From IMG/VR virus record IMGVR_UViG_3300005253_000045, positions 11,629-75,628 of that record: a stretch of DNA of 64,000 bases; one strand, 5' to 3'. Origin of the DNA: a virus. This document shows, one piece after another, positions 1-64,000 of this stretch. A program made the translations under genes and the position numbers. Each line of letters starts with the position of its first letter. Position 1 is the stretch's first letter. The notes beneath the pieces are model-generated. The model saw only the letters and a list, made by a program, of their open reading frames with translations, did not search any database and had not been told where the DNA came from.

Positions 1-147
1 CTACTGGTGGTTGGAGAAGGAAGGCTACCCCCAAGACTTAGGGCTGCGTGTCCTCTGCTTCAACTGTAACTGTTCCCTTGGGTACAACGGCTATTGCCCT
101 CATGAGATAGAGAGACAGTCGGCCTACCTTCGGGAGGTGTCTTAGCT

Positions 148-765
148 ATGGCCCTCACAGTGGACGAACTCCGCGACGAGATGTCCCATCATCTCCAAGA
201 CCCTGCCCGTCTGCTAGTCAATGACGACCAGCTCCTAGAGTTCATCAACTCCGCGGCGTGGGATGCTGCTAACGAGGGCTGGGTAGTCGACCTCGATGAG
301 ACCGAAAGTACCACCCTCTCCTCAGGCACCTACGCCTATGATGTTCCAGCCTCGTTTGTCTACGTGCATGAACTTATCGTAGCAGACGCGGCCGGCGACT
401 ACCCCCTGTCTCAACTCATCCCCTGGAGTAAGTGGCAAATTGTCATGAATGGCGCGACAGTTCAGTTCCTACTGAGTAAAGACCGATTCACGATTACAGA
501 CGGTAGGGCGGTTAAGGTGCGCGGCCAAGCCCGGCCGACGGCGGAGTACTCAGCCGACGGTAGCATCGACGCCGGTATGGAGTCATTCATACGCGAGCGT
601 GCTATCATGTATGCTGCTCGGAACCTGTCCCGCCATAGTGGGGGGCACGCTCAGCAGTACGCTCAGTTGATGGTAGAGGCTAAGGCGACTAGTGACGAGC
701 TATTTACGCGGCAGGCAGAGTTGTTCCAGCCAAAGACCATGAGCAGGGTGGTTCCCTCGAGGTAG
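148..765 (+). CDS. Putative head-tail adaptor/tail tubular protein, paralog 1
   Basis: Shares ELRDE..HLQDP..LLEFINSAA..YDVP..GQARP..ESFIRERA..VPSR pattern with the next two ORFs; position ahead of tail genes; SD GGAGGT. Confidence 0.55.
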   Translation: MALTVDELRDEMSHHLQDPARLLVNDDQLLEFINSAAWDAANEGWVVDLDETESTTLSSGTYAYDVPASFVYVHELIVADAAGDYPLSQLIPWSKWQIVMNGATVQFLLSKDRFTITDGRAVKVRGQARPTAEYSADGSIDAGMESFIRERAIMYAARNLSRHSGGHAQQYAQLMVEAKATSDELFTRQAELFQPKTMSRVVPSR

Positions 766-767
766 CT

Positions 768-1706
768 ATGACGCTCAACGAAATGTACGAAGCCCTCGCT
801 AACCACCTGCGCGACCCGATGCTGAGGGTGCTCTACCCCCATCAGCTCTTAGAGTTCATCAACTCCGCGGCACGAGACGCAGCAGGAGAAGGGTTCTTCA
901 TAGCCCTTGAGGACGACGAGTCTCTCAGTCTCGTGACATCAACGTACGACTACGACGTCCCTTCAGACTTCGCCCTAATCCATGACATCTGGCAGGAGAC
1001 GACTGCGGGTGGCGGTGTATACGACCTGTGGATTCCGCACAACCACTGGGCGCTCCGCTACAACGGCAGCGCCCCCCAGATACACTTTGACGATGACCTC
1101 TTCAGTATCACCAACGCGAGAGTCCTGAAGATTCTCGGACAGGCTCGGCCCAGCGAGTATAGTCTGGCTCAAGCCGGCGTCAACGAAGTGCAGCGGGTTA
1201 GCCACGACGGTACAGGCGGTACATTCACGCTGACGTTTGCCGGCCAGACTACATCGGCCATTGATTGGGACGCGACCGCGGCCGCTGTCGACACCATCAT
1301 GCAGGCTCTATCGAACGTCACGGCCGTAACGATAACGGGTGGAGACCTACCTGTCGCCATAGACATTGAGTTCACCAACCCCGGCGCACAGAACATCGCA
1401 GAGATGACGGCTAACGCCGCTAGCCTCACAGGGGATACAGTAGGCGTAACCATCGCTACGGTGACTCAAGGTGCTTTAGCTGTCGCCGCCGGCGCCACCA
1501 GCATTGACACAGGTCTTGAGGCCTTCATTCGCCAGCGTGCTATCCACTACGCCTCGACCTATATGGCAGTGGCTGCTGAGGGCGATGAGGTTGCCCTCTA
1601 TGAGAGAATGGCCGCTAGCGCACTTACAGCAAGCGAGGCCTTCATACAGGCGCAGAGGGCACACTTTGGCCCGAGGCGCTACTCCCGGCCGGTGCCTTCG
1701 AGGTAG
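768..1706 (+). CDS. Putative head-tail adaptor paralog 2 with inserted domain
   Basis: Same core; about 100 aa insert NEVQRV..GGTFTLTFAGQTTSAI typical of virion surface domains. Confidence 0.55.
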   Translation: MTLNEMYEALANHLRDPMLRVLYPHQLLEFINSAARDAAGEGFFIALEDDESLSLVTSTYDYDVPSDFALIHDIWQETTAGGGVYDLWIPHNHWALRYNGSAPQIHFDDDLFSITNARVLKILGQARPSEYSLAQAGVNEVQRVSHDGTGGTFTLTFAGQTTSAIDWDATAAAVDTIMQALSNVTAVTITGGDLPVAIDIEFTNPGAQNIAEMTANAASLTGDTVGVTIATVTQGALAVAAGATSIDTGLEAFIRQRAIHYASTYMAVAAEGDEVALYERMAASALTASEAFIQAQRAHFGPRRYSRPVPSR

Positions 1707-1709
1707 ACG

Positions 1710-2594
1710 ATGACGACGGTAAACGAGCTTCGAGACGACATCTCATTAAACGTTGGTGACCCAATGATGGAACGGGCCAATCGGGACCATGTGCTCGGGT
1801 TCATCAACCGTGCTGCCCGCGATGCGCAGAACTCTGGCTGGCTACTTCGAGTTGAGGACGCCGAGAATATCGGGCTACTCGGCAACGAGTACGAGTACGA
1901 CGTCCCCGCACGATTTGCCTACGTCAAAATGCTCAAGATTGGTGACAAGAACGTAGACAATGCCTCTACCGTAGACACCGGTACGGAGTTGGGTGCCGCT
2001 ATCGCCGACACTACAACGACTGCCATCACGGTAGACGACACTTCCATCTTCGTCGTCAATGACCTCATCCAAGTAGACAGCGAGATAATGTTCATCACGG
2101 CCCTCACGAGCGCCACTGTCCTGGCTGTGACTCGCGGGTATTTTGGAACGACTGCGGCCACACACGACAACGATTCTTCTATCCTACGCCCACTTGCGGA
2201 TGTTGCCTTTGAGTATACCATCCCGCGGGCGTACTGGACGATGAGGCTACAGTCAGGCGGGGCTAACACTAAAACGGCCGCGCTTGGTTCCCGGCCCCAG
2301 TTCGTCTTCAACAGCGACCTCTTCAGCTTCACTGCCGGCACGCCGGTTCAGGTGATTGGACAGCGCCGGCCTACTACGGCCTACGTGAGTGGGGATACGA
2401 TAGACGACCAAACTGAGTCATTTATTGCTGAGCGGGCCACAGCCTACGCCGCCCGCTTTATCTTTGCTCAAGGGAATGCTCCTGATATGAATCAGGTGTA
2501 TCTCCAGTCCTGGGCGAACAGTATTGCTTTCCTACGCTCCCATCCCGCCGAGTTTCGAGTTCGACCAAATAGCACCCGCGTACCAGGACGGTAG
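1710..2594 (+). CDS. Putative head-tail adaptor paralog 3 with inserted beta domain
   Basis: Same core; insert TAITVDDTS.F.VNDLIQVDSE..VTRGYFGTTAATH. Confidence 0.55.
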   Translation: MTTVNELRDDISLNVGDPMMERANRDHVLGFINRAARDAQNSGWLLRVEDAENIGLLGNEYEYDVPARFAYVKMLKIGDKNVDNASTVDTGTELGAAIADTTTTAITVDDTSIFVVNDLIQVDSEIMFITALTSATVLAVTRGYFGTTAATHDNDSSILRPLADVAFEYTIPRAYWTMRLQSGGANTKTAALGSRPQFVFNSDLFSFTAGTPVQVIGQRRPTTAYVSGDTIDDQTESFIAERATAYAARFIFAQGNAPDMNQVYLQSWANSIAFLRSHPAEFRVRPNSTRVPGR

Positions 2595-2596
2595 CT

Positions 2597-4882
2597 ATGA
2601 GCGATGCTGTCGCCGATGATGGTGAATATCAGGACGATACAATCACGCTGAATGGCGTGAAGCTAGCCGTCAACAGCCCTATACGGGCCGGAATGGTCTC
2701 CGAGTTCAGTACGGGCATGAAGGTGGGTAAGGCAACCTATGATGAGCGCCTGCACGCCTTTTGGATAGCTCTCGATGATTTCTCTGGAGGATTCGGCTTC
2801 AGGCAGTTAGACGTCCGAGAAGCGGGCGGAACTCACTTCGACAATGTGGGGGGCGTTGACCTTCGCCGGCCGCGCCACATCACCCTCCCCGCACGGCGGG
2901 ACACACTAGACCCTCCGTCCGACCCTGCCCTCAGTACTCTTATTTCCTGGCAGGACTCCATGATTTACAGCGACATCTCGGGCGCTGAGCGTCTCTACGT
3001 AGCTATCTTGGAGGACATCTTCTACTTAGACATTGAGCGTAGCGTCCTTACCCGGGTCTACGATGGGTCGGCCGACCCCGACGGTGCTAATGCCCCGCGC
3101 TTTGGGCGTATCATAGAAGGGGTGGCGTCAGACGGTACACGCTTCCTCCTAGCCACTGGCGTGGATGCTACCGGCTCTGAAGAATACGTCCGCACGGAGG
3201 ATGGGGGTACTTGGGTAAAGAGCTCGGGTATTCCAGCCACACCTGCCGCTAATGCCTCTATGCAGCTCTCAGACGCTATCTGGTGGAATGGTCTTGTCAT
3301 AGCACATGGCGAGGGAGACCAAATTATTGGTTCCTCCGATGGTAAGGCTTGGGACGTTGACGAGGCAGGCCTTCTCGACCCGCGCTGGCGCACCGGGGGT
3401 AGTTTTGTTCGCTTTGTCGGTACTGCTATGGCCCCATGGGGCTATGATGCCCCCTACTTCCTCAGCAAAGGGCATTTGTGGATACTAGACTGGTATCTTT
3501 ACAATGCCGTCAAAGTCGAAGACCTGGGCGATAGAAACGTACTACGCGCCGGTGTCGTTTGGAATGGCTCCATCATCGTTACAGATGGGTGGAACATTTG
3601 GGAGTACAACCCCGGCAACGCCCAGACGGTACGGCGAATTGGTCTCTTTGGAAAAGACGGTCCTCCCCCCAGCACCAGGTCTGACACCGGACACCCTGGA
3701 CAAGCCGATAACTACTATATCACTCACTTTATCCCCGGCACATCCGACCTATTTGCTATCTGCCGGAGCCTGACTGGCGCCGGCGCCGCGGTAGGGGCAC
3801 CCTCATGGCGCTTAGCGGTCTACAATGGGGTTGGGTGGAGCTGGTTTGGGTCTGAAGTAACCTCTTCACAGGCGTACGCAGGGATTATGGGGATATTCCC
3901 CTCTGCCCTCTCACTCCAACTACCAACTAGGACTATTGACGTGGTGGCTATCGCGGACCAGAATAGTACCGACTGGAACCTGCACACTATCCACCTTCCC
4001 CCTGTAGGCGACATCCCAGTCCCCGGCCCAGGCCAGCGCTTTGAAGACGGCCCTCTATCCTTTGAGACGGGATGGTTTGATGGCGGGTTCGCCGAGTTGG
4101 AAGGAGCACTTCTCCAACTGTCATTCGATGGGTACTCTATGAGTGACACGGAAACTGTACTCGTCGAGTACCGTCTGAATAATCAGACGGAGGCCACGTA
4201 TGAAACGCTAGGCACATTCAAGAAGAACAGCCAGAAGATATGGTTCTCCGACGACCACAGGGGGGTACCCTTTATGTCGGTGCAGTTCCGTATCTCTCTT
4301 GACCGTGGTATTGGCGTGAAGTTCTCCGACGCGGGCACAAACGTAAGTGATGCTGCCTTCGATGCAGGAGACGTTAGTGTCACAGTTCAGGATAGTTCCC
4401 TTTTCCGCATTGGAGACGTCGTGCGCTTTGATGAAGAGCAGTGTCTAATCACCGCCATTACCGCGGCCTCGGAGCTACTCACCATCACCCGCGGGTACAA
4501 CAGTACTACCGACGCAGGTCATAGCAATGGTATCGACGTGTACGCCGAGGAGGGCGTAAGTCCCGAGATTAAGGCTCTCATCCTTGTCTACGACAAGGTA
4601 CCGAAGATGCGTACCGCCTGGACTATTCGTATCGATGTGAGCAGGATGATAGAACGTCCGTTCAGCATAGATGAGGAAACAGCCACTACAGAGAGTATCT
4701 GGCAGTTCCTGAAGTCCCTGGTAAACACCCCAACCCTCACAAAGATGGTGGTTCCCTCCATGGAGAGTGGGGGCGTCAATGTACGAATTACAGACATGCC
4801 TGCCACTATCTCCGACTTCCGTACGGCGATGGGCGGCAGAGGTTTCATCGAACTTCAATTGATTGAAACGGTCGGTGAGTAG
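2597..4882 (+). CDS. Putative tail tube/nozzle (beta-propeller) protein
   Basis: 761 aa, W/G-rich beta repeats, follows adaptor genes as in podoviral tail modules; carries the same ITRGYN.TT..H domain. Confidence 0.5.
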   Translation: MSDAVADDGEYQDDTITLNGVKLAVNSPIRAGMVSEFSTGMKVGKATYDERLHAFWIALDDFSGGFGFRQLDVREAGGTHFDNVGGVDLRRPRHITLPARRDTLDPPSDPALSTLISWQDSMIYSDISGAERLYVAILEDIFYLDIERSVLTRVYDGSADPDGANAPRFGRIIEGVASDGTRFLLATGVDATGSEEYVRTEDGGTWVKSSGIPATPAANASMQLSDAIWWNGLVIAHGEGDQIIGSSDGKAWDVDEAGLLDPRWRTGGSFVRFVGTAMAPWGYDAPYFLSKGHLWILDWYLYNAVKVEDLGDRNVLRAGVVWNGSIIVTDGWNIWEYNPGNAQTVRRIGLFGKDGPPPSTRSDTGHPGQADNYYITHFIPGTSDLFAICRSLTGAGAAVGAPSWRLAVYNGVGWSWFGSEVTSSQAYAGIMGIFPSALSLQLPTRTIDVVAIADQNSTDWNLHTIHLPPVGDIPVPGPGQRFEDGPLSFETGWFDGGFAELEGALLQLSFDGYSMSDTETVLVEYRLNNQTEATYETLGTFKKNSQKIWFSDDHRGVPFMSVQFRISLDRGIGVKFSDAGTNVSDAAFDAGDVSVTVQDSSLFRIGDVVRFDEEQCLITAITAASELLTITRGYNSTTDAGHSNGIDVYAEEGVSPEIKALILVYDKVPKMRTAWTIRIDVSRMIERPFSIDEETATTESIWQFLKSLVNTPTLTKMVVPSMESGGVNVRITDMPATISDFRTAMGGRGFIELQLIETVGE

Positions 4883-4884
4883 CC

Positions 4885-5451
4885 ATGCCGCGGCGCCCGT
4901 CCGAGCTGTCTACACGCAAGCCCCTTGTAGCGCCCAGAACACCTAGGGCACCTGGCCGTAAGGAGGCATTCGAGCGGGAGGGCGTAGAACTGCGCCCCCT
5001 AGCCGGCCCCGCTATTCCTATCCCGCCTGAGCAGGAAGAAGCTCTCCTTGCGCGTTATGAGGGGTGGAAGGCACAGTGGAACGGGTCACTGCCAGAGTTC
5101 CTCGTCTTCGAGTTTCTCACTATCGAGAAGAACCTCATACCGAACTTCGACTTTGTATTTCAGCACCCGCTCTTTGGAGGTAGAACACGCTGGGGCGGGT
5201 TCATTCTTGACTTCTTTTTCAACATGCGCCAGGAAGGATGGCGTGTAATGGGTGAACGCTACCACCTCGAGCAGCCGGCCGACCGCGCCCGGGACGCTGT
5301 TGCAGCTACCCAACTCATGGCCCAGGGTATCAAAGTCATTGACCTCTGGGAGAGCGACTTGATGACCCGAAGGGACTTCGTTCTCAACCTAGCCTGGGAG
5401 CAGGGGGCCAGTGTCATATCGCGTGCGCCCTTTGGGGCGGGGGCTGTCTAA
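4885..5451 (+). CDS. DUF559/Vsr-like PD-(D/E)XK nuclease-fold protein
   Basis: FQHP..FILDF..GERYH..ARD..L..QGIKVIDLWE pattern. Confidence 0.6.
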   Translation: MPRRPSELSTRKPLVAPRTPRAPGRKEAFEREGVELRPLAGPAIPIPPEQEEALLARYEGWKAQWNGSLPEFLVFEFLTIEKNLIPNFDFVFQHPLFGGRTRWGGFILDFFFNMRQEGWRVMGERYHLEQPADRARDAVAATQLMAQGIKVIDLWESDLMTRRDFVLNLAWEQGASVISRAPFGAGAV

Positions 5452-8400
5452 TGGCCACCTACCGCGTAGCAGTGGTCAATGAGCAAAAAAGACCCATTGC
5501 CGGCGTGGTGGTCGAGGCCGTATCCCTCAACAACTGGCCTGACGTCACCACTACTGCGGAGACCGGGCGCAATGGTACCGTACAATTCACGGGCATCAGC
5601 GGCCCTCACTGGTTCCGCCCCCGTACTCGACGCACCTCCACCGCAGTAGGTGGTCGGGTCTACACTGGTGCAGTGGAAGTACAGGTCGTAAACTCAGGGG
5701 GAGAGAAGGTGTGCGTTGACTTCGTTGTTGACTGCGATGGTATGGGCACGCACACCACCCTTGCCGCGGCCATCGCTCAGGCTATCACCGACCAAGCTAA
5801 TCGCGTCATCTTCCTCTGCTGTAGTGTCACAGAGTCCGACATCGAAATCGGTGGGCTGGCTGGCGGCCAGAGCATTACCATTATCTCGCATCAGAACCGC
5901 CGCGCCATCATCACTACTAACTCCGACGAGGATATGTTCAAGCAGACGTCTAATGGCGGAGGGTCGCCTGACGGCGGACTGTTCCTCAAGGATATTGGGC
6001 TGACGATAACTACAGCAGGCTACGCCGTATTCCTGTGCGACACTGGCACAGAGATAACGAATATCTCGGCGGAGCGTGTAGACTTCAATGGCGGTTACTT
6101 TGTACGGAACGATTCTGCCCAAGACGCGATGGGCAACCTGGACATTCGGATTGTTGAGTGTATAGGGGGGCTAACAGGCTTCTACCAAAACGAGGGCTCC
6201 ACCCCCCCTAACGACCTTTACGCCCTCGACAACGATATGACACTGACGCACTGGTGGAAGGAACTGTCTGCCGGCGCAGAAGGGGCAGAGACCAACGCTG
6301 CAAACAGCTCCAATGTGGTTGGGGGGAGCTATACCGTCTCAGAGTGGATGACGATTGCGCTCTCTGGGAACTTCAATAGGTGGGCATTCAAGGACTTCAT
6401 CCTAACCAGTGGCTGCTCGGGTGCACACTTCCGCCACAGTGCCACGGATACCAATCACCGCGGGGTACACTACTCCGACATCCTGTTCATCGCTACAGCG
6501 AATGACACCGACTTTGGTGACTTCCAGGGGCCGGCCGCCAATCCGCAGGATAACCTATACATTGTAGGTATCCATGGGGTTGCGCAATCGGGCGTGACTC
6601 CGAGTGGTACATTCCTCGCAGTAGATACAGACCAAACAAACCCCTATGTCGCGGACATCTGGGCGCCCGCATGGCCTACCGTCTACAGTGGCCCCACCAT
6701 CACGCCCGCAGTACCTCCTGTTATAGACCACGACGACCTAGCCAATGTTACAAGTGACCAGCACCACGCACTGAGCCATGATATTCTCTCCACCGACCAC
6801 CCCGACACCCTCGCGGCATCTGTTGTACGGGGCGACCTCCTATTAACCAACGCAACACCAGTGCTAGCACGGCTACCGATTGGCGCAGCATCCACCTATC
6901 TGAAGTCAGACGCTACCGACGCTGCATGGGCCGCTATCCAGGCCGCAGATGTCGGACTGCCTATCATCGGTACTCCTACTTATGATAGCGTAGAAGGCCT
7001 GAACACCGTCTTCCACTCTGCTGGCTGGATTAGTCCTGGTGGGGTAATTTCTGATGCTGGGGGGGCGACAATCAATGTCACTGCCGGTGATGGGATGCTC
7101 CGTTCCTCAGATAGCCCAGTGGCTCAACTTAAGTTCATTGAGTGGCCAGCATCGAACGGTCTGGCCATCACCGCAGATAGCATCCGCTACATCGGAGTAG
7201 AACTCAACGACCCTAATGACCCACAGGTCGTCGTCCGCACGACCAACAACTTCAACAACAACACCGACTTCATACTCGGCACAGTAGTCAATGACGGAGG
7301 CGTGCTACACGTCCAGAACGCACCGTGGGAGGTTGGCGACCATGCCAACTTTATGATTCAGCGGACGCGCGGGACGGCTCCCATCGCCCGCGACAAAGAG
7401 GTCGGCGGCATTATCTTTTCGGAGAGTGGCACGCGACGAGTAGTTGTCAGTGCGGGCCAACTTTGGAGGGGGCTGACGGCCTTCGTCATAGGTGCCCTTG
7501 ATACCGACCCTGGCGGCGCTGCCGACACCTTCGATGAATACTCATCACAAGGCAAGGAAAATACCGGCATCGCTCAGTGGCCAAACACGCTCTATGACAA
7601 CGGTTCGGGTGGAACCGGCTCGTTGCAAACGATGGGAAACAACAAGTGGGCGAACCTCTGGTGGTACATCGAACTGGACACCGAGCTGGTCATGGTCTAC
7701 GGGACAGCTCAGTATAACACCCGGACCGAGGCTGAGAACGAAGACATTCCTAGTACCTTGCCGGACAGATTGCAGGTGCATGGCATTCTGGCTGCGAGAT
7801 TCATCTTCCAGAAGTCTGCGGCTACGGCGGCGGAGATACTGAGCGCCTTCGATACCCCCTTCACGCCGAGCGGAGTGACGCTCCACGCCGACTTGGGCAC
7901 TGTTACGTCCGGCCAGCACCACACTCAGGCTCATAAGGACGAGCATGACCCCGAAGACGGAGCTGACGCCCTAGACACGGCCAACGCCGCAGAGATTAGT
8001 GTGGTTGTCGCTGCCGGTACAGGCTCGTCTCACTCCCTTGCCCGCGCAGACCACGTTCACGCCATCGTCCACGCTATCACAGACAACCATATCGTCACCA
8101 TCGACGGTGGTGGCGCGGGTGCTCCTGCCAGTGGGGAGTATGCGAAGTGGACAGCTAGTGGGTTGGAAGGAAAGAGTGCCGCTGAAGTAGCAGGCGACAT
8201 CGAGGGGAGTATTGACCACGGTTCTATTGGCGGTCTTGGAGATGATGATCATACGCAGTATGCTCTACTTGCGGGGCGGACTGGTGGTCAGATTATTTAC
8301 GGCGGAGAAAATGCTAGTGCATTCTTGGTTCTTCGCTCTACTAGTCATGGGACAAAGGGCGACATTGCACTTCAACAGGCCACTATCATTACCTTGACGG

Positions 8401-8774
8401 CGGATATAGCCGTAGATGTGTATAGTGGGGACAAACATACAATTCAGTGTACGAGTGCCGGACAGGTGTTACTTCTTGGAGGTATTAGTACGGGTATCGT
8501 CATTGGCGCAGACGTACATCTCTATCGCGCTGAAGCTGATTTGCTGGCCCTCGCCGCAGGAGATAATCTGAATCTCGTTCAGGGATACATCCAGCTAGAG
8601 GATATGTCAACGCCGTCTAACCCTTCCTTTGATGACATGCACTTCTTCACACGTATAGCAGGAGGCCGCATCCAATTCATTGGGCAGGGGCCAACAGGTG
8701 AGGAGTGCGTAATTTGCGACGTGTCTAACACCGTCGCCCCAGCAAATGTTCTTACACTCAACTGGATTGAATAG
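5451..8774 (+). CDS. Tail fibre/tailspike
   Basis: 1107 aa; beta-helix cap motif VDCDGMGTHTTLAAAI; His-rich fibre repeats IDHDDL..DQHH, LHADL..GQHH, IDHGSIGGLGDDDHTQY. Confidence 0.75.
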   Translation: MATYRVAVVNEQKRPIAGVVVEAVSLNNWPDVTTTAETGRNGTVQFTGISGPHWFRPRTRRTSTAVGGRVYTGAVEVQVVNSGGEKVCVDFVVDCDGMGTHTTLAAAIAQAITDQANRVIFLCCSVTESDIEIGGLAGGQSITIISHQNRRAIITTNSDEDMFKQTSNGGGSPDGGLFLKDIGLTITTAGYAVFLCDTGTEITNISAERVDFNGGYFVRNDSAQDAMGNLDIRIVECIGGLTGFYQNEGSTPPNDLYALDNDMTLTHWWKELSAGAEGAETNAANSSNVVGGSYTVSEWMTIALSGNFNRWAFKDFILTSGCSGAHFRHSATDTNHRGVHYSDILFIATANDTDFGDFQGPAANPQDNLYIVGIHGVAQSGVTPSGTFLAVDTDQTNPYVADIWAPAWPTVYSGPTITPAVPPVIDHDDLANVTSDQHHALSHDILSTDHPDTLAASVVRGDLLLTNATPVLARLPIGAASTYLKSDATDAAWAAIQAADVGLPIIGTPTYDSVEGLNTVFHSAGWISPGGVISDAGGATINVTAGDGMLRSSDSPVAQLKFIEWPASNGLAITADSIRYIGVELNDPNDPQVVVRTTNNFNNNTDFILGTVVNDGGVLHVQNAPWEVGDHANFMIQRTRGTAPIARDKEVGGIIFSESGTRRVVVSAGQLWRGLTAFVIGALDTDPGGAADTFDEYSSQGKENTGIAQWPNTLYDNGSGGTGSLQTMGNNKWANLWWYIELDTELVMVYGTAQYNTRTEAENEDIPSTLPDRLQVHGILAARFIFQKSAATAAEILSAFDTPFTPSGVTLHADLGTVTSGQHHTQAHKDEHDPEDGADALDTANAAEISVVVAAGTGSSHSLARADHVHAIVHAITDNHIVTIDGGGAGAPASGEYAKWTASGLEGKSAAEVAGDIEGSIDHGSIGGLGDDDHTQYALLAGRTGGQIIYGGENASAFLVLRSTSHGTKGDIALQQATIITLTADIAVDVYSGDKHTIQCTSAGQVLLLGGISTGIVIGADVHLYRAEADLLALAAGDNLNLVQGYIQLEDMSTPSNPSFDDMHFFTRIAGGRIQFIGQGPTGEECVICDVSNTVAPANVLTLNWIE

Positions 8775-8827
8775 GGGTTGTTTCTAGCCCTCTGATTGTG
8801 TTACCATGAAGTTAACTAAGGAGTAAT

Positions 8828-9796
8828 ATGGCATTTCCAGCAGCACCAACAGAATCGGGCAGCGCTAAACTTCACTTTCTAACGACTGACGGAAATGTCG
8901 CAGCCGGATGGTTCGCCATCGACACAGGCGCTACTGGCACCGGCACAAATACTGTTGGTTTTGCCGCCGTCGCTACTCATGTCCATGATGACGCCGCGGG
9001 TGCCCCTGGTGGTCTAACGACGACCAGTGTTCCGCTGGTACTTGTTGGTGGCGTTCGTGATGATGCTCTTGGCGGCCTAACACCCGTAGAAGGTGATGCT
9101 GTTTATCTTCTGGTGGACGCCAATGGCGCTCTTTGGACGCATGACAACGCACTAGACGCTGCCCTGGCGGGCACGGAGCTTCAGGTCGACATCGTGGCCG
9201 CATTGCCCGTAGGCGCAAACGCTATCGGCAAGCTCGCAGCCAACTCCGGTGTCGACATCGGTGACGTGGACGTGACCTCCATCACGGGCCTCACGATGCT
9301 TAACGCTGCGGCACAGGTGACAGGTGACGAGGCTCATGATGCGGCCGACGCAGGAAACCCAATCAAGCTGGGGGGACGCGCACAGACTTCAGAGGCGCAG
9401 CCTGACGAAGTAGCAGATGAAGACAGAGTAGATGCACTCTTCGACCGTAGCGGCTATCTCAGAGTGCGAGGAGACTTCGACCCCAGCTTCGCAGACATCA
9501 ATGACAGTGCTTCTGGAAACAACACTATCATTGCAGCGCAGGCGGCAGGGAAGCGTATCGCTGTCTGGGCCATTCTCATTGTTGCAGACGGGACTGTAGA
9601 TGTGCGCTGGGAAGATGGCGCAGCCGGTACACCCTTCACCGGACAGGTTCCTCTTCAAGCGCGTGAAGGCTACAGTATCAGTGCTGGTGGTATCGTGCCT
9701 CTGTTCGTTGGCACCGCCGCTACACTTCTCAATTTGGAACTCTCGGCTAACATCGTTGTTCATGGATTTGTTAGTTATACAGTAATTGACGATTAG
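8828..9796 (+). CDS. Putative virion/tail-associated protein
   Basis: Gly/Ala/Asp-rich, AIGKLAANSGVDIGDVDV motif; SD AAGGAG; context. Confidence 0.5.
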   Translation: MAFPAAPTESGSAKLHFLTTDGNVAAGWFAIDTGATGTGTNTVGFAAVATHVHDDAAGAPGGLTTTSVPLVLVGGVRDDALGGLTPVEGDAVYLLVDANGALWTHDNALDAALAGTELQVDIVAALPVGANAIGKLAANSGVDIGDVDVTSITGLTMLNAAAQVTGDEAHDAADAGNPIKLGGRAQTSEAQPDEVADEDRVDALFDRSGYLRVRGDFDPSFADINDSASGNNTIIAAQAAGKRIAVWAILIVADGTVDVRWEDGAAGTPFTGQVPLQAREGYSISAGGIVPLFVGTAATLLNLELSANIVVHGFVSYTVIDD

Positions 9797-9804
9797 GAGG
9801 AAGC

Positions 9805-10014
9805 ATGGCGCTGAAGGACTACAACAAGGCACAGGCCAAGAAGACCAAGAAGGAAACGGCCGCGCAAAGACCAGCCACACCCACTGGCGTAGCCTGTACC
9901 GAGCGACAGTGTGACGGGGAGATGTGCTGGCTGATGCCGCCTCAGAAGCACCCGCAGCTAACGGAATTGGCGCGGGCAGTATGTAGCGAATGCGGATGGA
10001 GGGGTTGGTGCTAA
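9805..10014 (+). CDS. Small Zn-finger protein
   Basis: CxxxxC..CxxC; SD AGGAGG. Confidence 0.55.
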   Translation: MALKDYNKAQAKKTKKETAAQRPATPTGVACTERQCDGEMCWLMPPQKHPQLTELARAVCSECGWRGWC

Positions 10015-10511
10015 GAGCCTACCTCGTCCTAGGGCCCGAATCCAGCGGGACTCGCATGATGACCGAGATACTCATAGCTGCCGGCTGTGTCGGCGACCCT
10101 GGGCACGACCAACACTTCGACCAGGAGTTTCCGACCGAGGAGACTATTGTCTGGCGGCGTAGTGTTCCTCATGGGGGAGAATGGCCCCCCCTTGACCTGA
10201 TGATTCATCGCCTCAAGCAATCGGGATACGCGGTCTTTGCTGTTGTGACAATGAGGGACTGGACGGCGATGGCTCGCTCCCAGGTGGAACACTGGAACCA
10301 TAGTTTCGATAGCGCCATCAACAACATACGCACAGCCTACCCTTACATTTTCTCCTCGATGCTCAAGTTCCAGGTGCCCTATATCATGACCAGCTACGAA
10401 AGCCTGAAGGAGTACGGTCCGCAGAAAGACCTGTTCTCCGCTATCGGCTTGGAGGCCCCTGCCTTTGAAGTACGAGATGAAAACCGAAAGCGACTGGAGG
10501 TAATGTCTTGA
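10008..10511 (+). CDS. Sulfotransferase-like P-loop protein
   Basis: LVLGPESSGTR resembles the 5'-PSB loop, VVTMRD..A..S the 3'-PB motif, plus SYESL; GTG start after GGAGG. Confidence 0.6.
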   Translation: MLRAYLVLGPESSGTRMMTEILIAAGCVGDPGHDQHFDQEFPTEETIVWRRSVPHGGEWPPLDLMIHRLKQSGYAVFAVVTMRDWTAMARSQVEHWNHSFDSAINNIRTAYPYIFSSMLKFQVPYIMTSYESLKEYGPQKDLFSAIGLEAPAFEVRDENRKRLEVMS

Positions 10512-10975
10512 AGATTCTAAAGGTGCGCATTCACCGGGGCAAAGAGGGCGAGGACATGATGGTGTACCCTAGCCGGTATCGGGCACAGGAGGTAGACCGC
10601 AACGGACTAGGACCGTTGAACGTCAACAAATCCAATGCCTACTCGGGGCATATTGCACGGGGCGGCGACGAGGCTTGGTGCTTAATCATCCTCGAAGATG
10701 AATTGGCCGACGAGTACGCTTTCGATAAGGACATGAAGATTATCACGCCACACGTCGCGGACGCTCTTATGGAAGAATGGCGTGTGGCGAAGGGCGAATC
10801 CGAGGAGGTAGTGCAAAGTCCTGAGCGAATGACGGCCATTGCCGCAAAGCAGGCGGCTGGTCTCTCGTTGTCGGCTGAGGACTTGCAGGCACTTGACCCA
10901 GCGCACCCGATACCCGGCGTGAACAAGAGACTGGCACGGAAAATGGTGGATTTTCTGCCAGCGTTGGGGAAGTAG
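10508..10975 (+). CDS. Hypothetical protein
   Basis: TTG start overlapping upstream stop, SD GGAGGT. Confidence 0.6.
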   Translation: MKILKVRIHRGKEGEDMMVYPSRYRAQEVDRNGLGPLNVNKSNAYSGHIARGGDEAWCLIILEDELADEYAFDKDMKIITPHVADALMEEWRVAKGESEEVVQSPERMTAIAAKQAAGLSLSAEDLQALDPAHPIPGVNKRLARKMVDFLPALGK

Positions 10976-10976
10976 G

Positions 10977-11558
10977 ATGCCAAATCGAGTATGTATCTCG
11001 ATTCCCACTAAGGGAAGTGTGCGGGCGGAGATGATGGAGTGGACACTTCGCGCCTTCGTTGAGTTAGCACCAGAGGTCGAGGTGCAGATTGTGAATGAGG
11101 GCTTGCCGCTAGAGCATGTGCGAAATGTTCAAGCGCAACGCTTTCTTGCCACCAAATGCAGCCATCTCTTCCTACTCGATGCGGACTGTGTACCGGTGCA
11201 AGGGACTATTCAGCGCCTACTATCACATGACCTGCCTATCGTGAGTGCCCCTCACCCGACGCTGAAGGGGCCTGACCGCGTATTGATGGCACTGACAGCG
11301 AGCAATGGCGCTTACACGGAACACCGGCCTCAACAGGGCCTACAGATGGTGGATGCCGTCGGCAGTTCGGGACTTCTCATTGAACGAAGCGTATTTGAGA
11401 AGCTGCCTCGTCCATGGTTCCGTTGTCAATACGACGAGGATGGATTGTTATACCGAACCGAGGACTTCTACTTCTGCGAACGAGCAAAGGAGCATGGCTA
11501 CGACATCTGGGCGGATTACGAGCTCGTGCAGGCGCACATCAAAGCAATGGCTGTCTAA
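10977..11558 (+). CDS. Glycosyltransferase family 2-like protein
   Basis: RN..AQRFL..HLFLLDAD (DxD), GLLIERSVFE, EDFYFC. Confidence 0.8.
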   Translation: MPNRVCISIPTKGSVRAEMMEWTLRAFVELAPEVEVQIVNEGLPLEHVRNVQAQRFLATKCSHLFLLDADCVPVQGTIQRLLSHDLPIVSAPHPTLKGPDRVLMALTASNGAYTEHRPQQGLQMVDAVGSSGLLIERSVFEKLPRPWFRCQYDEDGLLYRTEDFYFCERAKEHGYDIWADYELVQAHIKAMAV

Positions 11559-12220
11559 TGGCGAACGTCATCTCGGGAGACCACGTAGCAGACAAGCACT
11601 ACCTACACTCAGGATTCTCCGCATCAATCACGAGTAGCTACGCATCTCCTGACTCGCTGACACTAGGTATAACTTGGGACGGCACGAATGTCCTCTCAGC
11701 AGATAACGTAGCTAAGCACTACCTCCACTCAGGATTCTCGGCATCAATTACGAGCAGCTACGCATCAGTGGCAAGCCCGACAGGTATTTCCTGGGACAGC
11801 GTGAATGTAGTCTCAGCAACGTCTCTAAAACACTATCTCCATTCCGGCTTCTCGGCGACAATCACCAGTAGCTATTCATCTCCTAGCAGCAACTCTCTTG
11901 GTATCACTTGGGATGACACGAACGTCATCTCAGCAGATGCCGCGGCAGACAAGCACTATCTCCATTCAGGATTTTCAGCAAGCATCACGAGCAGTTACGC
12001 CGCCCCTGCTGCCGACTCGTGGGGTATTAGCTGGGATGGAACGAACGTTGTCTCGGTGGATATTGTTGCAGACAAGCACTACCTCCACTCAGGATTCTCG
12101 GCATCAATCACGAGTAGCTACACTGCTCAGGGCAATCCGACGGGTATTACATGGGACGGGCGTTATGCGGCGGTGGCCGCCCTCGCAGCACAGCGCCTAA
12201 AGGTTGGGCATGGGCGGTAA
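11558..12220 (+). CDS. Repeat (beta-propeller-like) protein
   Basis: Five copies of about 40 aa KHYLHSGFSASITSSY..GITWDGTNV; ATG overlaps upstream TAA. Confidence 0.75.
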   Translation: MANVISGDHVADKHYLHSGFSASITSSYASPDSLTLGITWDGTNVLSADNVAKHYLHSGFSASITSSYASVASPTGISWDSVNVVSATSLKHYLHSGFSATITSSYSSPSSNSLGITWDDTNVISADAAADKHYLHSGFSASITSSYAAPAADSWGISWDGTNVVSVDIVADKHYLHSGFSASITSSYTAQGNPTGITWDGRYAAVAALAAQRLKVGHGR

Positions 12221-12232
12221 GAGGGCACAGTC

Positions 12233-12241
12233 TGCTATAAT
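12233..12241 (+). promoter_or_regulatory. Extended -10 promoter, leaderless transcript
   Basis: TGcTATAAT, 6 nt before ATG 12248. Confidence 0.6.
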
Positions 12242-12247
12242 GTAACC

Positions 12248-12469
12248 ATGGGCAAACCAAGCTACTTCCGCAAGATACTTATCTCTATCGACCAACTCTT
12301 CAATACAATCCTGGGGGGTTGGCCGGATGAGACGATTTCCTCGCGCCTAGGAAAGAAGGCACGCGAGGGGAACCCCTGGGCGAAGTATGCGTGCTGGCTC
12401 ATCGGTAAGGTCTTCTTCCACAACACCCGCCACTGCTCTGAGGCGATAGAGGAGGATGAAGGTGACTAG
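12248..12469 (+). CDS. Small conserved phage protein
   Basis: IDQLFNTILGGWPDETISSRLGK motif common near tail/lysis genes. Confidence 0.65.
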   Translation: MGKPSYFRKILISIDQLFNTILGGWPDETISSRLGKKAREGNPWAKYACWLIGKVFFHNTRHCSEAIEEDEGD

Positions 12470-12731
12470 TACAGAAGCGCGTTTAGATACCATTGACGAC
12501 GCCCTCGACCAGGTATTCGACAAGGTTGAACACCTAGCTGACTGGACCCACACGCACGATGAGGAGCACGTCAACGAGGACAAGCGAATGAACCTTCTCC
12601 TCACTCAGCTAACAGAGCATGACACCAACCACCACGGGCGGGCTTCAACTATCAAGCAGAGCGGATGGGTTGCAGGCGCCCTGACTATAGTCTACGTGGT
12701 CGCCGAACTTCTCCGGCAGTTCCTAATCTAG
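12456..12731 (+). CDS. Coiled-coil protein with C-terminal TM helix (holin-like candidate)
   Basis: Hydrophobic C-terminus WVAGALTIVYVVAELL. Confidence 0.5.
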   Translation: MKVTSTEARLDTIDDALDQVFDKVEHLADWTHTHDEEHVNEDKRMNLLLTQLTEHDTNHHGRASTIKQSGWVAGALTIVYVVAELLRQFLI

Positions 12732-13039
12732 TCGACCGTTTCCCCCACCGGAGGCCCCTCTTCCTCAGTTTCGCCCTCCTCCTCCGAGTTCGTAGGAAGC
12801 AGGTGCACCAACTCTTGCTCGAGGGTCTCAGCCCGCTCTTTCCAGTAGTCCCGCTCTAGGGTTAAGGCTCCTATACGGGCCATGAGGTCCTGGTTGGTAA
12901 TCCGGGGCACCGCCCCTCCCATTTTTGTTAGCACTGCCTTTGCCCTCGCCGCGACGTTCGTGGCCTTGGATAGGGTTCGTGCAGCCATCCGCTCTGTAGC
13001 GCGCTTAGACCTGTCGCTATTCGGTTTCTTCTGGCTCAT
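12728..13039 (-). CDS. Hypothetical protein
   Basis: Start MSQKK after GGAGGT. Confidence 0.55.
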   Translation of the reverse strand: MSQKKPNSDRSKRATERMAARTLSKATNVAARAKAVLTKMGGAVPRITNQDLMARIGALTLERDYWKERAETLEQELVHLLPTNSEEEGETEEEGPPVGETVD

Positions 13040-13508
13040 TCGATACCTCCATCTTTCTGTTGTCTTCTCCGATGTCCTCATTCTCGTAGACCATGAGGGT
13101 GAATGCCTGCCACGCGACGTGAGCCATGTGGGGCAGGCCGGAATCTGGGTCAATGGACTCCCCCGCCCTATATGCCTCCACATGCCGCATGAGGGCCGCC
13201 AGAATGCGTCTGTAGGTCATTCCCCTCAGGTAATTCACATCGCCGTACTTTGCGGCGCCATGGGTGTAGACCTTAGCGAGCTGCTCCAGGGCGTACGGTG
13301 GGATAAGGTCAAAGCGCAACTTTTCGGAGTCGAACTTAAAACCACTCTTCGCTTCTTCTCTGTGCGCTCCGGGACAGTCATCTCCAACGTAGTGGGTCTC
13401 TCCCTGGTTAGGGGGATGGCAGACGTCACAGCCGCCTCTTCGCGCTGGAACGCCACAGCAGCCTACTGTGTCGTCATCGCAGTCTGTACAGTGTCGATTG
13501 GCGCCCAT
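13017..13508 (-). CDS. dATP/dGTP diphosphohydrolase domain (DUF5664-like) protein
   Basis: KFDSEKLRFDLIP..GAAKYG..N..G..AALMRH..DPDSGLPHMAH. Confidence 0.85.
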   Translation of the reverse strand: MGANRHCTDCDDDTVGCCGVPARRGGCDVCHPPNQGETHYVGDDCPGAHREEAKSGFKFDSEKLRFDLIPPYALEQLAKVYTHGAAKYGDVNYLRGMTYRRILAALMRHVEAYRAGESIDPDSGLPHMAHVAWQAFTLMVYENEDIGEDNRKMEVSNEPEETE

Positions 13509-14450
13509 CTACTCCCCTCCCCCGATACGAAGCTCGGCTTCGAGTTGGTCTAACAAGTCTGCCATCCTACCTATATGCTCCGGGGAGAACCTATCTATTA
13601 TCGAGCCGGAGGTGTTGTGCTGCTGAATATGGATGGCCAGCGCGTTCTGGGCAGCGGTGGCTGCCTCTCTCAACTTCGAGATTCGGGCAGTAGTCGATAC
13701 GGCGCCGGCCGCATGGTAGCCGCGGTGGAGGAGCTGGTGCAGTGTCACCGGCCCATCGCTGCCATAGATGGGGACGTTCATCGTCAGGAGCTCCCCCATG
13801 ATACTCTGGACGGACTGGGTCGGCTCTCCGAATGTCTGGCCATAGACGAGCTCAGGGTTCACGATGGTATTACGGTCGACGAACTGCCCACAGATGTGAG
13901 TGCCACCAGACCACTGCTCCATGAACACCTGGTCATCCTGCCACCCGCCGTAGCGTAACGTCGGGTAGTCGAAGTCTGGGTGCTTGTCCCATATAGCGTT
14001 CCATAGAGGAGTACCACGGTCAGATACGGCCGAGGAGTTACCGGGTATGACGTAATTCCTCCAGGCGTTGTAGCTTGTGTATAGGACAGCCCTCTTGCCC
14101 AGCTCCTCTACCCAGTCGATGGCCTGAAGGATGTTGGGGATGGCAATACCGCGTAGTTCGACATCGACGGCTACGAAATCAAGTGCGTCCCATAAGTCGT
14201 TAGGCACCCCGGCGCGTCCGGAGTCAATATGGTAGGCCCCCCCATAAACGTCATTCAGGCTGATATAGCCGGCTATGGAGAGCCCAGCCTCCTGTGCTGT
14301 GCGAAGGCTAAGGACTCGAGGCCCCGGCTGCTCTGTCGCCGTCCATAGGCACTGTACGTAGACAGGCCAGCGCGCACTCTTGAGGCACTGCGCCTCCTCA
14401 AGTGTCAGTTGGTCAAAGCTAGCATCGACCGCTCGTGTGGGTAGTGGCAT
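13509..14450 (-). CDS. Putative endolysin, GH25-like muramidase fold
   Basis: AVDAS, VAVDVE (DxE), LYTS..W, PLWNA.W, QWS..VDRN. Confidence 0.65.
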   Translation of the reverse strand: MPLPTRAVDASFDQLTLEEAQCLKSARWPVYVQCLWTATEQPGPRVLSLRTAQEAGLSIAGYISLNDVYGGAYHIDSGRAGVPNDLWDALDFVAVDVELRGIAIPNILQAIDWVEELGKRAVLYTSYNAWRNYVIPGNSSAVSDRGTPLWNAIWDKHPDFDYPTLRYGGWQDDQVFMEQWSGGTHICGQFVDRNTIVNPELVYGQTFGEPTQSVQSIMGELLTMNVPIYGSDGPVTLHQLLHRGYHAAGAVSTTARISKLREAATAAQNALAIHIQQHNTSGSIIDRFSPEHIGRMADLLDQLEAELRIGGGE

Positions 14451-14710
14451 TACTGGGTTACCTCCTCAGGGTATACATCTCCATTGTCTAAGATTTTGCG
14501 GTCTTCGTAGGGCGCCGTCACACGCCGGTTGAACTCTGTCAGAGCCCCCATCAGGGCACCATTGATGTCGTTGATGGTCTGGTAGCAGAGGCCTTGCATA
14601 GCTAGGTAGGCCAATACTACCCGAGTGAGCGAATAGTTCAATTCTCCGGGTCGTATGGGGGGCAGTCTCCCATCTAACCGCTCTCGTGTTTGTAGGTCAA
14701 TGTATGGCAT
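14450..14710 (-). CDS. Conserved phage protein (DUF6899-like)
   Basis: MPYI..GELNY..INDI.GAL..EF.RR..PYED.KI..NGDV. Confidence 0.7.
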   Translation of the reverse strand: MPYIDLQTRERLDGRLPPIRPGELNYSLTRVVLAYLAMQGLCYQTINDINGALMGALTEFNRRVTAPYEDRKILDNGDVYPEEVTQ

Positions 14711-15165
14711 TACACCGTCTCCTGCCTCGGCACCATCATGTAGGTGTCGATGAACTCTAGTGCCCCCTCGAGTGAGTCGGCAATGTAGGTCGAGATGCTG
14801 GCGACAAAGGCGTTCTTCCGCCCCTGCTTCCCCGCATCGATGCTAATGATGGGGATACCCAGCGCCCAGGCAAGACCCACCTCAATACACGACCCGTAGG
14901 AGGCCACGTCCGCGGTGAGCCATAGGAGCATGTCACTTATTTCAATACCATGCTTGTCCTTGAGGCAGATGGTATTGAGGGTCAGCTCGCTTTGGTCGTC
15001 TTGGATGTTCCGGCGCCGCTTCAGGGAGTCGTACTCGCCGGCGAGAGGGTCAATGGCGGCCCAGCCATACTCTGCGAGGGCGGCCGTTGCCTCCTCCCGC
15101 TCCTCCCGCATCTCCTTAGTAGAGCGCCCAGTCACCGAGCCACATAGATAGATTCGTAGGCTCAC
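14710..15165 (-). CDS. Nucleoside 2-deoxyribosyltransferase-like protein
   Basis: IYLCGS..IDP..D..SD..SYGS.IEVGLAWALGIP. Confidence 0.8.
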   Translation of the reverse strand: MSLRIYLCGSVTGRSTKEMREEREEATAALAEYGWAAIDPLAGEYDSLKRRRNIQDDQSELTLNTICLKDKHGIEISDMLLWLTADVASYGSCIEVGLAWALGIPIISIDAGKQGRKNAFVASISTYIADSLEGALEFIDTYMMVPRQETV

Positions 15166-15263
15166 AGAGTTCTCCTTAGGAGCTGGAAGACGAAGATAGC
15201 GGCCGTGGCCCCGAAGGAACCAACAGCGCCCAGGAAGATAGACTCCTTGATGAGGTCAATCAT
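15162..15263 (-). CDS. 33-aa membrane peptide
   Basis: MIDLIKESIFLGAVGSFGATAAIFVFQLLRRTL, SD GGAGG; not in ORF track. Confidence 0.5.
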   Translation of the reverse strand: MIDLIKESIFLGAVGSFGATAAIFVFQLLRRTL

Positions 15264-16152
15264 CAGGGGCCTCCTTTACGCGAATTGCCTTTAGATTTTT
15301 CTTCCTTTTACTTACCGGCCATGTGATAGAGACCCCTATTTGGCCGTAATTGTCATTGGAGTCGGCATGTCCTGTAATGGCGAAGTTATGCGCGTATATA
15401 CCCCAGGAGCGACGGGAGCCACCGTTACTGGAGAAAATACGGGGGCCTCTATGGGGGCCGGTTCTACGTAAGGCTTCCCCCTGGGCTTTCCGATATTCAT
15501 TCGTCTCCTCCTCTGATAATGGGGGCATTCCTGCCTTTACGGGTACCTCGTACCTGTTCTTCAGCGCGTCTATAAGACTCTTGGCGGGAATTATCGAAGC
15601 CACGTAGTTCTTTCTTGCTGACGGGTTTATCTTGTCGAAAATGTGGACGCACTGTAGTACAATAGTCGGCACTTCTGCTGAGCTATTCCACGCTATATAG
15701 TCGGTACATTCTCTACGGCAAGTATCAAAATCAAGCCATAAGGACTCTATTCGGGCATGCTGAACCCGCCATCCCTCTTCATAAGGGCGTATGGCGCCCC
15801 ATAGAGTAGTGGAGGCATAGATACTACCAGTTCTCTCTGCTTGTAGGGAAAGTACGTTACGAGCAGCGTAGATGCCACATCCACAATTAGTTTGAGGAGC
15901 AAGTAAGTGCTTCTCTGCTCTTTTTCTCGTATCTGATAGGTACTCATTGACGAGAGGAAGAGAAATACGGCCTTCATCATCGCGCCAGCATTGTGAATGT
16001 AAAGCCCTTCCAGGTATCCAGCACTCAGCCGTGAGCTCTCGCTGTATCCAATCCGACCAGATTCCTTGTAGTACTATTTTATCGTCGGCGTCCTTACAAA
16101 CGGAAAATGCTCGCCAGCCGGTAATCATTGATGCACCTCCTAGTACATACAA
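15256..16152 (-). CDS. CxCGIY-motif protein, paralog of 54908..55579
   Basis: GWRAF..APQTNCGCGIYA..LWG..GWRVQ; lower GC than flanks. Confidence 0.6.
   Translation of the reverse strand: MYVLGGASMITGWRAFSVCKDADDKIVLQGIWSDWIQRELTAECWIPGRALHSQCWRDDEGRISLPLVNEYLSDTRKRAEKHLLAPQTNCGCGIYAARNVLSLQAERTGSIYASTTLWGAIRPYEEGWRVQHARIESLWLDFDTCRRECTDYIAWNSSAEVPTIVLQCVHIFDKINPSARKNYVASIIPAKSLIDALKNRYEVPVKAGMPPLSEEETNEYRKAQGEALRRTGPHRGPRIFSSNGGSRRSWGIYAHNFAITGHADSNDNYGQIGVSITWPVSKRKKNLKAIRVKEAPDD
15336..15500 (-). CDS. Pro-rich IGKP peptide (overlapping frame)
   Basis: MNIGKPRGKPYVEPAPIEAP.., SD GAGGAG; resembles start of 55579..55881. Confidence 0.5.
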   Translation of the reverse strand: MNIGKPRGKPYVEPAPIEAPVFSPVTVAPVAPGVYTRITSPLQDMPTPMTITAK

Positions 16153-16177
16153 CGGCTCGAAGCCGAAAGTGTTACAC

Positions 16178-17332
16178 CTAGCGCTTAATGATGTTGATGT
16201 CCCTCACTTCTTCTGCGGAAGCCAGATGGATTCGGTGGCGGTGGGTAATGCCCTTATCTGGGTGAACGAAGAACATCTCTTGACTCGGGCGGTTGGCCCG
16301 CGGCCGGCGCATCTTTAGGGCCAGTAGGGACGGGCCAACGAAGCAGCCGTTGCTGATAACGTCGCCATCAATCTCTTCCTCGCGCTCTGAGGCGGTGTGG
16401 TGGTGACCCAACACCATGTAGTTGAGAACCTGGCCTACGATAGAGTTCATAGCCAACTTGTTCTCTACTACTCCAGTGTAGGTGGCGTGTAGGTTCACCC
16501 CATCTCCATGGCGGAGGTAGAAAGAGTAGCCAAGAATGTCCACTATCTGGAAGAAGGAGGGACTGATGTCGAACGTGAACTTGCCCGGCGCCGCCAACTC
16601 GCAGCGGGCGGCGATAGTCTGCCACGCCATAAGCTCGATGTTGTCCGGGTCGAACGCATCCTTCTTACTGCCAGACATACGGCCGTGGTTACCAAACACC
16701 TTATACACATGAATCTTCTCGAACCGGGACTGGAGAGAGACGAGGACGTCAGTCATGTCGGCGACGAAACCAAGGAACTGGAAGTATGGGGACAACTCCA
16801 TCTCCATCGCCTGGGTGCCATACATATGGCCGTTGCCCTCCATGTCGTCGCCAAGGGCGAGGATGTGGAGAACAGGGACGTCTAGAGTCGTTTGCATCAT
16901 TTGCGTGAAACGTAACACTCCGTCCCGCCAGTCGGTTAGGCGGTAGCGGGCGGTGGCGACGTCGTAACCACCGATACCCCCAGTCACCTCTGGGTCTACC
17001 TTACTTCCAAAGTGGTAGTCAGAGAAGCAGGCAATCGCGTGCTGTGCTGTCTTGAACCCCATATCCTCCACCTTAGTAGCGAGAATCTTGGCGGGTACAG
17101 GGGGTAGGGGGACGCGCTCTGTGAGGAGCTTCGAGGCCCTCTCCTCGAACTCCTCGGTGGTCATGCCCTGCTCGACCTTGGCTGTAGTGGTCTTGTTCGT
17201 CGGGGCGTTCCTATTGGCGTAGGCAAGCTGGGCCGCACGTATGCGGCACTTGTCGCTACAGTATATTGACTTCTCTCGGGTGGGCGTGGAACACTTGGTG
17301 TAGGCGCACTTAGCTTTAACCATGCTATTCAT
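16178..17332 (-). CDS. Calcineurin-like metallophosphoesterase with N-terminal Zn finger
   Basis: SDYH, LGD, GNHG, HGD, GHHH motifs; YCSDKCR. Confidence 0.85.
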   Translation of the reverse strand: MNSMVKAKCAYTKCSTPTREKSIYCSDKCRIRAAQLAYANRNAPTNKTTTAKVEQGMTTEEFEERASKLLTERVPLPPVPAKILATKVEDMGFKTAQHAIACFSDYHFGSKVDPEVTGGIGGYDVATARYRLTDWRDGVLRFTQMMQTTLDVPVLHILALGDDMEGNGHMYGTQAMEMELSPYFQFLGFVADMTDVLVSLQSRFEKIHVYKVFGNHGRMSGSKKDAFDPDNIELMAWQTIAARCELAAPGKFTFDISPSFFQIVDILGYSFYLRHGDGVNLHATYTGVVENKLAMNSIVGQVLNYMVLGHHHTASEREEEIDGDVISNGCFVGPSLLALKMRRPRANRPSQEMFFVHPDKGITHRHRIHLASAEEVRDINIIKR

Positions 17333-17756
17333 TATACCCTTTCATACCGGGAAGAAGCAAGTCTGAACCCGGGCTCTTAGGTACGACTATACCGCTTTCT
17401 GTTGTCTTATCGCCAATGAGGGGCTCGTATCGCGGCACTAGGTCTATGTCGATAGCGTTGGGCGTGTCCTCAGCCGGCTTGATACTGAGGCCGAGGCCCC
17501 GCGCTATCACGTCGATGAGTGCCCGCCGTACGTCGTCAGGCAGGCTGTTCAGTGCATCGCCCCAATAGCCAACCATCAAGCGCATGTTCTGGTGTGTGAG
17601 GGCCAGGAGACTGTCTCTCATCGCCAGCGCCCACGCCTGGAACTCAGTCTCGGCCTTGACCTCTAGCACCTTGTCCATGTGCGGGTGCCAGGATGTTGCT
17701 GGGATGTGCATTGTGACCTTGATGGTCGCCTGTTTGTTCTCACACTTTTTCGTCAT
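17325..17756 (-). CDS. Hypothetical protein
   Basis: Coupled ORF. Confidence 0.6.
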   Translation of the reverse strand: MTKKCENKQATIKVTMHIPATSWHPHMDKVLEVKAETEFQAWALAMRDSLLALTHQNMRLMVGYWGDALNSLPDDVRRALIDVIARGLGLSIKPAEDTPNAIDIDLVPRYEPLIGDKTTESGIVVPKSPGSDLLLPGMKGYNE

Positions 17757-17758
17757 AG

Positions 17759-17905
17759 CTATCCCTCAGCCCCGTCGCGCAGTGCGGTAAACTGTAGGCG
17801 TAGGTCAGTGATACACTGACTGCAAATCAGTAGTCTTGTCTCCGGCAACTTCACTACAAGCCGCCCACGGGCACAAAAATCACAGACTGGTGGTGTGGCT
17901 TTCAT
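17759..17905 (-). CDS. Small C4 Zn-finger protein
   Basis: MKATPPVCDFC..LICSQCI; fills gap, coupled to upstream stop. Confidence 0.55.
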   Translation of the reverse strand: MKATPPVCDFCARGRLVVKLPETRLLICSQCITDLRLQFTALRDGAEG

Positions 17906-18093
17906 TACTGTTCCTCCTCCAAGAACTCTATTTCGTCTCGGTAAAATCGCCAGTGGGTGCCATCCTTAAACTCTACCACCACCAGCTCAAGGGTAGTATT
18001 GATGCGCTCGTGGTTAATCACTTTACCGATAGCCCCGACCTTCACGGCCCGGTAGGGAGACCCTTTGACTAGTACTCGGGCCATCGTATCCAT
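17905..18093 (-). CDS. Small SH3/KOW-like protein
   Basis: VGAIGKVI..VVEFKDG..F..DEIE pattern. Confidence 0.55.
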   Translation of the reverse strand: MDTMARVLVKGSPYRAVKVGAIGKVINHERINTTLELVVVEFKDGTHWRFYRDEIEFLEEEQ

Positions 18094-18496
18094 ACTAATT
18101 CATGAAGAGAGTGCTGGGTAGGGTAGCACGGTCAGACCCTACTACGCCCCATAGCAGCGCGTAAACATGGGCCGGAGTGTCCACGGAGGGAGACAGGGAC
18201 TTCCCAGGATGGGCGCTCCCCTCGACTAAAGCCCGTACCTCGTAGGGTAAGAGGGGGGAAGGCGCGTCCTCGCCTGGGGCAACAGCAGAGAGGCGGGGGA
18301 TGCTGACATGCTCCAAGTCGCATTCCTGGCATGTGTGGATGGGGTAGAGCTCCTGAAATCTACTCACGGGCATCGTACTTATCTCGCGTTAATAAGTTCA
18401 CCAACATCTGTTGAAGCCGGGAGTTCTGCTCTCTGAGCATATCGATAACCGCCCAATGCCTAGGGAAGAGTCTCCGCGCAATGCGTTCTGTTATAC

Positions 18497-19429
18497 TCAC
18501 GGCAACTCCTTTGGCAGGAACTCCTCGAGCCACTGGTACTTTTGGCGGCAGTTGGGACAGGCCAAAATCACAACCTTCTCCTCTTCAAGTTCCTTCTGTC
18601 GGGTCTTGTCTATGTCGTCTCTATTCACTAACGACACCCGGGGCTGGTTCATTACATCCCAAGAGGACATAGACCCTACGGCTCGGAGCTGTGTGCCGCA
18701 TCGCTCGCAGTCCATAGCCACCGGCGTGCTATCCTTCAGCAAGTCCCGTTGGTCGGGGTCGGCCTCCTCGCCCTCGAACTCAATGTTCAGGTATTTCCAT
18801 CCACTCTCTTCCTCGAGGTAGCCGGGTTCGTGTCCCTCCTTAAACTTGAAGTGCTTATCGATAGCACGGGGGTCTATGCCGGACTTCTTCTGGCGGTTGT
18901 AATCTGCCCAGTTCCTTTCAATCTCCTCCTCGCTCATATCAGCAGGAGCGGGCGCTTCAAAGTGCGAAGGATGGCATGAGCCCCCCGCTATCGGGGACAT
19001 GTACGCTAGCATAGCTAGGTCGCGTTTCGACGTGAGGTAGGGTTGTATCTGCGCACATATCCCTCGCACAAGTTCCTTGTACTGCACCACCCACTGCCAG
19101 CTAGGTTTCTTAGCGAACGCTTGTGCGCCGTTAGGACTTACGTAGTCAGGACGTGGCTCGCGGTAGTACACCGTCCCACACCCAGTCAGGCGGAGCATAG
19201 TGGCGATGGTCTCCACGTCGGTGGAGTAGAAGTCTACCCCCATAGGTGAGATTTGGTCGACATCATCGAGGCGGTCTCGAGTGTGTGCTCCTATGGGTAC
19301 CCAAACGCCTGGTTTGAGGCGGCCGCGCAGTCTAATGGAACCTTCCCCTTCTATCATAGCGCCTACCCAGGCTGCCTCTACATCGGACATGGTGCGAACG
19401 GTTTGGTCGGTGCGTTTACCTTTGTACAT
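18497..19429 (-). CDS. LAGLIDADG endonuclease-like domain fused to Zn-ribbon domain
   Basis: EAAWVGAMIEGEGSI..WQW..IQPYLTSKR; C-terminal CERC/CPNC. Confidence 0.75.
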   Translation of the reverse strand: MYKGKRTDQTVRTMSDVEAAWVGAMIEGEGSIRLRGRLKPGVWVPIGAHTRDRLDDVDQISPMGVDFYSTDVETIATMLRLTGCGTVYYREPRPDYVSPNGAQAFAKKPSWQWVVQYKELVRGICAQIQPYLTSKRDLAMLAYMSPIAGGSCHPSHFEAPAPADMSEEEIERNWADYNRQKKSGIDPRAIDKHFKFKEGHEPGYLEEESGWKYLNIEFEGEEADPDQRDLLKDSTPVAMDCERCGTQLRAVGSMSSWDVMNQPRVSLVNRDDIDKTRQKELEEEKVVILACPNCRQKYQWLEEFLPKELP

Positions 19430-19435
19430 ATTGGC

Positions 19436-19465
19436 AGTGTACCCTACACACTTGGTGTCTGTCAA
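19436..19465 (-). promoter_or_regulatory. sigma70-type promoter, leaderless transcript
   Basis: TTGACA-18-TACACT, 6 nt before ATG 19429. Confidence 0.65.
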
Positions 19466-19686
19466 GAGTATGACAGGTCAAGCTACCGATACCTCCACTA
19501 TCGTTAGAGGGAAGCATTCTAGGGGGCCTTCAAAAGACACCATACCCTTGTCTGAAAATATCGCGCGTACATGTGTACACGGACAGAGTGGGTGATTGGG
19601 TGAGAAGACGTTGGTGTGTCTAAAAGGTCTGTCCCAACTAGGGCTTGTGTGCTCAATAGTTACCAGGCCTATAGGGATGTTCCCGC

Positions 19687-21129
19687 TCATTCCACGCTCA
19701 CCTTAGGCTCCAGACCTATATCGCCAAGGGGATGGTTCAGAGCCCCAAGCTCCTTGACCTTCTCCTCCCACTCCATCGGCTCCGCCTCAGTATACCCAAC
19801 AATACTTGCCCGGAGCCAGCGGTTGTAGCGCGTCCCCCCTTCTGACTCTAGCCAGTGAGCCGTACTCCCCATGTTGATGAGTGAGACGACTGCAACGTCT
19901 AGTAGGTCATCAACTGAGCCCATGAGGGCAAAATGTAGGAGTTCGGGCGCTGGTAGCCCCCAGGGGGAACGTCTCCCGTAGAGCGTTGCTGACCGCCGGG
20001 CGAGCGTATACTGGTCAGTCAAACGTATGATGCCAAGGCGTAGGTTAGGTAGCTTCTTGTCTATATGCTGCGCCTTGATAAGCTGGGGGCTCTCCGGCAT
20101 CGCGGCCGCCCAGTCAGGGTACAGCCAGCTTAGAAGAGCTTCGTCCTCGCCACATACCATCCACAGTAAGAAGGAGTTGGCCTCCTTAGAGCTGAGCTCC
20201 AGATAGCTGCTAAACTCGGCAAGTGGGCTCCTGCCCCCTCGCAACCACCCGGAAATTGTGGGGTCCTTGGTGTAGTACGCGAGAACCTTGAATAGGAGCC
20301 AGTCGTAGGTTAGCTTCCATCGTGTACCCTCCAAGACCTTAGCTTTAGGGAATGTCTCATGGTGCCGTACCACGGGGAGCCCCACTTTCCGATAGAAGCT
20401 GGGGGCTTCCAGGGCTAGGCCCGGCCCGAGGACAGCGCAGTCTAGTGCGTCTTTGAGGGGGGATAAACCCCGGGCAACAGGACGTCCTGTGGTGTACTCC
20501 AGCACAGTCATGTCGTGGATGATGTTAGGTAGTATTGGATTGAGGTTGTCGTCGGGCGCCTCATCAAACCAAGAGCTTAGGCCGCGGATGAGCTCCCCCG
20601 TGTCTCGAGTAACAAGTGCCGGCGCCACTCGCTCCGCCTTCAGCGCCCGTTCGATGATACCCCGGATGGGGCCTGTGTACTCATTCTTCGTTACGAACCA
20701 GCCTTGAGCCTTAATAGCTAGTGCTATCTCGTTGGCAGTAGCGGAGATGCCTACGGGGGTCTTCTCTACTTCTGACCCCATCTGTAGTAGCCACTCCCCC
20801 AGTGCCCCCATACCCTCCGCATCGTCGACGATGCGATAAGGCCACTCCCCTAATCGCCCTTCGGCCGGCCCACTGCCCTGGTCGGACGGTACTGCTCGTA
20901 CAGACCCCGCCACTCCTTCGTCTGTTTGGGCGTCAGCAGCCGTTCGTTGGTCTTCTCCTCTATTAGGGCGCTCAGGGCCGTCAGGTTCGCTAGCATCACT
21001 AGGAACTTCTGGAGTAGCCACGGGACGTCGTACTCCTCCTTCTTCTGGTAGTTGTTCCGTGCCCAATTCAGACGGGAGTTCCACGTCGGCCAGATCTCCG
21101 CGGGTCTTTCTTCGTTTCCGTTTTGCCAT
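19687..21129 (-). CDS. Degenerate family A DNA polymerase-like protein
   Basis: Colinear similarity to PolA (VLAYYTKDP, TLYGRR, FALMGSVDDLL) without catalytic Asp residues; start uncertain. Confidence 0.6.
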   Translation of the reverse strand: MAKRKRRKTRGDLADVELPSELGTEQLPEEGGVRRPVATPEVPSDASEPDGPERPNRGEDQRTAADAQTDEGVAGSVRAVPSDQGSGPAEGRLGEWPYRIVDDAEGMGALGEWLLQMGSEVEKTPVGISATANEIALAIKAQGWFVTKNEYTGPIRGIIERALKAERVAPALVTRDTGELIRGLSSWFDEAPDDNLNPILPNIIHDMTVLEYTTGRPVARGLSPLKDALDCAVLGPGLALEAPSFYRKVGLPVVRHHETFPKAKVLEGTRWKLTYDWLLFKVLAYYTKDPTISGWLRGGRSPLAEFSSYLELSSKEANSFLLWMVCGEDEALLSWLYPDWAAAMPESPQLIKAQHIDKKLPNLRLGIIRLTDQYTLARRSATLYGRRSPWGLPAPELLHFALMGSVDDLLDVAVVSLINMGSTAHWLESEGGTRYNRWLRASIVGYTEAEPMEWEEKVKELGALNHPLGDIGLEPKVSVE

Positions 21130-21149
21130 GACATGACTACTCCCTAGGC

Positions 21150-21380
21150 TTAGGCCTGTGCCGCTGGAATCTTACGGAAGGCGAAGCCTCCCCTTTTCAC
21201 GAGTGCGCTGAATGCACTACCAATGGAGTCAGCAAACAGGACGTCCAGAACGACCTCATTTGATACGCCATCGTACTCGTAGAAGCTATCCTCTCCAAAC
21301 TGGACGACTAGCCTGCCGGTCTCCCGTTCAAACTTGATTGCGGTCATTGCCGCCGATACTACCGGTACGAACTTTGCCAT
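21150..21380 (-). CDS. KTSC domain protein
   Basis: L.VQF..YEYDGV..ADSIGSAF..VK; SD AAGGAGGT. Confidence 0.85.
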   Translation of the reverse strand: MAKFVPVVSAAMTAIKFERETGRLVVQFGEDSFYEYDGVSNEVVLDVLFADSIGSAFSALVKRGGFAFRKIPAAQA

Positions 21381-21436
21381 GGTGGATTACACCTCCTTCA
21401 GTATGTACAACGTTCTTAAACCCACTGTATATCACT

Positions 21437-22066
21437 CTACATTGTTTCTTTCTTCACATCAAGTATCTCGCCCTCGATTATTTCAGAGCCGTCATACATC
21501 TTCAAGCCTTCGAGCATACCCATACTCTCAAGCTCCTTACGCTGTTGAACACTGACGTCCAAGCCACGGCGCAACTTCTCTAGGGCGATACGCTGGCCAG
21601 CCGATAGGTGAGTGATATTGACGTCGCCCTCTATCTTGCGGATGTCCTTGAGATGCCCAGCCGCCTTCATCAGGTCGGCCCACATGCGCGCCCGTACCGT
21701 ATCGTTGGTAGTATTAACGTAGATGGTATCCTTGTGGCTACATTTGGAACAGATATTTGTGACTTTGATGGTCTTGTTGGCCTCGAGAAGTTCCATGGCT
21801 ATGTCGGGGAGGCGCTCCTGCAACTCCGTAAATCTTGCCGCGGTTGCGTCATGAGCGCTCTGAAAGAACTCCTCGTGTGCCCGAAGGAAGGCGGGGTCGT
21901 CTCGCAGCCACCTAGTTACCTGCGCCGACTTAATGCCCACGCCATCGCAAGCATCCCTCTTAGAGCCGTTACGTGATAGAAGGTCGAAGTATCGCCGCTG
22001 GGTGGGGAGTAGCCCGTCTTCTCCTCGAGCGCGGGGCCTCCCTATTAGCGCTCTGTCGTTGTTCAT
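21437..22066 (-). CDS. HTH protein, terminase small subunit-like
   Basis: ACDGVGIKSAQVTRWLRDDPAF HTH; KIEGDVNITH tail. Confidence 0.5.
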   Translation of the reverse strand: MNNDRALIGRPRARGEDGLLPTQRRYFDLLSRNGSKRDACDGVGIKSAQVTRWLRDDPAFLRAHEEFFQSAHDATAARFTELQERLPDIAMELLEANKTIKVTNICSKCSHKDTIYVNTTNDTVRARMWADLMKAAGHLKDIRKIEGDVNITHLSAGQRIALEKLRRGLDVSVQQRKELESMGMLEGLKMYDGSEIIEGEILDVKKETM

Positions 22067-22209
22067 GGAGACGTCCCTCGAAAAAGAGATGATATAAGTC
22101 TCGGTACTTGACCGGTACCGCCGCAGGTAGGGCACTTCGCCCAGTTTCTGCAAAGGGGACTTGGGCAAGGAACCATAATAGGAGGCCGTCTAAGTGTACC
22201 CTCATTCAT
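22063..22209 (-). CDS. Small Zn-finger protein
   Basis: CPSPLC..KCPTCGGTGQV; not in ORF track. Confidence 0.55.
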   Translation of the reverse strand: MNEGTLRRPPIMVPCPSPLCRNWAKCPTCGGTGQVPRLISSLFRGTSP

Positions 22210-22381
22210 CTTAGTTCCTTCCGGGGCGGACCCACTGGGCGAGAGTACAGAACTTTGCCCAGATGCGCCGCTTAAGAGACATGGATTCTTGGTGCCGTAC
22301 CTTATCGCACCATACGCAGGGGATATTGCGGTAAGTCCTCATAAGAGGTTCCTCTCATTCTATCGTCCTTTCCCTCGCTTG

Positions 22382-25030
22382 TCAAACCGACTTCAGGCTA
22401 CCGAAGGACTGACCAATTTGCACATCGACGGGTATCTGCCACCCCAGCTTCTCCCCATTTGTCAGCACGGTGTTCATTGCTATGTCCTGCCATAGCTCTT
22501 TCACTGTGACGGCCGCTTCCTCTAACCGGTCTAGTGGGGCGTACATTGCCAGGCTGTCGTGCATCTCCATGATAGGCTCGACCCAGGAGGATAGCTCCCG
22601 CTCAGTAGCGATGTGGGCTAAGGAGTGTAGGTCGTGGGCTCCTGACTGCACGGGCATGTTGAACCCCTGACGGACGACGCCCTCTAGGTCCCCCCGGTAC
22701 CGCAGGGCTTTGAGGATGGGCACCTCAAGGAATTGCCGGCGCCGGCCAAACTTGTTGCCGATAGACCCCCGCTGGAACATCTCCTCCCGAACGCGAAGGA
22801 AGAAGGGCGCCATGTTTGGAAAGATGTACTGGATGTAGTGCGCGAGGAGTGGAGCAGCCTCTTGTACCGAGCACCCAAGGCGTTGTGCCGCGCCCTCTTC
22901 AGTCAGGCCATAGTTCATACCGAAGACAAACGTCTTACCGCGGTCACGAATCGTCTTGTACTTAGTCTTCCACTCCTCGAGAGAGAGGCCGTCGTCTACG
23001 ATGTCGGCGGGGAACCTGCTGGAAACTCCCAGCTTACATAGCTCTCGAGCAACGTGAGCATGGATGTCGGCCCCACTCAACAGAAGATTGAGGAGCACCT
23101 CATCCCCAGTCTCGTAGGCCATGACCCAGACCTCGGCCTGGCTCCAGTCAGCATTTATCATCCCAAAACCAGGAGGCGAACCGAACATATCCCGGACGGC
23201 ATCGTCCGAGTCAATCCCATACTTCTCGTCGTGGATAGAGATGTCCTTAGGGGGGTTCATGAGGTTAGGATACTCGCAGGAGAAGCGTCCTGTTGCTGCT
23301 CGAGCGGAGTTCCAGCGGGCGTGAATGCGGCCGTCCTCCCGGATGTGGAACCGGAAACCGCCGTCCTTTCCCCCGTCCATGTAGGTACCCGAGAACTTCT
23401 CAAGGTGGCGAATGTCGACGAGAATGGGTAGTCCCTCATGTTGTACCCGCTCATTCAGCTCTTTCAATTCGTCGGCGCCCGTCTTCGCGTGTTGGGATGA
23501 GCACGGCGCCTGTGCCTTTTTACACTTCTGGCACTCCTTACGCGCACTGTCTATAGGGGTGGCGGTAAGTGGTAGCCCCCACTCCTCGAAGACGAGCTTC
23601 TGCACAGTCTGGTAGTAAGAAGGCTTCTCTACCTCACGGCCTACGAACTCGTTCAGCCTCTCCTTCTCCGTATCTAAGCGGTCTCGGTAGTAGAGGCAGA
23701 GTTTGTCGAAGTGCTCTTGGTCTATGTATACTCCCCGCTCCTCTAGCTTTGTGGCGCAGCGAATGAGAGGGATGCTGATATTATCGTAGACCCACAAGGA
23801 CTTTTCTTCTTCTACCTGTGAGTGGAGGATGGGAACTAGGGTCTGTACTACGTCGACGTCGGCGCCGGCGTACTCCCATAGTTCCTTGTCCGGGACTTCC
23901 CACATTTTCGATTTCATGGATTTCAGCCCAGCCTCGTAGTACGGTATGTCCGTATGAAGTGCCGTTAGGAGGGTGAGGTTGGCTGGAGTAGACTCTGACA
24001 TGAGCGTCGATAGAAGACGGGTGTCCTGCTGGACATTGTTGACGTGGAACCCAAAGGCGGTAGAGACAGTGACCACCTTCTCGTCGACGCTACGCTCCAA
24101 CATCCTGAGGTCGAAACCAATGTTCTGCCCGGCCTTTGGCTTATCCGAGCGGAGGATTTCGTCGAGGATTTCTATCACCTCGGGTAGTTCGGTATCCAAG
24201 TCCCAGTAGGGTACTGGGCACCACTCTGTCTCAGGAACCTCCTTACGATTCTTCCCCCGCCCCTTCATTTTCATGACTGTGCACTCGCCGCGGTGAAGGA
24301 TAGGGACAGCGTACCCTATGCCCTCATCGGCTGTGAGACTTACGCAGAGCAGCTCTGAGTCCATCCAGCTTAACCCCGTCGTCTCAGTATCAACAGAGAT
24401 GATGGAAACGTCAGGCCCTAACAGGTAGTCTCGCAGGGCTCGAAGGTCTTCTAGGGTCGTGATGCCTGCGTATGAGCCGTACTTCTCGGCGACGCCTCCC
24501 TGCTCCATGATGCGCTTGGCCTTGCGGAAGTGTGCTAGCACCAAGGCCGCCTCATCCCAGTGCCCACGAGAAATATAACTGGGGTGGTAGGTTGGAATCA
24601 CAGGTATGCCCGGGAGCTCATCGTTATAGAGGGTGAAGCCCATCACCTCCCGTACGCCGACCCCCGGTTTGTACAGGGAGCGGATAGCCGGGCCTCCAAG
24701 GGCGACGATGACTGAGGGGTTGACGGCCCGCAACTCCTCTATGAGGTAGTCATGGCAGGCGTCTATCTCTGAAGGCTTCGGGTTTCGCTCGCCCCAGCAG
24801 CGCGTGGCGTTTGTGTAGTAGGATAGATGCTGGTTGATACCGGCCGCCCACTCCATGATGCGGAGTACACGGCCCGCCTTACCCACAAAGGGGCGCCCCT
24901 TCTGATTCTCGAAGGCACCTGGGCCCTCACCAACGAAGGCTATCTTAGCGTGTGTTGGCCCTGTGCCGTTGACCACACACTTCCGCCCTTGAAGAGCTGG
25001 GCAGCGGCTACAGTCCTTAGGAGGAGGCAT
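22382..25030 (-). CDS. polA: DNA polymerase A with N-terminal family-4 uracil-DNA glycosylase and 3'-5' exonuclease
   Basis: CSRC, GEGPG, PFVG.AG, YHPS (UDG4); DTETTG (ExoI); ADWSQAE, KTFVFGMNYG, MHDS (motifs A, B, C). Confidence 0.95.
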   Translation of the reverse strand: MPPPKDCSRCPALQGRKCVVNGTGPTHAKIAFVGEGPGAFENQKGRPFVGKAGRVLRIMEWAAGINQHLSYYTNATRCWGERNPKPSEIDACHDYLIEELRAVNPSVIVALGGPAIRSLYKPGVGVREVMGFTLYNDELPGIPVIPTYHPSYISRGHWDEAALVLAHFRKAKRIMEQGGVAEKYGSYAGITTLEDLRALRDYLLGPDVSIISVDTETTGLSWMDSELLCVSLTADEGIGYAVPILHRGECTVMKMKGRGKNRKEVPETEWCPVPYWDLDTELPEVIEILDEILRSDKPKAGQNIGFDLRMLERSVDEKVVTVSTAFGFHVNNVQQDTRLLSTLMSESTPANLTLLTALHTDIPYYEAGLKSMKSKMWEVPDKELWEYAGADVDVVQTLVPILHSQVEEEKSLWVYDNISIPLIRCATKLEERGVYIDQEHFDKLCLYYRDRLDTEKERLNEFVGREVEKPSYYQTVQKLVFEEWGLPLTATPIDSARKECQKCKKAQAPCSSQHAKTGADELKELNERVQHEGLPILVDIRHLEKFSGTYMDGGKDGGFRFHIREDGRIHARWNSARAATGRFSCEYPNLMNPPKDISIHDEKYGIDSDDAVRDMFGSPPGFGMINADWSQAEVWVMAYETGDEVLLNLLLSGADIHAHVARELCKLGVSSRFPADIVDDGLSLEEWKTKYKTIRDRGKTFVFGMNYGLTEEGAAQRLGCSVQEAAPLLAHYIQYIFPNMAPFFLRVREEMFQRGSIGNKFGRRRQFLEVPILKALRYRGDLEGVVRQGFNMPVQSGAHDLHSLAHIATERELSSWVEPIMEMHDSLAMYAPLDRLEEAAVTVKELWQDIAMNTVLTNGEKLGWQIPVDVQIGQSFGSLKSV

Positions 25031-25043
25031 TAGGTATGAGCCC

Positions 25044-25073
25044 TTGACAGGACAGTGATTTGTACGGTACTAT
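25044..25073 (+). promoter_or_regulatory. sigma70-type promoter, leaderless transcript
   Basis: TTGACA-18-TACTAT, 6 nt before ATG 25080. Confidence 0.65.
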
Positions 25074-25079
25074 GGGTGT

Positions 25080-25601
25080 ATGGAGAACCCACGAGACCGG
25101 CGACGTAAACGCCTTCAAGCAGAGGGTTTGTGTGTATCGTGCGGCGCAGAACCCGTAGTGCCTGGGAGAAAATGGTATGGGGTAAAATGCCAGCAGGCCA
25201 GAACCGACACACATATGAAGAAATGGTATCAGCGAAAAGCTGATGGTTTGTGCGTTTACTGCGGCGTAGCCGCGCCGGTCGAGGGGAAGCTCCCCTGTGC
25301 CCCCTGCCTGAGGGCGCAGAATAGCCGCTCTAAGAAAAGCAAAGAGGCGCTTCGTCAGGAGATGTTTAGTCACTACGGTTGGGTTTGTACCTGCTGTAAG
25401 GAGCCCCGACAAGAGTTTCTGGCTCTTGACCATATAGATGGTAGCGGGGCACAGCAACGCAGGGAGCACCCTACCCGAAAGAGCCCCGGCCTTTATAGCT
25501 ACTTGAGGACACAGGGGTGGCCGGCTGGGTTTCGGACTCTTTGTCATAACTGTAACTTCAGTTTGGGGGCACATGGCTATTGCCCTCACGATAACGAATG
25601 A
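25080..25601 (+). CDS. HNH endonuclease, antisense insertion
   Basis: CTCC..LALDHIDG..LCHNCN; two N-terminal GLCVxCG Zn repeats. Confidence 0.85.
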   Translation: MENPRDRRRKRLQAEGLCVSCGAEPVVPGRKWYGVKCQQARTDTHMKKWYQRKADGLCVYCGVAAPVEGKLPCAPCLRAQNSRSKKSKEALRQEMFSHYGWVCTCCKEPRQEFLALDHIDGSGAQQRREHPTRKSPGLYSYLRTQGWPAGFRTLCHNCNFSLGAHGYCPHDNE

Positions 25602-25902
25602 AGTCCCCGACTTCTAATACGACAAATGTTTGGGCTCCATGACCGCGGCCAGGCTTTGTTCGTATGACTAGCAAGGGCAGGTCATCTGTCCCTTGCGCAG
25701 CCTCCTGAATCTGGCGCATTCCTTCGGTAATATAGGTGGATACACCCGACCGCTGTTTTACTTGCGCTACAAATCCAGGGCCTGCTACGTCCGCGTCTCC
25801 TTTTTTCTTCCACTCCCCAGCATGAAGACGCCGGCCGCCCAGGAGTAGAGCGACGTCCCGCTCTGCCTGTTTCGATTGCGCTACTGTACTACGCCTGCTC
25901 AT
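25558..25902 (-). CDS. Holliday junction resolvase-like PD-(D/E)XK nuclease
   Basis: ERDVA..DADV..QVK..PLLV. Confidence 0.65.
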   Translation of the reverse strand: MSRRSTVAQSKQAERDVALLLGGRRLHAGEWKKKGDADVAGPGFVAQVKQRSGVSTYITEGMRQIQEAAQGTDDLPLLVIRTKPGRGHGAQTFVVLEVGDFIRYREGNSHVPPN

Positions 25903-26161
25903 AGCAACCCTCATCCTCTGGAGGTACTCTAAAGCCGCGTTGTTCGAGAAAGGCGAAGCATACTGCCGCTACTTGGATGGCTTCCTTCACCATTCCTTCC
26001 TCGTCCCTCTCGAGGATAGCCTCACAGAGCTCACCGTACTCCTCACCAAGAATGGTGGCCCAAAGCGTGTCATCTAAGTGGCGTTGGCTGCCCCACTTGA
26101 TGTCTTGCCGCTGCCGTTCGGAGTAGACAGCGTGCGTAACTCCTTCAAAGGTAAAGTTCAT
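25889..26161 (-). CDS. MazG-like nucleotide pyrophosphohydrolase
   Basis: ILGEEYGELCEA..KEAIQVAAV. Confidence 0.8.
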   Translation of the reverse strand: MNFTFEGVTHAVYSERQRQDIKWGSQRHLDDTLWATILGEEYGELCEAILERDEEGMVKEAIQVAAVCFAFLEQRGFRVPPEDEGCYEQA

Positions 26162-26808
26162 GACCTATCCTCCGTTCCAGATTTCAGTGGGGTCAATGTC
26201 CCACCGGGGTTCACTAGATACGCCACGTCCGCGGCGTCGAGGACTTCATCCTCATGCGACGAAAATATCAGTTGGAAGCCTAGGCGCTCCGTTATCTCCT
26301 TCACCAGTTGGCAGAGAGCGGGGCGCTGTTCGGTAGCGACCATCGAAAATGGTTCATCGAGTGCCTCCAGCCGGCGCCACTCGGGGTGCTGCGATGTCGT
26401 CATGAAGTGGCGGAGTAGGTAGGCGAGGACCTGCACAACTGAACCCCCGGTGCCACCCTTGAGCCTCACACGCTTACCGTCCTTGACCAGTATGATGTCA
26501 AGGCTAGCCACTCCCCGCTTGATTGTGGACTCAAGGAGCACCTCGTACTCGGCGTCAGTGAAGACAGCGTTGATACCCTGCCCGCCTAAGGCGGCAAGGG
26601 CCTTCTCGTAGTGACCCCTCCAGGTTTTTTCTAGGGACTGGAGAACTATGAGGGCCTTTGCCTGCACGTCCTCCTGCTCGAGAGCCGCGGCCTTCTGGTT
26701 GTCCAGCTTAGCCTTCTGCCCTTCGAGGAGCTCGCCCTGACCCCGCCATCCAGCACACTGCCTCTGAAAGAAGTCGAGTTCGGTGCGTAGCTCAGCTACT
26801 TCACTCAT
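26158..26808 (-). CDS. SbcC/Rad50 C-terminal half
   Basis: Coiled coil, signature-like GTGGS, Walker B ALDEPF, H-loop SSH. Confidence 0.85.
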   Translation of the reverse strand: MSEVAELRTELDFFQRQCAGWRGQGELLEGQKAKLDNQKAAALEQEDVQAKALIVLQSLEKTWRGHYEKALAALGGQGINAVFTDAEYEVLLESTIKRGVASLDIILVKDGKRVRLKGGTGGSVVQVLAYLLRHFMTTSQHPEWRRLEALDEPFSMVATEQRPALCQLVKEITERLGFQLIFSSHEDEVLDAADVAYLVNPGGTLTPLKSGTEDRS

Positions 26809-27079
26809 TGCGGGGGATGTCTTTCTCCGTTGTGTCGGGGAGTCCACATCGTACGCCAGCTTTAATGAGCTTTCGTGCTTCGTCTGTCCTCCCCCATCGG
26901 CCGAATAGCAGGGAGGTACGTACTCCGAATGACTCGGCCCTCGTCTCTCTCACTGGTTGAGCTTCGACAATAAGACCGAAGTCATCTACGCTACGGTTCT
27001 GTAAGCTATCAAACGCCTGCCACTGGTCAGACGCCTCGACTATCTCGTCGATGTTCTTACTAGTTAGAAACCACTTCAT
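26801..27079 (-). CDS. Hypothetical protein
   Basis: Overlapping coupled ORF. Confidence 0.5.
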   Translation of the reverse strand: MKWFLTSKNIDEIVEASDQWQAFDSLQNRSVDDFGLIVEAQPVRETRAESFGVRTSLLFGRWGRTDEARKLIKAGVRCGLPDTTEKDIPRNE

Positions 27080-27329
27080 CGCTCGGCGCCTCCTTCTTTA
27101 GTGCCTGTATCTCCTCCCGGACGGCCGTGACAGCGATGTCGACGTCCCCACGTATCTGGGTGGCGGCGCCGGTAAGGTCGCTAGGGTCTAGGCCCAGCTC
27201 AGTAGCCTCGGCCTCGAGCTTAGCCAGCTCCGTCTCCGCACTCTGCTGCTGACCCTCGAGACGGGCCAGGTCAGTGTGAGCTGAGGCAATATCCTTGCGG
27301 AGCTGGTCGACAGTTGGTATCGTGGGCAT
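27060..27329 (-). CDS. Coiled-coil protein
   Basis: Heptad-rich; lies between sbcD and sbcC-C. Confidence 0.6.
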   Translation of the reverse strand: MPTIPTVDQLRKDIASAHTDLARLEGQQQSAETELAKLEAEATELGLDPSDLTGAATQIRGDVDIAVTAVREEIQALKKEAPSDEVVSN

Positions 27330-27553
27330 TATGATGCCTCCTTATCGCAGTTGTGTTCGCACCCACAGACTCGATTTGAATAGCTCAGACCGAAAGTAGC
27401 GCCGTCGCAATGACATGTGGGGCAGGTGTGTACTCTTGTTTCGGTGAACTTCTGGTCGTAGGTACAGTCGCCGCAGCAGTCGCCTTCGGCCTTGTGGCAT
27501 ACCGCGCAGCCGAAGCAGCTACCACAACCATCCCATCCAATGGCGTGGGGCAT
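27329..27553 (-). CDS. Cys-rich small protein
   Basis: Many CxxC motifs. Confidence 0.55.
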   Translation of the reverse strand: MPHAIGWDGCGSCFGCAVCHKAEGDCCGDCTYDQKFTETRVHTCPTCHCDGATFGLSYSNRVCGCEHNCDKEAS

Positions 27554-28563
27554 TAGGAAGCCTCCTCTAAGTGACGCTGCACCTCTGCCTTTACCTTTGG
27601 CTCGAGGTCTCCGAGCTCCGCCAGCAGCTCGGGTATGGACATCTGGTCTGCGCGTATACCCTGGCCCAGGAGCTCGACGAAGTTGCTTATCTCATCTGCA
27701 TCCACGCCCTCTAGCTCCACAGTGTCGTCGGGGCTACGCCGGCCGAACACTTCAAGGGCGGGGAGGACATCGGGAAGAGGTACCTCCTCAACCGACACCC
27801 CATCCTTGTCCACACCTACTAACAAAACCTCTATGGTTCGGGCGTAGCTGGCCAGGTCTCGGCGTGTGCGGGCCACACTGCCAGGGTTGGCGAAGACGGT
27901 AGTACCCACCTGCACCACGCCCAGAGACTCGTGGATATGCCCAGATACCAGCAAATTGTAGTCCTCGAGGCCCGGTATCTGGCTGACGTCAACAGTGGGG
28001 TACTGGCGGCTATCGCCTGGTGCTACAAGGGAGCCGTGGGCCAGGCCAATGACCGGGGCCTTCTGCCCGCGTATCTTTTCGTGCTCCTCCTCAGTGAGGG
28101 CGTAGTAGGAGGGGTCAGTCACACCGGTGTGGACGCCTTCGGCAACAGCGTTGTAAGGCCGCGGGACAATCCAGAACTCAGGGTTACCGTCCTTCACCCC
28201 AAAGCCCTTCATCTCCATCAACAGTTCGATAGCCCCTGCCTTCTCCAGGGTTCCCAGAGGTTGCCGTGGGAGACTATCGATACCCTCGGGGCCGTAGTCA
28301 TGGTTCCCTGGAACGACATAGACGGGGCAGGGGAAAGCCTTGAAGGCGCCGATGAGCCGTTGCACGAGACCATGGCTGACCCTATTGGGCTGCTTTACGT
28401 GGTAGATGTCACCTGTAAAGAAGGCATGTTCGACCTTGTGCTTCTTGCAGAGCGCGGTGATACTCTCTAGCTTACCCAGCATGGTCTCCATGTAGTCATC
28501 TACCCGACCGCTAGGGGCCTTGTCTGCAATGTGCAGGTCACCTGCAAAGAGGAGGTTCATCAC
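27553..28563 (-). CDS. sbcD: SbcD/Mre11 nuclease
   Basis: GDLH, GD, PGNHD, AHG, GHIH, NPGS. Confidence 0.9.
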   Translation of the reverse strand: MMNLLFAGDLHIADKAPSGRVDDYMETMLGKLESITALCKKHKVEHAFFTGDIYHVKQPNRVSHGLVQRLIGAFKAFPCPVYVVPGNHDYGPEGIDSLPRQPLGTLEKAGAIELLMEMKGFGVKDGNPEFWIVPRPYNAVAEGVHTGVTDPSYYALTEEEHEKIRGQKAPVIGLAHGSLVAPGDSRQYPTVDVSQIPGLEDYNLLVSGHIHESLGVVQVGTTVFANPGSVARTRRDLASYARTIEVLLVGVDKDGVSVEEVPLPDVLPALEVFGRRSPDDTVELEGVDADEISNFVELLGQGIRADQMSIPELLAELGDLEPKVKAEVQRHLEEAS

Positions 28564-28747
28564 CCCACCAACCTTGTCAGTGCCCAGAAGGCACTGCCGG
28601 CAAAGAGTCCCGCAAAGCTACCCCCAATAGCACGCTCCGTGATGTCCTTGAGATTGAGGTGTCCCCGCCATCGGAACGGCCCGAAGCGGCGCTCTGGGGG
28701 TATGTTAAATACGGAAGCTATGCCCTGACTGGTACATCTAGCGCACA

Positions 28748-29713
28748 TTACGCACACTCCTTATGGTCAAGGAGACCACCACACTTCTCGCAGACACCGG
28801 CCTCTTCGCAGGCCGCCGCATATTGCTCCTCAAAGCTCTCTAATGCTGCCTTATTGTCGCTTATCCTGCCCTTCAGCTCGTCGACAGAGCGCTGGGCATC
28901 CGGTAGGCGTCGAGTGATTTCCTGCACACTGGCCGCTCTCTCTAGGCCCGCGGCCGCAAGGTCAAGCTGTTCCCTCAGCGGGGCAACGTCGACCGCCACG
29001 GCCCGGGAGCGTACCTCCGCTATCAGGTCATCAAGCTCCTGGGCCCGGCGGACGAGGGTCATACTGTCTTCGATTGTTTGGAGGTTCTCGGCTACTGTAT
29101 CAGCTCGAGCCTCCAGTGCCTCGTAGTCTGGGATAGAGGCCAGGCCCGCCTCTACTCCATCGAGTTCTGATGATGCTGTCTCGGCCTCCCTGTGCGCCTG
29201 GTCACGTTCCTTCTTGCACGCCATTTGAGCAGTAACAACAGTATCAAGCCGTGTCGCCTTACCCAGGATACGAGCACGCTTGCTGCCTGTCTCATAGATA
29301 ATAAAAGGGGCATCAAACTGGTCGGAAAGTTGTGGTGTAATGTCACTAGTAGCATCGATGTTGATAAGACCGACGCCGAGCACCGAGGCAATCTCCTCTG
29401 GTACATTACCTCCCGTCTTGGTGAACTCTTTCTCCCCAAGGCGATAGCAACCCCCCTGCTTCTGCTTCTTCCACCATTCGATAACCGTACCGTCCTCTAG
29501 GGTGAGAGCTACCTCTGTCTGTTTCTCCCCATGGCGAATATCCTCGTCGCTGGCATCATTCAAACAGAGGGCGCGGAAGGCCCGGAGTATGGCGCTTTTT
29601 CCCGCATCACCAGGCCCCACCAAAACTGTGAGATGGCCCAACTCAATAGTAGCGTCAGCTACAGATTGGAAGTTTTTGACTGTGAGTGACTTGACGGGCG
29701 AGTAGCTAGGCAC
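28748..29713 (-). CDS. SbcC/Rad50 N-terminal half ending at zinc hook
   Basis: KNFQS, Walker A GPGDAGKS, coiled coil, CEKCG. Confidence 0.88.
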   Translation of the reverse strand: MPSYSPVKSLTVKNFQSVADATIELGHLTVLVGPGDAGKSAILRAFRALCLNDASDEDIRHGEKQTEVALTLEDGTVIEWWKKQKQGGCYRLGEKEFTKTGGNVPEEIASVLGVGLINIDATSDITPQLSDQFDAPFIIYETGSKRARILGKATRLDTVVTAQMACKKERDQAHREAETASSELDGVEAGLASIPDYEALEARADTVAENLQTIEDSMTLVRRAQELDDLIAEVRSRAVAVDVAPLREQLDLAAAGLERAASVQEITRRLPDAQRSVDELKGRISDNKAALESFEEQYAAACEEAGVCEKCGGLLDHKECA

Positions 29714-30740
29714 TTGGGTGGCCCCCCTTCAAGATTTCCCCGAGGGCGTCTAGTATCTCAGGATGTTCCTCGAGCTGCGCCTCGAAGTCGTCGCGGCGGA
29801 AGGGTTTGTTCTTCTCCCCGAATCGATACCAGCCCCCCGAGTGGGTAATGGCGCCCCGCTCTTGCAGTACGTCTAGGGCAGACCCAAAGAAGTCGGGGCC
29901 AGTCGCATCATAGAAGTCAAACTGTCGGGAGAAATCCTTACGGGTACAGGTCTTACAGTCCGCCACGGTGCAGCCCGCTATCCGTGTATCAATCAGGGTG
30001 GCAAGGATGTGGTGACCAATAGGACTGGTTGGGTCATCCCCAAACTTAGTCTTCTCCTGAAGGCGGATGGTGGTCATGGCAGCGTGGCCCAACGGGTCTT
30101 CCCCCAACCAGCTAGGTGCAGGGGCGCCCCAGGCGCCCAGGTTAATCTTCTGGCGGGGCTGAGTGGTGACCACCAGGGCGATACGCTGCCGGTTCACAAG
30201 GTTGCTCATGACCCGAAGTTCTCGCTTGATGAGAATGGCCTGGGCGCCTAGCCCCTGCTTCTTACCCTCAACTTCCTTCGCCATGGGGGCTCCCGCTATG
30301 GAGTCCAGTACGATAACGATACTTTCATCGTCCGTAAACTCATTGCGTGCGGCATGAATCATTGCCTTCACTCCATCAAAGGCTTCCTCTAGCGTATCGG
30401 GTTGGGCAATGATGAGCTTATCGATGTTGACACCTAGCTTCTCCGCCCGGTCGAAGTTGAGCCGGCCTTCTGTGTCGAAGATAACGGCCTGGCCTCCCGT
30501 CGCCTGGGTCTCGGCCAGGATGTTCAGGCAGATGGTACTCTTCCCAGACCCGTAGGCTCCTATGAAGAGCGTGATGCCCCCCATAGGGATGCCCGGCTTA
30601 CCAATGAGGTAGTCCAGGGTCGGGTTCCTCGTACTGACGTAACCTGTGGGTTCGGCGATGATAGGACCGTCCTTGCCCAACTGAACCGTCAGGTCAGCGT
30701 CCTCCTGGAGGCGTTTGACTACTGCCTTGGGGTCGGACAC
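29706..30740 (-). CDS. recA: RecA-like recombinase
   Basis: GAYGSGKST, DTE, QPDTLEE, VLDSIA. Confidence 0.92.
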   Translation of the reverse strand: MSDPKAVVKRLQEDADLTVQLGKDGPIIAEPTGYVSTRNPTLDYLIGKPGIPMGGITLFIGAYGSGKSTICLNILAETQATGGQAVIFDTEGRLNFDRAEKLGVNIDKLIIAQPDTLEEAFDGVKAMIHAARNEFTDDESIVIVLDSIAGAPMAKEVEGKKQGLGAQAILIKRELRVMSNLVNRQRIALVVTTQPRQKINLGAWGAPAPSWLGEDPLGHAAMTTIRLQEKTKFGDDPTSPIGHHILATLIDTRIAGCTVADCKTCTRKDFSRQFDFYDATGPDFFGSALDVLQERGAITHSGGWYRFGEKNKPFRRDDFEAQLEEHPEILDALGEILKGGHPSA

Positions 30741-30743
30741 TGG

Positions 30744-31772
30744 CTACTCCTTAGCCTGGTTCTTACGAAGGCGGGCGATAGCGGCCGCCGGGTCACTCTT
30801 TGGGGGGATGGTCGAAGCACGGGCGTCGCCTTTTTCTTCCCCCTCATTGGAACCATCATCGATGACGGTGGACTCCGGCGGGGCTGACTCCGGCTCGCCG
30901 CCCTCCTCCTCTTCTTCCTCTGCACCACCAAAGCGGTTCTGTTCGACCGGCGCCGTTGCAGTCTCGGTAATCTGAGGGGCTGCTGGCGGTGGCGCGATTG
31001 CCACGGCTCCTGTGGCGCGGCCTTCGATAGTAGCCATCATCTCTGTGGGCTCGAGGATTGTCACGACCTCTGTGAGATTGACCAATCCTTCCTCAAGCAA
31101 CTTGCTGGTGCCGGGGAATGGACTTGGGTCGGCGACAGAGAACTTGAGATGCTGCACCTCATAGTCCCCCGACGTCTCATCCTTGGCCTTAATGAGTAGG
31201 TCTCGGCCGGTCACGACATTCGAGATGTCCCCATACTTCCTGAAGAACTCGAACAGCGGGAGCTCACTCTCCTCGTCAGGGTCGTACTCAACACCTCGCC
31301 TACCGAGGAACTGAAGTTGGTTTAACCCCAGGAGATAGACCTTCGCCTCATCCTCGCCCTCTTTGATGACGAGCTCCCCCTTCTTGTCGATGTGTACGAC
31401 GTTGAGGAACGTACGGATGGATGCGCGGAGCTGTCGTGACTCTGCCTCGGCGCCCGCGTCATGTAGCTCCCAGCGGAGAACACAGGCCGGGCACTCACCA
31501 ATCTGGGCCTCCTTCAAGCACACCACTATGCGGTTGCTCGGGCCTAGGTAGTGGACGGGTACGATTTGGTAAGGGTTCTCCCACTCCGGGCGCTTCGGGC
31601 AGATGCGCCGGAAGTTGAGAATGTACTTCTTGGGGTCTGATTCCAGCTTATCCCAGGCCTTCCCGTCTGCCTGTAGCTCATTGATGAGCTTCTGGGTAGA
31701 ATCCAAGTTTATCTCGGAATCCCATGCGCTCAGGTCGTTCACGACTTCTTGAGCCTTAGCCTTAGTTACCAC
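30744..31772 (-). CDS. ssDNA-binding protein (gp32-like)
   Basis: VH..VCL..CPAC Zn site, GDI..GRDL, acidic tail. Confidence 0.75.
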   Translation of the reverse strand: MVTKAKAQEVVNDLSAWDSEINLDSTQKLINELQADGKAWDKLESDPKKYILNFRRICPKRPEWENPYQIVPVHYLGPSNRIVVCLKEAQIGECPACVLRWELHDAGAEAESRQLRASIRTFLNVVHIDKKGELVIKEGEDEAKVYLLGLNQLQFLGRRGVEYDPDEESELPLFEFFRKYGDISNVVTGRDLLIKAKDETSGDYEVQHLKFSVADPSPFPGTSKLLEEGLVNLTEVVTILEPTEMMATIEGRATGAVAIAPPPAAPQITETATAPVEQNRFGGAEEEEEEGGEPESAPPESTVIDDGSNEGEEKGDARASTIPPKSDPAAAIARLRKNQAKE

Positions 31773-32739
31773 TATGTGCCTCCTTCATTGCCTCTATTCC
31801 AAGTTGATGGGTGACAGGACGCGCAGATTGTATTGCGTCCAAAATGTTCGTGTCTGTGGCCGAGTCCGGGTCGACGCCATCGGGTAGGTTTGCTATCTTC
31901 ACGTCCAACATCGCCTCACTGAGGGCCTTAGCGTCCTTAATTGCCGCATCGCGTCCAGCATCATCGGCGTCTCTAAGAAGTACAACGTATCGGGGCTTCA
32001 AACGTTTCACTAGATTGCGTTGCAGCTCTGTGACGTGTGCGCCCAACGTAGCTACTGCCTCACCGTACCCCGCCCTCCACATCCGCATCGCATCGAAGAC
32101 ACCCTCGACAAGTATGATGTCTTGCCAGCGGCTCCTATGAGTGATGAGCTGGTCGTAACCAAACAGCGCCCGCTCTGCCTGACTACCGGCCGGCATCAAT
32201 ACCTTCTTCTTCGCGTCGTTCAACCATGAGCGGGCGACGAAGGTGCGCATCGCGCCCTGTGTAAACACGGGAATGATAACCCTATGCTTGTAGTACCCCG
32301 TTAAGCAGAAGCCTATCCCCTCATACACCGCCCGAGTCAAGTCTACTCCCCGACTCTCAAGATACTGAGCCGCACTAGTGCCCCGACCAGCTAGGTCTGT
32401 GGTCAGCGGAAAGAACCCCTTAGGCAGGGAGACAGTCGCCGCCGGCGCCGGGCGGGAGACGATGAGACCAGGTACCTGCTTCTTCCCCGCCAGAAGGGAC
32501 ATCTCTGTGGGGTACGCCTCATTCGCCGGCATCTCGCAGACGTTGAGGAGGAGGTCACGGAGGCCACCACGTTCGTCACATTTGAAACACAACCACGCCC
32601 CTGTGTCCGCGGCGATGTAGAGCTTCCGCTCTTCGGAGAAGCATAGGGGGCAGGCAACTACCAGCTCCGTCTCGTTCTCCGCCAAGGCGACACTGAGGTC
32701 GTGGTCTTCTAGGATGTCAATGAGCGCCTTAGTGTTCAT
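31762..32739 (-). CDS. DNA primase
   Basis: CPLC..CFKC; TOPRIM VEGVFD, DADDAG, DP. Confidence 0.92.
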   Translation of the reverse strand: MNTKALIDILEDHDLSVALAENETELVVACPLCFSEERKLYIAADTGAWLCFKCDERGGLRDLLLNVCEMPANEAYPTEMSLLAGKKQVPGLIVSRPAPAATVSLPKGFFPLTTDLAGRGTSAAQYLESRGVDLTRAVYEGIGFCLTGYYKHRVIIPVFTQGAMRTFVARSWLNDAKKKVLMPAGSQAERALFGYDQLITHRSRWQDIILVEGVFDAMRMWRAGYGEAVATLGAHVTELQRNLVKRLKPRYVVLLRDADDAGRDAAIKDAKALSEAMLDVKIANLPDGVDPDSATDTNILDAIQSARPVTHQLGIEAMKEAHSGN

Positions 32740-32875
32740 GTGACTCGATTTCCGTATCGTCGTTCATGCTCGTCTAGGTCGTACGCCATAAATATAGCGC
32801 ACACTTGTTCGTAGCCTATAATAACAGGGTGCTGGTCTTTCAGACGCCCACAACACTTGCACCATTTGGCGTATC

Positions 32876-34171
32876 TCATTCGTTAAAGTCATCGAACGAC
32901 GGGTTGTAGGTGAAGCCAGGCCAACCTCTATTTCCCCTCCCGAACTTCGTAGTGTACCGAGACCACTGCCCCTTCGACCCATGGACAGTATCTTTCAAAA
33001 TCCATAGCTTAACTACCGGCCCCAACGGGTCATCGCGTTCGTCGGGGGTCTGACTCATACCAAGGCAGAGGTGCGCCTTCTGGGCTTTAGCGAATGCGTC
33101 ACCAATGTACTTGAGGCTAATCTTGGCCTTCTCTACAGCATCCTTATTGAGCTGCACGGTTGTCCAGACAGGATAGCCTAGCCCCTGACAGACGTTGATA
33201 CGAAGGTCTCGGTAGATTTCCTTGTACCCCTCGTAGGACTTAGAGTACTGACGGCTTGGGGACAGGTCATCGGCTGAGTCAAGTAGCACCAGGTCAATGT
33301 CCTCCGTCTCCAGCCGGCGCTCAAGGTCAGCGACAGTATGGATGTTGGAGCCATCATCGATGACAAGGGAGCCCTTGTCAATCTGCTTCTTCTCCCGGAA
33401 AGCCATCAAATCGTCGACGATAGTAGCTGGATTAAGTTCCTGCTTTGGTATCTCAAAGAGTCCGGTCAGGATACGCTCGGCGACTTGGGTCTTAGTCAAC
33501 TCATACGTGAAGTACAGTACCCTCTTGTTGTGGAAGTAGGCCGATGCTGCGAGGTGGCAGAGGAGCATACTTTTTCCAAGATTAGTGTCGCCGGCCGCCA
33601 GAGCTAGTTCCCCCGGGTAGACCCCACCCTCCCAGGCCGCATCAATTCGTTCTATACCCGTAGGGCAGGCATCCTCCTCTGTAGGCCGAGCCGCCAGCAG
33701 CTCCCCGAGACGTTCGTCTGCCAGACTGACGGGAGGTTCTGCCTCCGCCTCTCCCGTCACCTCCCGTAGGTTAAGGAGCTCGGTGAATGCCGACGTCCGG
33801 TCGCCGGCGACAAGGGCAGACCGCGCCCGGTCTAGTGCCATGCCGATGTGATAGTCCTGTATCCACTCCTCGGCCGCGGCCCATGCTGACTCCCGGCTTG
33901 AGTCAGTGATAGGGTAGGCCGCTGCGATGTCGCTGTATATCTTGAGGTACTCTTCATGGAGGTCGGGGTCTTCTACCCCGCTGTCCACCCAGTAGAGAAA
34001 AGCCGGGTAGTCCATGAGCTTCTTGTACAGGTCCCAGTGCTCTAGGGCCGCGGCTAACAGGAACCTCAGCGGGCCCCGGGATAGGGAGGAGGGCACGAGG
34101 GTACTCCTCCACTTCTCCAGGAATGTGGAGTCGGAGAGTACTAGGCTCATCGTCCAGAAGAGGCCAGTTAT
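32876..34171 (-). CDS. DnaB-like replicative helicase
   Basis: GDTNLGKS, YFTYEL, LLDSAD, VQLN; start at ATA 34171 or ATG 34150. Confidence 0.9.
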   Translation of the reverse strand: MTGLFWTMSLVLSDSTFLEKWRSTLVPSSLSRGPLRFLLAAALEHWDLYKKLMDYPAFLYWVDSGVEDPDLHEEYLKIYSDIAAAYPITDSSRESAWAAAEEWIQDYHIGMALDRARSALVAGDRTSAFTELLNLREVTGEAEAEPPVSLADERLGELLAARPTEEDACPTGIERIDAAWEGGVYPGELALAAGDTNLGKSMLLCHLAASAYFHNKRVLYFTYELTKTQVAERILTGLFEIPKQELNPATIVDDLMAFREKKQIDKGSLVIDDGSNIHTVADLERRLETEDIDLVLLDSADDLSPSRQYSKSYEGYKEIYRDLRINVCQGLGYPVWTTVQLNKDAVEKAKISLKYIGDAFAKAQKAHLCLGMSQTPDERDDPLGPVVKLWILKDTVHGSKGQWSRYTTKFGRGNRGWPGFTYNPSFDDFNE

Positions 34172-34545
34172 GAGGATACCCCCGGGGCATCGGCGCAGTA
34201 CCAGCCGTAGCCACAGTGTTGTGGATGCGCCTTGCTTCGCTGTCGTCGCATCATTACGCTCTCGCTTGGTGTGCCACATTTAGTACAGTTAGACACCTCC
34301 ATAACAGCCCCACCTGTGTTAGGATAGTCAGTCATAGAGTGTTCGCTGCCATCGGGACATTTATAGTCTCGAACAGGTGTTTTCGGTGGCAGGTCAGGCG
34401 TTTCGTTTCGCTCTGTACACGCATGTACATGAGATTGTAGCGCGTAGGCGTCGGCTAGTTCCATTACGTCCCCCCTGCTACCAGTACCAGTAACTTTGGT
34501 CACCGTTCTGTCCAGCGCCGCCCGCGCCTCTTCAATCTTGCTCAT
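34168..34545 (-). CDS. Hypothetical Cys-containing protein
   Basis: SD GGAGG; coupled. Confidence 0.55.
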   Translation of the reverse strand: MSKIEEARAALDRTVTKVTGTGSRGDVMELADAYALQSHVHACTERNETPDLPPKTPVRDYKCPDGSEHSMTDYPNTGGAVMEVSNCTKCGTPSESVMMRRQRSKAHPQHCGYGWYCADAPGVSS

Positions 34546-34895
34546 CGCGCCTCCCCCAATAGGCTCCCGCCCGATTGCTTCAGCTTGATGGAGAAAAAAA
34601 TTAGGGAAGATTCGTAGTCCGTCGTTCGGAACTCCTCGCCATGGTCTAGGCGGCAGGCACGGGCCTGAGCCTTCAACTCACGCACAGTGTACTTCTTAAG
34701 AAGCTGCCTCGCTACCCGCATCTCAATAGCTGTCCGTGTGAAGGGTACCCCCATCTTCTCGCACTCCCCCGCCCAGATGTCGAGGAACTGGAGGTGTGGG
34801 GGCTGCTCTCCGGCCCCAGCCTCCGCCACAGCGACGTCCTCGCGGACCCTAAGGCTGAAGCGATGGCCTCCGTCTGAGACAGTAAGCGTCTTCAC
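34542..34895 (-). CDS. Hypothetical protein
   Basis: Coupled ORF. Confidence 0.55.
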   Translation of the reverse strand: MKTLTVSDGGHRFSLRVREDVAVAEAGAGEQPPHLQFLDIWAGECEKMGVPFTRTAIEMRVARQLLKKYTVRELKAQARACRLDHGEEFRTTDYESSLIFFSIKLKQSGGSLLGEAR

Positions 34896-34896
34896 A

Positions 34897-35391
34897 CTAG
34901 CTCTTCTTAGCTGCCTTGCGTGGCGGAGCCTTCGCCTTTTGGTAGGGGCAGGTACTGTGCTTCTCCCAATCAGACATCTCGCCGCAGTCGGCGCAGTATA
35001 TGTGACTGTGTTCCTCTATTGAAGCGGTGTAGATGTCATCACCAGAGTCTTCATCCGCCTCCTGGAAGTAGAGGTCGGATACCCGGAAGTGCCGCCTGTC
35101 CGAGGGGAAGGTATCCCCCTCGGCCTGGACGGTGAAGATGATGTCTGCCTCGGGCTTACATACCAGGCAGTAGCCCTCATTCCGCCGGTCGGTTACAACA
35201 GATACGACATCCCCTGTACGGTCTGTGTAGACCACCACCGTAGGTACACTCGTTAGATACTCGAGTAGGAAGAGACCGCCGCATCCTGCACAGGATTTAC
35301 TAGGCGGGGGGGCCGCGATGCCAGTGGGGATGTCACGATAAGAACTCAATGGCTCCGTGATGACAGCTTTTCTCTTGAGTGGGTTTTTCAC
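34897..35391 (-). CDS. Hypothetical Zn-finger protein
   Basis: Three CxxC; SD AGGAGG. Confidence 0.6.
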   Translation of the reverse strand: MKNPLKRKAVITEPLSSYRDIPTGIAAPPPSKSCAGCGGLFLLEYLTSVPTVVVYTDRTGDVVSVVTDRRNEGYCLVCKPEADIIFTVQAEGDTFPSDRRHFRVSDLYFQEADEDSGDDIYTASIEEHSHIYCADCGEMSDWEKHSTCPYQKAKAPPRKAAKKS

Positions 35392-35427
35392 GATGCAGTC
35401 CTCCTGCTAGTCTCTCAATGCTTGTTC

Positions 35428-35456
35428 AGTGTACTGTATTTGAGGTCGTCGCGCAA
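35428..35456 (-). promoter_or_regulatory. sigma70-type promoter
   Basis: TTGCGC-17-TACACT in an intergenic gap. Confidence 0.55.
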
Positions 35457-35561
35457 GTACTGCGGCCACATCAAAATCTCACGCGCTAGGTTGGTCAGTT
35501 GTAGTCCGAGCATTAGATGAAAGTCTATAGAAACCCAGACTAGATAGCAAAAGGGTTCATG

Positions 35562-35894
35562 TTACCAGTCCTCGCTACACTCTTTGTCCCGATGATTCAT
35601 CATGCAGTGGTCGGAGCAGATGGGCGTGCCACACAGACATTCGTCTCCGTCGTCCTGGTAGTACTCATCACCACACCACCCACAAAGCACTCTGATGTCC
35701 TCCTCTGCTCGATGCCATTGAAGTATAACCGTTGGCTCAAACAGGGCGCCAGGCTTATCCCGGCCGCTACAGCGAGCGAAGCCTTTCTCCTCTAGCGCCC
35801 TGAGGGTCACCAACGGCTCTTGTAGCTGGTAGGCAGTCTGCCCCCGCTTCCCGAGCTTGGCCAGTACACGCTTCTGTGCCTTTGTGAGCTGCAT
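35562..35894 (-). CDS. wHTH plus Zn-finger protein
   Basis: MQLTKAQKRVL..TLRALEEKG; Cys cluster. Confidence 0.6.
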   Translation of the reverse strand: MQLTKAQKRVLAKLGKRGQTAYQLQEPLVTLRALEEKGFARCSGRDKPGALFEPTVILQWHRAEEDIRVLCGWCGDEYYQDDGDECLCGTPICSDHCMMNHRDKECSEDW

Positions 35895-36838
35895 TAGTCC
35901 TCCTCCTCTATCCTCAACGTTGTAGCATGGAAAACATTACCCATAGCGTAGTCTCCTTGCTGCCTGGCGGAGGATGAGAGCCCCGGACAGTAGCATTGGC
36001 TTCTCATCCTCCCGAGCATGGTACTCACGGGCTCCAGCCCACACCTCTAGCGTAGTAGCTAGCTCATCTGATGTGAGGTCTCTACCAAGGCTGATGTGTG
36101 CGGCTTGGTCTAGGGTCAGCACAGTGGCTTGAGCACTCATGGGCAGCAGATGAGGGGGCAGTTGTCGCAGGCGGCGCAGCAGTGGTTGCAGCCCTCATAC
36201 AGGCACAGCCAATCGTAAGGACATCCAAACAGGCGATGCCATAGTCTTCTCATCATACCTTCACCTCCAGTACTGCTGTTCCCTTCACGAATGCCTTAGG
36301 ATGGAGTAACGCCCACCAACGCCTCCAAGCCCTGTTATGGCCCTTGCTAGGGCGAGACTGCACATCGTTTTGGGCCTGCTGCGGTGTAAGGACTTCTGAC
36401 GTCTGGCTGTGCGGGGGTCAAAGTGTTTCATGGGGCCCCCCATACTAGGAACCCTGTTCCAAAGCCTAGTATCCACATGAATACGCCTAAGGTAAGGGTT
36501 AGCTGTCCGTCGTCGTCCATTCAGTCTCCCTCCTTGTCTAAGGCATTCTCGAATCTCTCTATCCATTCAGACATGAAGCGTTGGTGTTGGGCCAGGGCTT
36601 CAGTTAGGAATGAGCTGGAGTGACGCATAGTCTCGGCGGACGCCTGTATGGAGCTGGCGGCATTCCTAACCTGCTCTGCTCCAACTAGGTGAACGAAGTT
36701 CTCCATCTGTCCTCCTTTATCTGTTGTGGGTTACTCGTGGTTTCCCGCGTCTTTCTGAGCCTAATGACGAGTGAGTGACTGGGGGTTATAGGGCTACTAT
36801 ACAAGCTCTCTCACACTCAACACCCCCACTAAAGCAAA

Positions 36839-36864
36839 GTCACCCACAATATATTGTGGGTGAC
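36839..36864. repeat. Perfect 26-bp palindrome
   Basis: GTCACCCACAATATATTGTGGGTGAC. Confidence 0.9.
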
Positions 36865-36867
36865 ACC

Positions 36868-37146
36868 CTATTGTATGGTACACCCGTATTTCCTGCGCTC
36901 TGCTGTACGCATACGGTGGCAGTTGGAGCAGACTAGCTCGCATTTCTCGAGCTCCTCTGCTATCTCCTTCCAAGACGCTATGGGCAGCATCCTTCCGATT
37001 GCCTCTCGCTTTCCCCACATATGGTCGAAGTCGAATACCTCTGGGTAGCCTGGGAAGGTAGCCCCACAGTCTTTACAGGAGCCTCCCATTACTTCCACGG
37101 CCATTTTCTTTCGGCGCTGTCGTTTTTGAGTTAGGGTCTCTTCCAT
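36868..37146 (-). CDS. HNH endonuclease
   Basis: CKDCG..FDFDH..CELVCSNCHR. Confidence 0.85.
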   Translation of the reverse strand: MEETLTQKRQRRKKMAVEVMGGSCKDCGATFPGYPEVFDFDHMWGKREAIGRMLPIASWKEIAEELEKCELVCSNCHRMRTAERRKYGCTIQ

Positions 37147-37409
37147 TATACGTTGGGCTCCGGCGTCCCTGTGTCCTCCGGTATGGTGGGGGGCTCTTCC
37201 GCCTCTACCTCTTCTGGCACCCACACGTCTACTGCGGCGAGGCGTTCCCCCGGAGCACTGGCCTTGATGCAGACAATACCGCCGGCGTCGATGACACCGC
37301 CCTTCTCCAACGCCTCATTGACGGCATCGGAGAGACCAGCGGCGCTGATGTCGCCGGCGAAAAAAATCTCAAGATTCAGCGTTTGGTCTACTGTCTGGAC
37401 GTGCTTCAT
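37146..37409 (-). CDS. Hypothetical protein
   Basis: MKHVQTV start after GAAAGGA. Confidence 0.5.
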   Translation of the reverse strand: MKHVQTVDQTLNLEIFFAGDISAAGLSDAVNEALEKGGVIDAGGIVCIKASAPGERLAAVDVWVPEEVEAEEPPTIPEDTGTPEPNV

Positions 37410-37810
37410 CGGTCTTTCCTTTCTCCTGACAGGCTGTGCAGAACAGCTTGCGTTCAACTAGGTGGCCCGGGCAGTCGGGAGAGCTCGGGCACCTCACGTA
37501 CCCCTGACATGAGGGGTCTGTTAGCTCGTCTATGTTGGTGAGTTGCGTGCGCCAGTCCTTGAAGGTTGTTGGGCACTCATCTGCGGGGACGCCGCATGTT
37601 GAGCAGTAGGCGAGGAGCTCTTGTTGCTCTGTCATGCGTCACCTAGTACTGCTACATCCTTGCAGTTCTCGCAGGCATCTCGGTCGTCTAGGAACTCATC
37701 GGTATCCTCTGAGGTTACGTCATCGCTGAGTTCTACTAGCACGTAGCCTACCGGTAGATTGCATAGTGTGAGCGTCCGGTCGTACTGGTTTTCGGCCCAG
37801 TGTAGTGTAC

Positions 37811-38176
37811 TCATTCAGGCGCCTCCAAGCATTCTATCCGACGCATTACCTCGGCCCACGCCGCCGTGAGAAACGGGCCTAGGACAAATGCGAAGACCCA
37901 GGCGACGGCCGGCAGCTCACTTGGTGCGACGATGAGGGCGGTGATGAGAGCCCCCCAGGTGACGACGAAGGCTATCTCTGTACCGAAGCATAGCCGGCAC
38001 GACAGCCCGGCGTAGAAGAGTTTGAAGGCTGAGCCAGCGCCATTCCTGTACTTCTTGAAGAGACGATTTCGTAGAGGCTCAAACAGCGAGCCGTCGCTGA
38101 TGACTCGGGTGAGCTGCCACGTCACCATGCCTAGGGCTAGAGTTCCGGCGAAGATAGCTACGAGGTGTTCAATCAC
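37811..38176 (-). CDS. DUF1360-like membrane protein
   Basis: LTRVISD..FEPLR..LSCRLCFG plus TM helices. Confidence 0.65.
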   Translation of the reverse strand: MIEHLVAIFAGTLALGMVTWQLTRVISDGSLFEPLRNRLFKKYRNGAGSAFKLFYAGLSCRLCFGTEIAFVVTWGALITALIVAPSELPAVAWVFAFVLGPFLTAAWAEVMRRIECLEAPE

Positions 38177-38504
38177 CTGTTGGTACCTCCTCCTCTAGCG
38201 GTACGGGCTCGTACTCCTCGGCTAGCTCCTGCGCAATCATGTCGCCCCCCCAGTACACCTCTAAGCCTGCTTGGCGGGGCTCGCCCGGCACCTGGCGCAG
38301 GCGTCCCAGCATCGACTGGAACTCTGGTACGTACTCTGCTAGCACCCGGTCGCCTGTGATGTCGAACATCTCATCGTCGTCATCGGTGAAGTGGCGGGCG
38401 GTGAACCATTTGCAGCGGTAGTCCCCGTCTGTGTAGTAGAGGACGGCGACGCCCTGACTGCGCTTGCGCTCGACTTCCGATAGTGTTGGTTCGCCTAGTA
38501 TCAT
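38169..38504 (-). CDS. Hypothetical acidic protein
   Basis: Coupled ORF. Confidence 0.55.
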   Translation of the reverse strand: MILGEPTLSEVERKRSQGVAVLYYTDGDYRCKWFTARHFTDDDDEMFDITGDRVLAEYVPEFQSMLGRLRQVPGEPRQAGLEVYWGGDMIAQELAEEYEPVPLEEEVPTGD

Positions 38505-38673
38505 GCTTCCCTCTCATCCTCTCGCCGGATTACCTTATGTTCGATGTAGGTCCAGATGACACTTCCGATGTTGTGCTCAAGGCAAAGGTCTACCAGAGTG
38601 CCTCCGCTGGTTTGTGTGATTATCTGGCAGCCGCATCTTGCCTTGCCGCTTGATTGCGGGAAGAAGATGGTGT

Positions 38674-40104
38674 TCATGGGCAAACCTCCTCAAACTCGAC
38701 CTGACTACAAGTGTAGGCCGGCTGACTACTGTACGTTTTCAGTCGCTTCTTAGAGTGTCCCTCCAGGTACTTCCCTCTATCCATAAAGTCGAAGCAGAAA
38801 AGTCTCTCCTTACCCTCTGACAGCCTCATGCCTCTCCCGACTCTCTGAACAGTGAGGTGCGGGGCCTTACCTCCCCCCGCCATAATCAAGAAGGTTAGGG
38901 GCGGTATGTCAAGCCCTTCGTCGGCTATCTTGCTGATTACGAGGAGGTTCAGCTTTCCGGCTCGTACGTCATCGTACGCCTGCTGCCGCACTTTGGTTGA
39001 CTGCTTCCCCGCGATGAATGGGCAGTCCAGCATCTTCGCCAGCTTCGTCCCGTGCTCCAGGCGTTCCACGAGGATGGCGACGGCGCCGCTCCTACTCTCG
39101 TTCAGGCGCCGGGCGAGGTCAACGATGTAGCTGTTGCGTACTGTGTTGCTAATGATACCATATTCGACGGCTTCCGGCCACTTCTTCCAGCTTATCCGGT
39201 TCTTTGGCATTGCTATCATGAAGACATCAACAGCCACTAGATGGCCTTGCTCGGCGAGCTCATCGGCTCCAACGTGGTGGATTGTGGGGCCGAGCCAGGA
39301 GCAGACTTTGAAGAATGTCTCAAGGTCTTCCTCCTTATACGGGGTCGCGCTGTAGCCGTAGCGCCATTTTGCAGACCAAAGGTTGGCCATCACCCGCTCG
39401 TAGCTCTTGGCGGGGAGGTGATGGGCCTCGTCAACGTGTACCTGCCCTATCTCCTCGCGTAGCCAGGTCTCGATGCCCTCTTTCCCCTTGAGGCGGCGGT
39501 AGAGGGTCTGGAAAGTGGCGACGGTGAGGACGCGGGGTTCCCACTTGCCGTCACCAATGACGCCTATGACGTCCTGTTTATCGAAGTCCTCTAGGCCGCG
39601 GCCTAAGCCTAGTGTTTTGATAGCACGGTCGGCTGTTTGAGTCATGAGGTCTTTCCGGTGTACCAGTATCAACCCCGGCAGACCAATGCGCCGCGCTAGT
39701 TCTAAGAGGACTTCCGTTTTGCCTGCCGCCGTTGGGTGCCATACCACGCCCCGCTCTCCCTGTTCCGCCTTTTCTATGGCCTCCGTCTGGTGTTGGCGGA
39801 ACACTGTGCTGTTGTGGAGCCCGGCGAGACGGAAGTCCACGGTGGGAGCGGCCGGCCGCTCTTCTACCACCTCAACGTCGATTCCCTCCGCGTGGAGACG
39901 TGCGGCTAGCCAGGGAGTGAGGCCGGCGGCGAATCGGCCGCTCGGCGACATAATTTTTACCCAGCCGTCCCAGCCCCCGCGCTTGTATGCCCGCGTAAAA
40001 ATGTATCCCTTCTGTCGATACGACAAGAGGGTACGGGCCTGATAGATATTTGGCCCCTCGAACCGGGCGTGAGTGTTGGTGACTGTGATGATGTTATGCG
40101 CCAC
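38674..40104 (-). CDS. SF2 DNA helicase (UvsW-like)
   Basis: PTAAGKT, DEAH, SATP, EGLDIP, QRVGRGMR. Confidence 0.93.
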   Translation of the reverse strand: MAHNIITVTNTHARFEGPNIYQARTLLSYRQKGYIFTRAYKRGGWDGWVKIMSPSGRFAAGLTPWLAARLHAEGIDVEVVEERPAAPTVDFRLAGLHNSTVFRQHQTEAIEKAEQGERGVVWHPTAAGKTEVLLELARRIGLPGLILVHRKDLMTQTADRAIKTLGLGRGLEDFDKQDVIGVIGDGKWEPRVLTVATFQTLYRRLKGKEGIETWLREEIGQVHVDEAHHLPAKSYERVMANLWSAKWRYGYSATPYKEEDLETFFKVCSWLGPTIHHVGADELAEQGHLVAVDVFMIAMPKNRISWKKWPEAVEYGIISNTVRNSYIVDLARRLNESRSGAVAILVERLEHGTKLAKMLDCPFIAGKQSTKVRQQAYDDVRAGKLNLLVISKIADEGLDIPPLTFLIMAGGGKAPHLTVQRVGRGMRLSEGKERLFCFDFMDRGKYLEGHSKKRLKTYSSQPAYTCSQVEFEEVCP

Positions 40105-41237
40105 TACCGCCCGCCTAATCCTATCGCTGCTCTTGTATGGCCCTTCGCTCCAGTGAATCCTTCTGCTGCTGCGTAGAGTTCTGCTAACGTGTACGCCTTT
40201 GTCGCTGTGCCTTCTACTTTATGCTCTGTGAACCAGGCTTGGGCCTCCTCGGTGGTGAGCGGTTTGAACTCTACCTCGGCGGCGCAGCGTCCCGGTCTAC
40301 CCACTGCGGGGTGGAGCTTGCCCAGCGGTTCGTTCGTGGTCACGAGGGCTATGACCCTCATCCCCTGGCCAATCATTCCATCGGACAGATTGAGGAATCG
40401 GGATAGGGCCTGCCCCTCTCTTTGGCGGGCGTCCTCCGCCAGTAGCTCACCCGCATCCTCTAGTATTAGTAGCCGCCACTTACCTTGTTCGGCGTTTGGG
40501 TGCGGAGAAGCGCGAGGTCTCGTAATGGCCGAGTCTCCGTTGTTCTCGCCCATGACTACACCCATCATGTAGGCGGCCGAACCGAAGAAAGCCTCAGGGT
40601 CAACAATATATTCGGTATTGCACCAGTGTCGCCAGGAGTATGCGAGTGCTCTCAGCGCAAAGGTCTTTCCTGTCCCTGGAGGGCCATGCCATAGTACAAG
40701 CCGCCCTCCGTGCGCGGGTTGAAACTGGGCCATTAGTTCGGTTAGAGGGGCAGCGGCTAGCTGTGAGTAGTTGCCACTGATGTCTTCCCAGTCAGGGACA
40801 TCAATACGTCTTGATTGCTCAAGTGCCCCGCTGGGGCCAAGCATCCAGAAGCGAATCTGAATTGTCTTATCGTCCTTCGGGGTAGCGACTGGAAAGAGCT
40901 GTCTAACCTCATTGACGAAGTGTAGATGGGGAGTAGCGGCCAGGTCGGGGAAGGCTGTAACTACTGAAACTCCCGACCTTTCTACCATCACAAGGCCAAT
41001 CCCCCCGTCGTCAAGAGTAAGGAATAATGTACCCCTCTGCATGTCCTGGTAGATGACCTTGCCTCTCCCCCCGTCGAGCTTGATGAGTTTTTCCAGCGGA
41101 GACCCAAGGTCGATAGTCCAGTTGGTGGATTGAAGGTAGGGTTTGTTCTGCGCAAGTGCCTCGTTGGTAAATAAGTTCCATGGAAGGGCACTTACACTTG
41201 TTGAGGCCAGGTCGATTGTTGTGTCAATGGCCTTCAT
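40104..41237 (-). CDS. AAA+ ATPase
   Basis: GPPGTGKT, LILED, TTN, RPGR. Confidence 0.88.
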   Translation of the reverse strand: MKAIDTTIDLASTSVSALPWNLFTNEALAQNKPYLQSTNWTIDLGSPLEKLIKLDGGRGKVIYQDMQRGTLFLTLDDGGIGLVMVERSGVSVVTAFPDLAATPHLHFVNEVRQLFPVATPKDDKTIQIRFWMLGPSGALEQSRRIDVPDWEDISGNYSQLAAAPLTELMAQFQPAHGGRLVLWHGPPGTGKTFALRALAYSWRHWCNTEYIVDPEAFFGSAAYMMGVVMGENNGDSAITRPRASPHPNAEQGKWRLLILEDAGELLAEDARQREGQALSRFLNLSDGMIGQGMRVIALVTTNEPLGKLHPAVGRPGRCAAEVEFKPLTTEEAQAWFTEHKVEGTATKAYTLAELYAAAEGFTGAKGHTRAAIGLGGR

Positions 41238-41239
41238 TG

Positions 41240-41410
41240 TTACACCTCCTGCTCGTAGCTTACTAAGCCCTCGCTAGAGAGTTCGGCGAACGCAGCGCGT
41301 ACAGCAGTCTTGCTGCTCCTCAGGACGCCAATGAGCTCTTCCATCACCAAGTTGGTACCCTCGGGCTGCGCCCTCAGGTGCTTGTACAGCGCGTAGGCTA
41401 TTGGTGAGAT
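41240..41410 (-). CDS. Small winged-helix protein with probable ATC start
   Basis: ISPIAYALYKHL..SKTAVRAAFAELSSEGLV; SD GGAGGT 5 nt upstream. Confidence 0.55.
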   Translation of the reverse strand: MSPIAYALYKHLRAQPEGTNLVMEELIGVLRSSKTAVRAAFAELSSEGLVSYEQEV

Positions 41411-41429
41411 GCTGCACCTCCTCTGTTTC

Positions 41430-41577
41430 TCATGGTCTCGCGCCTGTTGCCTCTCAACGTGGGCCTCCCGCAGGAGAACTCACCCGCGTCAGTGGCGTGT
41501 ACACATTACTCCTCATACCCCACCTACCTGGGAGCACTTGCTACGAGGTAGGGAGAGGCACAGGCGTGAACCCATGA
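41430..41577 (-). ncRNA. Putative structured RNA following the mini-tmRNA
   Basis: About 25-bp closing stem 41430-41455/41553-41577 plus inner hairpins. Confidence 0.45.
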
Positions 41578-41659
41578 TGGTGGAGGTGGCCAGTGTCGAA
41601 CTGGCGTCCGGCCGGCCGCGCCTTAGCGCGTTATCCAACCGTCGAGCCCTCTCACCCCC
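41578..41659 (-). ncRNA. ssrA: Mini-tmRNA (tRNA-like domain only)
   Basis: GGGGGUG/CACCUCC-ACCA acceptor with G3:U70, stemless D-loop ending UCGAC, helix GGUUGG/CCGGCC, GGAC linker, T-arm GCCAG-UUCGACA-CUGGC; TATAAT at 41665-41670. Confidence 0.85.
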
Positions 41660-42600
41660 ATACTATTATAACGTATTATCGACGCGAGCGTTTCACCTTG
41701 TTACTCCGCGCCTTGCGCCGGCGCCAGCACTTGTCTGCTCCGGTCAGGCAGAGCCATACGTTGTCTCTCCCATAGTAACGGCACGCCCGCTCCATCCGGC
41801 AGGTAGCGCACCGCTGTAACTGGTCTATGGGCTCTTCGTTTAGGCCGTCGTTGCACTCATCCATGACAGCACTTACCCGTAGGGTTGAGCATTTCACGCT
41901 TCGCTATCGCGTTCTTTGGTATCTTCTGACGCCACGCCCGGCGACCTTCTACCACCATCTCTAGACCCTCGGTTAGCAGCCACAGACGCGGCGGGTTTCC
42001 AATAGTTATTGCCCCGAACTGCCATAGCCAGGGGGGTGTCGCGTAGACGGTCATGTCCCCACGTTCGTCAGAGGCGAGAAGGGCGGTCTCCCCGTCGTAT
42101 AGTGTGTACTTCATTCTGATACCTCCTCAAAGTTGCGGCAGGTTGGGCAGGGCGTACCATACGGCCCTGTGTCCAGACCCATGACTCTATCACAGGCGAG
42201 GACGCTAGTCCATGTACAAGGCAGCCTGCCTTGTGCTCGGCGGGCGCACCTCTCGCAGTATGCTTGTGTTCCCTTCTCATCCATGAGTATAGCCTCTCCG
42301 GGGCACAGGCGCATGGAGCATCCGCCGCGGCCGGCCTTCGACTCCGCAGTGAAGACTCGATGATTGAACGCCTTTAGTACCACCTTGCGGCGCGGCGGGG
42401 TACTGAGAGCCGTGCAGCGAAAGAGGTGGTACATCGGGGCGGTCGGGCAGTATCCCCCGTAGACGATGCGCCCGGTTCCCCGTTCGTGATTGTGAATGAT
42501 GCCAGACGGTCGGTTGTTAAGCTGGCGGTCTCCGCGTAGAGCCCGACGTCGTATGTCCTGCGGTATCGGCCCCATCATGGTGCTCCACTGCCTCGGCATG

Positions 42601-43056
42601 TCAGCTTTTATTGGAGTCATCGCCCTCTTCCCCCTCTGCGAAGTTCGCCCTCCATTCCCCTGGCTTGATGAGCGCGAGCAGCGTTATTGCCCGCCGCCAC
42701 CAGGGGCTAGCCTCGTCATGGGGTCGGGTGAGAAAGAGCCCTACCTCACGATGGTCTTCATCGATAGCGATGAGGCCCACCATTGACTCTGAGTCGATAG
42801 CATCTACGACCCCGCCCCTGTAGCCAATGGCGAGGACGGCGACGGGCTTGGGGTCGCTGTTCGCCACGAGTGCGATGGTAAACTGGTCTCCGCTCTCATG
42901 TATCTCATCGTAGAGATGACCGGCCCCGCAGACATGGCAGTATACGCCCATTTGGTCTATGTCGTATCCTTCTCGTGTCCATACGCCGTTGCTATCGAGA
43001 GGGTACTCGAATGTCTCGCGCATGACGAGCTCCCCGTCGCAGTTCAAGCAGTTCAT
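42601..43056 (-). CDS. Hypothetical Zn-ribbon protein
   Basis: CLNC..CHVC. Confidence 0.55.
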   Translation of the reverse strand: MNCLNCDGELVMRETFEYPLDSNGVWTREGYDIDQMGVYCHVCGAGHLYDEIHESGDQFTIALVANSDPKPVAVLAIGYRGGVVDAIDSESMVGLIAIDEDHREVGLFLTRPHDEASPWWRRAITLLALIKPGEWRANFAEGEEGDDSNKS

Positions 43057-43262
43057 ACGCGATTCTCCGATTCGGCCTTGTCTATGACATGGCCCTCGAA
43101 TACAGCCACGACGAAGGCACCCTCGCGGGCCGAGTCTTCGCGAAGTGCCGCCTCAATAGCGTGCTCGACTGTGGGCGCCTGTACCCATGCAACGTAGGTG
43201 TCCTGCTCCCGGCTGTCAATGTAGAAGCCGACGACGGTGTATGGTAGTAGCTTTCTGCTCAT
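43053..43262 (-). CDS. Hypothetical early protein
   Basis: YTVVG..VAVFEG; SD present. Confidence 0.55.
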   Translation of the reverse strand: MSRKLLPYTVVGFYIDSREQDTYVAWVQAPTVEHAIEAALREDSAREGAFVVAVFEGHVIDKAESENRV

Positions 43263-43272
43263 CTTGCCCCTC

Positions 43273-43620
43273 CTATCCCCGCCGTATCAGGTAAGTCGTA
43301 CCGTCGAACTCGACGGAAGTGTAGTCCCTTTGTACGTCTTTGGCCCACCGCTCCCAGTCTATGTAGGATTCCATTTGACTGCCGGGGTCAACATATCCTA
43401 CGTCATAGGCGAAGTCTCGGGCATAGTCCTCGAACTCCTCCTCTGGGATGAGTGTCCTGTCTCCGTGGACGCTGTCTAGGTCGCCGCCTAGGTCAGTAGT
43501 GAGAAGCTTGAGTGCGGCCCAGCGCAAGCTATCCTCTTCGTCAAGTCCCCCATTGGACTCGGCGAGGTCGTTGAGCTCGTCTAGTTCTTGGGCAAGGTCG
43601 TCTAGGTCTAGGTACTCCAT
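43273..43620 (-). CDS. ArdA-like acidic antirestriction protein
   Basis: Very acidic; EDYARDF..SYIDWERWAKD resembles the ArdA C-terminus. Confidence 0.6.
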   Translation of the reverse strand: MEYLDLDDLAQELDELNDLAESNGGLDEEDSLRWAALKLLTTDLGGDLDSVHGDRTLIPEEEFEDYARDFAYDVGYVDPGSQMESYIDWERWAKDVQRDYTSVEFDGTTYLIRRG

Positions 43621-43862
43621 GGTAGCCTCCTATCCTGTGTAGTCGAATACGATGTGCCCTATGAGCGCCACGAATGTGGCAACCTCCCACCATGCCTCTT
43701 TGATGCCCGCTCCTACCTGCTTGCAGCGTAGACACCCGAAGCCCACATTCGCTTCGTGGCCTCCACGTGAGTGCCGGAGCTTGAGCACCTGCACCATGCG
43801 GCGGGCATCCGTGAGCAGATGGACAGCGAGGAATGCCAGCGCCACGAGCGCTAGTAGCTCGC

Positions 43863-44129
43863 TTACCGGCAGCATGTCTCCCCTACCATGTGCAGCACTG
43901 GCCCCGGACGCCCGCAGGGGCAAGGCTCTTCCGAGCTCGCCGCGTTGTCTACGGATACCCACACCCACGCCTGCACGTAGGCTCCATCTTCGTCGGCATT
44001 GTGGCACCGTGCCGAGTCCTCCGGCGGATGGTCGTGAGCGCGGCTAACATTGGCGTCGCTGTCTATCTCTATCTCGCCGTCGTGGGCGTATTGACTGCGT
44101 GCCAATTCCCTGTACTCTTCGTCGTTCAT
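43863..44129 (-). CDS. Hypothetical early protein
   Basis: EIEIDSDA.VS..GAYVQAWVWV. Confidence 0.6.
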   Translation of the reverse strand: MNDEEYRELARSQYAHDGEIEIDSDANVSRAHDHPPEDSARCHNADEDGAYVQAWVWVSVDNAASSEEPCPCGRPGPVLHMVGETCCR

Positions 44130-44405
44130 GTCGTCTCTCCTAGCTTCCTGGGTCGTTTCGCGTTGCGTGCGACGCTCTCTCTAAATGGCGAGCGTGCTAT
44201 TAGCTAGTTCTGTCACGCCCATCCCGTTGCCAAACTCGGTCAAGGTGTCTATGGCCTCTTCGTACTCTTCATCCGTGAAGTGCTCGACTTCCTTGTACGT
44301 ATCATACGTGTTGCTCTCATTGAAGCCGGACAGTACGCGGGTAAGGAACCGTGCTGCGTCTTCCGCCTGTCGTATCTGGTCGCTAATCATTGCCTTCTCC
44401 TCTCT

Positions 44406-44735
44406 CTACGTGATTGCCGGGCCGGTTAGTACCGTGTGGCTGAGATACACGGCCTTTTGGTCTAGCCGTTCCTTGATTGTATCTCGCCCCGTATCCATAG
44501 CGGCGCACAAGGCGACAGACGATTCGTATGCTATCGTATAGATGCGTACGGGCTCGTAAATATCTTTGGTGCCATCGCACCAGACGCCGCGACCATCGAC
44601 GACTGTGAATCCGCCGAAGGTAGAGCCGATGAAGTATTCAATCGCCTCTAACCGGCGGGCATATTCGGCTGGCGCTATCTTACCGCCCTTGTTCGGCATC
44701 GATGGTATGACTAGCTTTGCCTCTAGCCACGTCAT
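44406..44735 (-). CDS. Small ferredoxin-like (DUF3574-like) protein
   Basis: FGGFTVVDGRGVW..EP..Q.AV. Confidence 0.5.
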   Translation of the reverse strand: MTWLEAKLVIPSMPNKGGKIAPAEYARRLEAIEYFIGSTFGGFTVVDGRGVWCDGTKDIYEPVRIYTIAYESSVALCAAMDTGRDTIKERLDQKAVYLSHTVLTGPAIT

Positions 44736-45547
44736 TGCTCCCGCTCCCATCTGCGCAAGGCGAGTAGTAGTGGGCCGAGTCCCAGCATAATCAGCAGTAG
44801 CGTTCGCATTCTACGCCTCCTCTTCATCGCTTATCTCTGCCCCTATTATCCCGGCCAGGACGGCACACTCTGCGCATATCTGTATCAGCGCCGCGCTCTC
44901 GATGTTGACGCGCTCTTCGTTCTCTTCGTCGCATACGTCACAGTTGAATGTGCCTGATGAGCGATAGATGCCGGTGTCGTGCCCGATTGTATGTGTCATT
45001 TTACGCCTCCTCGTACCCGTCGAACCATACGCCCGCCTTGTGCGTGTCGTCGCGCTGGCAGTGCGCTCGCGCGTCCGCTAGGAGCAATCTGCGGCGCATT
45101 ATCTTGCGTCGGCCCGATACCTTGAACATGCGTACTACGTTGTAGCGCTTGGGTGTGCAGTCGCCGCAGCAGCTACCCTCGCCGTTGTCTTCGGCCTGTG
45201 GATTCTCGCACATGGTCTCTCGCTCCTCTCTCGGTTATAAGCCCGTCCCCGCGTCCCTCTAGGGGAGAGACGCGGGCATCGGCCTACCCCCGGTCGTTTG
45301 GGAAAACGGTCTCCTCTCCTGGCCGTAGGCAGTCGTGGTCGGCTGCGAATGGGCCTAATAAGGATATGATAATGCCCGCTTCCCCTAGAAGCCGCGCCAC
45401 ACCCTCGATGCCGTGTAGGTCGAAGGCACGGCGTAGACCCTTCACTGTGTCTGCCCGTAGCTCTGCGAGCTCGCGGGTAGCGGCCCGCTCATTGTCTGCC
45501 TGTATCTCTGCTAGTCCTCGCATCTCTGTTCGCCTCCTCTACTACTA

Positions 45548-45584
45548 TTGTCGGTACGTTGACGATATTCTGAAGGGGCGTCAA
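45548..45584 (-). promoter_or_regulatory. Early promoter, sigma28-like
   Basis: TTGACG..TTCA-15-ACCGACAA. Confidence 0.45.
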
Positions 45585-45596
45585 TACCTCCTATGT

Positions 45597-45701
45597 CTAG
45601 CTCTCGTAGGACTCCGTCCCGCAGTCCCGACAGCGCCACCATGACAGACTGCCGAGAGTCCCTAGCAGTTCTAGCCTCTGCCCGTTACAAGCTGGACACA
45701 T
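45597..45701 (-). CDS. 34-aa Zn-ribbon peptide
   Basis: MCPACNG..WRCRDCG; SD GAGGAG. Confidence 0.55.
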   Translation of the reverse strand: MCPACNGQRLELLGTLGSLSWWRCRDCGTESYES

Positions 45702-45716
45702 GATGCTCGCTCCTCT

Positions 45717-45959
45717 CTAATTTAACCAAGCGTCCGATTCTAACCGGGCTGCTGTGCGTATCTCCGGGTTGTCGTGGTACTCAAGGTCGCTAACGGCGAT
45801 TCTCCAACGTGGCCATAGGTCGGGGTAGCCGTCGCGGTCGAACGCTGCCCGTGCTGCCGTAACTGCGGCTATCACCTTGCGAGGGTCGTCACTGTTCTGC
45901 GCCCGCGTTAGTGCGCCTTTTGCTTTCCGATATGCCTTGTTTAGTGCGTCATAATCCAT
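45717..45959 (-). CDS. Hypothetical early protein
   Basis: MDYDALNKAY start after purine-rich SD. Confidence 0.6.
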   Translation of the reverse strand: MDYDALNKAYRKAKGALTRAQNSDDPRKVIAAVTAARAAFDRDGYPDLWPRWRIAVSDLEYHDNPEIRTAARLESDAWLN

Positions 45960-45989
45960 TGTCTCTTCCCCTCTCTCTACTGATAGTGA

Positions 45990-46117
45990 GAGAGGGTCGC
46001 CGGTTGGCACTCAACGGCCCCGCGCACGCCACCGCGCCACGGGCATGACTGGTAGGTGCTGCATTGAGCGCGTGGGTAAGAGCCATGCGCCCTGGCCATC
46101 GTACCGGCGACCCTCTC
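45990..46117 (-). ncRNA. Putative structured RNA
   Basis: Perfect 15-bp closing stem directly after a promoter-like motif. Confidence 0.45.
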
Positions 46118-46152
46118 CTACTATATATTGTCGGCACTTTTGGGCAAAACTG

Positions 46153-46184
46153 TACCCCCTACGCCGGTTAGGACGTAGGGGGTA
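46153..46184 (-). terminator. Hairpin, terminator-like
   Basis: TACCCCCTACG/CGTAGGGGGTA 11-bp stem after stop of upstream ORF. Confidence 0.5.
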
Positions 46185-46617
46185 GTCCGTTGCTAGGCGT
46201 TCGATACTCTTAACGCCAGGTTGAACGCGGGAGCTCCATCGCCCATACCGGCGAACGGGTGAAACGTCCGTGACTCTTGGCAGCCCGCATCCTTACAGAC
46301 GCCCTCAATGTTTCCGCGTGTTAGGCGCTCTGTGTAGAGCTCGCCGTCATACTCGCCGCCGACAATGCGCCGGCGAGACTGTAGGCAAGGCTCTAATGCC
46401 CATCTGTGTACGTGTGTCATGGCTAGTCGCTCTCCTCCTCTTCCTCGTTTAATGCTCTTGCTTCCGCGCTTGCTTCCACTTGCGTTGTAGCTAAGCAAAC
46501 CACTTCCCCGTCGCTTGTGTCTACTACTTCCCAACCGTGTTGGCACGGGAAGCCACCTTCAGCTGCGCGTTGGTAGGTGAATCGCTCCATTCGGCCACGC
46601 CTCCTCTCTGTTGTAGT

Positions 46618-46685
46618 GTATCCGGCCCTAGTATTGGGTACGCTCTATGAGCCGCCGCTAACCAGTGGGCGCTAGGGCCGGATAC
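46618..46685. repeat. Intergenic 14-bp perfect inverted repeat
   Basis: GTATCCGGCCCTAG/CTAGGGCCGGATAC. Confidence 0.85.
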
Positions 46686-47104
46686 GTTAGGCTATACGCT
46701 TGACACTCTTAACCGACGTCGGCCGGCCGTTGCGAGAGTCGAAGTGCAGCAGAGTCTTACGCGCTACCGTCTGTTCGTCTCGCGTGCCGTCTGCATACTT
46801 GATTCTGTAGGTAGGCATAGTCTACTCCTCTGTGGGGACTTCCGATGTACTAGCGGTTATTCGTATGCGTGTTCTGGTAGACCAGGCGCGAACGTGCGGC
46901 CACAGCCGCTATCTATTACGCCTTGCAGCACGTCCTTGCCCCCTTGCCCGCATGTTACCGCCTCTGTAACCGCCTCAATTTCTGTGTTGATAAGGTTACA
47001 GTCGGGGCATATCCAGTCATACCCGCTGGCGATTAGGTCAACTCTATCCATCGTCTGCTCCTCTACCTGCTAGAATGCCGAACCCGTGACGGGTTCGCAT
47101 TGAT

Positions 47105-47668
47105 AGAGACGTCCGGTAGCCGCAGGGCTAGCATGGTCGCCTCAGTAGGCGGGTACAAACGTTGGCCCTGTTGCGTGGTCTCGATGGTCATGCACCGCCT
47201 CTTCCAGCGCCTCAAGCGCCCTCATGTGGAGAAGCTCTGAGTCGCTGTAGGGTTCGCCGTGGGCGATTGTGCCCTCGCGGGGGTCTGTAAACTCCGTTTC
47301 GTAGTGTCCCCGCCATTCGCAACGCTGGCAAGCGATGACAACGCCAGCCATACCGTCTGACACTACGCGGAACGCCGATTCAAACATGATGATACCCGCT
47401 AGCACCGTGGGCACTCCATGCTATCAGGCTCTTGGTTTGGTACAAGCCCTAGCCGTAGCTCGCCAGCATATACGGCTTGACTGAATCCTGCGTTGGGCGA
47501 TTGTAGCTCTTCGTTAGAGTATGGCTCGCCGTTGTCGGACGCCCCCATTACATCCTTGAGTGCAGACGTGGTCAGTACCAGTGCGGCTCGTAGCTGTTCG
47601 TTAGTAGCGTTGGGCATGGTCGTTACTCCTATCTGTTGGCGCTAACCCAGCGGCTACCGGATGTCTCT
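47105..47668. repeat. Stem C: 28-bp inverted repeat enclosing ORFs 47142..47414 and 47399..47617
   Basis: Arms 47105-47132 and 47641-47668, 3 non-WC positions. Confidence 0.88.
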
Positions 47669-47669
47669 T

Positions 47670-47974
47670 GAGACCAGCGAAACACGGCGCGTTAGCATGC
47701 GGTTACTTCGACGGGATGCCGCAGTCTGTACAGTTTTCGGGGCAGCAATTCGGGCAGTGGCCGTCGCTGGGTGTAACATGTCCTGGCTCCTCGGTGCATT
47801 CTCCGGCCACACAGCATTGCGGTTCGGTTAGCTGGACGCAGGGTTCGCAGCTACACACGCAGCTATCCTTACCCGTGCAGAATGTATAGGCGTCGTTACA
47901 GTGATTGATTGTTTCGTCGTGTGACATTGCGTGTTGCTCCTCTCTATGCTAACGCGCCGTGTTTCGCTGGTCTC
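47670..47974. repeat. Stem D: perfect 29-bp inverted repeat enclosing Cys-rich ORF 47703..47927
   Basis: GAGACCAGCGAAACACGGCGCGTTAGCAT at 47670-47698; reverse complement at 47946-47974. Confidence 0.92.
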
Positions 47975-48193
47975 TTGAGGGGACACAGAGAGCGGGGCGT
48001 CATAGTTCCCTAGGCTCTCGCTATTAGCCATTCTATACGTGTCCGTGGGCGCTTCCAGCCTATGCCGTGGCATGGCCGGTGCATCTTGTCATGGTCACAT
48101 GTCGAATTGCAGTCAAGGCAGTATAGGACGCCCTCGCCTTCACAGGTAATACATATGAGCCAGTCGGTATCCTTGTATCGGAACATGGCGCAC

Positions 48194-48457
48194 TTACTTG
48201 ACCGCGAATCCGGCAACCTTGCGGGCAATTCTAACATGGCCGGACGTCGTAACGCGGTAGAAGCCTTCAGACGGTACAGCGTGACCGCCTACGGTTACTT
48301 GCTCGCGGGCCGTGTAGTTGAATACTACCGGTACATTGTTTCGCCATTCCCCGATACAGAGTTCGTACGAATGGATTGTCCGGCCGTCTGTATGCATGTG
48401 TGCGCTAGCGCCGGCCTGACCGTTTGCCCAGGCTTGCGCTACCTGTTGGTTCGTCAT
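48194..48457 (-). CDS. Conserved-type phage early protein
   Basis: VAQAWA..IHSY..IG..Y.VTTS.H pattern. Confidence 0.6.
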   Translation of the reverse strand: MTNQQVAQAWANGQAGASAHMHTDGRTIHSYELCIGEWRNNVPVVFNYTAREQVTVGGHAVPSEGFYRVTTSGHVRIARKVAGFAVK

Positions 48458-48478
48458 TGGCGTGTCTCTCCCTTCTCC

Positions 48479-48878
48479 CTCAAAACCCCTTGTCAGTCAC
48501 TCCATGTATTCGCCTAGCCTTTGTACCGTGGGTTCGGCACGGGTACATAGGCCGGCTCTTCCGTCTCGTAGGCGTCGCTCCCATCCTCATTCCATACGTC
48601 GCAGAAGCCTGTATATGCCATCGCATCCGGCCCGCGTAGCTCTGCTGGTATCAGTAGGACTCGAATCGAGTCACTGTATCGCTCCAACGCGTTCCGCCCG
48701 AATGGGTTATTGTCGGCATCTACTAGCTCAAGGTATCTGGTCAGCGCCTCTTCTACGTTGTGGAAGGCACCAGACTGCATCATGTAGCCGCTACCTCGCG
48801 GGTGTTGGACGTGTGCGTGGTACAGCATAGTCGTTTACTCCCTTCGGTATTGGGGAGTGACTGGCAAGGGGTTTCGAG
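48479..48878. repeat. Stem A enclosing ORF 48514..48828
   Basis: Arms 48479-48503 and 48854-48878, 23/25 WC pairs. Confidence 0.9.
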
Positions 48879-48885
48879 AGTGTGC

Positions 48886-49175
48886 TACCAGATGCCACCT
48901 ACAAGGGGTTCCGCGTTGCTGTGTGTTGCTATCCTGCCTTCTGTACCGTTTCAAGACGCTCATAACTTGTTCGGAATCCCTATTGCTCCCCTATTCTCTC
49001 AGAGCTGCAATATGCTTTATGAAACACACGCTTAAACCTGCATCTTGCACTAATTCTCGTAACCATGCTTCACTGTCTGTTTGTTTCATCCGTAGATAAG
49101 CATGGATAATCTCGTGAAGATTCATGTTTGATTTCCTCCTGTTGGGGCGAAACCCCCTGTAGGTGACACCTGATA
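48886..49175. repeat. Stem B enclosing 44-aa ORF 48991..49125
   Basis: Arms 48886-48914 and 49147-49175; all 5 mismatches are G:U on the - strand. Confidence 0.88.
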
Positions 49176-49186
49176 ACGGAGCGTTG

Positions 49187-49525
49187 CCTCAATACCTAGA
49201 GTCAGTCACTCCATGTATTCGCCCTAGTTGCCTGTTGCGGCCTTGCGTGGCTGGGCCGCTTCCGTTGTCCCTAGACGCTCTACCGTCCGTATAGCGTCCG
49301 CCCTGTCTACACAAGGTATGGTTTGTATCTGCGAGTTAAGCGGCCCAGCGAACCAACCGTATGGAGTGCTCCATACCTGGCCGATGATACGCCCTTCACT
49401 GTTACGGATACCGTGTGAGCCGCGCTCAACTGGCGCGTCCGCTTGGAATCTCCCTGTCCGGCTATCTTGTGTCATTGTGCGCTCCCTTCCCAATAGTGGG
49501 GAGTGACTGACTCTAGGTATTGAGG
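49187..49525. repeat. Stem A' enclosing ORF 49224..49475
   Basis: Perfect 26-bp arms 49187-49212 and 49500-49525. Confidence 0.92.
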
Positions 49526-49531
49526 GTGTGC

Positions 49532-49837
49532 TACCAGATGCCGCTGACAAGAGGTTCCCGTGCTGCCTATTAGACGGTTACGTATATATACTTTCGCGTG
49601 TCCGTGTGCTTGAAGCCCCACTCTACATGGCCCCGCCACGGCGTTCCGTGCATCAACATGTATTCTTTGGGGTTGCGGCCGGTGGCTATGAGTGCTTGCC
49701 ACACGGCATCCCATTGTGGGCTGTCACGTTCTGCGAATATGTAGCCGTTTGGGTTCGAGTCTACCGTGCCGTCTGGATTGAACGTAGCCATGGTACGCGC
49801 TCCTATCCCGGAAACCCCTTGTCAGTGACACCTGATA
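49532..49837. repeat. Stem B' enclosing ORF 49570..49791
   Basis: Arms 49532-49560 and 49809-49837; 5 G:U and 1 A:C on the - strand. Confidence 0.88.
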
Positions 49838-50302
49838 ACGGAGCGTTGCCGTGTGGCGAGTCTGACGTCCCGCTCTCTGTGTCCCTCTCTATTTATTTAC
49901 CGAGTGAGCCTCACGAGGTTGCTACCCGTTGCCCCTCTGTCCGCCTCTGCTAGTGCGTTGTCCGTGCGTGCTAGCTGCGCGGGGGCCGTAGTCACCAACC
50001 CCTGTCCGGTATGCTCCTGGCCGGCCATACGGGCCGCTATGCCCTGCCGGCCATTGGAGTGCTGTGTCTTGGCCTATCTCATCAGATACGGGCGGCCATT
50101 CCCGTATGACTACCGCCATAGTTTCGACTGTGCTAGGCGTATCTGCTCTTAGCTTCCGTGCTAACACCTAACCAACATCGGGTACATACCCATACGATAC
50201 CGTTGTACCGTTCAATCTTGCTTCCGCACTCCCCGCACGGGCTTTCGGCGTGTCGCCATGCATATACTCGTGTCATTGTCGCTACTCCTCCTCTCGCCTC
50301 TA

Positions 50303-50339
50303 TCATCGGTAGTCTATCATAGACCTGAAGGGCTGTCAA
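50303..50339 (-). promoter_or_regulatory. Major early promoter (sigma70 overlapping a sigma28-like motif)
   Basis: TTGACA-17-TAGACT; TTCA-15-ACCGATGA. Confidence 0.7.
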
Positions 50340-50384
50340 GGGTATGGAGCTAATCAAGGCCAGGGGCAACTGCGGCTAATGGCG

Positions 50385-50660
50385 AGTGCCTCACTCTAGG
50401 TATCAGGGGTATGGGCGGGCTAACCAGGTGTGAGGGACAATGGGTTGTCAGTGACTCGGGGTGCTGGGTGCGCTAACCAGGTGTCAGTGACTCGGGGTGC
50501 TGGGCAGGCATGCGACATCATCTCGCATGATACATCATCCGCACGATACATGTCTAGTCGCGCCATACATCATTCGCGCCCGCGCAGGGTCGTCCGTGCT
50601 GGTACGGGGGCGTTATGGTGTGTTATGGGAAGGGTGACGTTATGGTGTGGGTGTTGGGAG
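50385..50660. repeat. Non-coding short-repeat region, candidate genome end/pac/origin
   Basis: TGTCAGTGACTCGGGGTGCTGGG x2, GCTAACCAGGTGT x2, ATACATCAT x2, CGTTATGGTGTG x2. Confidence 0.6.
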
Positions 50661-51295
50661 TGATAGGTTAGACCCCACACACTCTACGCTGAAAATTGGA
50701 GAGAAATTGAGAAAACCTGCCGCCACAGGCTGGTTTCACATAGGGGGTGTCGTAAGGAACAGGGCATCACCTCCTTCGTTTAACGGGTGTAGCCTACTCG
50801 TGCTTTACTTGACTTTGGCCCGCTCATTGTGGTGTCGCGCCTCTTCCTCCGCAGCGTCGAGGTCCCAGAGCACCCTCCGTACCATGTTGCCGAAGTCGAA
50901 CTTCCAGCCGGCGCCGCTTTTCGGCAGCAAATTGGCCACCCGTTGCAATTCGGCCCGGTCGATGGCTGTTGTCATTGACATTTCGCGCCTCCTGCCTCCA
51001 TTATAGCGCATTTTCGCGTGCTACGCCGGTCCACCCGGTCGAAACAGGCCGCCAGAACCGCTTTCGGCGGCTTCAGAGTGCCTATCGCGCCACTAATACC
51101 TGCCCGAGGGGGATTTCTGGTACTCTGATGTCATTCTCCACCGGTTTAGCCGGCGACGCGGCGTTTCATCGTATGAGCCGGGGTGTTCGAGTGAGTGACA
51201 CCCGATAAATGTTATGGCTGGTGCGCAAAAAAAGAAACGACCGCCACGGATTACGAGAATATACGCGCAATCGCGTAGGCTAGGGGATTATTCGC

Positions 51296-52054
51296 CTAAT
51301 CGTCCGGTTCAGACTCTAGTTGGGGGTGCTCGTGTGTGCCTATAGGCTCCCAGCCATCTTCGTCCGTAGCTCGAATTAAGTCTCGGTGAGCTGCCTCGGC
51401 TCGCTCTGCCCTCTCGTTTTCATCGTTGGGGACACACCCGCAGCACTGGCCGTCGTTAAAGGGGTTGATGCACCAGTAGTTGCCGTCCATGCAGGGGCCG
51501 TCGTCTCGGCGCCACCCTTCCTCCTGGAGGTCTATCTCTACTCCACAGCCCGGACAAGTTGTGTTGGGGGGTAGGTCATAGTTACGCTCTGCGAGCTCGA
51601 CGTCGAAGTCGGCCCACTTACGTCTTTCCTTTTCCTCTGCTTCGGCCTCTGCCACCCGTACACGGGCGGCTATTTCCTTTTCGCCTGAGTTTTCTAGGGC
51701 TGTAGCTAGTTGTTTAAGTGTATCTGCGGCACTCCTCGCGGCCTCTGCTTCCATAATTTCCGTGGCACCCATTTCGGCCGGAGGGTCTTCAAGCTCCCAC
51801 ACCTCAGCATAGTCCGAGACGGTCTTGATGAGGCACTTCGTGCATTCCCACCACCAGCAGGTCTCTTCCCGGTCGACGTCAGCGTAGTACACCTCGTAGT
51901 AGGATGCCCAGGGACGGAACGTGTCGCAGGTGTCGCATCTCTTGAAGTACCTGCGTGTGGGCTCCTGAGTCCAGGCGTTGGCTGTACCGTGTGCGCATCC
52001 ACCGTGGAGGTCTTGTCCTTTCATTTTGAACACCTTGCTATGTAGAAACTTCAC
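51296..52054 (-). CDS. Hypothetical Cys-rich acidic protein
   Basis: Several CxxC motifs. Confidence 0.6.
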   Translation of the reverse strand: MKFLHSKVFKMKGQDLHGGCAHGTANAWTQEPTRRYFKRCDTCDTFRPWASYYEVYYADVDREETCWWWECTKCLIKTVSDYAEVWELEDPPAEMGATEIMEAEAARSAADTLKQLATALENSGEKEIAARVRVAEAEAEEKERRKWADFDVELAERNYDLPPNTTCPGCGVEIDLQEEGWRRDDGPCMDGNYWCINPFNDGQCCGCVPNDENERAERAEAAHRDLIRATDEDGWEPIGTHEHPQLESEPDD

Positions 52055-52709
52055 CGTGACACCCCCAAGAACTCTAGGAGGGCCGTCACCTGCGCCGGCG
52101 ACAGCAGCACGCGGTCGACGAGTCTTTTGCTCTCTCTGTCGTACTGGTCGATACCGATGTGGCCACGCACCTTACCCCCCGTAGCGTCGAAACTAACGGG
52201 CCATCTGAAGTTGCGCTTGCCGCCAGGTATCTTCTCGCTGTAGACTGTTCGTTCCATCTAATCCTCCTGCTCCCACGCCTCAATCTCTTCGTCACCCAAG
52301 CCGCACATGAAGACATGGTCCTCGTTTGGGTGGGGGGTTGGTAGTAGGCAGCGACTTTGCCCCAGTTCTACCGGGACGTACTTTTTGCATTGGGGGCCGT
52401 CTGGTAGAAAGGCTGCTGCTATGTCGCGGGCCAGCACCGGTAGGTCGTCTAGGTGTGTTTTGTCACAAGTGTCCTTGTTCATGAGTTCTATCTCCTCTTC
52501 TGGAAACGGCTCAATGAGGACTTCGTTACAGGCCATGCAAATGGTTCGGCCATAGTCGTCGCCCTCGCCTTCGTACACCTTGTTCCACGGGTGGACGCAG
52601 GCGCCTATGTCCTCGGGCTTCTGTGTGTGGTAGCTGACGGCGGGGCAGGATTCGATTTCGTACTCTAGGGCTTTAATCTCTGAGCGAAGTTGGGATTCGG
52701 CATTGGCTC

Positions 52710-52895
52710 TCATCGTGGGTTCCTCTGGGCGCCGGTACCGCCGTCGACGCTGAATGATACTACCTGTGGCACCCAATCTCCCGCCCTCCCACACTTACCA
52801 TGGGGACAGCCGGCGATGGGGCGTACGGTCTCCGAGATGTTGTAGGCGACCTCGAACTCACCGTGTTGCTCGCAGATATAAATCTGAGTTGGCAC
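52710..52895 (-). CDS. FmdB-like zinc ribbon protein
   Basis: MPT..Y.C..HG.FE..CP..C. Confidence 0.6.
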   Translation of the reverse strand: MPTQIYICEQHGEFEVAYNISETVRPIAGCPHGKCGRAGDWVPQVVSFSVDGGTGAQRNPR

Positions 52896-53154
52896 TAGGT
52901 ACTAGCCTCCGTAGCTTTTGTGGTATATCGGTGTAGATAGGGAGAGTATGGGCCGATGTTGCGTTTCGTAATCCTCCCCGTTGTCGGATACCACCAATAC
53001 CGTTGGTCGCAAGTGGTTGTGTTGCAGAAAGCTACGACCTTCCGCGGATAGAATATCTGGGTGCCATCGAACGCGATGCAGAGTGATAGGTCTTTAACCC
53101 AGATGGCGTCGTAGTCACACTGTGGGCATTTGGTCATGATGTACCTCCGTCTTC

Positions 53155-53195
53155 ATGATAACGTGCTTGCGCCGCGGTGTCAACTTTGGTATAGT
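53155..53195. promoter_or_regulatory. Overlapping divergent sigma70-type promoters at the strand switch
   Basis: - strand TTGACA-17-TATCAT (53183-53155); + strand TTGCGC-17-TATAGT (53167-53195). Confidence 0.7.
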
Positions 53196-53237
53196 AGAGA
53201 TGAAGATATTTGATGCACATTACACGGGAGTTTTGAC

Positions 53238-53564
53238 ATGCCTATCAGACCAAGACCAAAATCCGCGTTCCCCGTATCCGACACCGCAACATCATTCGAC
53301 GTAACACTGGCTGTACCGGCCACGGCCGAACCCCTCGTAGCAGTTCCCGGTGGAGACAAGGGGAGAATCTTGTCCCTAATCAACGAGGGCCCCGGTAGTG
53401 TAGCGCTGGCCTTCGATGCCGTGGCCACTGTCTCCGACTTCCTGCTGGAAGAGGGCGATGGCTACGATGAGCACGACTTGGAGATTAGCTCCGAGATTTC
53501 GTTCATCAACGTCACCCCGGCTGTTTCGCCGCGTGTCCGTGGCGTTCTTTGGAGCGGTGGATAA
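53238..53564 (+). CDS. Small beta-rich protein, possibly virion
   Basis: SD GGGAG; first gene of + block. Confidence 0.55.
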   Translation: MPIRPRPKSAFPVSDTATSFDVTLAVPATAEPLVAVPGGDKGRILSLINEGPGSVALAFDAVATVSDFLLEEGDGYDEHDLEISSEISFINVTPAVSPRVRGVLWSGG

Positions 53565-53900
53565 TATGCCCATCCGTCCCGCCCCTAAACCTTCGTGGAA
53601 GATGCTAGCCGCGCTTCTTATGCTGGCCTACCTGCAGATGCAGACCAGTCCTACGGGCAGTATTGATTCCTTGAAGCAGGGGATGGACGAACTGGAGAAA
53701 ATGCTGAGGGAGTAGGATGGATACCTTCTGGACCTACCATACAAAGGGCGACTTGCGGTGCGACGCCTGTGTGACGCCGCCCACATGGTGTGAGGCGTGT
53801 GAAGGTCTCGTTCACACGCATTTGAATGTTGAACTAGATTCAGTCCAGGCAAAATGCGACCAGTGCGGTGGGCGGGCTGTCCCGCCCCCAGAGGAAGACG

Positions 53901-54497
53901 ATGCCCCCTAACTTGTCCCGACTTCGGCGAGATAGAGTTCGCAACAGGCGCCAGTCCACTAGGATAGCGAGTGCGGGTATACGTACTGCCCTTGCTGAAC
54001 TACCGCCGGCCGCCGCGGCGCAGGCCGCTAGGATTCCCGTAGCGTCCCGGGCTCGTCCGTTTTCTGCCGAAGCTAGTCCTACAGTCGAGGCTCGTGCCTC
54101 AAACCCTGTTCAATTCTCTACTGGGGCGACAGGACGTCTTCGTGCGTCGACCCAGCGTGTTAAGGGTGTTGCCCGGCATGAGGTTGCTCATCTGCTTGGT
54201 GCAGGGCACCCGGCACTCAGTGCGGCAACGCGAGGAACCCAGCTTCCTAAGACCGGCGTTCAAACAGCACAAGCCGCCCGCTTTGAGACTGAGCCGCGTT
54301 TGAGGCGTCAGCGTATTTCACGTACTCGAGCCGGGGTAAGTCGTCCAACTTCACAAGTGTCGGCCGTGGTACGCCCGGGTACGATGCGCGGTAAGTTTAT
54401 GAAGTTCGGTTCAGAGGATACTGAGCGGGGCCGGCGACTACGAAGGCAAAGTCTAAACATGGCCCTCAAGTTACGAAAAGCCGGCAGAGACTTCTAG
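53901..54497 (+). CDS. Arg-rich protein with HExxHxxGxxH motif
   Basis: RHEVAHLLGAGH. Confidence 0.5.
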   Translation: MPPNLSRLRRDRVRNRRQSTRIASAGIRTALAELPPAAAAQAARIPVASRARPFSAEASPTVEARASNPVQFSTGATGRLRASTQRVKGVARHEVAHLLGAGHPALSAATRGTQLPKTGVQTAQAARFETEPRLRRQRISRTRAGVSRPTSQVSAVVRPGTMRGKFMKFGSEDTERGRRLRRQSLNMALKLRKAGRDF

Positions 54498-54507
54498 GAG
54501 GTACCCC

Positions 54508-54894
54508 GTGGAACCGCCGCGGTGGGCGCTACGCCTGATGCGTAAGATGGCCCGGGACTACAAGATAGCCCCTCCCTACCTACACTGGAAGACACGACGT
54601 TCTCCGACGTCCTCTGGGTACTGCACGCTAAAGGGCCACTCGATTGGTGTGGGTGCTGGTTCTGACCGGCAAGACGCGCGTCTTTCATTGCTCCATGAGA
54701 TGTGCCACAATATCCTGTTGAAGCGGGTACCAGAATACCGTGGGGAGCATGATGACCGTTTCTACGATTTCCTCTGGCCCATCATCCGCCGATACCGGTT
54801 TCCGATGAAAGTGGCGCTGTCATTCGAGGGGAGCCACCACAAGCGTACCGTGGCCCTGACGTACCGTCGGGGTGGCGGGAGTTTGAAGTGCTGA
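54508..54894 (+). CDS. SprT-like zinc metalloprotease
   Basis: SGYC..LLHEMCH..HDDRF. Confidence 0.7.
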   Translation: MEPPRWALRLMRKMARDYKIAPPYLHWKTRRSPTSSGYCTLKGHSIGVGAGSDRQDARLSLLHEMCHNILLKRVPEYRGEHDDRFYDFLWPIIRRYRFPMKVALSFEGSHHKRTVALTYRRGGGSLKC

Positions 54895-54907
54895 GGTATA
54901 CTGAGGT

Positions 54908-55579
54908 ATGAGCTTCATCCACGGCTTCCGAACCTACACCCTTGCTCGATGTTCAAAGACATCTCAGCCGGTCTTGCAAGGAGCAGCAGGGATGCACCTG
55001 CATTCTGCCCTCCAGGAGGAGGCTCAGTGCCGTGGCATCTCGGGTGCAAAATGGATGACGGAGGCTGCGCGGGAGAAGCTCAACGCTGTTTATGCCTTCG
55101 AGGGTAAGAAAGTTCCTCATGATGGCCCGGCGCCGGACTGGGACTGCACTTGCGGGCACTACTTCTACCGAACGCTGAAGGATGCCTACCTGACCCCCTA
55201 CAACATCTACGCCCACGTGACATGCCTGAAGCGTACTATGCTCCACACTGGCGGGGGACGGACGACACAGTACTCTATTGACTATTTCCTGTCCCCTGAG
55301 AGGCCGGGGCAGAAGGTTTACATCGCTCCGGCAATGCCTCCGGCTATGCAACAGCCTGTATATCCGTCCGCCCTAGCGTGGCCTCCGCCTATACTAGGGA
55401 GCTCACATGACCAACAAGAGGTCTTGGGTGCCATTGGTATGAGTCTGGGTATTCCTATTCTTGACCGAGACGACATGCGTGGATGCCCCTCATGCCTAGA
55501 AATTAACGGCTGGCGGAAGAAGACCGAAATCACTGACCGGATGAGGAAAGACTTCTTTGGGGAGGGGTATCGAAAGTAA
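54908..55579 (+). CDS. CxCGxY-motif protein, paralog of 15256..16152
   Basis: HGFRTY..APDWDCTCGHY..GGRT. Confidence 0.6.
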   Translation: MSFIHGFRTYTLARCSKTSQPVLQGAAGMHLHSALQEEAQCRGISGAKWMTEAAREKLNAVYAFEGKKVPHDGPAPDWDCTCGHYFYRTLKDAYLTPYNIYAHVTCLKRTMLHTGGGRTTQYSIDYFLSPERPGQKVYIAPAMPPAMQQPVYPSALAWPPPILGSSHDQQEVLGAIGMSLGIPILDRDDMRGCPSCLEINGWRKKTEITDRMRKDFFGEGYRK

Positions 55580-55881
55580 TGGGCACAAAGATTGGGAAGC
55601 CTTTAACCGAAGTAATAGGCCAGCCGCGTGTACTTCCCAAAACCCTCCCGCGGCCAGAGTTGGTGCCTGAGAAGGAGCCTGTGAAGGAGCGAGAGAAGCT
55701 ACCGGTGGAAGCAATAGTGGCGCGTGCGGAGGCTGCAACTGGGCATGTTATCACGCGCCTGGCAAAGTTCCTAGGTATCACAGAGCAGCAGGTCGTCGAC
55801 CCAATCATCACGCTTATTGATAGAGTGACGCGCGGCATTAAGCGGCTGACCCCGCCCCTGGTTAAAACCCCTAGTCCTTGA
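55579..55881 (+). CDS. Pro-rich IGKP protein
   Basis: MGTKIGKP..PRPELVPEKEPV; coupled by TAATG. Confidence 0.55.
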   Translation: MGTKIGKPLTEVIGQPRVLPKTLPRPELVPEKEPVKEREKLPVEAIVARAEAATGHVITRLAKFLGITEQQVVDPIITLIDRVTRGIKRLTPPLVKTPSP

Positions 55882-55907
55882 CAATAGGTTTCCTCTCCAG
55901 CTACAAT
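55878..55907 (+). promoter_or_regulatory. sigma70-type promoter
   Basis: TTGACA-18-TACAAT. Confidence 0.65.
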
Positions 55908-55965
55908 GAGAGTAGTGGGTGACGCTTGTCGCTCAGTCTACTCTTGCAAGAGGAGAAAATACATT

Positions 55966-56634
55966 ATGCCTTGGGAACGTGATGCAGACATGCGTGTCCG
56001 CGCACAAGAGGGAAGTGCCTCTGTCACTAGTGATGGCAATTACCGGTCACTTCGGTCTAACCGCGTGGGTGCGCTCTATGCAGCCAGTGCTCTTGATGAC
56101 CTAATTCGTTTGGGATATGGTTACTGTGCGGGTATCGGCCTGCTATCAGCGGGCGAACCCCTCCCCAATCAGGTCATCGTAACTCTACGGCCTACTCTGT
56201 GGGTTCGTGTACCGTCTGGTGTGACTATTCGCCCCTTCTATGGCGCCATCCAAGTTGAGGACACAGGGGCAACTAACGCCTTTGAGGCGCTCATTGGCTC
56301 GGCTCCGTCGGATGTGGGAAATGGCACCAGTGACGCCGCAGACTTCGGCCCGGTAAACCTACGAACAGGGTTGGGGGACAACTCGGGGTGTACAGTGCGA
56401 CAGGAAGCTAGTGGAGATGTGGATGCTGATGTCAACTGCAACCTCTGGCGAGCCTTCAAGCACGAGGACAACGTTGCCACCCCGGCTACTGCTGGCCCCG
56501 CTAACTTTGAATGGAAGCCAACGGTTCTTCCTGCTCTAGTTGGTCCGGCAACTCTGGCGCTGTATGTTGGTGGAGGCGCAATCCACCAGATAACGGCCCA
56601 GCTCCAGTGGATTGTAGAGCCCACGGCTAACTAG
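55966..56634 (+). CDS. Putative structural protein
   Basis: SD AGGAG; beta-rich. Confidence 0.55.
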   Translation: MPWERDADMRVRAQEGSASVTSDGNYRSLRSNRVGALYAASALDDLIRLGYGYCAGIGLLSAGEPLPNQVIVTLRPTLWVRVPSGVTIRPFYGAIQVEDTGATNAFEALIGSAPSDVGNGTSDAADFGPVNLRTGLGDNSGCTVRQEASGDVDADVNCNLWRAFKHEDNVATPATAGPANFEWKPTVLPALVGPATLALYVGGGAIHQITAQLQWIVEPTAN

Positions 56635-56659
56635 CTTCTTGTAGGCTAGGAGACCTTCT

Positions 56660-57109
56660 ATGTGCAACTACTGCGGAGAACATGCCTCTGGCGTCATACC
56701 GACTCAGGACTATAACGTCCAAACTCCGGCCGCACAGGCTACCGGTACGGCCAACCCGCCTATTCCGGCCGACCACGAGCAACAGACTCCTGAGTTCCTT
56801 CAGAAGCTCATTGCCTCGCTAAATACTCTTCGGCAGGAGCAGAGCGAGCTGTACGCTAAGATGTACCCGCCGATGAAGCCGGGGCAGAGCAATGCCCCCG
56901 CCCGCCCGCCTTACGAGGTATTGGAGGAATACAAGCGGCAGGACAGGGAGTACGACGACAAGATAAATGCGCTACGGATGCAAATCCGGGAGCTGCATAT
57001 TCTTCTAGCGCGGAAGGCCGAGGCAATGCCGAAGCCGGAACTTGAAAAGACCCCAGGCCCGACCGCACCCCCGACATCTCCGCCTGCGGAGGCAGTGAAG
57101 GGGGCGTAG
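56660..57109 (+). CDS. Coiled-coil hypothetical protein
   Basis: SD AGGAG. Confidence 0.55.
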   Translation: MCNYCGEHASGVIPTQDYNVQTPAAQATGTANPPIPADHEQQTPEFLQKLIASLNTLRQEQSELYAKMYPPMKPGQSNAPARPPYEVLEEYKRQDREYDDKINALRMQIRELHILLARKAEAMPKPELEKTPGPTAPPTSPPAEAVKGA

Positions 57110-57110
57110 C

Positions 57111-57248
57111 GTGGCTGACCGACGTAAGAAGCGGGATGCTGTTAGCAGGAAGATTCGCAAGCTACGGCATGAAGGGAAGCCACAGGCCCAAGCTGTAGCG
57201 ATAGCGCATAGTATGCAGCGCCGAGGGAAGTTGAGGAAAGGTAGCTAA
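57111..57248 (+). CDS. Small basic phage protein
   Basis: EGKPQAQAVAIAHS motif; not in ORF track. Confidence 0.6.
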   Translation: MADRRKKRDAVSRKIRKLRHEGKPQAQAVAIAHSMQRRGKLRKGS

Positions 57249-57712
57249 TGCCGCCCTTTGCACGACGCCCGCAACGCCCACGACGACTTAGTACTACCCT
57301 TGGTCTTCGGGCGGGGCCTTCCGCTTTTTCTACTCCATTTACTGAGGCGGCCTTGCCTTCTACCCCCCCGATTGGGCGCCCGGTTAGTGCCGCTAGTTCG
57401 TTCCGTGACGCATTCCTTCGTAGGCCCGTACAGTTTCAACAGCAGGCCTTATTGAATGCTTTTAGCCCTGAATCTGGGATGTCCCGGGCTGAGGGTGCTG
57501 CTGAGGGTCTGGGTAAGAACCAATCTCGGGCGGAGGTCGGCACTCCTGGTGGAGGTATGTCCCGGGCGGAGGGAGGCGCGGGCGGCTTAGGTAGGGATAC
57601 GTTCCGGGCCGAGGGTGCCGCTGAAGGTCTGGGGAGGGGGAAGTCTCGGGCAGCCGCCAATGCCCGGGACCGGCGCAGGCGAGGCCAAGCCGATGCGCCA
57701 ACAGCGGTGTAA
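57248..57712 (+). CDS. Low-complexity protein with SRAEG repeats
   Basis: Five (S/F)RA motifs spaced 11-15 aa apart. Confidence 0.55.
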   Translation: MPPFARRPQRPRRLSTTLGLRAGPSAFSTPFTEAALPSTPPIGRPVSAASSFRDAFLRRPVQFQQQALLNAFSPESGMSRAEGAAEGLGKNQSRAEVGTPGGGMSRAEGGAGGLGRDTFRAEGAAEGLGRGKSRAAANARDRRRRGQADAPTAV

Positions 57713-57793
57713 TTTGGTAGGCGTAGAATGTCGAGAGTACGGGCCAACGCTGAAAGGCGGCGTCGGTCTGTCTAAGGAGGAGGTATAGTAATA

Positions 57794-58144
57794 ATGGTCG
57801 CTGCCAGTGTTTTCATCAAGAGCCACCAACTGAAGGGGCAGGTCTGCCAGCAGACCCCAGCCGGCGGCGGCGAGATGTGTGGTCTCCCTGCTACCCGGAT
57901 TGGGTTTGGTGTACGGATAGAGTCTGGGAACCCTACCGATATGGTGAGTTTTACCTTCTCCTGTGGGGAGTGTACTCCTGAGAGTGAGAAGTGCTCAGAG
58001 TGCCCCCATACTTCAGAAAGCGAACGGTTCGCTCAGTTGATGCGGGCGGTGCTCGATATTGGGGTAGAAGGAGTCTGGCCCATCTTCGATGTAGCGGAGC
58101 ACACAGTCCTTCTGACCTTTAAGAATCCGCATATGGAGGCGTAG
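57794..58144 (+). CDS. Hypothetical Cys-rich protein
   Basis: SD AGGAGG. Confidence 0.55.
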   Translation: MVAASVFIKSHQLKGQVCQQTPAGGGEMCGLPATRIGFGVRIESGNPTDMVSFTFSCGECTPESEKCSECPHTSESERFAQLMRAVLDIGVEGVWPIFDVAEHTVLLTFKNPHMEA

Positions 58145-58276
58145 ATGCCAAGTGACCACCAAGATAGCTGGACTCCTTTGATGGTTGCGCTCAATACGGG
58201 AGCGACCTTACTTGCGGCGTGCTCGGGTATTGCTGCTCTGGTGATTGCGTGTATCGCGCTGTTTGGATAGGGATAA

Positions 58277-60070
58277 ATGGCTAAGCCAAAAGCCACCCCG
58301 ACCGCTAAGGAACGTATCGACACCGGCGAGTTTGACTCAGAAACTGCGCGATTGTTCTTCGGGCCGACTCCTCAGGACGAAATGGATTGGATTGAGGCAC
58401 TCCTTACTATTGACAATGAGCAGGGAAATGTCGTCCCCTTCAACCTCTTTCCGCAGCAACGGCAGATGTCCCTCAATAAGACGGGACGAGACCTCACTGT
58501 TAAGGGCCGGCAGACGCGGGCGTCCTCATTCATACTTGCTAAGAATGTTCGGCGCATGGTAACTGGCGCCGGCCTGAAGTGCTTGACGATGACACAGGAC
58601 GACCAGACAACCTCGACGTTCCGTGCCCGCGTGCGCCACCACCTCCGTGATTTGAAGCAGCAGGGCTGGGAGTTCGAGATTGGGCTCGACAACGACGACG
58701 AGCTTGTTCTTGAGGGCATTGAGTGCCGATGGATATGGGGCTCTGGTAACGAGCTAACTGCTGGTCGGGCGTACAGCGCCCACATTGCCCACTTGAGTGA
58801 GTTCGCTCACTGGCCCGAGGCTAACGCCCGCAAACTTCTGGGAGGTATTCTGCCTTCAGTTCCTGGCGTTCCCTATGGCTGGTTGGACATTGAGTCGACT
58901 CCTAATGGGGCTGAGGGGGCTTTCTATGACCTGATACAGGACTCCAAGCTCTTCAACCCAGCTTCGCCAAACACTACACACTTCTATCCCTGGTGGATGG
59001 AGCCGCGCTACCGAGCGGGCACTGTGGTTGGCTGCGACATTCTATACTCAGACACGGAATGGGAGCAACTTCTTCAGTCCTTCCACCCGACCGAGGAAGA
59101 GCAGCGCCTCATCGATGAGTACGACTTGGATACAGGGCAGATTCTCTGGCGCCGCGTTACGAAGGCGCAGCAGGATAAGACGGATGCCCCCTTTCTCCAG
59201 GAGTATGTAGAGACTCTTGACGGCTGTTTCCTCACGGCCGGCGGGAACTACTTCGCTTCCCAGGATGGTATCAACCATCTGAAGCGATACCGTGATACTG
59301 TACGCCCTCCACAGGAGATTGTCACACAACTTCCGGGCTCATCTGTGCAGTTTCCTACGCCGCATCTGCATATCTGGCAACGACCGCAGCTCGGCACCCC
59401 GTATGCCGTTTGGGTAGACAATGCCGGTGGTGGTCTGGACGACAGCTCGGACTTTTCGGCCATCGTTGTGATGGACGTCGAGAATATGCTCATTGTAGCG
59501 AGGCTAGCAGTCAAATCTGCGCCGACTGAGGTTGCTCCGATGGCGGTGGCTATTGCTAAGTACTACAACAACGCCCTGCTAGGCGGAGAGCGTGATGCTC
59601 TGGGTTCAACCTGCATTCAGAAGATTCAGGAGATTGGCTACCACAACCTCTGGTTCTTCCTGGCGCCTGGCGAGTCCCTGAATATCAAGAAGCCCATCGT
59701 CGACCCATGGGGGCACCCAACCCAGATTCGACAGCTTATTCTCACGGCCTTACGTGAACAGGTATTTGGTGGGTTCTTCCATCTTCAAGATGAGTGGGGG
59801 CTACGGCAGATGGGTGCGTTTACGTGGTCAAAATCCTACGGGAAGCGAGAGACTCTTAAAGCTGCGGGTAAAGGACAAAAAGACGACCTCGTGATGTGCT
59901 ACGCTGGGCTCTGCTTCATTGCGGCCCAGGCTCGGGCTAGGTATAATACAAAGCAGAAGGGTAATGCTAACCGTCCGACCCAACCCGATGAGATTGTTAC
60001 GGTTGGGGCGCATGGGTTAGTAGTAGACCGTCACGCACAAGGGGCCGCACCGCGGCCTTGGTTAAGATAG
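58277..60070 (+). CDS. terL: Terminase large subunit
   Basis: KGRQTRASS, AHLSEFAHW, ESTPNG, VDNAGG..DFSA, KDDLVM. Confidence 0.92.
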   Translation: MAKPKATPTAKERIDTGEFDSETARLFFGPTPQDEMDWIEALLTIDNEQGNVVPFNLFPQQRQMSLNKTGRDLTVKGRQTRASSFILAKNVRRMVTGAGLKCLTMTQDDQTTSTFRARVRHHLRDLKQQGWEFEIGLDNDDELVLEGIECRWIWGSGNELTAGRAYSAHIAHLSEFAHWPEANARKLLGGILPSVPGVPYGWLDIESTPNGAEGAFYDLIQDSKLFNPASPNTTHFYPWWMEPRYRAGTVVGCDILYSDTEWEQLLQSFHPTEEEQRLIDEYDLDTGQILWRRVTKAQQDKTDAPFLQEYVETLDGCFLTAGGNYFASQDGINHLKRYRDTVRPPQEIVTQLPGSSVQFPTPHLHIWQRPQLGTPYAVWVDNAGGGLDDSSDFSAIVVMDVENMLIVARLAVKSAPTEVAPMAVAIAKYYNNALLGGERDALGSTCIQKIQEIGYHNLWFFLAPGESLNIKKPIVDPWGHPTQIRQLILTALREQVFGGFFHLQDEWGLRQMGAFTWSKSYGKRETLKAAGKGQKDDLVMCYAGLCFIAAQARARYNTKQKGNANRPTQPDEIVTVGAHGLVVDRHAQGAAPRPWLR

Positions 60071-60079
60071 GAGGGACAC

Positions 60080-60262
60080 ATGTACGACTACATAGTAGAC
60101 CCCAACGGAAAGGGAACGCATACGACGATTGCCGCAGCTTTACGAGCCGCGTGTCTACTGGATAAGGACTTCATGGGGGGAGTTCGGCGTGGCCTTGAAG
60201 ATTACCGGGCCGGCCGAATGCGGCCTTGGAGTGAAGTCAAAAAGGAGCTTGGGCTGAAGTAA
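60080..60262 (+). CDS. Small chimeric protein with antitoxin-like C-terminus
   Basis: RRGLEDYRAGR..WSEVKKELGL; SD GGAGG. Confidence 0.55.
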   Translation: MYDYIVDPNGKGTHTTIAAALRAACLLDKDFMGGVRRGLEDYRAGRMRPWSEVKKELGLK

Positions 60263-60265
60263 CTA

Positions 60266-62251
60266 ATGGCTATTCCAGGCGCTGCTGTTATTCAAAACAC
60301 TCCCCAGTTGGACGCATTGAGGGATGTTCTTCTCAGGCGGCAGAGAGAGCTGAAGAATTACTGGCGGCCACTTTCACTCCGCCAAGACTATTGGTTGCAA
60401 ATGTACAGACTGATAGACGTCCTCCAGCAGTCGAAACCTCTGGGAGTAGCGCGGCGATTCATCTCTAATGAGCCTCGTACGGGCGTCGACGCCGCCTGGC
60501 AGATTCTTACCCGCAACCCTATTACGTGGCGGATACCCCTGAATGGCGCGGAGGATGAAAATCAGGAAATGCGCCGGCGGGTAGGACGCATCGAACGTAC
60601 GTTAGAGGGGCTAGTCTACGATGCAGACGAGCTCTTTGGGATGCGCCTCCAGCCTTCCCTCTGGAAGCAGGTCGTCTTCCAGGGCCTTCTCCGCGGGATG
60701 ATTTGGGGTAAGTTCCATATCACCATAGAGGCCCTCCAGTATCGTCGTTCCCCCCTCATCGCGGAAATCTACGACGCTCGTACGGTGTTCCCCCATGTCG
60801 ACCAGTGGGGCCTGAACCATGTCCTCATCGAGAAGCCTACTACGCTAGGTGACCTGGCGGCCACATACCCCGACAAGTTCAATGACCTGCTCACCAGCTC
60901 GAATTACGACCCTCATACCCCCGCCCTGAAGTTGGAGTACTGGAGTAACGACCGTGGGGAGCGTAAGGGAATCGCCGCAGTACTTGCTACTGTGGGTTCC
61001 CCTGTAGCCGCCGGCTCTCTATCGGGTATGGCGGTCGCCGATACGATGGGTAAGGATGCTCGTTGGGTAGTGCCACCCTTCTTCCACGGGTACACATACG
61101 ATGAGCTTCCGGTGGTGGGTGTGCCGGTAAATGGCCTCATGCTGTCGCATACGCCCCCAATCGCCTCTTCCCTCGAGCATAGGTTGCAGGAACGGGCCGA
61201 CCTACTTGCGATGAATGCACTGGCATGGAACGGCGCGAACTCCTCTGTGGCCGAGCTTGGGCGCTCCATATTGAGCTCGGTGGAGGAGCAGGTTCCGCAG
61301 TATAATGAGCTGGTCGCTACTATCTTCCAGCACTTGACTAATGACACGTACGATACCCTTATCTTCAAGACTCCTACCGGCGACCTGCCCGAGTTTGAGC
61401 GGGGCATCGGGGCACATATCCCCCTCGGCCCTCAGGACTCTGTGGAAAAGCTAGCTACTTCGCCTATGCCGACAGACGCGTATCGTCTACTGGACATTCT
61501 TGCTGAGGAGCGGCAGAAGGGTATTCTCTCAAACGTGCTTCAGGCAGTGACTCCAAATCTCTCGAGTGGTGTCCTCCTCCAGCAGATTACTAACGCAGCA
61601 CTGAGTTCGATAGAGCCGTATCTGGCGGGGCCTAAGGAGTTTGGTACACGCATGGGCACGACTATCCTAGCCCAGATGAAGAAGGCCGCTCCCATCATCG
61701 GGATGTTCGAGCTCCAGTCATCTACGCCAAAGAAGACGTGGTTCAACATCGAGTTCGACCCCCAGACAGAATTGGATGAGGCGCGGCACTACCGGCCGGT
61801 ACCAATTATGAAGCCGGCACTACCAGACGACCTGACTGTCCGTATGACGGCCGCACGCATGGCGCTCGACCCGCGACGTCCGATGCTGTCCTTGATGACA
61901 GTCATGGAAGAGATTCTCTTTGTCGACGACCCCACGGCGGAAGCAGACCGTCTGTGGGAAGATATGGCCATGCAAGACCCGGTTATCATCCTCGAGCAGA
62001 TGGCTATGGCACTGGAGCGCCACGGCGAAAAGGAGATGGCGGCACGTATCCGCGACCAGGAGTTTGCTACGAAGTTCGTAGAGGAGCAGAAGCTCCGCCA
62101 GATTACTCAGGGTGCTGGTCAGGGCGAACCGCCTGGCGCCGCTCCTGCGGCCGGCCCGCTGTCCCAGAGCACTGCCCGGGATGGCACAGAGCGTAACCTA
62201 CCTGACGGGGCACAAGCGGCCGGCGCCGCAGGCATGAGAGCTGAGGTATAG
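60266..62251 (+). CDS. Portal protein
   Basis: 661 aa directly after terL; helical, SSGV..Q motif, low-complexity tail. Confidence 0.8.
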   Translation: MAIPGAAVIQNTPQLDALRDVLLRRQRELKNYWRPLSLRQDYWLQMYRLIDVLQQSKPLGVARRFISNEPRTGVDAAWQILTRNPITWRIPLNGAEDENQEMRRRVGRIERTLEGLVYDADELFGMRLQPSLWKQVVFQGLLRGMIWGKFHITIEALQYRRSPLIAEIYDARTVFPHVDQWGLNHVLIEKPTTLGDLAATYPDKFNDLLTSSNYDPHTPALKLEYWSNDRGERKGIAAVLATVGSPVAAGSLSGMAVADTMGKDARWVVPPFFHGYTYDELPVVGVPVNGLMLSHTPPIASSLEHRLQERADLLAMNALAWNGANSSVAELGRSILSSVEEQVPQYNELVATIFQHLTNDTYDTLIFKTPTGDLPEFERGIGAHIPLGPQDSVEKLATSPMPTDAYRLLDILAEERQKGILSNVLQAVTPNLSSGVLLQQITNAALSSIEPYLAGPKEFGTRMGTTILAQMKKAAPIIGMFELQSSTPKKTWFNIEFDPQTELDEARHYRPVPIMKPALPDDLTVRMTAARMALDPRRPMLSLMTVMEEILFVDDPTAEADRLWEDMAMQDPVIILEQMAMALERHGEKEMAARIRDQEFATKFVEEQKLRQITQGAGQGEPPGAAPAAGPLSQSTARDGTERNLPDGAQAAGAAGMRAEV

Positions 62252-62447
62252 ATGACTACCCCATCCAAACTAGCTGACCGCCTCGTGGAGAAGGTCTTTG
62301 GCTCCTCCGGTCGGGGCTCCACGCCCCAGGAGGTGATAGACCAGACCCCCGCCAAGCCGCCGCGTTCAGTGATTGCCCAACTTGCGGAGGGGCGTAAGAA
62401 GCAGCGAGAACACCTAGAGCTGCTGAGAAAGTCGAAGGTATTTTAAC

Positions 62448-63416
62448 ATGCCTCATGGAGGCCGCAGTACACAGGAACTCTTTGCTGCCGGAGTTACAGA
62501 CGCAGGGATGTTGCAGCACGCTCTCTTTGAGGAGGGTCAGGCTACTTCTGGGGAAGACATGGAGAGTCTTCTTGACTGCATCTCTGCCGGTAATTCCGTC
62601 GATGAGTGCATGGATGCTGATGCTGGCGACGATGGGCAGGCCACTTCCTCCACAGGTACTAGAACAGAGGATTCGCAAGTTCAGGAGCAGTTGACCGGAA
62701 CCGAGAAGATAACGTCTGAGGAGGTCATTTCCCAACTCAACCGGGAGTACTTTGAGGTAGAGACTCCCGAGAAGTTCCTCGACACCTTTATGAACGCCTT
62801 TGCGGGGTTTGCCCTCTCCGCTTCCGAAGCAGGCTTAGAGGGGGGAGACCTGGCTACTATGCTTGACCCTGGTTCTGGGTTCATGCAGACCATGCTGACT
62901 GAGTACATCGGCCGGCAAGCTCAAATCGCCGCCTCTGGCGAGAATCCGTATGAGTCTGTGGGCGTGGGTGGTGGTGAGGAGTTCTTAGGTGAGCGTACTG
63001 GTGACGTCTCGCGGACCGACATTAGGCGTATGACCCGGGTTGAGGCAGAGCAGCAACTTCGACGGGACGGCAAGAGTGTCACAACCGAGAGTATTCAGAG
63101 TGCTATCGATGAGGACTTTAGGTCGCAGCAATCCGCCCTCACGACAACCTCTACGGAAGAGACAAAGACAGAGACCGATACATCCACTGAGCAAATTAGC
63201 TCCTCCGAGTTCACTGAGACAGAGCAAGTCTTCTCGAGGAATCGTCTTGACCAAGTGTTCAAGTTCTCGCCTACAGACTTCCTCAAGGGGCGCTTTAACG
63301 CGGAGGAGCTAGACGAGTCTGCGGTTGGGCGCATAGCGACCGAGATACGAGCGAGTGCGCCGAGGCGTAGGCCTATAGGCGGTACTCAGACCTCGATTAG
63401 TGCGCGGAGGGCATAA
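62448..63416 (+). CDS. Acidic hypothetical (internal virion?) protein
   Basis: Downstream of portal. Confidence 0.5.
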   Translation: MPHGGRSTQELFAAGVTDAGMLQHALFEEGQATSGEDMESLLDCISAGNSVDECMDADAGDDGQATSSTGTRTEDSQVQEQLTGTEKITSEEVISQLNREYFEVETPEKFLDTFMNAFAGFALSASEAGLEGGDLATMLDPGSGFMQTMLTEYIGRQAQIAASGENPYESVGVGGGEEFLGERTGDVSRTDIRRMTRVEAEQQLRRDGKSVTTESIQSAIDEDFRSQQSALTTTSTEETKTETDTSTEQISSSEFTETEQVFSRNRLDQVFKFSPTDFLKGRFNAEELDESAVGRIATEIRASAPRRRPIGGTQTSISARRA

Positions 63417-63811
63417 TGGGTGGTGCGTCAAGTTCCAGCTCCTTTCTGGCTAACTCCCTAAAGCGAAAAGCAGAGCTCACTAAAGTACGTGGGGCCCTGT
63501 TAGACCAGCCGGGTATTCCGCGGCGTGGTGGGCCTCCGCCTCCTGTCTCCCCGGCGCAGGATAAGACGAGTCCGCAGCAGAAGGCACTTGCCGGTAAGCC
63601 TGAAGCTGGGGCTGCCCCGACAGACCAGCCCATAGAGGGAGTACCCTCAGAAGAGCAGGCAAAGACTCCCGCCATCGACGTAGACCCGGAAACGCGGCAA
63701 GAGATGCTAGGCCAAATCGATATGTTTCTCAAGCATGTGAAGCAGGTGAAGAGGGCTAAGCTACATCAGTCACTCGGTCGGTCTCGGAAGTTCTGGGGCG
63801 GGGGTCTGTAG
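63416..63811 (+). CDS. Hypothetical protein
   Basis: Coupled via TAATG. Confidence 0.5.
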   Translation: MGGASSSSSFLANSLKRKAELTKVRGALLDQPGIPRRGGPPPPVSPAQDKTSPQQKALAGKPEAGAAPTDQPIEGVPSEEQAKTPAIDVDPETRQEMLGQIDMFLKHVKQVKRAKLHQSLGRSRKFWGGGL

Positions 63812-63813
63812 AA

Positions 63814-64000
63814 TTGCCTATCCGTGCGGGAGATGAATCCCAGGGGGAATCGAGGGCTCGTATGCGGCGGCGCGAGATACCCCCGTCTACCACCCAAGAG
63901 GGGATTGAACCGCCCGTTAGTACTACGCCGGCCCCCGTACCAACACCGCCGGCGCCCACGGCCACACCAACGCCTCCGCCAGAGGCCCCGCAGTTTGACC
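63814..64000 (+). CDS. Partial Pro-rich ORF running off the window
   Basis: TTG start, open to the end. Confidence 0.4.
   Translation, partial: MPIRAGDESQGESRARMRRREIPPSTTQEGIEPPVSTTPAPVPTPPAPTATPTPPPEAPQFD

Follow-up and report, generated by a model that had tools for sequence, protein, structure and literature searches.

A phage-encoded tmRNA consisting only of the tRNA-like domain, from a marine-sediment metagenome

The gene and its genomic surroundings

We analyzed a 64,000-nt stretch of phage DNA (the window), which comprises bases 11629–75628 of IMG/VR record IMGVR_UViG_3300005253_000045. Minus-strand positions 41659..41578 of the window hold an 82-nt gene, whose RNA has its 5′ end at 41659 and its 3′ end at 41578. 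Comparison with RNA models and with related sequences confirmed, at the level of sequence, that this is a genuine phage gene, whose product is a tmRNA cut down to the tRNA-like domain (TLD). The Rfam covariance model for tmRNA, RF00023, aligned to the 82-nt RNA over model positions 1–374 with a score of 53 bits (E = 5e-18), above its gathering score of 47, and a search of the whole genome with RF00023 matched the same place. The original prediction had put a mini-tmRNA at 41578–41659; the coordinates proved exact, and we add that the gene lies on the minus strand.

All parts of the RNA are given here in window coordinates on the minus strand. The 5′ strand of the acceptor stem, GGGGGUG (41653..41659, with G3 at 41657), pairs with CACCUCC at 41582–41588. 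The latter strand carries U70 at 41586 and is followed by the discriminator A73 and an encoded CCA (41578..41588 in all); these 3′ elements and the G3:U70 pair were read directly in the sequence. Next to the 5′ acceptor strand is a stemless D-loop, AGAGGGC, that ends in the tmRNA signature UCGAC (41641..41652) and was aligned to the consensus GGaUUCGAC; nearly every one of 75 family members that we compared has the GG of this loop. The predicted fold of 41610..41640 consists of helix 2a (GGUUGG/CCGGCC, 6 bp), a bulge AUAA and the hairpin CGCGC-UAAG-GCGCG, with a single G read between the hairpin and the 3′ strand CCGGCC of helix 2a. A second tmRNA signature, the GGAC linker that partners UCGAC, follows at 41606..41609 and aligned to the GGAC of the Rfam consensus. 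The RF00023 alignment then places the T-arm, GCCAG-UUCGACA-CUGGC, at 41589..41605. The RNA is therefore a complete TLD with a 7-bp acceptor stem, G3:U70, A73, 3′ CCA, UCGAC, GGAC, helix 2a and a UUCGA T-loop, and every one of the TLD details that had been predicted (G3:U70, A73, CCA, stemless D-loop, UCGAC, GGAC and T-arm) could be read in the sequence. A thermodynamic fold of the 82-nt RNA gave helices identical to those of the model alignment.

What is missing from this RNA is the other half of a tmRNA. In the RF00023 alignment only 15 nt stand for 306 central model positions, which hold the tag message and the pseudoknots, and the stem-loop at 41610..41640 takes their place. This alignment with its middle deleted bears out the earlier claim that the hairpin CGCGC-UAAG-GCGCG had replaced the tag ORF and pseudoknots. 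Neither the alignment nor ARAGORN revealed an mRNA-like domain (a resume codon and a tag frame with its stop) within the 82 nt, and pseudoknots PK1–PK4 are absent because the UCGAC-to-GGAC interval is only 31 nt long and folds as one stem-loop. Either the tmRNA model or ARAGORN had been proposed as a check of the gene; the model was positive at 53 bits, whereas ARAGORN called no tRNA, no tmRNA and no tag peptide in the window. The RF00005 tRNA model had no match in the whole genome at E ≤ 0.01, and a cloverleaf was thus not found. We rejected a two-piece permuted tmRNA, as the two halves stand in standard order and the RF04321 model scored 19.2 bits against a cut-off of 47. We also considered a ‘one-codon message’, as 51 of 76 family members have a UAA, UGA or UAG close to the 5′ bulge that follows helix 2a. 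This idea was rejected because the triplet lies within a general A-rich motif, is missing in many members, and sits in a 31-nt stem-loop that is too short to extend to the decoding site.

The complete phage record is 75,628 bp long, has direct terminal repeats and is estimated to be 100% complete. The mini-tmRNA gene points the same way as a long block of minus-strand genes. Upstream of it are small ORFs without family matches and a gene for an ArdA-like anti-restriction protein (43273–43620, minus strand; PF07275 at 31.4 bits against a cut-off of 27; phrog_2059), which is transcribed in the same direction about 1.6 kb away. Downstream are genes for an AAA ATPase (40104–41237, minus strand), an SF2 helicase (38674–40104, minus strand), a DnaB-like helicase and DNA polymerase. 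A 136-aa ORF that covers the mini-tmRNA on the opposite strand had no family match. Elsewhere in the early region of small genes, we observed a full-model match to a type II hammerhead ribozyme (50068–50129, minus strand; RF02276, 39 bits with the gathering threshold at 37, E = 2e-4).

Evidence for a promoter of the mini-tmRNA is only suggestive. The TATAAT that was predicted 5 nt upstream of G1 is indeed present at 41670–41665, with a poor −35 element, and the promoter scan did not list it. The sole site listed by that scan was GTAACA-18-GATAAT at 41704–41675, and the number of sigma-70-like sites in the region (one found versus 0.7 expected from shuffles) was not above chance. A scan of the region for terminators found none. 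Immediately after the CCA begins a structured segment of about 148 nt (41430..41577, minus strand), in which a long stem closes off a multibranched center. Its minimum free energy was −79.7 kcal/mol (z = −3.92), and none of 200 shuffled sequences was as stable. No Rfam family matched this segment, which may be an element for processing or for RNase III, or else a leader for the downstream genes, and whose assignment to the mini-tmRNA feature is tentative.

Profile searches of the genome found no SmpB, no tyrosine or serine recombinase (no match to PF00589 or PF00239), and no RF-1/ArfB domain, peptidyl-tRNA hydrolase (Pth) or CCA-adding enzyme. The phage looks lytic. Its DNA was present in three DNA sequencing runs, all of which belonged to one marine-sediment metagenome study, and no RNA run was listed as containing it. 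A megablast search of the region against cultured phages returned nothing, and the DNA polymerase and terminase were only ~24% identical to those of any cultured phage. Because the phage has no close cultured relative, no host was assigned. When the neighboring ATPase was used as a query, no relatives were found in IMG/VR, and the helicase query gave remote matches only. The ATPase query also led to three metagenome contigs, and the upstream region was available only in one of them, L262, whose ATPase was 45% identical; the ~900 nt available upstream of that ATPase gene contained no tmRNA-like match. On the same contig, a tRNA-like gene lies downstream of the ATPase/helicase block (5523–5589; RF00005 at 33 bits, anticodon loop CUCCUAA).

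TLD-only genes in viral and bacterial genomes

The mini-tmRNA is, by its sequence features, a tmRNA of the ‘TLD only’ type of phage DS6A, a kind that has already been published. An entry for ‘Mycobacterium phage DS6A (TLD only)’ is given by Hudson, Lau and Williams (2014; PMC4131195), and a 2025 paper on the tmRNA database sets DS6A beside mitochondrial and plastid tmRNAs that have no CDS (PMC11915505). DS6A was one of two precedents named in the original prediction, and the listing in PMC4131195 bears this out; for the other, the jakobid mitochondria, PMC11915505 cites Jacob (2004) for tmRNAs that have lost the mRNA-like region. We located the DS6A gene at 28478–28560 of JN698994, between gp33 and the gene for DNA polymerase III (tmRNA Website tmID 11587). 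Both RNAs are phage-encoded, ~82–83 nt long and complete as TLDs with G3:U70 and A73. They share a helix 2a of 5–6 bp whose cap consists of a small hairpin and, on the 5′ side, an A-rich bulge; they have no tag frame and no pseudoknots, and in both phages the gene lies just upstream of replication genes. The DS6A RNA differs in that it ends in CUA, so that CCA is not encoded, and in having GCAC instead of GGAC, whereas the window RNA has CCA and GGAC. The phages differ as well: DS6A is a temperate actinophage of the Mycobacterium tuberculosis complex that integrates at a tRNA-Lys gene and not at ssrA, whereas the phage studied here looks lytic, comes from marine sediment, and has no detectable DNA similarity to any cultured phage.

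Comparison with the standard one-piece tmRNA (SsrA, RF00023), of which full-length phage copies occur in Bxz1-like phages, Wildcat, phage G and GodonK, showed that the TLD features are all shared. The partners of the mini-tmRNA are presumably those of the standard molecule: alanyl-tRNA synthetase (AlaRS), SmpB and EF-Tu. In contrast, the window RNA has no resume codon, tag ORF or PK1–PK4, and measures 82 nt versus ~350–450 nt. The mRNA half of trans-translation therefore lies beyond its reach. The jakobid mitochondrial tmRNA (RF02544) and the CDS-less plastid tmRNAs of Mallomonadaceae (~65 bp) have likewise lost the mRNA-like region, and these organellar molecules are thought still to act with SmpB (PMC11915505). 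In them, tag-free rescue has a natural precedent. However, they are not viral, and RF02544 had no match to the window RNA at E ≤ 1; we therefore rejected a mitochondrial tmRNA and regard the window RNA as an independent reduction.

To survey the form we used a strict sequence pattern: UCGAC 12–42 nt before GGAC, then a T-loop, then CUCCACCA. The short interval excluded full-size tmRNAs. The pattern fixes UCGAC, GGAC, UUCGA and CUCCACCA, so that conservation of those motifs was imposed on the family. A TLD was counted as complete if it had a perfect 7-bp acceptor stem that started with GGGG at the right distance, and acceptor pairing was thus a selection criterion for membership. Among the 121 matches listed for IMG/VR, 107 were complete TLDs, 64–89 nt long, with 74 distinct sequences. 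A sub-pattern gave 17 loci, nine of which were among the first 120 matches listed, from which we estimated ~225 strict-pattern matches in IMG/VR in total, ~200 of them TLD-only. The strict pattern undercounts the family, since the DS6A gene with its CUA end and GCAC falls outside it.

The same pattern was applied to bacterial and archaeal genomes, represented by one genome per species (185,579 species). Among the 121 matches listed, only one was TLD-only, and 111 others extended to full-length tmRNAs of 346–448 nt. We therefore take the TLD-only form, as judged by this pattern, to be a viral speciality that is nearly missing from bacterial genomes. The sole TLD-only match (L185, 1497–1576; CAYTWF010000178.1) lies on a 1.6-kb contig of a Butyrivibrio MAG and scored 86 bits with the family model R1 described below; the contig probably derives from a phage and was placed in the MAG by binning. 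The TLDs nearest to the window RNA among the 111 sampled bacterial tmRNAs belonged to two Acidimicrobiales MAGs, with 30 of 38 nt identical in the 3′ part. We rejected Acidimicrobiales as the host on this ground, as the match is too weak and the sample of tmRNAs too biased.

Almost no proteins were common to the carriers and this phage. When three other environmental mini-tmRNAs were compared with cultured phages by blastn, no matches were obtained. SmpB and full-length tmRNA were each absent from all 50 carrier records that we searched, and an integrase was found in only 2 of 12 near-complete carriers. A co-oriented tRNA gene lay within 500 nt in 18 of 74 family members, often 2–15 nt away, a placement that fits expression in the manner of a tRNA. 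A shared −10 box stood in front of only 12 of 75 members and so does not characterize the family. Between UCGAC and GGAC, three layouts occur. In the long one (26–31 nt), which includes the window RNA and DS6A, helix 2a is followed by an A-rich 5′ bulge and a 3–5-bp hairpin; in the short one (12–16 nt), a tetraloop closes helix 2a; and the third has a 12-nt AACAUUAAUUUA-like loop.

Literature searches found no survey or paper on a TLD-only phage family beyond the mentions of DS6A, and ARAGORN-based surveys of phage tmRNAs would miss the form. Annotation by ARAGORN misses TLD-only genes, whereas in 49 of 50 carrier records RF00023 detected the mini form with a score that exceeded the cut-off. 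The ‘tmRNA’ calls that ARAGORN made over two family members (L006 and L041) were rejected as spurious, as their supposed tag frames cross the mini-tmRNA itself. Four related large carrier contigs had a second RF00023 match of ~76 nt and 27–33 bits a few kb from the mini-tmRNA (G023:C1:11049-11124, G037:C1:67400-67475, G033:C1:76553-76628 and G027:C1:173379-173455); they may represent tRNA-Ala genes, or else an additional mini form that has diverged further.

An unannotated stretch between tRNA-Val and tRNA-Thr of Gordonia phage GodonK (MK620899, ~76522–76586; 1496–1560 of locus L002) has 30 of 33 nt in common with the T-arm and 3′ acceptor strand of the window RNA, and Phendrix (locus L264) has a counterpart. 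The stretch can be drawn as a circularly permuted TLD, with the T-arm, CACCUGC-ACCA, GUGGGUG, a D-like hairpin and a UUCGAG/CUCGAG closure. We rejected this candidate: the GodonK fold was no more stable than shuffles (z = −0.24), R1 gave only 27 bits with broken acceptor pairs, and Phendrix has AUCA in place of ACCA. GodonK also has a full-length tmRNA at 84631–85159 (90 bits).

Selection on structure and alanine identity

We built a covariance model, R1, from 13 environmental family members, with the window RNA and DS6A left out. Both of these nevertheless matched over the full model, with 65.1 bits (E = 2e-13) for the window RNA and 61.8 bits for that of DS6A. Direct counts, made free of any alignment, showed that the five positions of the T-stem were paired in all 75 distinct sequences and that all four Watson-Crick types occurred. 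By the same counts, positions 1–6 of helix 2a were paired in 75/75, 74/75, 71/75, 68/75, 63/74 and 55/72 sequences. In a set of 71 distinct sequences the five T-stem pairs were likewise always formed, with all four Watson-Crick types. Compensatory changes were seen in helix 2a, where 92.4% of cells were paired across these 71 sequences, and acceptor pairs 5–7 covaried across the family.

In a model-based alignment of 72 sequences, 97.5% of cells in pairs were paired, versus 66.8% in shuffles, and double (compensatory) changes occurred in 14 of 18 pairs. The covariation score was 0.782 versus 0.160 in shuffles, none of 500 shuffles reached 0.782, and slid controls gave ~0.1; these values are to be read with the caveat that the alignment was fitted to model R1 and that acceptor pairing and the fixed motifs were preselected. 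We concluded that the sequence comparison shows the TLD-only structure to be under purifying selection.

The positions that specify alanine were examined by control scans of 2.9 million viral contigs, in which the strict TLD-only pattern was kept and one identity position was made degenerate. Only positions 70 and 73 were tested in this way separately from the imposed pattern. A residue other than U at position 70 gave no matches, and a residue other than A at position 73 gave one locus, versus ~225 matches with U70 and A73. The single locus was rejected as a family member because it had no acceptor or T-stem pairing and looked like coding sequence; it is a chance match. Since the degenerate scans gave only zero matches and one chance match, the TLD match lies far beyond chance. 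Taken across the scanned contigs, this comparison shows that intact TLD-only genes keep their AlaRS identity elements, which are under purifying selection, despite repeated turnover of the stems. The invariance of U70 and A73 argues that charging matters, and speaks more for a role on the ribosome than for passive capture of SmpB.

Possible functions and their meaning

Trans-translation is the main bacterial ribosome-rescue pathway, and to our knowledge the dealings of phages with it are poorly understood. The explanation that we favor, with a probability of roughly 0.55, is that the mini-tmRNA is charged and competes with host tmRNA for SmpB and for stalled ribosomes, while adding no tag. The RNA would be transcribed within the early/replication operon and trimmed by tRNA-processing enzymes of the host, and host AlaRS would charge it with alanine. 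Once bound by host SmpB and EF-Tu, it would compete with host tmRNA for the empty A site of ribosomes that have stalled; after delivery there, it could take the nascent chain onto its alanine. As the RNA has no resume codon or tag frame, no ssrA degradation tag would be added, and SmpB and stalled ribosomes would be diverted from the host pathway that tags and destroys. The resulting complex might be resolved tag-free through drop-off and Pth, with the help of alternative release factors, or in further rounds, and the ribosome could also come to a dead end after transfer to the tag-less TLD. Such a mechanism would depend on partners from the host, since SmpB and full-length tmRNA were missing from the carriers, and ArfB, Pth and a CCA-adding enzyme from this phage. 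Peptidyl transfer to a TLD-only tmRNA has been obtained in vitro, according to a citation of Shimizu and Ueda (2006) in PMC3895274.

The main rival is that the RNA acts as a passive sponge, which would only titrate host SmpB and shut down trans-translation with no need for charging or ribosome entry. It holds this rank because the sole experimental result on inhibition was independent of chargeability. In E. coli, as PMC4131195 and PMC11915505 summarize the work of Mao (2009), DS6A or a similar TLD-only molecule strongly inhibits endogenous tmRNA whether or not it can be charged; PMC4131195 adds that the inhibition perhaps occurs via titration of SmpB. Titration would be enough for such an effect, and no carrier phage that we searched brings its own SmpB. 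However, a sponge would tolerate loss of the alanine identity, whereas U70 and A73 were invariant in a family whose stems are saturated with compensatory changes, and CCA is encoded in this phage. We therefore consider the sponge unlikely, though an alternative to be taken seriously.

It is possible, though we doubt it to much the same degree, that the mini-tmRNA is a working RNA of lytic phages for tag-free rescue (or for alanine tailing). It would then work with host SmpB to free ribosomes that had stalled on degraded mRNA of the host or on mRNA cleaved by RNA-targeting defence systems, and its products would be spared proteolysis; the ~148-nt RNA would be processed along with it as a partner, or would serve its maturation. 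If this were true, the mini-tmRNA would be the minimal natural RNA able to engage SmpB on the ribosome. The original prediction had offered either an SmpB decoy or a tag-free rescue factor that counters defences cleaving mRNA or tRNA; nothing in the analysis tied the RNA to such defences.

We think it improbable that the resemblance to tmRNA serves another use, as a bait or antagonist for defence proteins with SmpB-like domains or as a sink for AlaRS or EF-Tu. CoCoNuT defence systems of types II and III-A carry SmpB-like OB folds that are predicted to bind tmRNA-like RNA (PMC11090510), and the ArdA-like gene places anti-restriction in the same early region, but the proposal is purely speculative and no such defence system is known for this phage. 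A role as tRNA-like punctuation is about equally improbable. Here RNase P and 3′ processing would cut the minus-strand transcript between early and replication genes and free an RNA without function, which would suit the position of the gene between two blocks of a co-directional operon, the lack of a detected terminator and the very stable structure directly after the CCA. Any tRNA-like shape would suffice for this purpose, yet UCGAC/GGAC, the stemless D-loop, G3:U70 and A73 are all kept, and the same RNA recurs in unrelated phages and in many contexts.

Lastly, the sequence evidence effectively excludes a host ssrA remnant without selected function, either an attP core or a fragment acquired through imprecise excision: many temperate phages do integrate into ssrA and carry its 3′ end, but att cores carry the 3′ part only, whereas both TLD halves are present here with a neat hairpin linking them, terminal repeats are found in the genome but no tyrosine or serine recombinase, integrases are scarce among the carriers, DS6A integrates elsewhere, the nearest sampled bacterial tmRNA is only 30/38 nt identical in its 3′ part, and the strong covariation of the family shows purifying selection. 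The original prediction had named identity with a host ssrA 3′ end, as a mere attP remnant, as the outcome that would overturn it; the two joined halves, the missing integrase and the near absence of the form from bacterial genomes speak against that outcome.

The kind of RNA described here is known but experimentally almost unexplored, and this instance adds little beyond DS6A. The retained alanine identity leads to a testable prediction, which sets a charged competitor acting on the ribosome against a passive SmpB sponge. Judged from its sequence, an 82-nt natural RNA that keeps the features for alanylation and for binding SmpB and EF-Tu, and nothing else, would offer a compact handle on how phages deal with trans-translation. 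As some 200 copies match the strict pattern in IMG/VR and bacterial genomes have hardly any, the TLD-only tmRNA appears to be a recurrent phage strategy and not an oddity of DS6A.

Follow-up and report, generated by a model that had tools for sequence, protein, structure and literature searches.

The source phage is uncultured, comes from marine sediment and has a genome of 75.6 kb, and the window analysed here is a stretch of 64,000 nucleotides of that genome. The first early operon of the phage is an array of small minus-strand genes placed inside seven long-range inverted repeats of 23–31 bp, which together span positions 47105–49889 (Table 1). A preliminary description of this DNA had reported seven inverted repeats with whole genes as their loops, two ORFs in unit C, one in D, and a larger stem E around A, B, A' and B' with one ORF each; the repeats are present at all coordinates given there and the assignment of ORFs was borne out. 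E, D and C adjoin one another, and the order of the units within E, read along the coding strand, is B', A', B and A. The common junction described for C, D and E was likewise found, reading ..CCCCTC-AA-GAGACC.. and ..GGTCTC-AA-GAGACA.. on the minus strand.

Table 1. Stems, enclosed ORFs and upstream elements of the array, in coordinates of the window
Feature	Position	Strand	Properties and basis
Stem E, 5' arm GAGAGGGACACAGAGAGCGGGACGTCA	49863-49889	-	inverted repeat; in minus-strand MFE
Stem E, 3' arm	47977-48002	-	inverted repeat; in minus-strand MFE
Stem B', 5' arm	49809-49839	-	31 bp: 24 Watson-Crick, 6 G:U, 1 mismatch
Stem B', 3' arm	49530-49560	-	in minus-strand MFE
Cargo ORF of B', 73 aa, SD AGGAG	49570-49791	-	ORF, codon usage
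Stem A', 5' arm	49500-49525	-	26/26 perfect
Stem A', 3' arm	49187-49212	-	in minus-strand MFE
Cargo ORF of A', 83 aa	49224-49475	-	geometry, codon usage
Stem B, 5' arm	49147-49177	-	31 bp: 25 Watson-Crick, 6 G:U, mismatch-free
Stem B, 3' arm	48884-48914	-	in minus-strand MFE
Cargo ORF of B, 44 aa	48991-49125	-	ORF, codon usage
Stem A, 5' arm	48854-48880	-	27 bp
Stem A, 3' arm	48477-48503	-	in minus-strand MFE
Cargo ORF of A, 104 aa	48514-48828	-	ORF, codon usage
87-aa ORF, within E only, no own stem	48194-48457	-	ORF, codon usage
58-aa ORF, within E only, no own stem	48010-48186	-	ORF, codon usage
Stem D, 5' arm GAGACC...GTTAGCAT	47946-47974	-	29/29 perfect
Stem D, 3' arm	47670-47698	-	29/29 perfect
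Cargo ORF of D, 74 aa, Cys-rich	47703-47927	-	ORF, geometry
Stem C, 5' arm	47640-47668	-	29 bp; in minus-strand MFE
Stem C, 3' arm	47105-47133	-	29 bp; in minus-strand MFE
First cargo ORF of C, 72 aa	47399-47617	-	ORF, codon usage
Second cargo ORF of C, about 87-90 aa, start uncertain	47142-47414	-	ORF, codon usage
Type II hammerhead ribozyme, predicted	50068-50129	-	Rfam RF02276, full length
Candidate sigma-70-type promoter, TTGACA-17-TAGACT + TG, ahead of the operon's first ORF	50311-50339	-	consensus scan only
Unpaired extra A/B-family arm copies, core GTCACTGAC, each followed by CACCTGGTTAGC	50377-50500	-	repeat families

The loops, 232–1860 nt in size, take in whole ORFs, and in the source phage each has one or two that are preceded by an SD. 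In that phage the start codon lies 17–25 nt past the 5' arm and the stop 4–11 nt ahead of the 3' arm, while among all phages compared the start lies 17–31 nt past the 5' arm and the stop anywhere between 7 nt within the 3' arm and 25 nt ahead of it, with unit B (76 nt) as the exception to both stop ranges. Apart from stops lying up to 7 nt inside a 3' arm, the arms are outside the ORFs, and adjacent stems are separated by 0–9 nt. Of 10 ORFs, 9 have a codon usage that favours the frame annotated, and none of the cargo proteins matched a family in Pfam or PHROG. The arm families have the end motifs GAGAC..GTTAGC and GCTAAC..GTCTC in common; the hexamer GGTTAG is not enriched genome-wide. As modelled, each small gene or gene pair would be enclosed by an mRNA helix of its own complementary flanks, and we found no published description of such a layout of gene-enclosing stems.

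A genome-wide scan for repeats with arms of at least 20 nt (seed 10) lying 60–4000 nt apart returned seven strict long inverted repeats, all inside 4.4 kb (45983–50403). B and B' are not among these seven because their pairing depends on G:U. A hairpin of 22 bp at 45983–46124 and hairpins of the relatives are the only local ones. In 100 dinucleotide shuffles the mean was 0.35 repeats and the maximum 3, so that the density is far above chance in the shuffled-control comparison that the preliminary description had proposed.

Folding of the region 47095–49900 places all seven stems in the MFE structure of the minus strand, whereas B' is lost and B shortened in the fold of the plus strand; the folding check suggested earlier therefore returns the complete set in coding-strand RNA only. 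Pair probabilities across the stems are 0.84–1.00 on the coding strand (mean 0.84 for E, which encloses 1.86 kb, 0.94 for B' and 1.00 for B); on the opposite strand, B' drops to 0.00 and both B and C to 0.62. Total folding energy has no coding-strand preference (-1103.6 versus -1118.6 kcal/mol on the opposite strand). The most stable partner of each arm is its own partner in every row and column of the arm-by-arm comparison, at -46 to -59 kcal/mol.

The arms also change together. The co-variation between A and A' that had been noticed from the letters amounts to five two-sided changes kept and none broken, and B versus B' adds four kept and none broken, giving nine and none for the two comparisons together. 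Two-sided changes within inverted repeats could also come from DNA-level conversion of one arm by the other. Between the orthologous first stems of two relatives (s1 of G003 and of G002), 3 of 3 one-sided changes are kept as coding-strand G:U. The excess of G:U on the minus strand, put at 12 versus 4 in the preliminary description, holds in our count of the stem cores (about 16, versus about 5 other non-Watson-Crick positions); a count without strand preference gives 18 versus 11 in the source phage. Across 20 stems of five phages, 56 coding-strand G:U pairs stand against 31 A:C (p = 0.0097), and the bias is weaker when stems related by descent are left out (41 versus 25, p = 0.064). The sole non-Watson-Crick position of stem E is a wobble on the other strand. 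Selection acts on the pairing of the arms, most likely at the RNA level, because covariation, the coding-strand wobble bias, the folding of all seven stems on the coding strand only and the retention of the layout in four relatives all point the same way in these sequences.

These observations bear on the idea that the arms are oppositely oriented protein-binding sites, forming an operator or promoter element, or are leftovers of duplication, and that their pairing is irrelevant. The near-palindromic core GTCACTGAC of the A/B family does recur in the unpaired copies upstream of the array and resembles hairpin motifs of the relatives, GTGAGTCAC. However, the sequences of C, D and E are private, with no third copy, the flanks beyond the shared core co-vary specifically with their own partner arm, and the repeat density well exceeds that of the shuffles; we regard this explanation as very improbable. 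Two further likenesses, of the 5' arms to -35/-10 promoter hexamers and of GGUUAGACUGCC to part of the twister ribozyme, found no support from any tool and were set aside.

Gene-enclosing stems occur at the corresponding early position in four relatives (G001–G004), in every case on the coding strand and where the early operon begins. G003 has three adjoining stems of 27, 31 and 28 bp, and G004 has three adjoining stems of 27, 21 and 30 bp and one of 31 bp; neither genome contains a further such stem cluster. A 27-bp stem in G002 is homologous to s1 of G003, and the stem of G001 is weaker (18 bp). The intergenic spaces of G002 also contain local hairpins of 30–35 bp. Among deposited phage genomes, the stretch had no BLAST match in either near or distant mode; a 15-nt arm word had 37 matches in viral contigs, none of them related by BLAST; and a word conserved in the arms of G002 and G003 was found in viral contigs of those two phages only. 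The 104-aa cargo protein and an ATPase matched nothing as queries of viral contigs, the D-arm word had 0 matches in metagenome contigs, and a profile of a 169-aa protein found two short metagenome contigs only. An identical ATPase is carried by three contigs. That the host belongs to the Actinomycetota is only a guess, made from cellular homologues of one ATPase.

The unit-wise exchange of genes that the preliminary description had suggested looking for is seen in these relatives. The homologous s1 frames enclose unrelated cargo, a 79-aa ORF in G003 and a 68-aa ORF in G002, and no loop protein matched any other among those compared. One gene is bracketed in G004 and unbracketed in G000, G002 and G003, so brackets are optional. 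In the assembly of run X3, from a third sample, one contig ends at 47699 and another starts at 47946, which are the borders between the arms and the loop of D, with depths of 105–129 to the left and 265–288 to the right of them. Among the sequencing runs in which the phage occurs, none is recorded as RNA. The earlier suggestion that the units are exchangeable gene cassettes holds over evolutionary time in the light of the unrelated genes in homologous frames, the gain and loss of brackets, and the X3 contig ends at D.

The same three observations, together with the end motifs common to the arms, would also be expected if the primary role were at the DNA level, with the units as mobile or exchangeable cassettes, the arms as recombination frames or single-stranded DNA hairpins, and the RNA pairing incidental. 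We consider this improbable. Homologous exchange depends on linkers that are conserved rather than inverted, and recombination between inverted arms would flip a gene, not move it. No match to integrase PF00589 was found at E ≤ 1 in the 75.6-kb genome, in a search whose controls responded, and no transposase was noticed. Contrary to what defines TIR transposons and MITEs, the arm sequences are unlike between units, and target-site duplications are inconsistent (unit flanks AA/AA, AA/TA and TA/AA). Wobble changes keep pairing on the coding strand only, the 0–4 nt that separate the units of three phages are consistent with a structural constraint, and other X3 contig ends, at about 46800 and about 48770, lie away from stems.

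Returning to pairing in the transcript, a predicted hammerhead ribozyme, absent from the preliminary description, lies about 180 nt 5' of stem E on the same strand. It scores 39 bits (gathering score 37, E 3.4e-5) over model positions 1–66 of 66, and its sequence and alignment contain the core CUGAUGA / GAAA, the GUC cleavage triplet and three stems. The predicted cut, C50108/A50107, would fall directly past the stop of a 47-aa ORF. The hammerhead points independently to RNA processing of the array transcript. The Rfam scan found nothing else in the array and no ribozymes in the relatives. A scan limited to sigma-70-type sites, and one for intrinsic terminators, found neither a sigma-70-like promoter nor a terminator on the minus strand within 47100–49900. 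Searches of the phage genome for RNase III, a dsRNA-binding domain, RtcB and a T7-type RNA polymerase were negative.

The preliminary description had also offered circularised RNAs and excisable cassettes; RNA circles and integron-like excision are unsupported because RtcB-type ligase, integrase and RNase III are absent from the phage. Circular single-gene mRNAs would arise if cuts in the stems or by ribozymes were followed by ligation of the paired ends, and we think this hardly to be expected. In each unit the stem would bring the 5' end next to the 3' end, and a hammerhead in the same transcript would leave 5'-OH and 2',3'-cyclic phosphate ends. The ends left by RNase III (5'-phosphate, 3'-OH), however, are not substrates of RtcB, which the phage does not carry. 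There is only one ribozyme, it flanks no unit, and the relatives have none. Perreault et al. sought circles from gene-flanking hammerheads and saw none (PMC3088659).

Several known systems resemble the array in part. The early polycistronic RNA of T7 is cut by the host double-strand RNase into gene-length, stabilised messages. The T7 RNase III sites are local hairpins between genes, whereas the array helices, with loops that carry ORFs, span genes, and the two ends of a message would pair with each other. Integron cassettes are similar in the promoter-less small ORFs of the array, the imperfect inverted repeats and the conserved ends, and the inner arm ends GTTAGC/GCTAAC loosely resemble the GTTRRRY and RYYYAAC boxes of attC. 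However, attC is a local hairpin at one cassette end and needs an integron integrase, for which PF00589 gave no match, while the array repeats span the gene; a 3' arm and the next 5' arm are complementary only at GTCTC/GAGAC and GCTAAC/GTTAGC.

Another likeness is to the leader–trailer helices of 16S and 23S rRNA in rrn operons. At 23–31 bp, the array helices fall within the lengths known for rRNA processing helices cut by RNase III (PMC6582327). Like rrn operons, the array has long-range helices of about 25–30 bp around functional units, with the units in a row and the helices nested or adjacent; in rrn operons the units belong to a long precursor, as those of the array probably would (PMC6582327). 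For a processing helix, one formed by the flanks over about 20 bp or more is expected; the array has seven of 23–31 bp, bracketing everything from SD to stop, and selection keeps them paired. Unlike rrn, the array encloses phage protein-coding cistrons with their SD, and packs as many as seven helices into 2.8 kb, four of which lie inside another. A boxA-like signal of the rRNA type occurs at chance level only, with none near the array. For hammerheads flanking single genes or short blocks in prophages, a role has been suggested in dividing long phage transcripts into mRNAs of gene length (Perreault et al. 2011; PMC3088659), and the array transcript also has a type II hammerhead. With one ribozyme only, however, most cuts in the array would need helices and a protein nuclease. 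In T4-type phages, the conserved regulatory motifs of the PeSL cassettes lie on either side of early genes that are small, variable and non-essential (Arbiol et al. 2010; PMC2839356), and modular exchange of small early genes between related phages is common to both systems. PeSL elements combine a strong sigma-70 promoter with a local terminator stem-loop and recur in direct orientation, whereas the array flanks are mutually complementary and unit-specific; the arms are inverted and private, with no match to a sigma-70 promoter or terminator.

We hypothesize that a double-strand-specific RNase of the host, probably RNase III, cuts the RNA helices to give end-paired messages, and that the frames are also sites of exchange, an account that we judge equally apt to prove right or wrong. 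One polycistronic early transcript of the minus strand would carry both halves of each helix, and every helix would shut a loop in which the translation unit is complete, SD and stop included. Host RNase III would cut the 23–31 bp helices as it does the rRNA leader–trailer helices, and the upstream hammerhead would add a cut in the same transcript. The products would be messages of one or two genes with their two ends still paired and hence shielded from end-dependent decay. The frames would further serve as portable homology for swapping cargo genes between phages, because the frame (arm, leader and SD; stop region and arm) is conserved and the ORF is not. Co-transcription, cleavage, RNase III as the enzyme and stabilisation are what we infer here; the basis seen in this study is the repeats, their excess, covariation, strand bias, ORF geometry, the layout in relatives and the unrelated cargo.

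It is also conceivable, if rather unlikely, that the helices form in the RNA and stay uncut, acting as clamps or insulators. As such they might block 5'-end scanning by RNase E/J and 3' exonucleases between cistrons, keep the folding of each ribosome-binding site apart from its neighbours, bring the stop beside its own SD, or hold translation until the whole cistron has been transcribed. The evidence for pairing at the RNA level applies equally to such roles, and the arms lie just beyond the region covered by the ribosome. In A and A', CACUCC at the inner end of the 5' arm can form a local pairing with the SD GGGAG that lasts until the 3' arm takes its place, and several other units have part of their SD paired. 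However, SD sequestration is uneven in this uncontrolled comparison, being evident for A and A', absent from D (0 of 4 nt) and variable in the other units, and it is not counted among the evidence here. Near-perfect duplexes of 26–31 bp are expected to be substrates of RNase III, an enzyme that is almost universal among bacteria.

Beyond cleavage by a host RNase, we tentatively suggest, at modest confidence, that the frames may be plug-in expression sockets and represent a recurrent, undescribed class in tailed phages. Once cut by the host, any ORF enclosed by such a standard pair of co-evolving RNA arms would stand as an autonomous message with paired ends, the paralogous arms would have diverged far enough not to mispair, and the frames would provide handles for trading the host-takeover genes that are expressed first. 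Arm pairs that do not cross-pair could be taken from nature as insulators in the design of synthetic operons.

Should the stems be cut, phages would be converting an early polycistronic transcript into stable single-gene messages by the same logic as in rRNA maturation, a layer of phage gene expression that current annotation and mRNA-decay models leave out. Among early phage genes, those that vary most are typically the ones for host takeover and counter-defence. Conserved frames with freely swapped cargo would explain how these genes are shuffled without loss of expression.

Every gene-enclosing stem claimed in the preliminary description was recovered by a repeat finder and by separate scans, together with the ..CTC-AA-GAG.. 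junction through which stems E, D and C adjoin and the nesting within E of B', A', B, and A, which are consecutive and 3-9 nt apart. A strict scan (arms of at least 20 nt, seed 10, 60-4000 nt apart) found seven long-range inverted repeats genome-wide, every one within window 45983-50403, versus a mean of 0.35 and a maximum of three in 100 dinucleotide shuffles of the genome. B and B' come on top of this count, as G:U makes up six of their 31 pairs. The loops do enclose genes, one or two ORFs each, led by a good SD; the distance from the 5' arm to the start codon is 17-25 nt in each unit, and that from the stop to the 3' arm is 4-11 nt (76 nt in the single exception, B). Codon usage favors the annotated frame in nine of ten ORFs, and the cargo proteins match no Pfam or PHROG family. 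Directly downstream of the array, an intergenic 22-bp hairpin with a 98-nt loop (45983-46124, minus strand) is of the local kind found in the related record G002, and a weak promoter-like site overlaps it (46147-46120). Window 50377-50500 (minus strand) holds two to three additional copies of the A/B arm family (core GTCACTGAC), two of them preceding CACCTGGTTAGC. All lack a strong partner of their own, and one could form 20 Watson-Crick and two G:U pairs across 25 nt with the 3' arm of A'; these copies may be what is left of lost units, or else alternative pairing partners.

The IMG/VR record, of which the window covers bases 11629-75628, is 75,628 bp long with direct terminal repeats, and the phage is present in three DNA runs, all of one marine-sediment study. 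Since the genes from ~53.8 kb down to 12.7 kb are on the minus strand, the array sits within the first few kilobases of a leftward, presumably early operon. No promoters or terminators of the scanned types occur inside the array. The phage encodes a DnaB-like helicase, an SF2 helicase, a DUF5925-AAA ATPase, and a family A DNA polymerase (22382-25030, minus strand), in which an N-terminal uracil-DNA-glycosylase-superfamily domain (PF03167, E 1e-26) precedes the 3'-5' exonuclease and polymerase domains. Nearly every cellular homologue of this ATPase comes from Actinomycetota, a weak hint that the host may belong there. An 82-nt match to the tRNA-like domain only of the tmRNA model (41578-41659, minus strand; 53 bits, gathering score 47), with weaker copies in relatives (L071 5747-5819, L064 14548-14638), points to a bacterial host.

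Arm pairing is under selection, most likely at the RNA level. The minimum-energy structure of the minus strand across 47095-49900 includes all seven stems, whereas the plus-strand fold loses B' and shortens B; pair probabilities over the stems are 0.84-1.00 on the coding strand versus 0.00 (B'), 0.62 (B), and 0.62 (C) on the opposite strand. The proposed co-variation of the A and A' arms holds, with five two-sided changes and none broken. Between the paralogues B and B', four two-sided changes preserve pairing and no double change is broken; two one-sided changes are held by G:U, and there is one A:C. Because of these paralogue differences, each arm's own partner is the most stable in every row and column of the duplex-energy table (-46 to -59 kcal/mol). 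All six G:U pairs of B are kept in B', which argues against simple homogenization of the arms by DNA conversion. The claimed wobble bias toward the coding strand is real in direction and modest in size: 20 stems from five phages, counted without strand preference, gave 56 coding-strand wobbles versus 31 on the opposite strand (p = 0.0097), and 41 versus 25 after stems related by descent were dropped (p = 0.064). The repeats are inverted rather than direct, private to their unit, co-varying, and tolerant of wobbles on the sense strand, features that demand a duplex within a single strand; that the arms serve instead as protein-binding repeats is very improbable.

BLAST of the stretch, in near and distant modes, found no close relative among deposited phages, and four related IMG/VR records were found by profiles of two conserved proteins (see table). 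The first G003 stem has a 27-bp homologue in G002, which also carries further gene-size stems and 30-35 bp local hairpins, and G001 has one weaker stem of 18 bp. Neither complete genome has a second such stem cluster. The stems of these two are longer on the coding strand, owing to G:U pairs. In G002, G003, and G004 the array comes after a large hairpin with many GTGAGTCAC-type motifs, a family that in our phage has turned into the A/B arms. Large hairpins of CACAATGGGTTGTG / GTGAGTCAC repeats, one directly upstream of each gene-enclosing array and another ~10 kb downstream, are possible clusters of operators or promoters. Two relatives (L043 and L068) share an orthologous local hairpin of 31-32 bp (GGTACGCCCTGCCGC..CTGGGCCTCT / ..AGGGGTTCAG..GCGGC), which shows a compensating double change (CCAC/GTGG to CTTC/GAAG) and 7-8 coding-strand G:U pairs.

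Related records and positions of stems and other features
Sequence	Feature	Position	Strand	Remark
G001	record			28.6-kb fragment
G002	record			50.5-kb fragment
G003	record			75,576 bp, complete
G004	record			70,832 bp, complete
G003	stem	4895-4921 / 5186-5212	coding	one of three adjoining
G003	stem	5213-5243 / 5727-5757	coding	one of three adjoining
G003	stem	5757-5784 / 5963-5990	coding	one of three adjoining
G004	stem	52636-52662 / 53017-53043		one of three adjoining
G004	stem	53047-53067 / 53474-53494		one of three adjoining
G004	stem	53496-53525 / 54202-54231		one of three adjoining
G004	fourth stem	60817-60847 / 61168-61198		apart from the three
G003 (L072)	..EG cargo ORFs	4950-5968		
G002 (L064)	..EG cargo ORFs	12444-12650	reverse	
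L068	large hairpins	3879-4032; 14013-14141		CACAATGGGTTGTG / GTGAGTCAC repeats
L071	large hairpin	727-921		CACAATGGGTTGTG / GTGAGTCAC repeats
L043	large hairpins	2041-2192; 14429-14527		CACAATGGGTTGTG / GTGAGTCAC repeats
L043	orthologous local hairpin	6152-6258		
L068	orthologous local hairpin	8189-8295		
window	candidate promoters	50339-50311; 50556-50527; 53183-53155	minus	upstream of array; consensus scan

C, D, E, and most of the relatives' stems form a single family with outer ends GAGAC.. / ..GTCTC, inner ends ..GCGGGnGGTTAG / CTAACC..CGC, and a common leader continuing into the SD. In G003 and G002 the cargo stop is the TAA within CTAAC, and the cargo proteins of stems 1 and 3 of G003, of the second (88-aa) ORF of its stem 2, and of stem 1 of G002 therefore end in ..EG, because the conserved GAGGGCTAAC (GAGGGTTAG in some) that starts the 3' arm gives the last two codons and the stop. 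Compared with each other, no two loop proteins are alike, and the nearly identical frames of stem 1 in G003 (79 aa) and G002 (68 aa) hold dissimilar cargo. One gene is bracketed in G004 and stands without a bracket in our phage, G002, and G003, and a cargo gene in stem 2 of G003 has an unbracketed homologue in G002. Judged by unlike cargo in like frames and by the same genes being bracketed or not, frames and cargo are separable, and the nesting is best read as an ancestral E unit whose leader and SD were split apart by insertion of the A/B block.

Such separability raises the possibility of a primarily DNA-level cassette role, which we rank third and consider improbable; an integron-like reaction on single-stranded DNA would lack its enzyme, as the phage genome has no integrase. 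In run X3, from a second sample and compared by contigs rather than reads, the arm/loop borders of D coincide with contig limits, an end at 47699 and a start at 47946, with depths of 105-129 on the left and 265-288 on the right; the remaining contig ends in the region lie away from stems. A perfect 29-nt repeat is insufficient alone to break a k = 31 graph, and the D borders therefore look like a strain-level mosaic boundary. Elsewhere in X3 (window 50296-53000), summed contig depth climbs across 50.3-52.6 kb, from ~105 up to a peak of ~1049, and several contigs omit 15-1207 nt; it seems that a number of co-occurring strains either have this stretch of the early region in common or differ in it.

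A full-length type II hammerhead (Rfam; 50129-50068, minus strand; 39 bits versus a gathering score of 37, E 3.4e-5), with its canonical core readable in the sequence, lies ~180 nt 5' of stem E, presumably in the same transcript, and begins where a 47-aa ORF has its stop region. Perreault et al. reported hammerheads that flank single genes in prophages, and their proposal was that long phage transcripts are cut by them to gene-length mRNAs (PMC3088659). The relatives have no Rfam hammerhead. Short contigs from X3 and another run, X1, match the core only (50070-50104), with five differences and unrelated flanks; similar ribozymes therefore occur elsewhere among the genomes of this community.

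Among known systems, the nearest are rRNA processing helices, T7 RNase III sites, gene-flanking hammerheads, PeSL cassettes (PMC2839356), and integron cassettes; tests of the array for defining features of the last four were negative. Helices that enclose genes in phage mRNAs did not turn up in full-text searching, within incomplete literature coverage. The genome yielded no phage-encoded RNase III, dsRNA-binding domain, or RtcB. It is conceivable, though rather doubtful, that the helices stay uncut as structural clamps, our second-ranked reading; circular mRNAs are as remote a prospect as protein-binding repeats. Processing by host RNase III has about an even chance of being correct and is the mechanism we favor, because this enzyme is expected to accept 23-31 bp duplexes in a bacterial mRNA as substrates. 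The helices that it cuts around rRNAs are comparable (PMC6582327). Host RNase III would cut the helices in the phage mRNA, and this cutting would yield end-paired, single-gene messages.

Follow-up and report, generated by a model that had tools for sequence, protein, structure and literature searches.

Arms of a duplicated early-region scaffold in an uncultured sediment phage as candidate strands of long-range mRNA stalks, each enclosing a small gene

The early region of an uncultured sediment phage raises the question of why two adjoining copies of the same intergenic sequences should frame four small genes that share nothing with one another. The window analysed here, a 64,000-nt stretch of the complete 75.6-kb genome, carries this scaffold on the minus strand at 48477-49188 and again at 49187-49850; all genes of the region are encoded on the minus strand, which is the coding strand. 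A sequence-only reading had described the duplication, which our comparison confirmed, and had taken it for an integron-like capture platform in which coding sequences are swapped into fixed slots. We argue instead that the arms of the scaffold are the two strands of long-range stalks in an early mRNA, with one small gene per helix, and that these stalks are probably cut by RNase III, a reading to which we give a probability of roughly 0.6.

Unrelated genes between duplicated flanks

The two copies of the scaffold agree at sharply defined positions. The B 5' flanks (49850-49809 and 49188-49147) are identical over their first 26 nt, beginning exactly at GGCAACGCTCC, and the junctions formed by the B 3' and A 5' flanks (49560-49497 and 48914-48851) are about 80% identical over about 62 nt and hold an identical 17-mer, GGCATCTGGTAGCACAC. 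The sequence-only reading had placed the onset of conservation in A at the TAG stop and its return at the Shine-Dalgarno sequence, and both were borne out: the A 3' flank begins 0-1 nt past the TAG and carries the 23-mer GGCGAATACATGGAGTGACTGAC unchanged in both copies, and GAAGGGAG, which contains the Shine-Dalgarno sequence, precedes the ATG in both A leaders. The 17-nt core, allowing up to 3 mismatches, occurs 8 times in the window against 0.14 expected, with 6 of the 8 occurrences within 48484-49829, and outside 48477-49850 the A and B motifs recur only as degenerate copies at 50377-50498. In every slot the left arm is the reverse complement of the right arm, so that the two form an inverted repeat, whereas neighbouring arms at each junction are direct copies.

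The four enclosed ORFs (g1 to g4, Table 1) are unrelated to each other at both the protein and the DNA level, as had been noted from the sequence; paralogy of the payloads is ruled out, so that the possibility of diverged paralogs, which had been named as one of two outcomes that would refute the idea of swapped genes, does not apply. Each of g1-g4 has homologues elsewhere, and all four are therefore real genes belonging to different families, although none matched a Pfam or PHROG family. The predicted model of g1 is confident (pLDDT 92) and found no PDB match: Foldseek gave no hit at E<=0.001, and the highest VIA Z was 3.8. The GC content of g2 is 0.39 against 0.566 for the genome, which places it in the lowest 0.03% of the genome's 135-nt windows. 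An earlier remark that the B payload is AT-richer is thus correct for this 44-aa gene and incorrect for the 73-aa gene (GC 0.55).

The g1 relatives that were fetched lie on contigs of 38-67% GC with flanks different from those in the window, and none of 27 loci has any other gene of the window. Together with the GC content of g2 (39% against 57% for the genome), these unrelated contexts support an apparent turnover of payloads within conserved flanks. Most g1-homologue contexts contain no long enclosing helix, so the layout described below is not tied to the gene (duplexfold runs on the long g1 flanks of all loci were dominated by huge interior loops and were used for z-scores only). The g1 family was not found in GTDB genomes and therefore gives no clue to a prophage or host. 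Searches of IMG/VR for relatives through the g3 family, and through the neighbouring 252-aa protein and AAA ATPase, returned nothing.

We also searched for the same scaffold with other contents. BLASTN of 48400-49900 against 50,697 phage records, akin to the search of viral metagenomes that the sequence-only reading had proposed, gave no match. Among sequencing runs, the sequence matches three DNA runs and no RNA run; all three belong to a single marine-sediment study, which is probably where the phage came from; their contigs, which hide rare variants, give the same sequence with no joints and no slot variants.

Predicted helices around small genes

We applied the helix scorer to all 75.6 kb of the genome as minus-strand RNA. 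Its eight top-scoring long-range helices (scores 55-75) all lie in 47105-49885, and the maximum scores in eight dinucleotide shuffles of the genome were 46-52. Each A and each B arm pair closes one ORF into a helix of 26-31 bp. In total, seven helices of 23-34 bp stand head to tail across 47105-49885, four of them in the order B, A, B, A inside an outer helix (47980-48002/49863-49885) that encloses the four cassettes and two more genes, and three helices of the same operon, down to 47105, have arms of unrelated sequence (Table 1). The complementary arms flank an ORF at a distance of 232-350 nt from each other, the 5' arms ending 17-25 nt before the start codon and the 3' arms beginning 4-11 nt past the stop (76 nt in the case of g2); from these positions it follows that the loop contains only a Shine-Dalgarno sequence and the ORF. 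Duplex energies range from -48 to -64.5 kcal/mol, and all four of the stems around ORFs appear when the 1431-nt sense RNA is folded to its MFE structure. These helices exist far beyond chance and are confined to this operon.

Table 1. Positions in the window of the genes, helix arms and neighbouring elements of the array
Feature	Position	Strand	Remarks
Sigma-70-like promoter match	50311..50339	-	TTGACA, 17 nt, TAGACT, TG before; consensus scan 10/12; upstream of array
Degenerate third copy of B3'-A5' junction (orphan arms)	50377..50498	-	Direct-repeat family D1, 78% identity; upstream of promoter-like site
Hammerhead type II ribozyme, predicted	50068..50129	-	Rfam RF02276, 39 bits vs gathering score 37; full-length match
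Outer helix, 5' arm	49863..49885	-	23 nt, 96% complementary to 47980-48002; duplex -51.6 kcal/mol
Linker GGCAACGCTCC before B 5' arm, copy II, conserved	49840..49850	-	Copy I 49178-49188, identical
B helix copy II, 5' arm	49809..49839	-	31 bp uninterrupted with 49530-49560 as minus-strand RNA
Payload g4, 73 aa	49570..49791	-	ORF; one homologue, 75% identity; GC 0.55
B helix copy II, 3' arm	49530..49560	-	Begins 9 nt past stop codon
A helix copy II, 5' arm	49500..49525	-	Ends 24 nt upstream of ATG; 26/26 complementary to 49187-49212; -51.6 kcal/mol
Payload g3, 83 aa, family motif TPYGWFA..SQIQ.IPC	49224..49475	-	30 representatives at E<=0.001, best 70% identity
A helix copy II, 3' arm	49187..49212	-	Begins 11 nt past TAG
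B helix copy I, 5' arm	49147..49177	-	31 bp with 48884-48914
Payload g2, 44 aa, compositionally foreign	48991..49125	-	One homologue, 73% identity
B helix copy I, 3' arm	48884..48914	-	76 nt past stop codon
A helix copy I, 5' arm	48854..48880	-	27 bp with 48477-48503; -48.0 kcal/mol
Payload g1, 104 aa, conserved family	48514..48828	-	40 homologues, 61-83% identity
A helix copy I, 3' arm	48477..48503	-	10 nt past TAG
Two small genes inside outer helix only (87 aa, 75 aa)	48457..48194, 48237..48010	-	ORFs, no Pfam/PHROG match
Outer helix, 3' arm	47980..48002	-	7 nt past stop of 75-aa gene
34-nt helix, unrelated sequence, 5' arm	47946..47979	-	Encloses 74-aa gene 47927..47703; abuts outer 3' arm directly; 94% complementary to 47665-47698; score 75, best of genome; -64.5 kcal/mol
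34-nt helix, 3' arm	47665..47698	-	4 nt past stop codon
29-nt helix, 5' arm	47640..47668	-	Encloses gene pair 47617..47399 and 47414..47142; pairs with 47105-47133; -53.5 kcal/mol
29-nt helix, 3' arm	47105..47133	-	8 nt past stop codon

The duplication allows the two copies of each helix to be compared. Between the A helices we counted 5 double compensatory changes, 2 changes from Watson-Crick to G-U and 1 disruptive change, and between the B helices 4 double compensatory changes, 3 single changes by which pairing is kept or repaired and 0 disruptive ones. The total of 9 double compensatory changes against 1 disruptive change is a small sample, with two copies per helix from one genome. The duplicated helix pairs keep their pairing through compensatory change, and the arm sequence itself is not what is conserved, the three same-operon helices having unrelated arms.

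The B helices also distinguish the strands. Copy II has 24 Watson-Crick pairs, 6 G-U pairs and 1 A-C apposition, and copy I has 25 Watson-Crick pairs, 6 G-U pairs and zero mismatches; the calculated energies are -52.3 kcal/mol (copy II) and -58.6 kcal/mol (copy I) in the sense RNA versus -34.0 and -36.3 kcal/mol, respectively, on the plus strand, and neither appears in the plus-strand list of helices scoring at least 42. The other 5 of the 7 helices are equally stable on either strand, and the case for sense-strand specificity comes from the B pair and from the independent contig described next. Taken together, the compensatory changes, the sense-only G-U pairs and the neighbouring helices of unrelated sequence explain the conservation of the flanks at the RNA level.

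The same layout, with unrelated arm sequences, exists in an independent contig, a 2.2-kb groundwater sequence (L018) that is unrelated to the phage. It holds four ORF-sized loops closed by helices of 25-35 bp, the first of which encloses a g1 homologue (69% identity) while the others enclose the remaining three ORFs. The g1 homologue is the sole gene that L018 and the phage have in common, and the arm sequences of L018 differ from those in the window. In 3 of its 4 helices the sense strand is favoured by 7-9 kcal/mol. A search for L018 ORF3 in IMG/VR found no match.

Proposed stalks in the early transcript

We propose that the A and B scaffolds serve as paired strands within the early polycistronic mRNA, the minus-strand transcript, where each helix would join the sequence ahead of one small gene to the sequence behind it. 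By analogy with the stalks that flank rRNAs, the helices are probably mRNA stalks that are cut by host RNase III, for which perfect duplexes of 23-34 bp are expected substrates; a search of the genome for a phage-encoded RNase III found none. Cutting would release single-gene messages with both ends still paired, and such messages should hence resist exonucleases. A predicted hammerhead ribozyme sits in the same sense transcript, between a 50-aa gene (50285..50133) and the outer helix, with its cores CUGAUGA, GAAA and GUC all present, and suggests that this transcript is processed. The match fits the type II form, in which stems I and III are closed and stem II is open, and its loop GGCC and tail GGCC may form a pseudoknot. 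Archaeal bulge-helix-bulge sites and circular mRNAs were also considered and were dropped, as the helices have no 3-nt bulges.

A close parallel is found in bacterial rrn operons, in which leader-trailer helices flanking 16S and 23S rRNA are cut by RNase III (for background, PMC10250234). In both systems a functional unit is bracketed by directly adjoining sequences that pair with each other over a long range, the units stand head to tail in one transcript, the duplexes exceed 20 bp, and the layout is nested and abutting. The phage units differ in being protein-coding cistrons with Shine-Dalgarno sequences in an early operon, in that their cutting is our proposal, and in having no sequence relationship to the rrn stalks. 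Of the features that would mark a stalk, flanking duplexes of about 20 bp or more are seen in all seven helices, and pairing is preserved by compensatory change, in two copies per helix from one genome.

Two further systems resemble the array in part. In the early polycistronic mRNA of phage T7, the RNase III sites are local hairpins with an internal loop, located between genes. There, too, double-stranded elements between genes divide an early transcript into single-gene messages, and the end structure left behind stabilises the messages; in the phage described here, however, each duplex has one strand before a gene and the other after it, so that the ends of a message would stay paired with each other. 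The mRNAs of the textbook hok/sok system similarly pair the 5' and 3' ends of a small-gene message over a long range, in competition with structures local to the ribosome-binding site, but they concern a single toxin gene with an antisense RNA, whereas the phage has a seven-unit array with no sign of toxins or antisense promoters.

We found no published description of this layout in phage mRNAs in the literature that we searched. If the helices are cut as we suppose, phages would be applying the logic of rRNA maturation to mRNAs, and a single early transcript would give rise to separate messages for individual genes, each with its ends clamped together. Such an arrangement would explain how intergenic sequences can be better conserved than the genes in early regions rich in ORFans, would yield a testable rule for the immediate expressibility of newly acquired genes, and would provide compact orthogonal parts with which genes in synthetic operons could be insulated. 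The present instance is useful because its two duplicated helix pairs constitute an internal test of covariation and because one of its slots holds a clearly foreign gene.

Gene exchange, translational control and mobility

The conserved flanks could, on another view, matter mainly as DNA. T4-type phages contain PeSLs, intergenic modules present in several copies, which begin at a stop codon and extend as far as the following Shine-Dalgarno sequence, consist of a sigma-70 promoter and a local stem-loop terminator, and mediate the replacement of ORFans through DNA recombination (Arbiol et al. 2010, PMC2839356; Comeau et al. 2014, PMC4122927). Modules of this kind, serving as homology for ORFan exchange between co-infecting phages, would leave RNA pairing secondary or incidental. 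The boundaries of the present modules are similar, stop to Shine-Dalgarno in a region of small ORFans, the payloads are unrelated with g2 foreign, and units could be lost or duplicated through the direct-repeat arms, which are separated by 646-709 nt. Unlike PeSLs, however, these modules pair across genes at the RNA level and contain no promoter-like site (none on the minus strand in 48477-49850, the nearest being 50339-50311) and no terminator-like site in the same interval, where no local terminator hairpin forms. Recombination homology also requires neither complementary flanks nor compensatory changes nor G-U asymmetry, and the three single-copy helices offer homology to nothing. The genome encodes no RecT or Erf recombinase, and the source-sample contigs, in which rare variants would be hidden, show no recombinants. 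As the primary explanation, we consider PeSL-type shuffling unlikely. The arms were separately considered as promoters and rejected: CTGACA is present in F-type arms, but without a -10 element at the proper spacing.

Exchange has nevertheless probably shaped the payloads of the mRNA stalks that we favour. On that favoured reading the A-B repeat is a two-stalk module that was duplicated, and recombination at or close to the arms, where 17-26 nt are identical inside similar stretches of 40-62 nt, later put other ORFs in place of the original ones. The arms would then be expression and processing elements that happen to be portable homology, not sites for a dedicated recombinase, and the differences between the cores of the copies may keep each arm paired with its own partner. 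A bolder and more speculative version, to which we give a low probability, makes the cassettes dual-purpose: the helix would be an RNA expression slot, giving a clamped single-gene message with licensed translation, and the arms would be homology for ORF exchange, the whole being a counterpart of the integron, in phage early regions, that operates without a recombinase. Any ORF landing between an arm pair would then be processed and expressed, and the A-B module with its 39%-GC newcomer would be a snapshot of this.

A different possibility keeps the pairing and removes the cut, the helix acting as a translational switch or closed loop in which the ribosome-binding site stays covered by the 5' arm for as long as the 3' arm has not been transcribed, or in which the stem brings stop and start together for re-initiation. 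In L018 the 5' arm is rich in C and U in all four cases and forms a local fold with the GA-rich region of the Shine-Dalgarno sequence, at -15.5 to -31.9 kcal/mol and with z-scores as low as -5.0, and in the window the A-arm CACUCC can pair with GGGAG(U). The linker GGCAACGCTCC likewise holds CUCC, a possible anti-Shine-Dalgarno that pairs with payload GGAG in local folds with z-scores that are not significant. Since CUCC lies in or next to most 5' arms, masking of the Shine-Dalgarno sequence until the 3' arm is transcribed might also accompany the stalks that we propose, with weak support in the window. The local anti-Shine-Dalgarno folds of the window leaders, however, are no better than those of shuffles (z +0.6 to -1.4), the helix around 47617..47142 has no such pairing, and, from what is established for the enzyme, perfect duplexes of this length would be hard to keep intact where RNase III exists. 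Control without cleavage therefore seems to us distinctly improbable.

The integron-like platform of the sequence-only reading, or any other site-specific capture in which the arms are recombination sites for recombinase-driven cassette insertion and excision, is very unlikely. Part of that reading stands, namely that unrelated, non-paralogous ORFs, one of them compositionally foreign, occupy conserved flanks that start at a stop codon and end before a Shine-Dalgarno sequence, and orphan arm copies lie upstream. As in textbook integrons with attC and attI, promoterless ORFs of unrelated families stand in a row between conserved imperfect inverted repeats. Site-specific capture itself is not supported, because the genome, which is complete and terminally repeated, lacks a recombinase: a search with PF00589 over all 75.6 kb found nothing although all control genomes scored, and no serine recombinase was found either, which extends to the whole genome an absence previously noted in the window. 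There is accordingly no IntI-type integrase, and the repeats are strands of ORF-spanning helices, inverted across 232-350 nt, and not local attC-like hairpins at the 3' end of a cassette. The phage also has two alternating arm types plus unique neighbouring arms, and the A and B cores have diverged yet still pair with their own partners, a pattern not expected of a binding site for a shared protein. Searches of the phage, IMG/VR and JGI metagenome collections did not find the arms: the A-arm 22-mer had no match in JGI metagenomes, six IMG/VR matches to the B-arm 16-mer all lacked the A-core motif and were taken as chance, as were 12 single IMG/VR matches to the degenerate core 17-mer that had no inverted partner, and no variant with the same arms around a different payload was found in JGI, IMG/VR or the source-sample contigs.

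We give almost no credence to passenger-carrying miniature transposable elements mobilised by a transposase in trans, which would account for the 25-31 nt inverted repeats around single ORFs and for two families, A and B, of two copies each, but not for copies that are strictly adjacent and alternate in fixed order, junctions that on reading show no target-site duplications, terminal repeats that are not dispersed (the remaining helices are unique, and neither the rest of the genome nor public collections contain the arms), or sense-strand G-U pairs. The orphan arms at 50377-50498 retain weak complementarity to the A and B arms, with scores of 38-40.

Two scaffold copies and their four genes

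Both copies of the A-B scaffold proposed in the sequence-only reading were recovered, and three flanks are common to them: a 5' flank with 26 nt identical in both copies, whose first base lies exactly at GGCAACGCTCC; a 62-nt junction between the slots, containing an identical 17-mer; and a 3' flank that begins 0-1 nt past the TAG and holds an identical 23-mer. Between these flanks the four interiors are dissimilar at the DNA and protein levels alike, as had been stated. Searches with g1 retrieved 40 homologues (identity 61-83%) of a family widespread in phage contigs of sediment and groundwater, while 30 representatives of the g3 family and a single homologue each of g2 and g4 were found; all four ORFs are real genes, each of a different family. 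The alignment-based structure model of g1 is confident (pLDDT 92, pTM 0.80), and no solved structural relative was found for it: Foldseek gave no match at E<=0.001, and the best Z obtained with VIA was 3.8. Matches to the g3 domain were also obtained in large proteins (327-1348 aa, e.g. P0049 and P0068), where they form 5-13 stretches in tandem; the domain is therefore a repeat unit of cellular or viral giant proteins besides a stand-alone phage protein.

The B payload had been described as AT-richer than the genome. This holds for g2, whose GC content of 39% lies four standard deviations under the mean of the genome and ranks with the lowest 0.03% of windows, but not for g4, which is of ordinary composition. 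The sole other site in the genome as AT-rich as g2 (135-nt GC <=0.41) is at 21365-21534.

The 64-kb window belongs to a virus record of 75,628 bp that carries direct terminal repeats and is rated complete; the record was assembled from a marine-sediment metagenome and has a GC content of 56.6%. Among 50,697 phage records no terminase exceeds 27% identity to that of this phage, which is far from those sequenced. The minus strand carries genes from ~52.8 kb down to 12.7 kb, and all array features were read in minus-strand sense.

Gene-enclosing helices and the sense RNA

In every slot the left and right arms are mutually reverse-complementary. As RNA, B forms an uninterrupted 31-bp helix in both copies and A one of 26-27 bp, with energies of -48 to -58.6 kcal/mol, and all four ORF-enclosing stems are present in the MFE fold of the entire 1431-nt sense RNA. 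The series is extended by three further helices in the same stretch (see table). Successive arms abut, and the spacing is regular, with 17-25 nt from the end of the 5' arm to the start codon and 4-11 nt from the stop codon to the 3' arm, except for g2 (76 nt). In a whole-genome scan the top eight long-range helices (scores 55-75) all fell within 47105-49885, against maxima of only 46-52 in dinucleotide-shuffle controls (n=8). The array of gene-enclosing helices is real and non-random.

Features of the array and its surroundings, in window positions
Feature	Position	Strand	Remarks
Predicted sigma-70-like promoter site	50339-50311	minus	TTGACA, 17 nt, TAGACT; upstream of array region
Hammerhead type II ribozyme (RF02276)	50068-50129	minus	39 bits (gathering score 37); core nucleotides complete
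Outer helix, 23 nt	49863-49885/47980-48002	minus	encloses four cassettes and two more genes
g4	49570..49791	minus	73 aa
g3	49224..49475	minus	83 aa
g2	48991..49125	minus	44 aa
g1	48514..48828	minus	104 aa
34-nt helix	47946-47979/47665-47698	minus	encloses next gene; arm sequence unrelated to A/B
29-nt helix	47640-47668/47105-47133	minus	encloses following gene pair

Covariation, strand asymmetry and conserved architecture point to the sense RNA rather than the DNA. Covariation was assessed between paired copies inside this one genome and in one independent contig, L018. The two A copies differ by five double compensatory changes, two changes from Watson-Crick to G-U and one disruptive change, and the two B copies by four double compensatory, three single pairing-preserving and no disruptive changes. 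Of the pairs in each B helix, six are G-U, in place of which the opposite strand has A-C mismatches, so that the B helices reach -52.3 and -58.6 kcal/mol in the sense strand versus -34.0 and -36.3 kcal/mol in the other; the remaining helices are neutral as to strand. L018, a groundwater contig of 2.2 kb, contains four loops of ORF size, each closed by a 25-35 bp helix, the first of which encloses exactly a g1 homologue (69% identical), and the sense strand is favoured by 7-9 kcal/mol in three of the four. Beyond this homologue it has no gene in common with the phage, and no arm sequence. A short 12-bp version of the helix surrounds the g1 homologue of another contig, L023. What is conserved is the architecture, not the arm sequence.

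Farther down the same operon is a 22-bp helix (45983-46004/46103-46124; 91% complementary, -40.5 kcal/mol), whose 98-nt loop is under the size of the usual gene unit. The assembly of one sequencing run, X3, is broken at both 34-nt inverted-repeat arms (47670-47699 and 47946-47975), leaving a 306-nt contig between; such breaks are expected where a perfect inverted repeat makes the assembly graph ambiguous and are no evidence for inversion.

Proposed processing of the transcript

The best reading of the helices is as processing stalks of the rRNA kind that surround early genes of the phage. RNase III is known to prefer duplexes of more than about 20 bp. From this preference, together with the likeness of the gene-enclosing helices to rRNA stalks and of the array to T7 early mRNA, we infer that the host enzyme would cut the helix duplexes; no RNase III gene was found in the phage genome. 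As a possible second role, the CU-rich 5' arm may mask the ribosome-binding site until the 3' arm is made, an effect that shows in L018 (z as low as -5.0) and is not significant in the window. We found no description in the literature of ORF-enclosing helices in phage mRNAs.

The hammerhead lies directly past the stop codon of a 50-aa zinc-ribbon-like gene (50285..50133), just upstream of the outer helix in the same transcript, with its predicted cut between 50108 and 50107, and fits a transcript matured by cutting. In the same sample, a short contig from a different organism has a match to the hammerhead core. Between hammerhead and outer helix, ~180 nt of GC-rich sequence (49886-50067, minus strand; 0.63-0.68) contain no convincing ORF and fold unexceptionally (z -1.5), and may be a non-coding leader. 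An Rfam tmRNA match at 41578-41659 (minus strand, 53 bits) covers the tRNA-like ends of the model only, ~306 model positions being replaced by 15 nt.

Probable payload turnover and the contexts of g1 homologues

The proposal that coding sequences are swapped inside conserved flanks is supported by the unrelated payload families, the foreign composition of g2 and the g1 homologues in other flanks. These homologues occur on contigs of 38-67% GC with flanks entirely different from those of the window (promoters of their own with 5' hairpins, start-associated motifs that recur, or promoter repeats similar to PeSLs), and none of the 27 g1 loci contains any of the other array genes. An integron-like mechanism, as had been suggested, is not borne out: no tyrosine or serine recombinase was found in the complete genome and no attC-like local hairpins at the scaffold, the arm cores diverge between copies yet remain complementary to their own partners, and the helices neighbouring A/B are unique in sequence. 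Genes may plausibly have been exchanged through the arms; the A/B arms were not found elsewhere in phage records, IMG/VR or JGI metagenomes, and no slot variants were seen in source-sample contigs. A degenerate third copy of the junction at 50377-50498 shows that the module was duplicated and decayed more than once. The A-B scaffold is best read as a two-stalk module that was duplicated and then had its genes replaced.

The closest known DNA-level analogue of the modules is the PeSL (promoter plus stem-loop), defined by a promoter and a local terminator (PMC2839356), both of which the window modules lack. A PeSL-like arrangement is seen in AT-rich relatives, where direct repeats of ~40 nt, TCAAGGCCGTATGTTGTTAAACTGTTAAAAGAAAAGG, flank the g1 homologue (L009/L019 4955-5400; downstream of the g1 homologue in L020, L021 and L024), with a hairpin before and a start codon after each repeat. 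In the sediment contigs L011-L013 the motif GCCGGACGGATTAG is repeated upstream of the Shine-Dalgarno of several genes, and L013 has a local hairpin (2870-2979; stem 32 bp, loop 46 nt) just upstream of its g1 homologue. In L008, L015 and L032 the g1 homologue has its own upstream promoter of the type TTGACA, 17 nt, TACTGT, after which comes a hairpin, GCTACC..GGTAGC, where the transcript is predicted to begin.
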